Shown: positions 1 through 32,000, counted from the stretch's first letter. The stretch is DNA of 32,000 bases from Candidatus Saccharimonadota bacterium (GCA_016700375.1 CP065016.1:1170001-1202000), one strand, 5' to 3'. The notes: generated from the sequence alone by a model not told the origin. Program-made: numbers and translations.

Positions 1-1
1 T

Positions 2-1480
2 GCCGGTAGCTACGCTTATGCGATTAGCGGTAAAAATTATTATGCTGGTGCACCCTCGGTACGCTGGGCGTCCGGTGTCAACACAATTGGCGTTAAAGTA
101 CTTTTCGATAGCAATGGTACTCCACTATTTACGGTTATGCCTACTTGTGGTAATCCAGTCTGGGGCAGCAAGGTTGTTTCTGGCGCTACTTGCGGAATGC
201 TTAATAAATCGCCTGTATCTGGAAAGGTAAACACATACAATTTTACGGCAACCGCTAATGTCAGCGGCCTCGCTAAGATAACAAAGTATGTGTATGACTT
301 TGGTGATGGAACGCCGATGGTGACCACTACTAGCCCAACACAGATAGTTCCGCATGAATATACAAAGGTCGGCACGTTTACGGCAAAACTTACCGTCTAC
401 GCATCTGCCCCAGGCGGAACAACCATCACAGCGACAGCAAAAACGTGCGAACAGGTCATTCCGGTTGCCCCACCGCCGGCTCCGAAAGTTACCATCACCA
501 AGACAGTAAACAAAACAGAGACACTCAAGACAGATACAGGCAAGAATTTTACCTATGAGCTCAATGTTAAAAATACCGGTAATGTTGTTCTAAATAGTGT
601 TCTAGTTACTGACGAAGCACCAAATGGAGTCAAATTTATCAGTACGAGCCTTGGAACTATTGCGAACAATAAATTGACCTATACCATTCCGAGCCTTGCT
701 CTCAACCAAACAGTAACTATTACGATCACTGCGAAAGCTGTCATATATACGCCTACGTCCATCGTGAACAAGGCCTGTGTTGATGCACCGAGTACCCCTA
801 GTACACCTGACGCCTGTGATACAGCATCTGTTACGGTGAATCCTCCACTCTGCGCAAAGCTCGATGGCCCTAGCCCGAACGGTCTAGCCTATACCTTTAT
901 TGCCACGGGCAGCTTTGGAGAAGGAGTTTCACTAGTGAGCGGAGACTTTGACTTTGGCGACGGCAAGACCCAAAATGGTGTCGCGGCAGCTGGCTCAACC
1001 GTGACTGCTACGCATACCTATGCAGCATCTGGAACCTATAGTGCCGTTGCAACACTTCGTTTTACGTCTGATGGTAAGATGTACACTGCACCTGGCTGCC
1101 GAGCGTCTGTGAAGCCAGAGGCTCCACCAGCCCCCGAATGCAAACCCGGCATCCCCGTTGGCGACATCCGCTGTAACCCTTGTGAGTATGACGCAAGCAT
1201 TCCCAAAGATGACCCTCGCTGTGTTGCCCCTGTTGCAACCCTCCCGAACACGGGTGCCGGTAACATCATTGCCCTTGCTTCAGCGGCACTGGTTGGCGGA
1301 TTCCTCTGGTATAGACACATCCTGTTCCGCAGACACAAACGAGCCTATTTAGCGGCTGACTTTGGTACCTCACCATTACCCCTCGCAGAACCACTCGAAT
1401 CACCAGATCCACTCGCCGCAACGCCACTTGCACCCCAACCCCGTGGACGGTTTAGTATGCGCCGACGGCGTCAGTACTAG
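2..1480 (+). CDS. Cell-surface protein, 5'-truncated by the window edge: PKD-like repeats, a DUF11-type repeat and a C-terminal LPXTG-type sorting signal
   Basis: The frame is open from nt 2, with no stop before the listed Met at 137. PKD-like motifs YDFGDGT and FDFGDGKT. DUF11-like segment TITKTVNK...FTYELNVKNTGNVVLNSVLVTDEAP. LPNTG (1241-1255) is followed by hydrophobic IIALASAALVGGFLWY and basic RRHKR. Confidence 0.8.
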   Translation, partial: AGSYAYAISGKNYYAGAPSVRWASGVNTIGVKVLFDSNGTPLFTVMPTCGNPVWGSKVVSGATCGMLNKSPVSGKVNTYNFTATANVSGLAKITKYVYDFGDGTPMVTTTSPTQIVPHEYTKVGTFTAKLTVYASAPGGTTITATAKTCEQVIPVAPPPAPKVTITKTVNKTETLKTDTGKNFTYELNVKNTGNVVLNSVLVTDEAPNGVKFISTSLGTIANNKLTYTIPSLALNQTVTITITAKAVIYTPTSIVNKACVDAPSTPSTPDACDTASVTVNPPLCAKLDGPSPNGLAYTFIATGSFGEGVSLVSGDFDFGDGKTQNGVAAAGSTVTATHTYAASGTYSAVATLRFTSDGKMYTAPGCRASVKPEAPPAPECKPGIPVGDIRCNPCEYDASIPKDDPRCVAPVATLPNTGAGNIIALASAALVGGFLWYRHILFRRHKRAYLAADFGTSPLPLAEPLESPDPLAATPLAPQPRGRFSMRRRRQY

Positions 1481-1578
1481 AAGCTGAAGAGGGCCTAGCT
1501 TTTTGGTCGAAAGTGTGCTATACTTCGGTAAATACGTTTCAGGGTAGTAATGACTGACCGCTCTAGACTTGTGTGATG

Positions 1579-1604
1579 CCCCGCTCATTTATTGGCGGGG
1601 TTTT
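1579..1604 (+). terminator. Putative rho-independent terminator after the surface-protein gene
   Basis: CCCCGC (1579-1584) pairs with GCGGGG (1595-1600), followed by TTTT (1601-1604). Confidence 0.5.
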
Positions 1605-1691
1605 CATTTCGCCCCTGTTATGCTATACTATTTTCGTTGTATTCGTTTACTGAAGGATACTTTCAATATCCAGCTTAAAACGCAGCAATTT

Positions 1692-1766
1692 GGCCTCATC
1701 TTCTAACGGTTAGGAAATCGGGTTTTCATCCCGGCAATCGGAGTTCGATTCTCCGTGAGGTCACCA
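1692..1766 (+). tRNA. tRNA-Glu (anticodon UUC), CCA encoded
   Basis: A cloverleaf folds by hand. Acceptor GGCCTCA/TGAGGTC, anticodon stem TCGGG/CCCGG with loop TT-TTC-AT, T-arm CGGAG-TTCGATT-CTCCG, discriminator A, then CCA. Confidence 0.9.
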
Positions 1767-1774
1767 AGTAAAAA

Positions 1775-1798
1775 CCTCAGCCAAAGGCTGGGGTTTTT
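1775..1798 (+). terminator. Rho-independent terminator after tRNA-Glu
   Basis: CCTCAGCC (1775-1782), AAA loop, GGCTGGGG (1786-1793, one G-U pair), then TTTTT (1794-1798). Confidence 0.7.
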
Positions 1799-1850
1799 AC
1801 TTGGTTTCTTCAGGCTGAAGCGAACTCCGCAGAATGAGCGAAGCGAATGG

Positions 1851-1937
1851 GGAGTTCGATAATCGAGGACGCGCGCAGGAGCTAAAGCTCCGAGCACGTC
1901 GCAAGAATATAACAGAGTATTCTCCGTGAGGTCACCA
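1851..1937 (+). other. Interrupted duplicate of the tRNA-Glu 3' end (T-arm 5' half, 60-bp insert, then T-arm 3' half, acceptor strand and CCA)
   Basis: GGAGTTCGAT (1851-1860) and TCTCCGTGAGGTCACCA (1921-1937) are identical to tRNA-Glu 1740-1766. They are separated by 60 bp (1861-1920) containing the hairpin GGAGC-TAAA-GCTCC. I found no matching 5' acceptor strand or anticodon arm. Confidence 0.6.
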
Positions 1938-1941
1938 CAAG

Positions 1942-1970
1942 AGACTCATCGGCATTTGATGGGTCTTTTT
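1942..1970 (+). terminator. Rho-independent terminator after the tRNA-3'-end duplicate
   Basis: AGACTCATC (1942-1950), 7-nt loop, GATGGGTCT (1958-1966, one G-U pair), then TTTT. Confidence 0.6.
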
Positions 1971-2036
1971 GATGGTCGCAATGCTAACACGAGTAATTTT
2001 ACTTGGTTCAATAGAGAAACAGAGAGCGGTTTAACT

Positions 2037-3320
<1,284 letters not shown>

Positions 3321-3387
3321 TCACAATGCTTATGTTTGTGCCACTGGGGGGAGGAAATGACCAATATCCAAGCACAAAGACTTAGGG

Positions 3388-3554
3388 AAATCCCAAGTAC
3401 CAAATAACAAATCCCAAACAATATCGAAATTACAAATCCTAAATTCCGAATAAGCAGCATCTACCAGTAAACCGGTGTGTGCTTTTTTCGTTTGGGATTT
3501 AGGGCTATAAATATTGGAATTTGTTTGTCATTTGGAACTTGTAATTTGGAATTT
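3388..3554. repeat. Inverted arrangement of AAATCCC/AAATTCC units (left) and GGGATTT/GGAATTT units (right) in the divergent eno / ldh-gpm intergenic region
   Basis: Left arm: AAATCCC at 3388 and 3409, AAATCCT-AAATTCC at 3434-3447. Right arm: GGGATTT at 3494, GGAATTT at 3516, GGAACTT at 3534, GGAATTT at 3548. Confidence 0.6.
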
Positions 3555-3608
3555 CTCCCCCTTGGGTTCTATATTTTCCATTCCGCTTATGCCATACTAA
3601 AACGCATC

Positions 3609-5267
3609 ATGGCATTAATCTATTTTTACGACGCGTCCGAGCTGGATAAGCGGCAGCTCGAAGCCGGTCTCAAACAAACTGACCACCGCTGGAAATACGT
3701 AGAGGAGGGCATTGCGCCGGACAATCTTGACCCCGAAACAGAGGTTATCTCTGTGTTTGTGAGCTCGGTTGTGACGAGCGAGATTATTGAAAAACTGCCA
3801 AAACTCAAGCTCATTGCGTGTCGCTCGACCGGCTTTAACAACATTGACCTGGCTTCGGCCGAAGCACATGGCGTCACGGTCGTAAACGTACCGACGTATG
3901 GTGAATCTACGGTGGCAGAGTACACATTTACCCTCATGCTGGCGCTGACGCGCAAGCTCGCGCCCAGCCTTGGTTTTTTGAGCAAGCAGGTAGAAGTCGA
4001 GACGCTCATGGGCACCGACCTGCATGAAAAGACACTCGGCGTGGTCGGGACGGGGCACATAGGCCAGCATGTCATCAAAATTGCCAAAGGCTTTGAGATG
4101 CGCGTGGTGGCATTTGACCCGTACGCCAAAGATGAGCTGGCCAAAGAGTATGGGTTTGAATACCTACCGCTTGAGGAGCTGCTGAAAGTGAGCGACATCG
4201 TCACGCTGCACGCGCCGTTTACCCCCGAAAACAAGCACCTCATAAATGTCGAGCGGCTTGAGCTCATGAAGCCAACAGCACTGCTGGTCAACACCGCCCG
4301 TGGCGAGCTGGTTGACACGACCGCTCTAGCCGATGCCCTTATGCACGACCGTCTCGCCGGGGCTGCGCTCGACGTTCTGGAGGGCGAACAGCTCTTCAAA
4401 ATGGAAGAAGAGGTCGGACTGCTCCGCAGTAACCAGTTGCCACAAAGCACCGGCGAGCAGAGCGTGGCACTCATGGCGCTCAACAAACTGCCCAACGTTA
4501 TCATTACCCCACACAATGCCTTTAATACCGAAGAAGCTATCGGCCGCATAAATGCGACAACCTGCCAGAATATCATCCGTTTTTGGTATGACGACGTGCC
4601 GAACAAGGTGAAGCCGCTCAAACCAACCCCAGGCCGACTGCTGCTGACGCGCCACGCCGAAAGCGAATGGAATGCGACTGGCCAATGGACCGGTCTGACC
4701 GATGTTCACCTGAGCGAAAAGGGTTTTCACGAGGCAAGCTTGCTTGGTATAGTGCTAAAAGACCTCGACATACGGCTCGACAAAGCCTATTGCTCAGAAC
4801 AAGTCCGTACCCTTGAGACACTCGAGGGTATGCTCAACGCTTCCCAGCAGTTCAATGTAGCCTACGAACGCCGCCGCGAAATCAACGAACGCGATTACGG
4901 TGAGTACACCGGCAAGAACAAGTGGGATATGAAGGAGCTTGTCGGCGAAGACGAGTTCAACGGCATTCGACGCGGCTGGGACCACCCCGTGCCAGGCGGC
5001 GAAACGCTGAAGACGGTCTATGAACGTGCCGTGCCGTTTTACCAGAACGAAGTCGTACCACAGCTTATGGCGGGCAAAAACGTGCTGGTGGTCGCACACG
5101 GTAACACCCTGCGCTCACTCATGAAATACATAGAAAACATTTCTGACGCAGGTGTTGAAGAACTCGAAATGCCGTTCGGTAATATCATTGCGTACGATAT
5201 CGACCCCGAAGGCCACATGCTCGCCAAAGACGACACCCACATAGACTCGGCACCCCCGAACGCGTAG
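3609..5267 (+). CDS. Fusion protein: D-isomer-specific 2-hydroxyacid (D-lactate-type) dehydrogenase with a 2,3-bisphosphoglycerate-dependent phosphoglycerate mutase (histidine phosphatase) domain
   Basis: One uninterrupted ORF. N-terminal part: GVVGTGHIGQHV NAD-binding fold, LHAPFTPENKHLIN, LVNTARGELVD, ITPHNAF. C-terminal part from about 4632: LLLTRHAESEWN and VVAHGNTLRSL (the two dPGM His motifs). I chose the ATG at 3609 (MALIYFYD...) because the listed GTG at 3477 runs through the intergenic repeat array. Confidence 0.85.
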   Translation: MALIYFYDASELDKRQLEAGLKQTDHRWKYVEEGIAPDNLDPETEVISVFVSSVVTSEIIEKLPKLKLIACRSTGFNNIDLASAEAHGVTVVNVPTYGESTVAEYTFTLMLALTRKLAPSLGFLSKQVEVETLMGTDLHEKTLGVVGTGHIGQHVIKIAKGFEMRVVAFDPYAKDELAKEYGFEYLPLEELLKVSDIVTLHAPFTPENKHLINVERLELMKPTALLVNTARGELVDTTALADALMHDRLAGAALDVLEGEQLFKMEEEVGLLRSNQLPQSTGEQSVALMALNKLPNVIITPHNAFNTEEAIGRINATTCQNIIRFWYDDVPNKVKPLKPTPGRLLLTRHAESEWNATGQWTGLTDVHLSEKGFHEASLLGIVLKDLDIRLDKAYCSEQVRTLETLEGMLNASQQFNVAYERRREINERDYGEYTGKNKWDMKELVGEDEFNGIRRGWDHPVPGGETLKTVYERAVPFYQNEVVPQLMAGKNVLVVAHGNTLRSLMKYIENISDAGVEELEMPFGNIIAYDIDPEGHMLAKDDTHIDSAPPNA

Positions 5268-5312
5268 ACTCTTGAAAAGATCACAAGATTTAACGATTGA
5301 AAAGGGTGAACT

Positions 5313-5924
5313 TTATCGAGTTTGGGTTCTATTTCCAAAGCGATTGGTTACGAGTCGAATGAATTCTTCCGTAGGGAGGGATGCAGCCCATAGCTCAAGC
5401 GGCGGGATCGGTTTATCTGGGCGGTTTGTTTCACGCGCGCACTCGAATACAAACTCTAGGTCATCGAACGCCAGCTCTTCAATCATAACAACCTCGTGGA
5501 GGCGCATACCAAAGCGGCCGGCCATGCGCGCCGCGTCCTGATGGGTTATACCAACAACATAGGGCGGTGCGTTATGTCCAAGTGTCTGTATGAATGCGCA
5601 TACGCTTAAGGCATCTGTTGCTATTCGTCTAATGTCTTCTCTTCCACCCTTGAAGTGAATCCCGATCCATTCTGACGCTTGCAGAGCCCTCGTGTACGGA
5701 TCTTGTATATCGGTATTGACTCCACGATGCTCCATGGGTATCTCTAGCGCGAGGCAACCGAATTCACGGTGTATAGATTCGGTTGTCAGTATTTCGGATT
5801 CGTGCACTTTTCCTATTGGTTTACCGCCATATTCAACGGTTGTACCGTCAGGATATATAACACGAAATACGGGTTCATCCGAAGGCGTAAGGTCTTCTCG
5901 AATATAGGCTAGTGACATTTGCAT
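5313..5924 (-). CDS. Hypothetical protein (203 aa, acidic, no recognised motif)
   Basis: A long ORF convergent with the fusion gene that fills the gap to the ppsA promoter region. I recognise no domain by eye. Confidence 0.55.
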   Translation of the reverse strand: MQMSLAYIREDLTPSDEPVFRVIYPDGTTVEYGGKPIGKVHESEILTTESIHREFGCLALEIPMEHRGVNTDIQDPYTRALQASEWIGIHFKGGREDIRRIATDALSVCAFIQTLGHNAPPYVVGITHQDAARMAGRFGMRLHEVVMIEELAFDDLEFVFECARETNRPDKPIPPLELWAASLPTEEFIRLVTNRFGNRTQTR

Positions 5925-5978
5925 ATCATAACATATTATTATCTATTATAAAATATGTTGACGTGTAGTGTTTGTTAT

Positions 5979-6007
5979 TTGAAATACCTGAGCACAAGCG
6001 GTATAGT
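5979..6007 (+). promoter_or_regulatory. Putative sigma70-type promoter of ppsA
   Basis: TTGAAA (5979-5984), 17-bp spacer, TATAGT (6002-6007), about 57 nt upstream of the ppsA ATG. Confidence 0.35.
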
Positions 6008-6063
6008 AAAAGCATAACAATAAAAAAGTAAAAAATCTTACATAGCGAAAGGTGGGCGACCAA

Positions 6064-8436
6064 ATGTACAAATATCTCAAATTCTTCGAGGAACTATCTA
6101 TCGGTGACATTCCCCAAGTGGGCGGCAAGAACGCAAGCCTGGGCGAAATGTACCATCACCTCCGCCCGCAGGGCGTCAACCTGCCAAATGGTGTTGCTAC
6201 CACGGCCGACGCCTACCGCTATTTCCTTGAACAAGCCGGGCTAAACCAGGGGATTACTGAGGCGCTGCAGGGGCTCGATGTTACGAACGTGCATGACCTT
6301 GCCCGGCGTGGTGCTGCCATACGCGAGATGATTGTGGCCGCAACGCTGCCACAAGATTTTCAAGACGAAATTCTTCGCGCCTACCGAGAGCTGAGCGAAA
6401 AGTGCAACCACCCCAAGGGTGACCTGGTGGTAGCCATTCGCAGTAGTGCCACCGCCGAAGATTTGCCGAACGCTTCTTTCGCTGGGCAGCAAGCAACCTT
6501 CCTGAATATTAAGGGCGAACACCACGTCCTTGAGTCGGTTAAAGAGTGTATAGCCAGTCTATTTACCGACCGCGCCATTGTGTACCGCGTGACCAACGGC
6601 TTTGACCACATGAAAGTGGCTCTTTCTGTTGGCATCCAGCAAATGGTGGCGGTGCGCAGTGAATGTGCGGGCGTTATGTTTACCATAGACACCGAAAGCG
6701 GCTTCAAAAACGCAGTGGTAGTGAGCTCTATATACGGACTGGGCGAAAATATCGTGCAGGGACACGTGAGCCCAGATGAATTTATTGTTTTCAAGCCAAC
6801 TCGCGCTATTTTGAAGAAAAAGCTCGGCACCAAAAAGATGAAAATGGTACCAGTGGCAAACAGCCAGACCAAAAACAACCCCGTGCCCGTTCACGATCAA
6901 GAGCGTTTTTCCATTACCGACGACCAAGTACGTACGCTTGCCGACTGGGGTATCAAAATAGAGGAACACTATGGCCACCCCATGGATATTGAGTGGGCGC
7001 TTGACGAAGATGACAAGCAGCTTTACATTGTTCAGGCTCGCGCCGAAACCGTGCAGTCGCGCCGTGATGTCAATGTTATAGAAGAGTACAAACTAGCCGA
7101 AGAAGGCCGCGTTATCGTTAAAGGTACCAGCGTTGGTAACAAAATAGGCCAGGGCAAAGCCAGCAAGATTATGAGCGTCAAAGACATAGACGACTTCAAA
7201 GAAGGCGATGTACTGGTGACCGAAATGACTGACCCAGACTGGGTACCAATTATGAAAATTGCCAGTGCCATCGTGACAGATAAGGGCGGACGTACCTGTC
7301 ACGCTGCCATTGTGTCGCGTGAGCTTGGCATACCCTGTGTTGTTGGTACGGGCAATGCTTCTGAACTCATTGCCGATGGCCAGAACGTTACCGTGAGTTG
7401 CGGTGGGGGCGGCGACGAAGGCACTGTATACGAAGGAATTCTGAAATACGATATCAACCGCACCGATATACAGAACCTCGAGCGTCCGCACACCAAAATG
7501 ATGATGAATATTGGCTCTCCGGACCAAGCGTTTGCCTACTCGCTTATACCGAACGACGGAGTGGGGCTGGCTCGTGAAGAGTTCATTATAGACAGCCATA
7601 TCAAGATTCACCCGAAGGCACTGCTGTACTTCGACCAAGTAAAAGACAAGGCCGTACGTGCCCAAATCAACGACCTTACCAAGGGCTACACCGACAAAGC
7701 GCAGTACTTTGTAGACAAACTTGCCGAAGGTATTGCTATACTCGGCGCGGCGTTTTACCCGAACCCGGTTATAGTCCGTTTTAGCGACTTTAAGACAAAC
7801 GAATACGCTAATCTAATCGGCGGTACCCAGTTTGAACCGCTCGAAAACAACCCCATGATTGGGTGGCGCGGTGCCAGCCGCTACTACAGCGACGATTACC
7901 GCGAGGCCTTTAAACTAGAGTGCAAAGCGTTCCTAAAAGTGCGCAACGAAATGGGCATAACCAACGTTAAGGCTATGGTACCGTTTTGTCGCAGCCTCGA
8001 AGAAGCCCGCAAAGTGCAAGAAGTTATGGCCGAAACGGGCCTGCGCCGCGGCGAAAACGGCTTTGAGCTGTATGTTATGGTCGAAATCCCGGCCAATGTC
8101 ATTCTGGCGGAACAGTTTGCAGAGCTGTTCGATGGCTTCTCTATAGGCAGTAACGACCTCACCCAGCTGACGCTTGGCGTTGACCGCGACAACCACACCG
8201 TGGCGCATGTGTACGATGAAAACAACGAAGCCGTCAAGGTACTCATACGCGAAGCAGTGCGCGTCGCTAAAGCAAAAGGCGTAAAGATTGGTCTTTGCGG
8301 TCAGGCACCTTCAGACTACCCGCAGTTTGCTCGCTTCCTCGTGGAAACTGGCATAGACAGCATCTCCCTTGCACCCGACACTATCATCAAAACCACCATA
8401 GACCTCAAGAAAACCGAAGAATCCCTCGGCCGATAG
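6064..8436 (+). CDS. ppsA: Phosphoenolpyruvate synthase (pyruvate, water dikinase)
   Basis: About 790 aa. N-terminal ATP-grasp segment (GGKNASLGEM), phospho-His domain TDKGGRTCHAAIVSRELGIPCVVG, and C-terminal PEP-utilising domain (GFSIGSNDLTQLTLGVDRD). I prefer the ATG at 6064 because it is preceded by AAAGGTGG. The listed GTG is at 6052. Confidence 0.95.
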   Translation: MYKYLKFFEELSIGDIPQVGGKNASLGEMYHHLRPQGVNLPNGVATTADAYRYFLEQAGLNQGITEALQGLDVTNVHDLARRGAAIREMIVAATLPQDFQDEILRAYRELSEKCNHPKGDLVVAIRSSATAEDLPNASFAGQQATFLNIKGEHHVLESVKECIASLFTDRAIVYRVTNGFDHMKVALSVGIQQMVAVRSECAGVMFTIDTESGFKNAVVVSSIYGLGENIVQGHVSPDEFIVFKPTRAILKKKLGTKKMKMVPVANSQTKNNPVPVHDQERFSITDDQVRTLADWGIKIEEHYGHPMDIEWALDEDDKQLYIVQARAETVQSRRDVNVIEEYKLAEEGRVIVKGTSVGNKIGQGKASKIMSVKDIDDFKEGDVLVTEMTDPDWVPIMKIASAIVTDKGGRTCHAAIVSRELGIPCVVGTGNASELIADGQNVTVSCGGGGDEGTVYEGILKYDINRTDIQNLERPHTKMMMNIGSPDQAFAYSLIPNDGVGLAREEFIIDSHIKIHPKALLYFDQVKDKAVRAQINDLTKGYTDKAQYFVDKLAEGIAILGAAFYPNPVIVRFSDFKTNEYANLIGGTQFEPLENNPMIGWRGASRYYSDDYREAFKLECKAFLKVRNEMGITNVKAMVPFCRSLEEARKVQEVMAETGLRRGENGFELYVMVEIPANVILAEQFAELFDGFSIGSNDLTQLTLGVDRDNHTVAHVYDENNEAVKVLIREAVRVAKAKGVKIGLCGQAPSDYPQFARFLVETGIDSISLAPDTIIKTTIDLKKTEESLGR

Positions 8437-8547
8437 ATAGAGTTAAGCGTAGGTATTTTTGCCAGAAACAAAAGTCTAGGTTTATACGTCTATGTGCAGG
8501 GATACATATTTGGCGTAGTAAGCATAAGCCTGTAAACTAATATCTAT

Positions 8548-9990
8548 ATGGAAGCACGAAACGGTCACGAGCATCATGTGCCGCTGAAGCGGTATAAACG
8601 CACTAAAATAATTGCTACTGTTGGGCCAGCGACAGATAGTTACGAGGCTATCAAGCGGCTTATTGCGGACGGGGCGAATGGGCTGCGGCTAAATTTCAGT
8701 CATGGTGACCACCCGCAAAAAACCCAGCACATAAAATGGATACGTAAAGCCAGCCGCGAGCTAAAAAAACCAGTTGCCATCATCCAGGATTTACAGGGTC
8801 CCAAAATCCGTCTTGGCGAATTTGATGATATTATCACCGTTAAAAAGGGTGAAACACTCAAGCTCGGTTACGAAGCCGACTGGCTTGAAACTGGCATTAT
8901 CCCTACGCAGTACGACTTAAGTACAAAGGTAAAGCGAGGCGAACGGCTCTACATATTTGACGGCAAGGTGCGCACGGAAATTACCAGCGTTCGTAGCGGC
9001 ATTGTCTACTGCGAGGCACACAACGACGGCATTTTACTCAAGCGCAAGGGCATAAACCTACCAGATACGGACTTCGGCGGAGACGTGATAACTGAAAAAG
9101 ACAAAGCCGACCTCGCCTATGGCAGTACGCAGGACATAGACTACGTGGCTATGAGCTTCATTCAGTCTGCTCAAGACATTGAAAATATGCGCGTTATCCT
9201 AAAAAACCTTGGCTCAGATGTAAAAATCATCGCCAAACTCGAAACCAAGCTCGCCATAGATAACATAAAAGAAATTATGCAGGCGACCGATGTTGCCATG
9301 GTCGCACGAGGCGATATGGCGGTAGAAGTGAACCCGGAGGTTGTGCCGGTGGCGCAGCGCCAAATTATTAGTATGGGCTTGCAGTACGGCAAGCCAACCA
9401 TCGTCGCCACCCAAATGCTTGGTAGTATGACCGAATCACCAGAACCATCACGCGCGGAAGTGTCCGACGTGGCGACCGCAGTGTATTTAGGCGCAGATTG
9501 CGTCATGCTCAGTGACGAAACGGCTATGGGCAAGTACCCGCACGAAGCGGTGAAAATAATGAAACGCATCATCAACTACTCGCAGCAGCATGGTGTGGTA
9601 CGGGTGTCGTTTAAGGGTCAGTTTGAAAAAGAACCGACCCGCCAGCTAGCTATAAGCCGCGCCGTTATTGGCATGGCGACGAGTATACACGCCCAGGCGA
9701 TTATTGCAGAAACGAAAACAGGAGCAACGGTGCTAACGATTGCCTCCGAGCGTCCCGACGTCCCCATCATAGCGGTGACCGACAGTGTGCGTACCGCCCA
9801 GCAGCTCGCCATTGTGTACGACGTAAAGAGTTACGTACGTCCCGTTAGTGCTCATGCCGCTCAGAAGATTACCGACTTTCTGCTAAAGGAGCGCGTTTTC
9901 GAAAAGGGCGACATAGTTATGTTGGTGAGCGGTCAGTATCCTGGGGTCGTCGGCGCAACAGATACTATCAAAATACGTCAGTTAGATTAG
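8548..9990 (+). CDS. pyk: Pyruvate kinase
   Basis: RTKIIATVGPA, GANGLRLNFSHG, IIAKLETKLAIDNIKEI, MVARGDMAVEV and ATQMLGSM are pyruvate kinase motifs. Confidence 0.95.
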   Translation: MEARNGHEHHVPLKRYKRTKIIATVGPATDSYEAIKRLIADGANGLRLNFSHGDHPQKTQHIKWIRKASRELKKPVAIIQDLQGPKIRLGEFDDIITVKKGETLKLGYEADWLETGIIPTQYDLSTKVKRGERLYIFDGKVRTEITSVRSGIVYCEAHNDGILLKRKGINLPDTDFGGDVITEKDKADLAYGSTQDIDYVAMSFIQSAQDIENMRVILKNLGSDVKIIAKLETKLAIDNIKEIMQATDVAMVARGDMAVEVNPEVVPVAQRQIISMGLQYGKPTIVATQMLGSMTESPEPSRAEVSDVATAVYLGADCVMLSDETAMGKYPHEAVKIMKRIINYSQQHGVVRVSFKGQFEKEPTRQLAISRAVIGMATSIHAQAIIAETKTGATVLTIASERPDVPIIAVTDSVRTAQQLAIVYDVKSYVRPVSAHAAQKITDFLLKERVFEKGDIVMLVSGQYPGVVGATDTIKIRQLD

Positions 9991-10010
9991 AATTTAGAAT
10001 TTGGAATTTC
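9990..10010. repeat. Three tandem heptamers GAATTTA-GAATTTG-GAATTTC at the pyk stop / pgk upstream region
   Basis: Read directly from the sequence. The first unit overlaps the pyk stop codon. Confidence 0.7.
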
Positions 10011-10092
10011 GGTATTCGAATGTACAATAAAACCATAAACACTGACATGGCGAAATTTGTATCGGGTGTCAGAGGAAAAGAATGGGTGGGCA

Positions 10093-11388
10093 GTGAGTTT
10101 TACGAAAAAAACAATCCGCGATATTGATGTAGCAGGCAAAAAAGTGCTTGTTCGAGCTGACTACAATGTACCGCTTGATGAAAAAGGTCAAATTACCGAC
10201 GATTATCGCTTGCAGCAAAGCGTCCCAACCCTGCGCTACCTCCTCGAACACGGAGCGGCGCTCATTTTGTGCTCGCACCTTGGCCGCCCAGACAGCAAAC
10301 CAGACCCCAAATACAGCCTGTTCCCAGTGGCTAAATCACTTGGGAAGCTTTTAAATACAGAGGTGGAGTTCGTCCCGGATTGCGTGGGAGAACGCGCCAA
10401 AAAAGCCGCCCAAAACCTGCAAGCCGGTCAAGTGCTGTTGCTTGAAAACCTCCGTTTCCATGCCGAAGAAGAAACAAACGGCGCCGAATTTGCCAAGGAG
10501 CTCGCCAGCCTTGCCGATGTATTTGTGCAAGATGGTTTTGGGGTGGTGCATCGAGCCCATGCCAGCACCGAGGGAGTGACGCACTGCTTACCGAGTGCAG
10601 CAGGCTTATTACTAGAGAAAGAAGTAGACACCATAACTAGCTCTATGGAAAACCCTAAACGACCACTGGTAGCAGTGATAGGCGGTGCCAAGATTGCCGA
10701 CAAAATTGAAATATTGCAGCGTTTTCTCGATATTGCCGATGCGGTCGTGGTGGGCGGTGCTATGGCAAACACGTTTCTGCATGCGACCGGTCTCAAGGTA
10801 GGCAAAAGCAAGATAGAACCAGATGATTTGCCGCTTGCGAAAGAAATTATGCACAGGGTGAGCGAAGTAAAAAAAGAGCGCGATTTTGTGTTTTACCTGC
10901 CGCAAGACGGCGTGGCTGCAAAAAAACTCGATGCTGCCGCGCCGACCAGAATTGTCGACTGGAGCGCCCATGTCATTGCGGATATAGAAGCCTACCCAAA
11001 GCGACCAGTTCATGAAGCGAGCCAAGTTGCAGAAGACGAAATGATTTTAGATATCGGCCCATTTAGTGGCGCGTTTATAGCAGGGTTACTACAGCTTTCT
11101 GAAACGGTGGTATGGAATGGCACTATGGGAGTGACTGAAACCAAAGGTTTGCAGGGGCCGGTTGGGCCGACAGCGCATGGCACAGAGCTGCTTACAGAGG
11201 CTATGCTCGGGCAGTTCGGCAACCGGCCGTTTAGTATTGTCGGTGGTGGTGATACGGTCGGGTTTGTCCAAGACCGTGGTTTGACGGCGAGTTTCGACCA
11301 TGTTTCCACCGGCGGTGGTGCGAGCCTTGAACTTATGAGTGGCAGGAAACTACCAGGCGTAGAAGCACTGGAGAACAAAAGTGAATAA
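10093..11388 (+). CDS. pgk: Phosphoglycerate kinase
   Basis: KKVLVRADYNVPL, CSHLGRP, LLLENLRFHAEEE, GGAKIADKI and STGGGASLE are PGK motifs. The GTG at 10093 (MSFTKKTIRDIDV) follows GGTGGG and matches typical PGK N-termini. The listed ORF opens at a TTG at 10057. Confidence 0.93.
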   Translation: MSFTKKTIRDIDVAGKKVLVRADYNVPLDEKGQITDDYRLQQSVPTLRYLLEHGAALILCSHLGRPDSKPDPKYSLFPVAKSLGKLLNTEVEFVPDCVGERAKKAAQNLQAGQVLLLENLRFHAEEETNGAEFAKELASLADVFVQDGFGVVHRAHASTEGVTHCLPSAAGLLLEKEVDTITSSMENPKRPLVAVIGGAKIADKIEILQRFLDIADAVVVGGAMANTFLHATGLKVGKSKIEPDDLPLAKEIMHRVSEVKKERDFVFYLPQDGVAAKKLDAAAPTRIVDWSAHVIADIEAYPKRPVHEASQVAEDEMILDIGPFSGAFIAGLLQLSETVVWNGTMGVTETKGLQGPVGPTAHGTELLTEAMLGQFGNRPFSIVGGGDTVGFVQDRGLTASFDHVSTGGGASLELMSGRKLPGVEALENKSE

Positions 11389-11518
11389 ATTCCAAATTCC
11401 AAATGCCAAATTCCAAACAAATTCCAATGACCAATTAATAAATATAGCTCACACGAGGCCAGTTTGGACTTTAGCTATTAAAAATTGTTTGAGATTTGAT
11501 GCTTGGAATTTGGAATTT
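11387..11518. repeat. Heptamer array (AAATTCC)n facing an inverted (GGAATTT)2 in the pgk-tpiA intergenic region
   Basis: AAATTCC at 11387, 11394, 11408 and 11419, plus AAATGCC at 11401. GGAATTT at 11505 and 11512. The arms are complementary and could form a long-range hairpin. Confidence 0.7.
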
Positions 11519-11558
11519 TCAGCATACAAGCCTTACACTATAGGAAAGCACTAGCACT

Positions 11559-12341
11559 ATGGACAAAAAACTTCTCATCGTCGGCAACTGGAAAATGCAC
11601 CTCAGTGTGCACCAGTCAAGTCTGCTTGTTCATAGGCTGAGTGAACGGATTGCTTCTCACCGCGACGTAGAGGTTGTCATTGCGCCCAGCATACTTGCAC
11701 TACAGCCCCTCAGCGTTGAGATTGACCGCCGGCGCTTCCGCTTGGCTGCCCAAGACGCCTACAATAAAGACGAAGGCCCATGTACCGGCGAAGTCAGTTT
11801 TGCTATGCTCGGTGACCTCGTGCACTACGCCATCGTTGGTCATTCGTGGCGGCGACTTAACTCGGGTGACACGCTGGATGTTGTGCGGGACAAAGTGCAG
11901 GCGGCTATCCGCAACGATATCTCCCCCATCATATGCATAGGCGAAACCAAGCAAGAACGCGATGCGGGTGAAGCGAAACAAGTCATTCACGACCAGCTCA
12001 CCACTGCTCTCATGAACCTTACCAGCAAAGATATTGAAAAAATTGTCCTCACCTATGAGCCGGTATGGGCTATCAGTACAGCCGATGGTATTATTGCCAA
12101 GCCAGGTGATGCCCAGGAAATGATTCGTTTTATGCGCGACCAAGTTCGGGAGCTTTATGGCGAACGAGCAGCGCGAGCCATGCACGTCCTTTATGGCGGC
12201 AGTGTGAACGAGCACGACGTTCGCAGCTATCTCGAACTTCCAGAAGTAGACGGTGTCCTCGTGGGAGCCGCCAGCCTGAACTATCACCAGTTTTCCGAAA
12301 TTGTGAAAGTTGCTCATCAGGTTCAAACAGAGAGGAAATAG
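11559..12341 (+). CDS. tpiA: Triosephosphate isomerase
   Basis: VGNWKMH, IGHSWRR (the HSERR-like catalytic His region), ICIGE, YEPVWAI and YGGSV are TIM motifs. Confidence 0.95.
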   Translation: MDKKLLIVGNWKMHLSVHQSSLLVHRLSERIASHRDVEVVIAPSILALQPLSVEIDRRRFRLAAQDAYNKDEGPCTGEVSFAMLGDLVHYAIVGHSWRRLNSGDTLDVVRDKVQAAIRNDISPIICIGETKQERDAGEAKQVIHDQLTTALMNLTSKDIEKIVLTYEPVWAISTADGIIAKPGDAQEMIRFMRDQVRELYGERAARAMHVLYGGSVNEHDVRSYLELPEVDGVLVGAASLNYHQFSEIVKVAHQVQTERK

Positions 12342-12344
12342 CAC

Positions 12345-13025
12345 ATGCCTGCCGAAAAGAAACCTATCAAAGTCATGGATGGAGTTCATCTTGGCGATAC
12401 GCCTCCAGCGTCATCAAGCCGGCCGGTAATTATTACCAATCGCCCTATTCTGGCGACCGATCCGATGCTGAATATAGATGGTGTCGATACGTCAGCAGAG
12501 AAGCCCTCCGGTGAGCCGGCCGTCGAGTCGAGCACAAGACCAAAGCTAACTGGTAAAAACATAGCACCTCAGGAAAGAACAGAGGAAACAGATCCACCCG
12601 CACCAACTTCCGACGAACACAACAATGTAAAGTCCCAAAATACAGCCGCCACAGATCTACCCGCAGACGGCTCAACGCCCGAAAAAGAACAAAATGAGGT
12701 GAAAACCCCCTCTGTAAATGAGGAATCCCAGGCAAAACCGAGCACGGAAGGTGAGTCAGAAATTCCTACAAACACTGAGTTTGCAGAACAAACCCAGAAA
12801 GAAGAAGCGGAGGTAGACCCCAAGTCAGCTCGTGAAATCGAGATCGAACGTCATATAGCTGCCGGCACCTATTTTGTCCCAATCGGTCAGGTCAAGCGCC
12901 GCCGCCGAAAGGCCGTCGTCTTTACCGTGTTTATTTTGCTCGCGGCAACACTTGCACTCGACCTGCTACTTGACATGGAAATTCTAAAACTAGACTCCAT
13001 CCCGCACACATCGTTCTTCAAATAA
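12345..13025 (+). CDS. Hypothetical protein with an acidic low-complexity region and a C-terminal transmembrane anchor
   Basis: The ATG lies 3 nt after the tpiA stop. The middle of the protein is E/T/P-rich. A basic KRRRRK stretch is followed by hydrophobic VVFTVFILLAATLALDLLL. Confidence 0.6.
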   Translation: MPAEKKPIKVMDGVHLGDTPPASSSRPVIITNRPILATDPMLNIDGVDTSAEKPSGEPAVESSTRPKLTGKNIAPQERTEETDPPAPTSDEHNNVKSQNTAATDLPADGSTPEKEQNEVKTPSVNEESQAKPSTEGESEIPTNTEFAEQTQKEEAEVDPKSAREIEIERHIAAGTYFVPIGQVKRRRRKAVVFTVFILLAATLALDLLLDMEILKLDSIPHTSFFK

Positions 13026-13051
13026 AACGAGCAACTAATTAGGGTCGTTGC

Positions 13052-13777
13052 CTAGGAGGTCATTTGGTCGAGGTTATGGGGTATCATACCTCTGAAAAAG
13101 GGTGATTCGGGTGATCTTCGTACGAAAGCGGCTTGTGCAACAGATAGTAGCGATTCGACTTCTCCAAAGGGCAAGATGAGTGATTCGGTCTGACTCAGTG
13201 CGATTTCAGCAGGTGTTTCAGGCGCAACGTAAGCCGGGTCTTCAGCAAGCATAAAGTATCCCAAAATACTTTGATCGGGTACTACTTCGAGTAAAGGACC
13301 AATTATGCCTGGTTCGAGCTCTATCCCCGCCGAAGGATTCCAGCCCTCGGATTGGTTGATAGCGGCTCCCTTAATTTGTTTATTTGTTATGGTAATGCCA
13401 AAGGTGCTTGCAGCATCTCTCGCTACATAGGTTTTCATACTGTTATCTATGCGTCTCCCTACGCCGCCCAAGAGAAAGCGACGAGGGCCGACTGTAGTTG
13501 CGAAAGTAAGCGTGATTGTTCTTAAAGGGCGCGGCGGCAGGGTGGTGACCATATAATTTGCTATTTCATCGCGTATGGTCTCCAAGTAGGCTTGTTTATC
13601 TAGGAGGGGCTCGTGTGTAAGGTATGTGTGACGTATATTATGGCCGGTAAGGTACTCCCCGGTAACTGCCATTAGAAGGGGCTGGACGGTGCTTGAGCCA
13701 AGAGCCCCTCTTGCTAATAGCTCTGTATACCGCCCAATGCCAAAGGCTGGGTCCATAGGATGTATCAGTTCTGACAT
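13052..13777 (-). CDS. Hypothetical protein (241 aa)
   Basis: A long ORF on the strand opposite its neighbours with no competing ORF. No motif recognised. Confidence 0.55.
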   Translation of the reverse strand: MSELIHPMDPAFGIGRYTELLARGALGSSTVQPLLMAVTGEYLTGHNIRHTYLTHEPLLDKQAYLETIRDEIANYMVTTLPPRPLRTITLTFATTVGPRRFLLGGVGRRIDNSMKTYVARDAASTFGITITNKQIKGAAINQSEGWNPSAGIELEPGIIGPLLEVVPDQSILGYFMLAEDPAYVAPETPAEIALSQTESLILPFGEVESLLSVAQAAFVRRSPESPFFRGMIPHNLDQMTS

Positions 13778-13925
13778 TATAAGCAGAGTATATCAGAAAA
13801 AATTCTAAGAAATACTTTTAGAATCCCGCAAAACCAATTAAATTGTATATGAAAAAGCAATTATGACTTGCATCCAACAGGGTAACTGAAGCAATTTATG
13901 TGTGCTAGTCTGGTAGAATAGATGG

Positions 13926-16900
13926 GTGCAAGCTAGTCTTCTCGTGGGGTTGAATCCGGAGCAGCGGCGGGCGGTGGTAACTACCGAGGGCCCGCTGCTT
14001 ATTCAGGCCGGGGCCGGTAGCGGCAAAACGAAAACGCTGACGCACCGCATCGCCTACCTGATTGCAACGCACCAGGCCACGCCCTACAGCATTCTGGCGG
14101 TGACATTTACGAACAAAGCTGCCCGGGAAATGCGCGAGCGGGTCTGGCGGCTCATGACCAGCATAGGGTCTCGGGATTTCCAAGCGAGCGATATGCAAGG
14201 CGCAACCGAGCAGCGCAGTGAATCGTATCGAGAATACGGTGAACGAGCAGCGCAGGTGGCAACGAAGCAGATTGCCGCTAGGGGCATCGATGAACCGGGT
14301 TCATCCCGGAGCAGCGATGCCTCGGTGGAAGTGCCGAGGAGTTTTATGCCGTGGATGGGGACATTCCACTCCATTTGCGTGCGGCTCCTGCGCATGGACG
14401 GCGAATATATCGGCATACCCTCAAGCTACGTTATTTTTGACGAAACTGACCGGCTCAGTACCATAAAGCGTATTTGCAAAGAGCAGCATGTCGATGAAAA
14501 ATCCTTTCCGCCGCGCACAATCTCCGGCTATATTAGCAGCGCCAAAAACGACATGATTGGACCAGATGAATACCGTGAGACCGTCAAAAGTCCCACTGCT
14601 GAAGTTGCCGCCAAAGTCTACCCGCTCTACCAGGCCGCCCTCCATGACGCCAAGGCGCTAGATTTCGACGACCTTATTTGGCGTGCCGTGCAACTCCTAG
14701 AGAACCACAAGGAAATCCGCGAAAGATGGCAAACTCGTTTCAGCCACATTATGATAGACGAATACCAAGATACAAATGCTGCCCAGTACCAACTGGTAAA
14801 GTATTTGGTCAATGAAAAGCGAAACCTGGCTGTCGTGGGCGACGACTGGCAATGTTTCCCCCCGGGCAGTCTGGTCCAGACACCGGACGGCATGAGGCCA
14901 ATTGAATCGCTGCAGCCTGGCGAGACCATAGTTGCATCTGCTGGGCAAGGAAAAACAGCGCCAGCTGTCGTAGACACTAAACGTGAATTTTTGTTTCAGG
15001 GTGAATTGGTTGCTATTAAAACAGCCAGAGGCCATGATATTACCGTTACGCCAAATCACTTGCTATTTGCGCACTGGCAGCATATTCCAGACAGCTATTT
15101 CGTGTACCTTATGTATTCGAAGCATCATGGGTATCGCATAGGTATGACAAAGTCATCTCGTTATGATGGTAAAAAGCACGATATTGGCCTGCGTGTCCGA
15201 GCCAACCAAGAACGTGCTGATAAAATGTGGGTATTAAAACTCTGTCAGAACCGCGCCGATGCCGAATATTGGGAGGCATTTTTCTCCTATAATTACGGCC
15301 TCCCGATGCTTGTTTTTCGGGCAGACGCGAATCGTTCTATGCAAATTACGCAAGACCACATTGATCGTATTTATGCCGACATCCCAACCGCTGAACGCGC
15401 AAAAAAACTTATGGCCGACCTAAACATCTTGTTTGAGTATCCCCACTTTGTGCCGCAAGCAACGGTGAGGAGCGGCCGCAAACGAGTGGCGCTGAATCTG
15501 GTGCTTTTTGGGGCAAAAGATGGAGGCAGCCGCCTATCCATAAACACAACCAGCGCCGCAGATTTAGCTGTTTTTCGAGAGCGAGGTTATGCGGTGCGTG
15601 CCGGAAGGGCGGGGACTTTTCGCAGTGAAATCCACGCCAAAGATTATGGAAAATTGGAAACAATCGGCATGGATATCACGGCAAATGCCCCTGCAATCGA
15701 ACTCAACCGCTATGCGTATATCTCGGCACATAAGTACCAGTTCATGCCAGCGGCGCAGTTGCATGCAGGTATGCTTGTACCGAGCCTCGCAGGTACAGAG
15801 ATAATCGATGATGTTATAGTAGCTGTAGAGAAGCTTCCGTATGACGGCCCGGTGTATGACATTGACGTGCGAGGAGTGCACAACTATATAGCGGGTGGAA
15901 TCGTAGTTCATAATTCGATTTACAGTTGGCGCGGCGCAGACTTTCGCAATATTTTGCGGTTTGAGAAAGACTATAAAGATTGCACGGTCATCAAGTTGGA
16001 GCAAAACTACCGCAGCACCGGGCATATACTAAATGCCGCTCATGGTGTCGTGACAAAAAACCAGCAGCGTAGTGACAAGCGGCTCTGGACAGCCGAAGGC
16101 GATGGCCGCCACGTCCAGCTTATGCAGGTTATGACGGAGCGAGCCGAAGCTGAAACCATCATGCGTACTATCCGCACGGCCGTGGATATGGGGCTTCGGC
16201 AGTACAAAGACTTTGCCGTCCTCTACCGCACGAATGCTCAGAGCCGCACCATAGAAGAAGTGATGGTGCAGTACGGTTTGCCATACCGTGTTGTCGGCGG
16301 CGTACGGTTCTATGACCGCAAAGAAATAAAAGACCTCATTGCCTATTTGCGCTTGCTGTATCAGCCAGATGACCGTACTAGCTTTGAGCGGATTGCCAAT
16401 GTGCCGGGCAGGGGTGTCGGTGCAGTCAGCCTCGGGAACTTCATTGGCTGGATGCTGGCCGAACGGCTAAGCCTGAGTGACGCTTTGAGTCGGGTGGCCG
16501 AATGCGACACCGTGACGGGCAAGGCGCGCAAAGGGCTGGTCGAGCTTGCGGACGTGCTTGGTTCGCTGCGAGCGCAGCTAGAAGAACTTCCGCCCGATAT
16601 TCTGGTCGAGAGCCTTGTAAAGCGGCTGGACTACCTCCGCTACCTCGATGATAAAACGCCGCAAGGCGAAAGCCGGCAGGAAAACGTACGTGAGCTTATA
16701 GGGGTGGCGCAAGGCTACCACGAAGAAGGCCTTAGCAGTTTTTTGGAAGAAGTAGCGCTCATTTCAGATCTCGATGCGACAAACCTGGACGATAACGCCG
16801 TTACGCTCATGACTTTGCATAGCGCCAAAGGCCTCGAATTCCCAGTGGTATTTATGATTGGACTCGAAGAGTCAATTTTGCCCCATAGCCGCGCCTTGTA

Positions 16901-17333
16901 CGACCAGAGCGAAATGGAGGAAGAGCGCCGCCTTTGTTACGTGGGCATGACGCGTGCCCGCGAGGAGCTATATATGCTGTATGCGACCTCACGCTCGCTA
17001 TACGGTGGTATGCAGCACAATATTCCCAGCCGCTTTCTTAGTGAAATTGCCGATGACCATGCGGAAGAAACCACCATTATGCCTAGTTTTGGACGAGCCG
17101 ATTTCACTTCATTTGATGATTTTTCACCCGAAGAACAGATAGGCCAGACAAGCAGTTTCACCCCGGATGAACCGCGCTATATCCCCGAACTCCATGAAGG
17201 TGACCACGTTCGGCACGACATATTTGGCACGGGAACGGTAGTAGAGCTCAGCGGCGATATGGCGGCCATTTACTTCAAAGGCAAAGGTCTCAAAAAACTA
17301 AACACCGCCTTCGCCCCTCTCGAGAAGCTGTAG
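13926..17333 (+). CDS. pcrA: ATP-dependent DNA helicase, PcrA/UvrD family, containing an intein
   Basis: SF1 helicase motifs: AGAGSGKT (I), TFTNKAAREMRER (Ia), IDEYQDTN (II), VGDDWQ//SIYSWRGA (III, split by the intein), QNYRST, LYRTNAQSR, TLHSAKGLEF and YVGMTRARE. Confidence 0.93.
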   Translation: MQASLLVGLNPEQRRAVVTTEGPLLIQAGAGSGKTKTLTHRIAYLIATHQATPYSILAVTFTNKAAREMRERVWRLMTSIGSRDFQASDMQGATEQRSESYREYGERAAQVATKQIAARGIDEPGSSRSSDASVEVPRSFMPWMGTFHSICVRLLRMDGEYIGIPSSYVIFDETDRLSTIKRICKEQHVDEKSFPPRTISGYISSAKNDMIGPDEYRETVKSPTAEVAAKVYPLYQAALHDAKALDFDDLIWRAVQLLENHKEIRERWQTRFSHIMIDEYQDTNAAQYQLVKYLVNEKRNLAVVGDDWQCFPPGSLVQTPDGMRPIESLQPGETIVASAGQGKTAPAVVDTKREFLFQGELVAIKTARGHDITVTPNHLLFAHWQHIPDSYFVYLMYSKHHGYRIGMTKSSRYDGKKHDIGLRVRANQERADKMWVLKLCQNRADAEYWEAFFSYNYGLPMLVFRADANRSMQITQDHIDRIYADIPTAERAKKLMADLNILFEYPHFVPQATVRSGRKRVALNLVLFGAKDGGSRLSINTTSAADLAVFRERGYAVRAGRAGTFRSEIHAKDYGKLETIGMDITANAPAIELNRYAYISAHKYQFMPAAQLHAGMLVPSLAGTEIIDDVIVAVEKLPYDGPVYDIDVRGVHNYIAGGIVVHNSIYSWRGADFRNILRFEKDYKDCTVIKLEQNYRSTGHILNAAHGVVTKNQQRSDKRLWTAEGDGRHVQLMQVMTERAEAETIMRTIRTAVDMGLRQYKDFAVLYRTNAQSRTIEEVMVQYGLPYRVVGGVRFYDRKEIKDLIAYLRLLYQPDDRTSFERIANVPGRGVGAVSLGNFIGWMLAERLSLSDALSRVAECDTVTGKARKGLVELADVLGSLRAQLEELPPDILVESLVKRLDYLRYLDDKTPQGESRQENVRELIGVAQGYHEEGLSSFLEEVALISDLDATNLDDNAVTLMTLHSAKGLEFPVVFMIGLEESILPHSRALYDQSEMEEERRLCYVGMTRAREELYMLYATSRSLYGGMQHNIPSRFLSEIADDHAEETTIMPSFGRADFTSFDDFSPEEQIGQTSSFTPDEPRYIPELHEGDHVRHDIFGTGTVVELSGDMAAIYFKGKGLKKLNTAFAPLEKL
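14853..15914 (+). mobile_element. Intein (354 aa) inserted in helicase motif III
   Basis: It starts with Cys (CFPPGSLV), has block B VTPNHLLF, and ends VYDIDVRGVHNYIAGGIVVHN followed by the +1 Ser of SIYSWRGA. Removing it restores the canonical VGDDWQSIYSWRGA. Confidence 0.88.
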
Positions 17334-17374
17334 CCATAAATACCTTCTGACCTCAGTGGTATACTAGAATAGTT

Positions 17375-18613
17375 ATGCAGAGGGTACAGCACGTCGTCAA
17401 ACGGTCTTATCACGCTAGTAAGCGGCGTGCGCAGCGCGTGCATCAGCACCCGGCAGGCTTACCGCTTGTGCTTTTTGCTTTGCTTCTCGCGCTTAGCGGT
17501 GCGGGGTTTTGGTATGCGACCCGTCAAGGAGTGGTGGCAGAGTACGTTGCCAGAGATACCTTTATTGCCATTGTTTCCTACGACGGACAAAAGTCCACTA
17601 TACCGACTACCGCAAAAACAGTCGGCGATTTACTGAAAAAACTTGATATTACGCTGGCCCCGGGTGACCGCGTTGAGCCTGCGGCAGATGAAGCCATTGC
17701 TCAAGATAATTTCCTAATAAATGTCTACCGCTCGGTGCCGATTGCGCTGTACGATGGAGCGCAGGTAACGTATGCAAAAAGTGCCGCCGCGACTCCCCGG
17801 AGTATGGCAGCAGCAACTGGGGTTAATCTTTACGGCGAAGATACGGTCGATGCCGAGCCTACCAAGAATTTTTTGCTACAGAAGGGCATAGGTCACCGCG
17901 TTGTAGTGAACCGTGCGGTACCAATACTGCTGACGTTATATGGGCAACCGCTTTCGCTGCGCACGCAGGCAGAAACAGTCGGCGATTTGCTCAGAGAAAA
18001 AGGCATAGCACTCCGTGCGGATGACACAGTGAAGCCGTCCAGTACTGCTCCTCTGAGCGCAAACATGCAAGTTGCGGTAGTGCGTAATGGGGTTCAGGTG
18101 ATTACGGTTACAGAAGACATACCAGCTCCGGTAAAAAATGTCATAGATATGTCGCTATCATTTGGCAGCCAGGCCGTACGGCAAGAAGGCAGTGCTGGCA
18201 AACGAGTTCAAACCTACGAGATAAATGTACAAAAGGGCGAAGAGATAAGTCGTAAACTATTGCAGTCCGTAGTAACGGTGCAGCCGGTGGAGCGGATAGT
18301 TGCAAAAGGTAACACGGTAAATATTCCAAGCGATAAAGTGGCCGTAATGGCAGCTGCAGGAATATCACAGAGCGACTATGCCTATGTTGACTATATTTTC
18401 TCGCGAGAATCACGATGGAACGCGGCCGCCATGAATGCCGGAGGATGCGGTGGTTTGGGGCAGGCCTGTCCTGCCGGCAAGCTGGCCGCAGTGTGTCCTA
18501 CTTGGCAAGCCGACGCTGTTTGTCAGACGAAGTTTTTTAGTGGCTATGCCATTGGGCGCTATGGTAGCTGGCAGGGGGCGTACAATGCTTGGCTGACAAA
18601 ACACTGGTGGTAA
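17375..18613 (+). CDS. Membrane-anchored DUF348/G5-domain cell-wall protein with a C-terminal lysozyme-like (Apf/transglycosylase-like) domain
   Basis: N-terminal TM helix (LPLVLFALLLALSGAGFWY). DUF348-like TVGDLLKKLDITLAPGDRV and TVGDLLREKGIALRADDTV. G5-like QAVRQEGSAGKRVQTYEINVQKGE. C-terminus SRESRWNAAAMN...GRYGSWQGAYNAWLTKHWW. Confidence 0.8.
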   Translation: MQRVQHVVKRSYHASKRRAQRVHQHPAGLPLVLFALLLALSGAGFWYATRQGVVAEYVARDTFIAIVSYDGQKSTIPTTAKTVGDLLKKLDITLAPGDRVEPAADEAIAQDNFLINVYRSVPIALYDGAQVTYAKSAAATPRSMAAATGVNLYGEDTVDAEPTKNFLLQKGIGHRVVVNRAVPILLTLYGQPLSLRTQAETVGDLLREKGIALRADDTVKPSSTAPLSANMQVAVVRNGVQVITVTEDIPAPVKNVIDMSLSFGSQAVRQEGSAGKRVQTYEINVQKGEEISRKLLQSVVTVQPVERIVAKGNTVNIPSDKVAVMAAAGISQSDYAYVDYIFSRESRWNAAAMNAGGCGGLGQACPAGKLAAVCPTWQADAVCQTKFFSGYAIGRYGSWQGAYNAWLTKHWW

Positions 18614-18661
18614 GACAGCCGGTTTGCAAGCGCATTACGGGCAAACTGCTACAATGAAGAG

Positions 18662-19498
18662 GTGAAAGAGACGTCTCCCAAAAAATCGCTCGGGCAGCAC
18701 TGGCTGCATGACGAACCTACACTTGACTCAATCTGTGACGCCGCACAGGTGACCATAGGAGACAATGTTCTAGAAATTGGCCCCGGTCTTGGTACGCTCA
18801 CGGCCAGATTACTGCAGCGGGGTGCCCATGTCACCGCAGTCGAGTTCGACAGTCACCTAGCGCAAACCCTAAAACAAACCCTTACCCGACACTCAAAGGA
18901 CAGTCCTCTGAAAATGGAGGATATTCAGAATTTGACGGTGTTAGAGGGGGATATTTTACAGTTTAACTTACAACAGCTCCCAGAGGGATACAAAGTGGTG
19001 GCAAATATACCGTACTACCTGACAAGCAATCTTATACGGGTTTTGTGTGAAAGCCCAAACCGTTTCAGTACGGCGGCACTGCTCATCCAAAAAGAAGTGG
19101 CCGAGCGAGTTGTGGCGCAGCCCGGGAAGATGTCTCTCTTGAGCGTCAGTACCCAATTTTACTGTGAGGTTAGCCTTGGCGCATTCGTGCCCGCAAAGTT
19201 ATTTACACCACCACCAAAGGTAGATAGCCAAGTACTTATTTTGCATCGCCGCGAAAAGCCACTTTTTAATGATGTCGACACAAAACAGTTCTTCAAAATA
19301 GTAAAAGCTGGCTTTAGCCAAAAGCGTAAAACACTTCTCAATAGCCTGAGTGGCGGGCTTGGGGCCGATAAGCAACAGGTATCGGTCTTGCTCGAGACAG
19401 CACAGCTGGCTCCTTCGCGTCGTGCCCAGACACTTTCGCTCACGGAATGGCATCAGCTCTACCTGGTCGCGTTTGACTCGGGTATGCAAAAACCGTAG
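18662..19498 (+). CDS. rsmA: 16S rRNA (adenine1518/1519-N6)-dimethyltransferase
   Basis: KSLGQHWLHD, the VLEIGPGLGTLT SAM-binding motif, and NIPYYLTS. Confidence 0.9.
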   Translation: MKETSPKKSLGQHWLHDEPTLDSICDAAQVTIGDNVLEIGPGLGTLTARLLQRGAHVTAVEFDSHLAQTLKQTLTRHSKDSPLKMEDIQNLTVLEGDILQFNLQQLPEGYKVVANIPYYLTSNLIRVLCESPNRFSTAALLIQKEVAERVVAQPGKMSLLSVSTQFYCEVSLGAFVPAKLFTPPPKVDSQVLILHRREKPLFNDVDTKQFFKIVKAGFSQKRKTLLNSLSGGLGADKQQVSVLLETAQLAPSRRAQTLSLTEWHQLYLVAFDSGMQKP

Positions 19499-19507
19499 TA
19501 TCAGACG

Positions 19508-20812
19508 ATGCAGAGAAAACAAACGGTATCTAACGCAGAAAAACGGGCATTGCCTATTGTGGCCCTGACATTATTTCTAGACGTCCTGGGTGTGGGCATA
19601 CTTATTCCGGTACTGCCCCAGCTTATTTACCACATGTTTGAACCGGCGGGCTATAGCTTTTCCACTTCCTTAATTTTGCTTGGCTGGCTTACGGCAATCT
19701 TTCCACTCATGCAGTTTCTGGCAACTCCTATACTTGGCCAGCTTTCTGATAGGTATGGGCGTCGACCAGTTTTGGCGTTTAGTCTGCTCGGAACAGTTAT
19801 TGGGTATGTGCTGTTTGCGCTTGCGATTGTAACAAAAAACATTCCGCTCTTGTTCGCTGCCAGGGCACTCGATGGCATAACGGGCGGTAACATAAGTGTG
19901 GCGCGCGCTGTCATAGCCGATATAACGCCGCCGGAGCGTCGAGCGCGGAATTTCGGCATGATAGGGGCAATCTTTGGTATTGGCTTTGTATTTGGCCCCT
20001 ATATTGGCGCACGGCTTGCTTCACCCGGGGTTGATTTTTTCAATCTGTTTACTTCACCGGGATGGTTCGGGCCGGCGACGCCATTTTGGTTTACGGCTGG
20101 ACTGGGTATTGTGAATATAACGCTACTACTCTTGCTGTTACCTGAGACACATCGTCACATAAACAAACAGGCAAAATTAGTCTGGAACAAGTCGCTGGAC
20201 AACATTCGCCGCGCCGCGCTTGACAAGCGTCTTCGGGTTATTTTTAGTGCCGAATTTCTCTTTTGGGGTGGTTTTACGTTTTTCACCACATTCTTTCAAA
20301 TACTGCTCATCGAGAAACTTGGGTTCAAGACAAATAACATTGGTGACTTCTTTGCCTATTTGGGGGTATGTATTGCCATAAGCCAGGGGGTACTCGTACC
20401 TTTCCTGAGCAAACGGTTTTTGCCGCACAACATCATTCGCGTAGCGATGTTCGGAATGTCTCTAGCCCTGCTGGGGCAGGTACTCCCAGAGAATACGGCA
20501 CAGCTTCTTTTAATAGCGCCGTTTATTGCGCTTTTTAACGGGCAGTTTATAGCGAACACTTCGGCACTAGTGAGCCTGACTGCTGGGCCGAAGCGGCAGG
20601 GTGAAGTGCTCGGCATTGAGGCTAGCGTGCAGGCACTTGCGCAGGCAATTCCAGCCGTTATTGGTGGATACGTCGCAACCATGGGCGTGAACGTGCCCGT
20701 TCTTGTCGCGGCGGCATTGGTATTTGCTGGCGCAGTTGTGTTTAACGTGTTCTACCGCATACCGAAAGATGTACTGCAGGCCGAGTCAGGCCAGGGTGGT
20801 TCAGTCAACTAA
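19508..20812 (+). CDS. MFS transporter (drug:H+ antiporter / Tet-like), with its last 4 codons and stop supplied by the adjacent IS
   Basis: About 12 hydrophobic segments. The MFS motif GQLSDRYGRRPVL is present. The last four sense codons (GGT TCA GTC AAC) and the TAA stop lie inside the IS1595-type inverted repeat. Confidence 0.85.
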   Translation: MQRKQTVSNAEKRALPIVALTLFLDVLGVGILIPVLPQLIYHMFEPAGYSFSTSLILLGWLTAIFPLMQFLATPILGQLSDRYGRRPVLAFSLLGTVIGYVLFALAIVTKNIPLLFAARALDGITGGNISVARAVIADITPPERRARNFGMIGAIFGIGFVFGPYIGARLASPGVDFFNLFTSPGWFGPATPFWFTAGLGIVNITLLLLLLPETHRHINKQAKLVWNKSLDNIRRAALDKRLRVIFSAEFLFWGGFTFFTTFFQILLIEKLGFKTNNIGDFFAYLGVCIAISQGVLVPFLSKRFLPHNIIRVAMFGMSLALLGQVLPENTAQLLLIAPFIALFNGQFIANTSALVSLTAGPKRQGEVLGIEASVQALAQAIPAVIGGYVATMGVNVPVLVAAALVFAGAVVFNVFYRIPKDVLQAESGQGGSVN

Positions 20813-21689
20813 CATGGAACAAGCGTAGCCTGTAAGAAGTTCGTTGGGTTTTCAAAGAGCCACGGTTGGTTGTGTCTCGCCATCCATTCCCGACACAGAG
20901 CTTCAAGACGTCGTGTCAGTATCCTACCGCCGTACAGCTTTCTGGCATGTCGTTTGCTGATGCTCCAGATATTCTCTCCTTGGTTCGTACTGGCATAGTC
21001 ACCTTTGCTGTGGTTACGGCTCTCGTGCAGATAGCCCAGGAGCGGCAGCTCTTCGTATGCCCACCATTTATCGCTGATGACTAAACTACCGTGTACGACG
21101 TAATCTTGGACGAACCGCTCTAAGGCTTCTTTGCCACGGCTATCGGTAATCCTGAGGGCAAGTTTCCGAGTATGAGGCTCGATTGCGCCGACCACGATGC
21201 GCTGCGGCTGTTTGCTCTTCAGTTTTCCAAAGTAACTCTCGTCTACCTGGACAAGGTGCGTAAGAAGCGGTGCTGTGTCCGGAATTTGCGTCCGGAACCG
21301 TTCGTACCAGCGGGCGACGGTCGTATAGCTCACCTGCGCGAGGAGGGTTGCTACTTCCGGACCTTTCTTCTGTTGCCAGCACCAGAGCAAGACGAACAGT
21401 TGTTTTGGCTTCAGCTTCATGCCATACAGCCAGGAGCCCTGCCAGGCAGTTGCCCGGTACTTGTGGCGACAAACAGCGCACCACAGATAACCGCGGACAT
21501 ACTTCTCCTGTAGCACCTCGTCGCAGCGCGGACAGTGACACCGCTGACCAAATACTAACCTGTTAAGGTACATCCAGTACTTCTTATTACTGGAAAACTT
21601 TGGTAGCTTAGACATTGGAACAACTCCTCTTTACTTGTTAGGTTTGCACTTACAAGTTTACGGGTTGTTCCGTTTTAGTTTAATGAACC
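20798..21689 (-). mobile_element. IS1595-family (ISXO2-like) insertion sequence, 892 bp
   Basis: Terminal inverted repeats GGTTCAgtcAACTAAcatGGAACAA (20798->) and GGTTCAttaAACTAAaacGGAACAA (reverse complement from 21689). They are flanked by the 8-bp direct repeat GCCAGGGT (20790-20797 and 21690-21697). Confidence 0.85.
20809..21615 (-). CDS. IS1595-family (ISXO2-like) DDE transposase
   Basis: N-terminal Zn-ribbon CHCPRC...CAVCRHKY. Catalytic motifs VQVDESYFG, ISDKWWAYE and HSKGDYA...NQGENIWSISKR. Confidence 0.85.
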   Translation of the reverse strand: MSKLPKFSSNKKYWMYLNRLVFGQRCHCPRCDEVLQEKYVRGYLWCAVCRHKYRATAWQGSWLYGMKLKPKQLFVLLWCWQQKKGPEVATLLAQVSYTTVARWYERFRTQIPDTAPLLTHLVQVDESYFGKLKSKQPQRIVVGAIEPHTRKLALRITDSRGKEALERFVQDYVVHGSLVISDKWWAYEELPLLGYLHESRNHSKGDYASTNQGENIWSISKRHARKLYGGRILTRRLEALCREWMARHNQPWLFENPTNFLQATLVPC

Positions 21690-21700
21690 GCCAGGGTACA

Positions 21701-22742
21701 TGTACTAAGCCCCAATTGTCCAGACACTTAGACATGAGTTACTGTTCCTTTCCATACCGCTTCATAGTGCTCCATTGGCGGCAGGTTATTGCAGCTGCTA
21801 TGCCGTCTCACGCGATTGTATTCGTTCTGCCATAGTTTCATTGCTTCGTTGAACGCGACGACATCAAGCTCGGTCGTTTTGGTGACGTGGTAAAACTCTT
21901 CTTCGTCTGTCCGATGGCTCCGCTCGACAAAACCATTATGTTGGGGTGTACCCGGTCGGGATAGCTTGTGCTCGATGCCCCGGTCGAGCAGGTACTGCGT
22001 GAACGGGTGGATACGTCTGAGCTCATGGTCACGCTTTTTGTTACCGCCAGTAGACAAATTGGTGAACGTGGAGTGGTTATCTGTCTGGACACATTCCACC
22101 GTAATACCAATCGATTCGTAGAACGCCAGGGCTTCACGCACAAAGGCGATTGAGTTGCTATTCGACAAGCCATCCTTGACCGCCAGGTACCGGATCTTGC
22201 TGACAATGTCTATCGCTGTAAACTGCTGTCTCCGACTCCGTCGTTTATCTTCGTCCGGACGAACCGGTGCAGCCTTAGTGTCAATCTGCACTCGGTAGCC
22301 TGGATAGGGCGCGTAGAACGGTCTCGTTGGCTTTTTCTTTGGATGTTTCTGGTGCTTTACGAGGTCGGCTCGTTCAATAATCCGCGGACAGCTTTCTCGC
22401 CAATGGATATTCCAGAGTCACTCATCTCATCGACGATTCGCTTCGGGCCATAGGATAGTCCCAGCCTGATTTGTAGCACCAAATCCTCAATGTCTTCATT
22501 CGTCTGCCAGGATACCCTGCCTTTTGGTCCAGGCTTCTGCGGGAACAGTTCGATCCGCCAAGCATAGATAGTATCCCGATGGATCCCAAACATTCGGGCA
22601 GCGATTGCCGCGCCTTTCGCATCGGCTTCAGTTAACACTCGTTTACGATAGGCAATAACTTGATGTCGGGTTAGGTTCTTCTTCATACACATATGCCCCA
22701 ATTCTACACACCGAGGTGTCGGAGGGATTGGGGCTTAGTATA
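21701..22742 (-). mobile_element. IS481-family insertion sequence, 1042 bp
   Basis: Inverted repeats TGTACTAAGCCCCAAT...GACAC (21701->) and TATACTAAGCCCCAAT...GACAC (reverse complement from 22742), about 21/27 identical. They are flanked by the 15-bp direct repeat AACCGCCAGGGTACA (21686-21700 and 22743-22757). Confidence 0.85.
21728..22701 (-). pseudogene. IS481-family transposase (HTH + rve/DDE) split by a -1 frameshift
   Basis: The 114-aa HTH part (22357-22701) ends ...KAVRGLLNEPTS*. The -1 frame continues ...RIIERADLVKHQKHPKKKPTRPFYAPYPGYRVQIDTK into the DDE part (QIDTK, VQTDNHSTF, PQHNGFVERSHRT). Confidence 0.75.
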
Positions 22743-22761
22743 AACCGCCAGGGTACAACCC

Positions 22762-22791
22762 TTGCCTAAATGCTATAGCTTATGGTATAAT
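22762..22791 (+). promoter_or_regulatory. Putative ssrA promoter
   Basis: TTGCCT (22762-22767), 18-bp spacer, and an extended -10 TGgTATAAT (TATAAT at 22786-22791), 10 nt upstream of the tmRNA 5' end. Confidence 0.5.
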
Positions 22792-22801
22792 ACCGACTGA
22801 T

Positions 22802-23211
22802 GGGGCTGAATTTTAAGCTCGACGTTGGTACCTTTCGGTTATGATTGCAGGTCGCTTGTCAGCGTTATAGGCAAAATTGAATAGATGCAAAATCTTTCAA
22901 ACAAGCTGTAGCTAGTGTTAAGGCTGGTCTTCAGGGCGTTGCTCTGAACCTCTTTGGCACTCGCGCTACCGCTAATCTCGTAGCTTAATCACTACGAAAC
23001 GCCTTTGACGATTTCAGATAGCCAAAGTAGCGTTTTATATATCTGGACGCTCGCGTGAGAGCATCTGGCTCATGCGCTAAGATTAGGATTGCTCATTCGG
23101 TTTGTTTGTCTGTTTTTAACCCCGAATGCTAAGACACTAAAATAGACTATGCCTGTAGTATTCTGACCATACGTCCGACGGACGCGGGGGCGGTACCCGC
23201 CAGCTCCACCA
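22802..23211 (+). ncRNA. ssrA: tmRNA (SsrA)
   Basis: 5' GGGGCTG pairs with 3' CAGCTCC-ACCA, including G3:U (Ala identity). The 3' end GGACGCGGG...CCCGCCAGCTCCACCA is tmRNA-typical. An internal tag ORF starts at GCA 22887, preceded by AATAGAT, and ends ...ANLVA-TAA (stop at 22986-22988). Confidence 0.9.
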
Positions 23212-23218
23212 AAATATG

Positions 23219-23248
23219 AACTTCATCGAAAGATGGAGTTTTTATTTT
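23219..23248 (+). terminator. Rho-independent terminator after ssrA
   Basis: AACTTCATC (23219-23227), GAAA loop, GATGGAGTT (23232-23240), then TTTTATTTT. Confidence 0.7.
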
Positions 23249-23323
23249 GGGATTTTGTAATATAACTCATAGCATTTACTCAGCCACAAGGTGCATAGTT
23301 GTATATGGAAAGGGGTATACATA

Positions 23324-23686
23324 ATGAAATATCACTCTCTCATAAAAAAGATAAAACACATGGCAAACGCGCATGACGAAGTCTCGCAAGATGCGCTTGA
23401 GCTTGTGGTAGAGAACGTGGCTGTTCACCTCACCGACCACACGCGCCGAGGTTTTGCTGCAAAACTCCCAGAGGAGCTTCGTGCGGCAGCACTCATGGTG
23501 CCCACGGCCAGCACGCTTGACGACGATATTATTGAACAGTTTATGGATATAGATGATGTTGATGAGCGCAGCGCTCGCGACTACGTGCGAGCCGCTTGGC
23601 AGGCCATAACCGAACTATTTGACCGTGAGTCTGTAGAAGATATCACCGCTGAACTACCGCGAAAAATGGTTGCCGTACTGCAGTAG
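23324..23686 (+). CDS. DUF2267-like small protein
   Basis: Two repeats of a helical module, each ending in an LP-x-EL / ELPRK motif (AAKLPEELRAAAL; ITAELPRKMVAVLQ). The ATG at 23324 follows GGAAAGGGG. The listed GTG at 23291 is less likely. Confidence 0.55.
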   Translation: MKYHSLIKKIKHMANAHDEVSQDALELVVENVAVHLTDHTRRGFAAKLPEELRAAALMVPTASTLDDDIIEQFMDIDDVDERSARDYVRAAWQAITELFDRESVEDITAELPRKMVAVLQ

Positions 23687-23722
23687 CAGCTTTGTATTTT
23701 GTGTAACAAAAGGAGGAAGACT

Positions 23723-23917
23723 ATGTCACTACGAGAAAAAGCCCGAGGCCATCACCGTAAAGGTATTAGCCGTGCCCGGAGTCTACTGCACAAATACGAC
23801 GGCCACAAAATGACCACTGTGGTGAACCACGTACACTTCGAACGTTTCCACGGGTTTGAAAGCACGAAGCACAAAGATAAAAGTGCTGGTGTTATGCCAG
23901 CACCCGAAGCCAGCTAA
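23723..23917 (+). CDS. Small basic hypothetical protein (64 aa)
   Basis: The ATG at 23723 is preceded by a strong AAGGAGG Shine-Dalgarno sequence. The protein is His/Lys/Arg-rich. Confidence 0.5.
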   Translation: MSLREKARGHHRKGISRARSLLHKYDGHKMTTVVNHVHFERFHGFESTKHKDKSAGVMPAPEAS

Positions 23918-24102
23918 TCGCTAGGCGGTGTAAACCCAAGCCTGTCGAGTAGTGCCTTTGTGACCAGATCTTCTCTCGGAGGCATGTTGCCACGTACGAT
24001 GGTTATATCTGCATCAGAAGGCAATACTAATGTCCCGTCGGGATGAAAAGTTCCCCACTCTCCGTCGCGCATAAAAGAAATGTTCTTATCTGATGTTGGC
24101 AT
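23914..24102 (-). CDS. Small hypothetical protein (62 aa)
   Basis: An internal Met (MPTSDKNISF...) is preceded by GAGGAA. The longer listed ORF (to 24174) reads through the tRNA-Ala gene, so I trimmed it. Confidence 0.4.
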   Translation of the reverse strand: MPTSDKNISFMRDGEWGTFHPDGTLVLPSDADITIVRGNMPPREDLVTKALLDRLGFTPPSD

Positions 24103-24129
24103 AATGTTCCTCTGGTGTAACAAATTAAG

Positions 24130-24206
<77 letters not shown>

Positions 24207-24334
24207 TCAATAACAACAGGAGTAGTGTAGCGCATATAGCGCGAATTTTCCAGACGCGCTTTTTCTTTACCATTCCTGAGAAACAGGCGTATACTAGCTG
24301 TATCATCACGTAAGCGGTATGGAGATATACTTGC

Positions 24335-25819
24335 ATGGAGCCAACAAACCCTTCTAAGCCAACTAATACTACCAGTTCTGCAAATGGCACGGAGTCGACA
24401 GCTCCGGTGGTTGCAGCACCCGTAAGCCCTGATGTGGCACCGCCACAATCACAAGAAGCGAGCTCTGTTTCGGCACCGCAAGTATCTGCGCCAGCCGTGA
24501 GCGGAAATCCTGTTGTTGATGGCATGCAGTCTAGCCCAGTCTCTGGCGGGGCGTCGGCGGGTGGTAAGAAGAAATGGTTTGTACCCGCGCTTGTCGGTGG
24601 GGCGGCAGTGCTGCTTTTGGCCGGTGGCTATGTGTTTGCTATGTATCTACCAAATCGACCAGAGTCAGTCTTTAGCACAAGCCTCCAGCGCAGCGGACAG
24701 GCCGTTGATAAACTTGTAGATTATATGGAAAATACCAAAACTTCGGCATCTCAAATGTACGATGGTACCATGACTCTGCAAAGCAGTGGTGCGAGCCTAG
24801 ACGCAACCATCAAAGGTGAGGGTGACGAAAAAAATGCCAAACTTATGCTTGAGGCAAACGTTTCGGGACAAAAATTCACCGCTGATATGGTGGCAGTGGA
24901 TGCCGAGCAATCAGACATGCCAGATATGTATGTGAAGGTTAGTGGTGTTAAGAGCATGTTAGAAGGGCTCGGTGGCCCGCAGTACGGTGCACTTGATAGT
25001 CAGTGGATTGGTATAGATCATACTTTGCTCGACACCTATTTGAATCTGCAGGAAGAACAGCTTGGCACAAATTCGAGTCTCTCGGCAGCCCCCACAGAAG
25101 AGCAGCTCAAAGACGCCCTAACCAGAATGCAAAAGGTCAATAAAGAGTATTTGTTTAGTGGTGACAAAGCAAAGGCGGTTGTAACATACAAAAAGTACGA
25201 AGGCAAAGAAACCAAAAATGGTCGTGATGTCAACCACTATACGGCTGGCTATAACAAAGATAACTTAAAAGCATATGTTGAAGCCGTTGCGAAAGCACTA
25301 GATGAAAGCAAGCTCAACGACTGGGCAAAACAGCAAGATGGCGGCAAGAAAGTAAGTGAAATGCTGAACGTTAGTGAGCTAAAGAGCTCTATCGACAAAA
25401 TGAAAGCAGATGACACCTTTGATATGTATGTCGATGTGAAGACCAAACTGGTTCAGAGCGTGATGTTTACCTCTAGCGATGATAAAAGTACGTTCACCGT
25501 TGCCCAAAATTATACCGGGGGAGATGTCTATCCACTAGAGCTCACGATTGACTCTGGTGATAGCGCCAACAAAGGCAAGGCAATGATTGGTATGAGTGTA
25601 AACACAAAAACCAACGAACTGACCGTAAAACTTGACGTTGACATGACTGGAACCACCGCAAAAATGAATCTAAAAGTAACACCAAGTGATAAAAAAGTAA
25701 GTATCACCGCCCCAACCGGAGCAAAGCCAGTTGCCGATGTTATGAAGCAGCTTGGACTCGACCAGAGCGTTTTGGGTGCGCAAACCTTATTGCCGAATAT
25801 TGCTGGTTCAGCGCTTTAG
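24335..25819 (+). CDS. Hypothetical membrane-anchored extracytoplasmic protein (494 aa)
   Basis: The N-terminus is P/S/A/V-rich and low-complexity. It has a single TM helix (WFVPALVGGAAVLLLAGGYVFAMYL) and a large K/D-rich ectodomain. No known motif recognised. Confidence 0.65.
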   Translation: MEPTNPSKPTNTTSSANGTESTAPVVAAPVSPDVAPPQSQEASSVSAPQVSAPAVSGNPVVDGMQSSPVSGGASAGGKKKWFVPALVGGAAVLLLAGGYVFAMYLPNRPESVFSTSLQRSGQAVDKLVDYMENTKTSASQMYDGTMTLQSSGASLDATIKGEGDEKNAKLMLEANVSGQKFTADMVAVDAEQSDMPDMYVKVSGVKSMLEGLGGPQYGALDSQWIGIDHTLLDTYLNLQEEQLGTNSSLSAAPTEEQLKDALTRMQKVNKEYLFSGDKAKAVVTYKKYEGKETKNGRDVNHYTAGYNKDNLKAYVEAVAKALDESKLNDWAKQQDGGKKVSEMLNVSELKSSIDKMKADDTFDMYVDVKTKLVQSVMFTSSDDKSTFTVAQNYTGGDVYPLELTIDSGDSANKGKAMIGMSVNTKTNELTVKLDVDMTGTTAKMNLKVTPSDKKVSITAPTGAKPVADVMKQLGLDQSVLGAQTLLPNIAGSAL

Positions 25820-25844
25820 TAACTCACAGAGATGGGGTGGTTGT

Positions 25845-26471
25845 GTGAAGGGGCTACATTTGGTTCGTACGGTCAGAAAACTCTATAGCTTATGGCTTGC
25901 ACGAGAACTGGTTGCATCGCTCAGGCTGCACGATGATTCACTCGCAGCGTACGTGAAATGGTTTTCGCGTACAAAAACATACCGCGTACATAGTGCAGTA
26001 GATAGGTCAGATATACCGCTTGTCGTAGTGTTGGTGTCTGCCATGATTGGTCAAATAACGGGTGGTGTTTGGCTTTTAACACACTGGTTTGCACAAGGGA
26101 GCGCAGGTGTTTGGGCCTTTGGCGCGGCCCTTCTGCTGGCATATCCGCTCATAACGGCATATGGATTTGCGTTTTTGATGGGACTTTGGCGAGCCACCGC
26201 TTTCATAGCGTCGCCAAAGCGAGCCGGGAAAGCAGTAGTTGCAAGAGTGCTTGAAATGCAAGTCATGCGGCTGCGACGGAGACACCACTTTACGGTGGTT
26301 GCAGTAGCCGGTTCGGTCGGCAAAACATCCACCAAACTTGCGATTGCAGAGCTGCTGGGGACGGGGCTAAGGGTCCGATACCAGAAGGGCAACTACAACG
26401 ACAGGGTGACGGTTCCGCTCGTGTTTTTGGGCAAAATCAGCCCGCTCTATACAACATATTTGCTTGGATGA
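25845..26471 (+). CDS. MurF-like Mur ligase paralog 1, N-terminal fragment (TM domain + P-loop)
   Basis: The GTG at 25845 follows GGGGTGG. Hydrophobic helices IPLVVVLVSAMIGQITGGVWLL and AFGAALLLAYPLITAYGFAFLMGLW. P-loop VAVAGSVGKTST. The fragment ends in a TGA that overlaps the next ATG. Confidence 0.7.
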   Translation: MKGLHLVRTVRKLYSLWLARELVASLRLHDDSLAAYVKWFSRTKTYRVHSAVDRSDIPLVVVLVSAMIGQITGGVWLLTHWFAQGSAGVWAFGAALLLAYPLITAYGFAFLMGLWRATAFIASPKRAGKAVVARVLEMQVMRLRRRHHFTVVAVAGSVGKTSTKLAIAELLGTGLRVRYQKGNYNDRVTVPLVFLGKISPLYTTYLLG

Positions 26472-27469
26472 AAGTGTTTGGTGAAAATGCGGCCGCACTT
26501 GCCCAGCCATATCCGTATGATGTTGTCGTGGTCGAAATTGGTACAGACGGACCGGGCCAGATGAAGCAATTCGCCTATCTGCGCCCAGACATATGTGTTC
26601 TCACCGCAATAACACCCGAGCACATGGAGAATTTTGGCTCCCTCGCTGCGGTTGCAGCAGAAGAAACACAAATTTTTGACTACGCTAAACAGGTACTCGT
26701 TAGTAGCGATGACGTCCCAGCCAGCTATGTGCAAGGCGAAACCTACCTTCGCTACAGTCTCAGCGACAGGAGCGCCGAGAACTATGGGCAAACGACAAAA
26801 TCGAGTTTAAGCGGGCAGGAACTTTCTATGGTGCTTCCTGGGGGAAATCTCACGCTACACATACAGTACCTTGGTGAACAGGGCGCGCGGTGTGCGCTCG
26901 CCGCTGCAGCGGTTGCGGGGTTACTTGGGTTCGATACGGTTGCAATAAAGCAAGGGCTTTCAGAACTTGAGCCCTTTGCGGGGCGAATGCGAGTGTTTGG
27001 CGGCATTAAGAACACGAGCATCATCGATGATACCTACAACGCCTCGCCCGTGGCCGTAAAAGCGGCGCTCGATGTTCTGTACGCGGCCCGGGCATCGCAG
27101 CGTATCGCTGTGCTGGGCAGTATGAATGAAATGGGCGCGTATGCAAAGACGGCTCACCAGGAAGTGGGCGAATACTGTGACGCTCATAAGCTCGACTACG
27201 TTCTGACGCTGGGTGCCGATGCAGCGCGCTGGATAGCTCCGGCTGCGAAAGCGAGGGGTTGCCGGGTACACAGCTTTACCGGGGCCGATGCTTGCGCGGC
27301 GTTTGTCAGAAAGCACCTACAGGAACGTGCGGTGGTGCTCGTGAAGGGTTCGCAAAACGGTGTCTTTGCCGAGGAAGTTGTAAAGCAGCTTCTGGCCCAG
27401 CCCAAAGATGCGGAAAACCTTGTGCGGCAAAGCCCAGCGTGGCTACGCAAAAAGGCAAGACAAGCGTAA
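26468..27469 (+). CDS. MurF-like Mur ligase paralog 1, C-terminal fragment (rest of the central domain + C-terminal domain)
   Basis: VVVVEIGTDGPGQM, LTAITPEHMENFGS, and GRMRVFGG...IIDDTYNASPVAVKAALDVL (the MurF-type DDTYNA-P motif). Confidence 0.8.
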   Translation: MKVFGENAAALAQPYPYDVVVVEIGTDGPGQMKQFAYLRPDICVLTAITPEHMENFGSLAAVAAEETQIFDYAKQVLVSSDDVPASYVQGETYLRYSLSDRSAENYGQTTKSSLSGQELSMVLPGGNLTLHIQYLGEQGARCALAAAAVAGLLGFDTVAIKQGLSELEPFAGRMRVFGGIKNTSIIDDTYNASPVAVKAALDVLYAARASQRIAVLGSMNEMGAYAKTAHQEVGEYCDAHKLDYVLTLGADAARWIAPAAKARGCRVHSFTGADACAAFVRKHLQERAVVLVKGSQNGVFAEEVVKQLLAQPKDAENLVRQSPAWLRKKARQA

Positions 27470-27493
27470 GCCCAGCTGCTACACTAGAAGCAT

Positions 27494-28240
27494 ATGCAGG
27501 TTGTCGTACAGGATATTGTGACGCAATACAAACGCCACGGAAAAGGTAAGGTAATTCTCTTACTCCATGGCTGGGGAGATACAGGGGCTAGCTGGGATAG
27601 CACAGCTCAGTCACTCGCTGCGCAGTACGATGTCGTCGTACCTGACCTTCCGGGTTTTGGGGGGACCAGCCAGCCCAAAGAAGCTTGGAGCCTGAGTGAG
27701 TATGCCGTTTTTGTGCGAGATTTTTTACACAAACTCGGACTTTCGCCGTACGCAATAATTGGCCACTCCAACGGTGGGGCGATTGCGGTTCGAGGAATTG
27801 GCCAGGGTCATTTTACCGCTGAAAAGCTTGTGCTGCTCGCGAGTGCAGGCGTGCGGAGCCCTCGCGCTAGCTATGGCTTGAACGTGATTGCCAAGGTGGG
27901 AAAAATAGTTGCATCACCGCTTCCTCGCCGCGTTCGCAGCAGACTGCGCACGAAATTGTATGCCAAGGCGGGTTCTGACCTACTGGTCGCAGAGCATATG
28001 CAGGAAACCTTTAAACGAATTGTTCGTGACGATGTCAGAGCTGACGCCGCATACATAAGCACGCCAACCTTGCTCGTGTATGGTGACCGCGACGAACAGA
28101 CACCGCTATCAATTGCTCAACAGCTAGAGCAGGCCATAGAAGGCTCTCGGTTGCAGGTTATCCCACATGCCGGGCATTTTCTGTATGTCGATGCGCCTGA
28201 GGAAACACTTCAGTTGGTTCAGGATTTCCTTCATGCATAA
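27494..28240 (+). CDS. Alpha/beta-fold hydrolase
   Basis: An LLLHGWGD oxyanion region, the nucleophile elbow GHSNGG, GDRDEQTP, and the C-terminal catalytic His in HAGHFLYVD. Confidence 0.85.
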   Translation: MQVVVQDIVTQYKRHGKGKVILLLHGWGDTGASWDSTAQSLAAQYDVVVPDLPGFGGTSQPKEAWSLSEYAVFVRDFLHKLGLSPYAIIGHSNGGAIAVRGIGQGHFTAEKLVLLASAGVRSPRASYGLNVIAKVGKIVASPLPRRVRSRLRTKLYAKAGSDLLVAEHMQETFKRIVRDDVRADAAYISTPTLLVYGDRDEQTPLSIAQQLEQAIEGSRLQVIPHAGHFLYVDAPEETLQLVQDFLHA

Positions 28241-29684
28241 GTGGCTCCGTAGCGCCGTGGCACTGTATTCGGTCCCGCGCCTAAGCGCGACACTTGCGTA
28301 CATGCTTCAAAATACCGAATACCAACCGCTGCCATACTTGCGGTGGTTCTGGCGAACGCAAGATTTTTCGCGGGTTATGCACCGTCGGACGCTCGAGCAT
28401 ACTCGGGCGGCACGTCTCATACAGCTGATTATCAGTCTCGGTGTTGTTGGGCACGTTGCGTTCGCTCTGCTCTATATGGGTACGGCCAGAATAAGCCATA
28501 GTCCGGGTGCATTTTGGTACGGTGCGGCCGCGCTTGTTGCATACCCGGTGGTCTGGGCACACATATTAGCTCTTGGGGTGGTCGCGGGTCGAATCTTGGT
28601 AGGTGTGCCACGCGAGCGGAAAAATGCCCAGCAGGCTGCCGAACTATTTCAGGCTCACCCGGGCTTGCGCATAGCCATCGCGGGCAGCTACGGTAAGACC
28701 AGTATGAAGGAGCTGCTAGCAACGGTGCTCCAAGAGGGAAAACGAGTAGCCGCCACACCGGGTAATATGAATGTCATTAGTTCCCATGCGCGCTTTGCCC
28801 ATAGCCTCAGTGGAGAAGAAGAGGTGGTTATCGTTGAATTCGGAGAAGGTCGCCCCGGAGACGTCGCGTTGTTTAGCCGCGTTGTGCAGCCCACTCACGC
28901 TATCATAACGGGGGTCGCACCGGCACACCTGGACCAGTACAAAACCCTTGAGGCGGCCGCAGACGATATATTTTCACTGGCCAGCTTTGTGCCGAGTGAG
29001 CAGCTATATGTCAATGCTGACTCAGACGCAGTCCATAGTTTTCTGCGGCCAGAATTTCGTATCTATAGCCGCAGTACCACACTGGGCTGGCGTATCCAAA
29101 AGCCAACGACAAACCTAGAAGGAACGTCGTTTGAGCTGGTGAAAGGCAAAAAACGCCTAAAGCTGAAAAGCGGTTTAGTTGGTTTGCATATGGTTGGGCC
29201 GCTTGCGTTTGTTGCTGCGTTTGCCTTGCAGCTCGGTCTCAGTGAAAAACAGGTCGTACGCGGTATAGCGAAGACGAAGCCATTTGAGCACCGCATGCAA
29301 CCATACTCGCTTGGCGGAGCGACCATTATCGACGACACCTACAACGGTAATCTAGAGGGCGTGCGGGCGGGAACTGAGCTGCTGAAGCTACTTCCGGCAA
29401 AGCGCAAAATATACGTAACTCCTGGGCTTGTAGACCAGGGTAAAGATTCGCCGTCTATCCACCGCGCTCTTGGCCGTACGATAGCAATGGCCGAGCCAGA
29501 CGTAGTTGTGCTGATGAAAAATTCGGTAACCCAGTACATCGCGGCCGGATTGAGCGACACCGACTTCGCCGGTGAGGTGCGTATAGAAACCGACCCACTT
29601 AGCTTTTACCAGAACCTTTCAAGCTTTACGGCCAAGGGCGACCTTGTCCTTATGCAAAATGATTGGCCAGATAACTACGCATAG
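28233..29684 (+). CDS. MurF-like Mur ligase paralog 2 with an N-terminal transmembrane domain
   Basis: The ATG at 28233 overlaps the hydrolase stop by 8 nt. Hydrophobic helices LIQLIISLGVVGHVAFALLY and FWYGAAALVAYPVVWAHILALGVVAG. P-loop IAGSYGKTSM. Also VIVEFGEGRPGD, ITGVAPAHLDQY, FEHRMQ and IIDDTYNGN. Confidence 0.85.
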   Translation: MHKWLRSAVALYSVPRLSATLAYMLQNTEYQPLPYLRWFWRTQDFSRVMHRRTLEHTRAARLIQLIISLGVVGHVAFALLYMGTARISHSPGAFWYGAAALVAYPVVWAHILALGVVAGRILVGVPRERKNAQQAAELFQAHPGLRIAIAGSYGKTSMKELLATVLQEGKRVAATPGNMNVISSHARFAHSLSGEEEVVIVEFGEGRPGDVALFSRVVQPTHAIITGVAPAHLDQYKTLEAAADDIFSLASFVPSEQLYVNADSDAVHSFLRPEFRIYSRSTTLGWRIQKPTTNLEGTSFELVKGKKRLKLKSGLVGLHMVGPLAFVAAFALQLGLSEKQVVRGIAKTKPFEHRMQPYSLGGATIIDDTYNGNLEGVRAGTELLKLLPAKRKIYVTPGLVDQGKDSPSIHRALGRTIAMAEPDVVVLMKNSVTQYIAAGLSDTDFAGEVRIETDPLSFYQNLSSFTAKGDLVLMQNDWPDNYA

Positions 29685-29701
29685 GAGGGTATACTAGTAT
29701 C

Positions 29702-30886
29702 ATGAAAACAGTCGCAGTCTTTTTCGGAGGCCAATCGGCCGAACACGATGTATCTATTATTACCGCCCTCACAAGCGTAATTGCGCCGCTGGAGTTGGCT
29801 AAAAACTATACGGTCATTCCAGTTTATATCGCCAAAGACGGGCGCTGGTATGTGCATGAAAAGTTAAAAGATATAGCTACCTACCAGAACGGAGCCGTAC
29901 AGGACAAACTATCCCGGGTGAAATCTACAGGGGTAATTTGTGGCAATGGGATGAAACTGCTCATCCCGAGCGGTTTCGGGAAACGCAAAGAAATTACCGT
30001 CGACATTGCATTTCCCGCCATGCACGGTACCCATGGCGAAGACGGCGAACTTATGGGGATGTTTGAGCTTGCAGGCATACCATATGTTGGTTGCGGTGTG
30101 GCGGCCAGTGCGGTTGCCATGGATAAAGTGCTTGCCAAAAAGGTTGCAAGCGCCGAGGGCATATTGACCCCTAGGGGCATATATACCGACTCGGTGCTCA
30201 TTACGAAAAATCCTGCTGCCACGAAGACCATGTGCAAAGGACTCCATTATCCATTGTTTGTGAAGCCAGCGCATCTTGGTTCGAGCATTGGCGTCAGCCG
30301 GGTCAAGAATGAAAAAGAACTGACAAATGCGCTCGAGGTTGCGGCGCACTATGACCCAACAGTCATTGTCGAAGAAGCGGTGCCCAACTTGGTTGAGGTG
30401 ACGCTACCCATTATGGGGCCGCATGCCAATCCGCAGCCTGCTGTGCTTGAACAGCCGCTCACTCGCAACGAAGATTTCTTTGATTTTGAGCGCAAGTATA
30501 TGCACGGTGGCAAAAAAGGCGGCAAACTTGGCACGAAAGCTGGCGGGAAGCCCAGCGTAAAAGGCTCGCAGGGCTATAGCCACATTCCTGCAAACCTGCC
30601 AAAAGACTTGTTCGACGCTGCTGTACAAACAGGCCTAGGGGTGTACCGAGCACTTGGCTGCGACGGTATTGCCCGTGTCGATATGCTAGTCGATACCAAG
30701 GCTAAAAAAGTCTATTTCAACGAAGTAAATCCGCTCCCTGGCAGTCTCTATGCTCACAACTGGCAGCAGGCCGGCGTTAGTCGGGTTGAGCTGGTAGAAA
30801 AACTGATTACGTTTGCGCTTGCTCGACACGCAGAAAAGGCCACGCACACCACCACATTCACTACGAATTTCCTAAAACAGTTCTAA
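29702..30886 (+). CDS. ddl: D-alanine--D-alanine ligase
   Basis: VAVFFGGQSAEHDVSI, MHGTHGEDGELMGMFELAGIPYVG, FVKPAHLGSSIGVS, ARVDMLVD...YFNEVNPLPGS. ATP-grasp Ddl signatures. Confidence 0.93.
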   Translation: MKTVAVFFGGQSAEHDVSIITALTSVIAPLELAKNYTVIPVYIAKDGRWYVHEKLKDIATYQNGAVQDKLSRVKSTGVICGNGMKLLIPSGFGKRKEITVDIAFPAMHGTHGEDGELMGMFELAGIPYVGCGVAASAVAMDKVLAKKVASAEGILTPRGIYTDSVLITKNPAATKTMCKGLHYPLFVKPAHLGSSIGVSRVKNEKELTNALEVAAHYDPTVIVEEAVPNLVEVTLPIMGPHANPQPAVLEQPLTRNEDFFDFERKYMHGGKKGGKLGTKAGGKPSVKGSQGYSHIPANLPKDLFDAAVQTGLGVYRALGCDGIARVDMLVDTKAKKVYFNEVNPLPGSLYAHNWQQAGVSRVELVEKLITFALARHAEKATHTTTFTTNFLKQF

Positions 30887-30937
30887 GCGCCCTCGAGAAG
30901 GTGCGAAATTGACCCACCCCTGATATACTAGAGGTCT

Positions 30938-32000
30938 ATGAAACGCTACAATCCGAAAGAAATCGAACCAAAGTGGCAAAGTGAGTGGGACAAAGAGCAG
31001 GTCTACAAAGCCGACCTAAACTCCACGAAGCCCAAATACATCGCAATGAGCATGTTCAACTACCCCAGCGGGGCGGGTATACACATTGGCCATGCCATGA
31101 ACTACACCATCAGCGACGTCATGGCCCGGTTCAAGCGCCAGCAGGGCTTTGAAAGCTACCACCCCGTAGGTTGGGATGCATTTGGCCTTCCTGCCGAAAA
31201 CTATGCCATTAAAGCTGGTGTGTCGCCGCAGCAGAGTATGGCGAAGATTATCCCAAGCTACCACACCCAGTACAAAGCCATGGGCTGGAGTAACGACTGG
31301 AGCAAAGAAATCAACACGCACCTGCCGGAATATTACCGCTGGACGCAGTGGATTTTCTGGAAGATGTACGAGCAGGGCATGGCGTACCAAGATGCTCGCA
31401 TGCAGTGGTGGTGCACCAGGTGCCAAACGGTGCTGGCAAACGAACAGGTCTTGGACGGCAAATGCTGGCGGCACGACGCAGCCGATGACCCAGATGTGCA
31501 AAAACGCGAAGTAAAACAGTGGTTTTTCCGCATAACCGACTATGCCGATGAACTGCTTCAGGCCACCCACGACCTCGACTGGTCAGACGTGGTCAAAACC
31601 GCCCAGGTAAACTGGATAGGTAAAAGCGAAGGCGCGAACGTCCGGTTTGTGGTAGAGGGCCATGGGGCCAAAGATGAGTTTGTCGAGGTATTCACAACGG
31701 CTCATGATACGATATTTGGCACTACATTTATGGTACTGGCACCGGAGCACCCACTGGTAGCACATTACGGACAGCTTGCAGATAACGCAGTGGACATAGA
31801 GGAATACATTGCGGGAGTCAATCGCAAGTCCGAACTTGAGCGTTTGGCAGATAAGACCAAATCTGGCGTACCTATCGAAGGTCTGTATGCGATAAATCCT
31901 CTAAATGGAGCAAAGATTCCTATCTGGACCGCTGACTATGTGCTTATGGGCTATGGAACTGGTGCCGTTATGGGTGTACCAGGCGAAGACGAGCGAGATA
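30938..32000 (+). CDS. leuS: Leucine--tRNA ligase, 3'-truncated by the window edge
   Basis: This ORF is not in the supplied track because it runs off the window. My own translation from the ATG at 30938 (preceded by GAGG) has no stop to nt 32000. It reads MKRYNPKEIEPKWQSEW..., with YPSGAGIHIGH (HIGH motif), VGWDAFGLPAEN, VNWIGKSEGA, VFTTAHDTIFG and VMGVPGEDERD. Confidence 0.95.
   Translation, partial: MKRYNPKEIEPKWQSEWDKEQVYKADLNSTKPKYIAMSMFNYPSGAGIHIGHAMNYTISDVMARFKRQQGFESYHPVGWDAFGLPAENYAIKAGVSPQQSMAKIIPSYHTQYKAMGWSNDWSKEINTHLPEYYRWTQWIFWKMYEQGMAYQDARMQWWCTRCQTVLANEQVLDGKCWRHDAADDPDVQKREVKQWFFRITDYADELLQATHDLDWSDVVKTAQVNWIGKSEGANVRFVVEGHGAKDEFVEVFTTAHDTIFGTTFMVLAPEHPLVAHYGQLADNAVDIEEYIAGVNRKSELERLADKTKSGVPIEGLYAINPLNGAKIPIWTADYVLMGYGTGAVMGVPGEDERD

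Follow-up and report, generated by a model that had tools for sequence, protein, structure and literature searches.

What might two Mur-ligase-like enzymes that begin with membrane-spanning helices be doing side by side with an alpha/beta hydrolase and a D-Ala-D-Ala ligase (Ddl)? The question is raised by a locus of an ultra-small Saccharibacteria (TM7) bacterium, which we analysed within a stretch of 32,000 nucleotides (the window). A preliminary description had cast the two paralogs, here p1 and p2, as membrane-tethered ATP-dependent ligases fed by Ddl, perhaps acting on lipid-linked rather than soluble wall precursors, with the hydrolase as an editing or trimming partner. Our own best explanation, which taken jointly in all its parts we hold to be probable, is that this is a cluster for peptidoglycan precursor synthesis.

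Organization of the locus

The genes for a membrane protein, p1, the hydrolase, p2, ddl and leuS follow one another in the same orientation (Table 1). The quoted P-loops, MurF-type C-terminal motifs, basic motif and central motifs (EIGTDGPG and TPEHMENFG in p1, EFGEGRPG and APAHLDQY in p2) could all be found in the sequence, as could the tight junctions, with the hydrolase and p2 genes overlapping and ddl starting 17 nt past the p2 stop. For comparison, we used 80 Saccharibacteria species loci anchored on p1 and a further three anchored on p2. The protein encoded upstream of p1 found no match in Pfam or NCBIfam searches; its homologues lie directly 5' of p1, in long and short forms alike, in many loci. 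At the other end of the cluster, leuS lies 3' of ddl in four of the loci compared. A literature search found no paper on membrane-hairpin MurF paralogs of this architecture, in keeping with the earlier remark that no characterised example was known.

Table 1. Features of the locus, numbered from the first nucleotide of the window (TM, transmembrane helix; helices of the membrane modules from AlphaFold2 models).
Feature	Position	Strand	Description
Upstream neighbour	24335-25819	+	494 aa; Pro/Ser/Ala-rich N-terminus; one hydrophobic segment, aa 81-105 (hydropathy)
p1, MurF-type ligase	25845-27469	+	541 aa after repair; Mur_ligase_M and Mur_ligase_C
p1 split ORF, 5'	25845-26471	+	208 aa
p1 split ORF, 3'	26468-27469	+	333 aa
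p1 membrane module	25845-26231	+	aa 1-129; helices 2-13, 18-28, 33-42
p1 basic motif	25950-25988	+	YVKWFSRTKTYRV
p1 TM1	26004-26096	+	aa 54-84
p1 TM2	26109-26210	+	aa 89-122
p1 P-loop	26307-26333	+	AGSVGKTST
T5 homopolymer	26424-26428	+	frameshift site with 1-nt deletion; T6 in relatives, encoding PLVFFGQ
p1 C-terminal motif	27020-27049	+	IIDDTYNASP
Alpha/beta-fold serine hydrolase	27494-28240	+	248 aa; HGW oxyanion motif; 8-nt overlap with p2
Hydrolase serine motif	27761-27778	+	GHSNGG
p2, divergent MurF-type ligase	28233-29684	+	intact, 483 aa; Mur_ligase_M 73.5 bits, Mur_ligase_C 35.1 bits
p2 membrane module	28233-28622	+	aa 1-130; helices 3-12, 14-27, 32-41
p2 basic motif	28335-28376	+	YLRWFWRTQDFSRV; counterpart of the p1 motif
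p2 TM1	28404-28496	+	aa 58-88
p2 TM2	28503-28610	+	aa 91-126
p2 P-loop	28680-28706	+	AGSYGKTSM
p2 C-terminal motif	29325-29351	+	IIDDTYNGN
Long (DdlA-type) D-Ala-D-Ala ligase	29702-30886	+	394 aa
Ddl insertion	30503-30574	+	aa 268-291; Gly/Lys-rich, after omega-loop Lys-Tyr
leuS, 5' part	30938-32000	+	leucyl-tRNA synthetase (translation); continues beyond the window; conserved downstream neighbour

Both ligases belong to the MurF type

As judged from their sequences, p1 and p2 are MurF-type Mur ligases, paralogs that share their whole architecture. Both carry the pair of domains that defines the Mur ligase superfamily, PF08245 and PF02875, above gathering cut-offs. In the case of p1, these were detected on the 3' of two pieces into which the gene is split in the window (Mur_ligase_M 62.6 bits; Mur_ligase_C 68.8 bits), while the 5' piece holds the P-loop start of Mur_ligase_M at 18 bits, under the cut-off because of the split only. 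Among NCBIfam models, murF (TIGR01143) was the best for both proteins, which bears out the earlier view of them as MurF-derived ATP-dependent ligases. AlphaFold2 yielded confident models (pLDDT 91.9 for p1 and 92.0 for p2). In sequence comparison with the PDB, E. coli MurF came out as the best match, the p1 family profile finding it (1gg4) with E = 7e-39; for p2, the best Foldseek matches were the MurF structures 4qf5, 1gg4 and 3zl8 (4qf5, E = 5e-23, TM 0.64-0.68), with p2 residues 134-441 aligning with residues 90-404 of the E. coli enzyme. Moreover, the catalytic signature is intact: GxxGKT/S, the Mg-binding Glu, xxAH, GR, DD(S/T)YNxN and a C-terminal His, most of them hallmarks kept from canonical MurF, are invariant in 58 p1 and 62 p2 homologues.

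Several observations nevertheless count against a simple MurF reading. The TIGR01143 scores, 171.4 bits for p2 and 40.2 plus 187.6 (about 228) bits for p1, fall under the curated cut-off of 288.6 bits, and the matches span model positions ~53-418 only. The canonical MurF N-domain of ~80 aa was not found, alignments to solved MurF structures beginning at MurF residue ~90. In addition, p1 lacks the GxHNxxN motif. Finally, a lysine is carbamylated in MurD, MurE and MurF, and Dementin and colleagues reportedly described in 2001 the role of this residue, K202, in E. coli MurF. Both paralogs are without it: K202 aligns with an invariant glutamate of p1 (E274), and p2 has A243, D244 and D245 at this turn.

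A predicted membrane module, optional in p1 and constant in p2

Where the soluble MurF N-domain would be expected, and where no alignment to a solved MurF reaches, both proteins appear to have a membrane hairpin instead, as had been claimed. Kyte-Doolittle analysis found two hydrophobic segments in each N-terminus (aa 57-79 and 87-114 in p1; aa 59-85 and 96-126 in p2), both of which AlphaFold2 modelled as long helical hairpins with a pLDDT of about 92. By hhalign, the two proteins are collinear from residue 1 (probability 100, E = 1e-51). Taken at the sequence level, the two modules are homologous, each consisting over ~125 aa of three short helices followed by a two-helix membrane hairpin, which is flanked on its N- and C-terminal sides by basic residues. 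The predicted topology places the three helices in the cytoplasm and the hairpin N-in/C-in.

Does such an anchor mark a switch of substrate? The stem peptide might be finished by one or both ligases on undecaprenyl-PP-MurNAc-tripeptide, a precursor linked to lipid or close to the membrane, rather than on soluble UDP-MurNAc-tripeptide, with the hydrolase trimming or editing. Consistent with this, neither p1 nor p2 has the domain that serves canonical MurF for the UDP moiety. In both AlphaFold2 models TM2 continues straight into the first ligase helix (in p2 this helix extends to aa 141, on into the ligase domain), so that the catalytic domain would sit at the membrane surface. The module of p2 is present in 17 of 17 loci, with R51, R52, L54 and T57 of its juxtamembrane, cytosolic basic loop invariant, and its cytosolic part is conserved at 95% or more in 12 of 57 columns, compared with 2 of 53 in p1. 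The module of p1, however, is missing from 45 of the 80 orthologues, the MurF-like gene that is essential in Southlakia epibionticum is without it too, and long forms (33) and short forms (45) interleave in a tree of the p1 orthologues. This pattern indicates that the p1 anchor is an optional add-on, repeatedly lost or gained, and therefore no mark of a change to lipid-linked substrates for p1, a part of the preliminary description that we do not retain. Since the N-domain is generally missing in this lineage whether or not there is an anchor, and a tether may merely keep the enzyme near MraY, we consider a lipid-linked substrate for either ligase unlikely. On our preferred reading, the p1 hairpin would hold the catalytic domains against the cytoplasmic side of the membrane, presumably in the vicinity of MraY.

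p1 as the MurF ortholog of the lineage

In the window, frame 0 of p1 reaches a stop at 26469-26471 after 208 codons, the remainder of the gene (about 26429 to 27469) being read in a different frame. This frameshift was overlooked when p1 was first read as one gene product; the two ORFs encode proteins identical to GenBank QQS69459.1 and QQS69460.1. In two JGI contigs (L003 and L004; 95-96% DNA identity) the T5 run is T6, the sole indel in the p1 gene. Once repaired, p1 (541 aa) shows 100% identity to an intact protein encoded in at least 20 other assemblies. Because close relatives have both T6 and the intact protein, an assembly error in the homopolymer is the most likely cause of the break, and we hold this with good confidence.

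The ligase part of p1 (aa ~125-540) falls, in an exhaustive search, into a large family of ~415-435-aa proteins without the N-domain, with short proteins of ~425 aa sharing 33-51% identity with p1 over these residues. It appears from this comparison that the canonical N-domain has been lost from the p1-type enzyme of Saccharibacteria. The p1 gene usually has a ddl close by. Some ddl adjoins p1 in 55 of the 80 loci: a bona fide DdlB-type ligase gene lies within 1.5 kb in 38, the Ddl of the cassette described below is adjacent in 17, and in one protein of the family, of 782 aa, Ddl and MurF are naturally fused. On these comparisons p1 is the MurF ortholog of the Saccharibacteria lineage, and would use ATP to add D-Ala-D-Ala to the MurNAc-tripeptide precursor. 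An ordinary MurF ortholog was part of what the preliminary description had named as refuting it. Against our best explanation, a further canonical MurF, or another Ddl, may exist in other parts of the genome from which the window comes; a single indirect and weak test for this was negative.

S. epibionticum offers a point of comparison. Its SEML1_0599, of 426 aa, is essential by Tn-seq (PMC10633639), and of the organism's six PF08245 proteins it alone is MurF-like (PMC10633639 supplement); with its start 85 bp from a tRNA, this length leaves no room for an N-terminal extension (PMC10633639). We assigned it to the p1 type by domain spacing and length alone. This 'short MurF' has a ligase body as in p1, and ddl is often the next gene in short forms, but it is without the membrane module, and S. 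epibionticum is without the cassette described below, having none of its hydrolase, p2 and Ddl. The organism also has no annotated Ddl or alanine racemase (PMC10633639), which counts against our best explanation: as its MurF-like gene is essential all the same, the in-house link to D-Ala-D-Ala is not universal.

The frameshift could conversely be real, with p2 the working MurF of cassette-bearing organisms and p1 redundant and decaying. Two independent disruptions of p1 in the species group would fit, namely the T-run deletion in the window and a TGG-to-TAG amber mutation at codon 115 in L003, as would the lack of a nearby p1 in all three p2-anchored loci. The deletion, though, sits in a homopolymer; the L003 amber allele still permits a TM-less ligase of 404 aa from a downstream Met, like the natural short forms; and the ligase part of p1 is well conserved (58-79% identity) in cassette-bearing loci. 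Given this conservation, and the intact protein of other assemblies, we regard decay of p1 as distinctly unlikely.

p2 travels in a three-gene cassette

Homologues of p2 form more than 2,900 clusters, of which the best 120 are all 460-494 aa in length, mostly 477-486. The P-loop, E202, H232, R354, DDTYN and H410 are invariant and, since p2 thereby keeps its ATP- and Mg-binding residues, it should be an active ligase. In Mur ligases, the incoming amino acid or dipeptide is received by the C-terminal domain. It is in the motifs of this domain and the tail that p2 departs from p1 and MurF, with DDTYNGNLEG, TPGLVDQG and a tail of MQNDWxDNY instead of KGS(R/Q).

Its partners are a hydrolase and a long Ddl. 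Pfam placed the former among the alpha/beta hydrolases (Abhydrolase_1 94.2 bits, Abhydrolase_6 85.6 bits), and its triad of Ser92 (in GHSNGG), Asp200 and His228 is, like the HGW motif, invariant in 21 homologues; no subfamily-specific cut-off was reached in NCBIfam, and the relatives found there and in PDB were generic esterases, lipases and C-C hydrolases only. The Ddl scored above the cut-offs of two D-Ala-D-Ala ligase models (NF002528, 302.3 vs 262 bits; TIGR01205, 252.9 vs 245.65 bits) and has the motifs SAEHDVS, GSSIG and ERKY, which we take to be the Glu/Ser/Tyr substrate triad of these enzymes. It stayed far under the cut-offs of all Van-type D-Ala-D-Lac and D-Ala-D-Ser models, even in the best case (VanG, 246.9 vs 495 bits). 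Of 16 cassette Ddl proteins, 15 share the insertion motif KYxxGGKKG...GxQGYSxIPA, which Ddl proteins of ~300 aa lack.

Wherever a locus includes the sequence 5' of p2, the hydrolase gene precedes p2, and the order hydrolase, p2, long ddl recurs in 17 of the 80 p1-anchored and three of the three p2-anchored loci. In the loci examined, we found neither the long ddl without p2 nor the cassette together with a short, DdlB-type ddl. Across these loci p2 is inherited solely as a three-gene cassette of serine hydrolase, p2 and long Ddl. The proposed tie of both ligases to Ddl, and the linkage of hydrolase, ligase and ddl, are thus conserved elsewhere. The image of two paralogs bracketing a hydrolase describes the window correctly but does not generalize, as the cassette also occurs with no p1 nearby. 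In two loci, an alanine racemase or class-IV aminotransferase gene lies beside the cassette.

Gene context is the basis for the roles that we propose for p2, the hydrolase and the cassette as a whole. Most likely, the cassette would be an alternative module for both producing D-Ala-D-Ala and attaching it at the membrane. In it, p2 would take the dipeptide from its own Ddl, and the hydrolase, by way of its translational coupling to p2, would be at hand to make a substrate ready or to correct one.

A Van-like or MurF2-like cassette would have a similar layout, with a variant Ddl making an alternative dipeptide or depsipeptide, p2 installing it and the hydrolase removing the normal product. The concentration of p2 divergence exactly in the C-terminal-domain motifs would suit such a scheme, as would the remodelled omega loop of the Ddl and the patchy distribution of the cassette, which behaves as a replaceable unit. 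We judge it very unlikely, however: the Ddl keeps the D-Ala-D-Ala ligase motifs, passes that model and scores far under every Van model, the hydrolase is a generic serine enzyme rather than a VanX- or VanY-type metallopeptidase, and the short ddl was never seen beside the cassette. Most doubtful of all is that p2 is an Mpl-like salvage ligase re-attaching host-wall peptides, released or trimmed by the hydrolase, to a MurNAc precursor. In its favour, the biosynthetic capacity of Saccharibacteria, which live as epibionts, is small (PMC10633639), and ligase and hydrolase are paired repeatedly in this family: a hydrolase gene directly overlaps a short p1 in another locus, and some short p1 proteins end in a domain that weakly matches Peptidase_C39_2. 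Yet p2 derives from MurF, not from MurC or Mpl, and its constant partner, Ddl, would be needless for a pure salvage route.

Comparison with known systems

Canonical MurF is the best match of p1 and p2 in sequence and fold across the central ATPase and C-terminal domains; the genetic linkage to ddl is a further likeness, and p1 also retains the GxMxELG...H motif. The two differ from it in the missing N-domain, the N-terminal hairpin, the sub-threshold model scores and the replaced lysine, and p1 in addition in having 22-27 inserted residues after PLVFFG and an extended, conserved C-terminus.

For the hydrolase and p2 together, the best functional analogy is MurT-GatD, the lipid II isoglutaminyl synthase. 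Here, too, translational coupling joins a Mur-ligase-fold enzyme to a small partner with hydrolytic activity, in membrane-stage wall synthesis. MurT is, however, a soluble protein that ends in a DUF1727 domain and pairs with a GATase; p2 ends in an ordinary Mur_ligase_C domain, pairs with an alpha/beta hydrolase and carries a TM hairpin. We considered whether p1 or p2 could be MurT itself and rejected this, given the lack of a DUF1727 match in Pfam and the nature of the partner. Against MurT chains, the p1 family profile gives a weak match only (E = 4e-5), and S. epibionticum has a separate MurT/GatD pair.

Second MurF copies, MurF2 or MurX, are found in glycopeptide-resistance or biosynthesis clusters beside VanA-type ligases. 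In both cases a ligase of the Ddl family and a hydrolase are inherited along with an extra MurF paralog, but the cassette Ddl resembles a D-Ala-D-Ala ligase, the hydrolase is not of the VanX/VanY type, and p2 is predicted to be membrane-anchored and lacks the N-domain. Finally, the poly-gamma-glutamate synthase PgsB/CapB is a Mur-ligase-like enzyme described as membrane-associated. It resembles p2 as a Mur-ligase-fold ATPase kept at the membrane, although the two appear related in fold alone (TIGR04012, 16.6 bits vs a cut-off of 222.7) and differ in partners and product.

Organization of the locus

Between 24335 and 32000 every gene lies on the + strand, and two MurF-type ligases, paralogue 1 (p1) and paralogue 2 (p2), stand on either side of an alpha/beta hydrolase and are followed by ddl and leuS. 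Every motif quoted in the preliminary description was recovered at its place in the sequence, and the spacing that it had reported, an overlap of 8 nt between the hydrolase and p2 genes and a gap of 17 nt between p2 and ddl, is right. A promoter and terminator scan gave matches no better than in shuffled sequence. The 494-aa protein encoded ahead of p1 has a Pro/Ser/Ala-rich N-terminus, a single transmembrane (TM) segment and no family match; its homologues lie directly upstream of long and short forms of p1 in many species. Elsewhere in the window there are glycolysis genes, an intein-containing UvrD-type helicase, ksgA, an MFS transporter and two IS elements, the latter as mobile-element remnants on the - strand (20809-22701), and no further dcw-type cell-wall genes were found within the window. 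An rve and HTH gene pair resembling the IS3-type remnant lies downstream of leuS in the comparison locus L002 (14570-15540).

Genes and other features of the window discussed in the text
Feature	Positions	Strand	Remarks
D-2-hydroxyacid dehydrogenase and histidine-phosphatase (phosphoglycerate-mutase-like) domains	3477-5267		one 596-aa ORF; adjoins enolase, PPDK, pyruvate kinase, PGK and TIM
UvrD/PcrA-type helicase	13926-17333		1,135 aa; intein inside, Hint and Intein_splicing matches at about aa 307-663
IS1595-type DDE transposase	20809-21615	-	
IS3-type integrase-core ORF	21728-22291	-	
Small ORF upstream of the IS3-type ORF	22357-22701	-	
494-aa membrane protein	24335-25819	+	
p1	25845-27469	+	
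p1 codon 115	26187-26189	+	corresponds to the amber site of L003
T5 run in p1	26424-26428	+	
TGA ending p1 frame 0	26469-26471	+	
Alpha/beta hydrolase	27494-28240	+	
p2	28233-29684	+	
ddl	29702-30886	+	
Gly/Lys-rich insertion in Ddl	30503-30574	+	aa 268-291
leuS	30938 onward	+	start only

Both paralogues resemble MurF

Pfam searches found Mur_ligase_M and Mur_ligase_C in p1 and p2 alike, in agreement with the Mur ligase hallmarks first noted in them. For both proteins the best curated model was murF TIGR01143, yet both scored under its 288.6-bit cut-off (171 bits for p2; 40 + 188 bits for p1), with matches beginning at model position ~53-68. The top sequence match among solved structures was E. 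coli MurF (1gg4), with E = 1.7e-20 for p2 alone and E = 7e-39 for a 58-sequence p1 profile, and the alignments of p1 and p2 to solved MurF start at about MurF residue 90. AlphaFold2 produced confident models with pLDDT 92.0 and pTM 0.86 for p2 and pLDDT 91.9 and pTM 0.84 for p1, and the closest structures to the p2 model were those of MurF (e.g. 4qf5, E = 5e-23; 3zl8, TM 0.71).

The P-loop, the Mg-binding Glu, the His of xxAH, the Arg of GR, DDTYN and a C-terminal His are invariant across the p1 and p2 families, so both proteins should be active ATP-dependent ligases. The position of E. coli MurF K202, which we take to be the lysine carbamylated in MurD, MurE and MurF (a search of literature text gave no confirmation of this numbering), aligns with an invariant Glu274 in p1 and with an Ala-Asp-Asp turn in p2. 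Where MurF has GRHNxxN, p1 has GEQGA(K/R) and p2 retains the His. The C-terminal-domain motifs of MurF are kept in p1 (DDTYNASP, LGSMNELG, KGSQ), their counterparts in p2 being DDTYNGNLEG, TPGLVDQG and a conserved tail, MQNDWxDNY. Despite scores under the HMM cut-off and the loss of both the N-domain and the carbamylatable lysine, which set them apart from MurF sensu stricto, p1 and p2 most likely work like MurF.

A predicted membrane hairpin module in place of the MurF N-domain

The hydrophobic N-termini reported for both proteins were borne out by hydropathy analysis, which gave two segments in each. In the AlphaFold2 models this ~125-aa N-module consists of three short helices followed by a helical hairpin, with TM1 and TM2 predicted at aa 54-84 and 89-122 of p1 and at aa 58-88 and 91-141 of p2, where TM2 runs unbroken into the helix preceding the P-loop strand. 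Arg/Lys-rich stretches precede TM1 and follow TM2, and the loop joining the two is short; since these features fit an N-in/C-in hairpin, the catalytic domains probably lie on the cytoplasmic side, against the membrane. When the profiles of the two families were aligned, they matched collinearly from residue 1 as far as the C-terminal domain (probability 100, E = 1e-51, 24% identity), and p1 and p2 are therefore, as judged from sequence, paralogous along their entire length, N-module included. The cytosolic N-segment is more conserved in p2 than in p1 (12/57 vs 2/53 columns at >=95%), and its invariant residues include R51, R52, L54 and T57.

An HMM of the N-module, scanned against 1.3 Mb of Saccharibacteria loci, had no matches besides p1, p2 and a single stand-alone ORF, which rules out a general anchor common to other enzymes. 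A divergent MurF N-domain can be dismissed, given the hydrophobic, helical character of the region and its failure to align with the MurF domain. The stand-alone ORF (L043:6039-6452; 137 aa, E = 1e-4) lies 30 nt upstream of a short, TM-less p1 (L043:6483-7754), and in some species the anchor may be a separate polypeptide.

p1 as the probable MurF of Saccharibacteria

An exhaustive HMMER search with p1 covered 1.84 billion representatives. The best 150 matches, which were inspected, are mostly ~415-435 aa long and align from their own residues 2-10 onward to p1 ~125-540 with 33-51% identity, only about eight of these representatives having the long N-terminus. With each GTDB species represented by one genome, a scan yielded 80 p1 loci, nearly all labelled Saccharibacteria or Saccharimonadales (a few are titled 'bacterium' or 'Patescibacteria group', and one Limnocylindria), in which p1 is long, with the N-module, in 33, short in 45 and truncated in 2. 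In 38 of the 80 loci the gene for a ~300-aa protein lies no more than 1.5 kb from p1, in many cases with an overlap. The DdlB-type model NF002378 was applied to five of these neighbours, and all five score above its cut-off (255-318 bits vs 243), which rules out a different ATP-grasp enzyme for them. Another 17 of the 80 loci hold a hydrolase-p2-long-Ddl set. The link between ligase and Ddl extends to a natural fusion on a Logan contig (P0322, 782 aa), in which a complete D-Ala-D-Ala ligase (aa 12-352) precedes a short p1-type ligase (aa 369-777).

Further evidence comes from Southlakia epibionticum, whose published tables list six PF08245 proteins: MurC, MurD, MurE, FolC, MurT and one 'MurF', SEML1_0599 (PMC10633639). 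This last protein is tabulated with 426 aa, an M domain at residues 29-239 and no KO; its gene lies 85 bp from a tRNA and was scored essential by Tn-seq (PMC10633639). Its domain spacing suggests a p1-type rather than a p2-type enzyme. By the same tables MurE (SEML1_0049, 403 aa, M domain from residue 22) has no N-terminal domain, MurC and MurD retain theirs, and no Ddl Pfam domain, KO K01921 or annotated alanine racemase is listed, though the MurF-like gene is essential (PMC10633639). Together, the short-family search, the ddl linkage, the Ddl fusion and the S. epibionticum gene set make p1 the probable MurF orthologue of the lineage, and the Saccharibacteria MurF an enzyme that would lack the N-domain.

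In a neighbour-joining tree E. coli MurF groups with p1 and the long and short forms of p1 interleave, from which it follows that loss or gain of the anchor has happened repeatedly and that the enzyme can do its basic job without it. The TM-less orthologues contradict the earlier suggestion of a lipid-linked acceptor in the case of p1.

An additional C-terminal domain of ~190 aa, showing a Cys...His...Asp pattern and a weak Peptidase_C39_2 match (21.5 bits vs a cut-off of 24), is present in four short p1-type ligases of 620-627 aa (P0305, P0297, P0306 and P0318), one cluster member bearing the name Candidatus Saccharibacteria bacterium; this is a second type of ligase-hydrolase association in the p1 family.

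A single-base loss splits p1

The motifs of p1 are present as described, but the preliminary description missed that the gene is not a single ORF: frame 0 stops at a TGA after 208 codons, and the other two thirds of the protein are in a different frame. Alignment with intact orthologues from L001 and L002 (542 and 539 aa) places the break at PLVF|FGQ, where the window reads GTGTTTTTGGG, with a T5 run. T6 is found at this site in two JGI metagenome contigs (95-96% DNA identity), where it is the sole indel across the gene, and p1 with one T restored is a 541-aa protein 100% identical to P0121, a database homologue whose 90% cluster contains many intact 541-aa copies from independent assemblies. 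The same cluster includes QQS69459.1 (208 aa) and QQS69460.1 (333 aa), identical to the two pieces of p1; the split is thus already in the deposited GenBank record, annotated as two 'hypothetical proteins'. Because the site is a homopolymer and intact identical alleles exist elsewhere, the loss is most likely an assembly error rather than a genuine strain-level mutation. Programmed frameshifting at the T run is ruled out, as relatives have one extra T and an unbroken frame.

A second, independent disruption was seen in L003 (95% DNA identity to the window), where TGG has become a TAG amber codon in TM2 of p1 (L003:2798-2800), leaving a 114-aa membrane piece and a 404-aa TM-less ligase from a downstream Met, like the natural short forms.

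p2 belongs to a cassette with a hydrolase and a long Ddl

In the tree p2 forms a separate long-branch clade. Its homologues make up >2,900 clusters; the best 120 are 460-494 aa long, mostly 477-486, and every organism-named one among them is from Saccharibacteria or Patescibacteria. The N-module is kept by p2 in 17/17 loci, the hydrolase precedes p2 wherever the upstream region is present, usually overlapping it, and a 384-407-aa Ddl follows, at most ~2 kb downstream, in all loci with a contig reaching that far. This Ddl passes the D-Ala-D-Ala ligase model and fails the Van models. In the window it has the insertion HGGKKGGKLGTKAGGKPSVKGSQG after the omega-loop Lys-Tyr, and the flanking motif KYxxGGKKG...GxQGYSxIPA occurs in 15/16 cassette-type Ddl proteins; the ~300-aa Ddl found in other Saccharibacteria lacks it.

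None of the 80 loci has the long Ddl without p2, and none has the cassette together with the short Ddl; cassette or short Ddl occupies the same position in closely related p1 lineages (e.g. L011 and L012). Among the best 120 matches to the short ddl, none was from either of two cassette genomes (1.21 Mb and 1.26 Mb) and none shared a contig with the listed p2 homologues; cassette genomes may lack a DdlB-type ddl.

Three loci anchored on p2 have the cassette but no p1 within 7 kb; nearby genes in these loci include leuS and those for alanine racemase, a class-IV aminotransferase and a polysaccharide deacetylase. The alanine racemase (L086:9357-10511) and the aminotransferase, possibly a D-amino-acid aminotransferase (L088:3556-4371), adjoin the cassette. 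The Ser-Asp-His triad of the hydrolase is invariant, and its relatives are generic esterases, lipases and C-C hydrolases only. In L050, a locus with no p2, a hydrolase homologue (9277-10008) overlaps a short p1 (10001-11284) by 8 nt, the same geometry as that of hydrolase and p2.

Discussion

Mur ligase steps, which are antibiotic targets, are usually portrayed as the work of soluble three-domain enzymes. In Saccharibacteria, an entire bacterial class, the last of them would be carried out by an enzyme without its N-terminal domain, bolted to the membrane in some members, and about a fifth of the sampled species have an extra, always-anchored paralogue tied to a hydrolase and a distinct Ddl. 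Copies in databases number in the thousands, auto-named 'Mur ligase family protein', 'hypothetical protein' or MurF; literature searches on MurF, Mur ligase or murE in Saccharibacteria or Patescibacteria returned nothing relevant, and we found no published study of the p1/p2 architecture.

With domain content, N-module homology, conservation patterns, gene linkage and the frameshift as the observed framework, we propose that p1 would work at the inner face of the membrane, adding D-Ala-D-Ala to the MurNAc-tripeptide precursor and handing its product to MraY, its anchor serving as an optional localisation device. If so, the N-domain is dispensable for recognition of the nucleotide substrate by MurF. 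An active p2 would use a nucleophile or acceptor somewhat unlike that of p1, fed by its own Ddl and helped by the hydrolase; it may duplicate MurF activity on another acceptor, incorporate a different dipeptide or recover peptides from the host. We consider it improbable that p2, the coupled serine hydrolase and the dedicated Ddl form a membrane-surface pathway that would complete or mend the stem peptides of a precursor, lipid-linked or derived from the host, with the strongly conserved juxtamembrane segment of p2 (R51, R52, L54, T57) as a putative new acceptor-binding site replacing the lost UDP-binding domain; were it true, a 'cytoplasmic' Mur-ligase step would, in these epibionts, have shifted to the membrane stage. 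The cassette offers a testable handle on how host-dependent epibionts obtain and install D-Ala-D-Ala.

The closest known enzymes to p1 and p2 are canonical MurF and the short Saccharibacteria MurF, essential in S. epibionticum. For the coupling of a Mur-fold ligase with a small hydrolase, MurT-GatD provides the nearest functional analogy, and for a paralogue inherited with its own Ddl the nearest analogy is found in the MurF2 copies of glycopeptide clusters.
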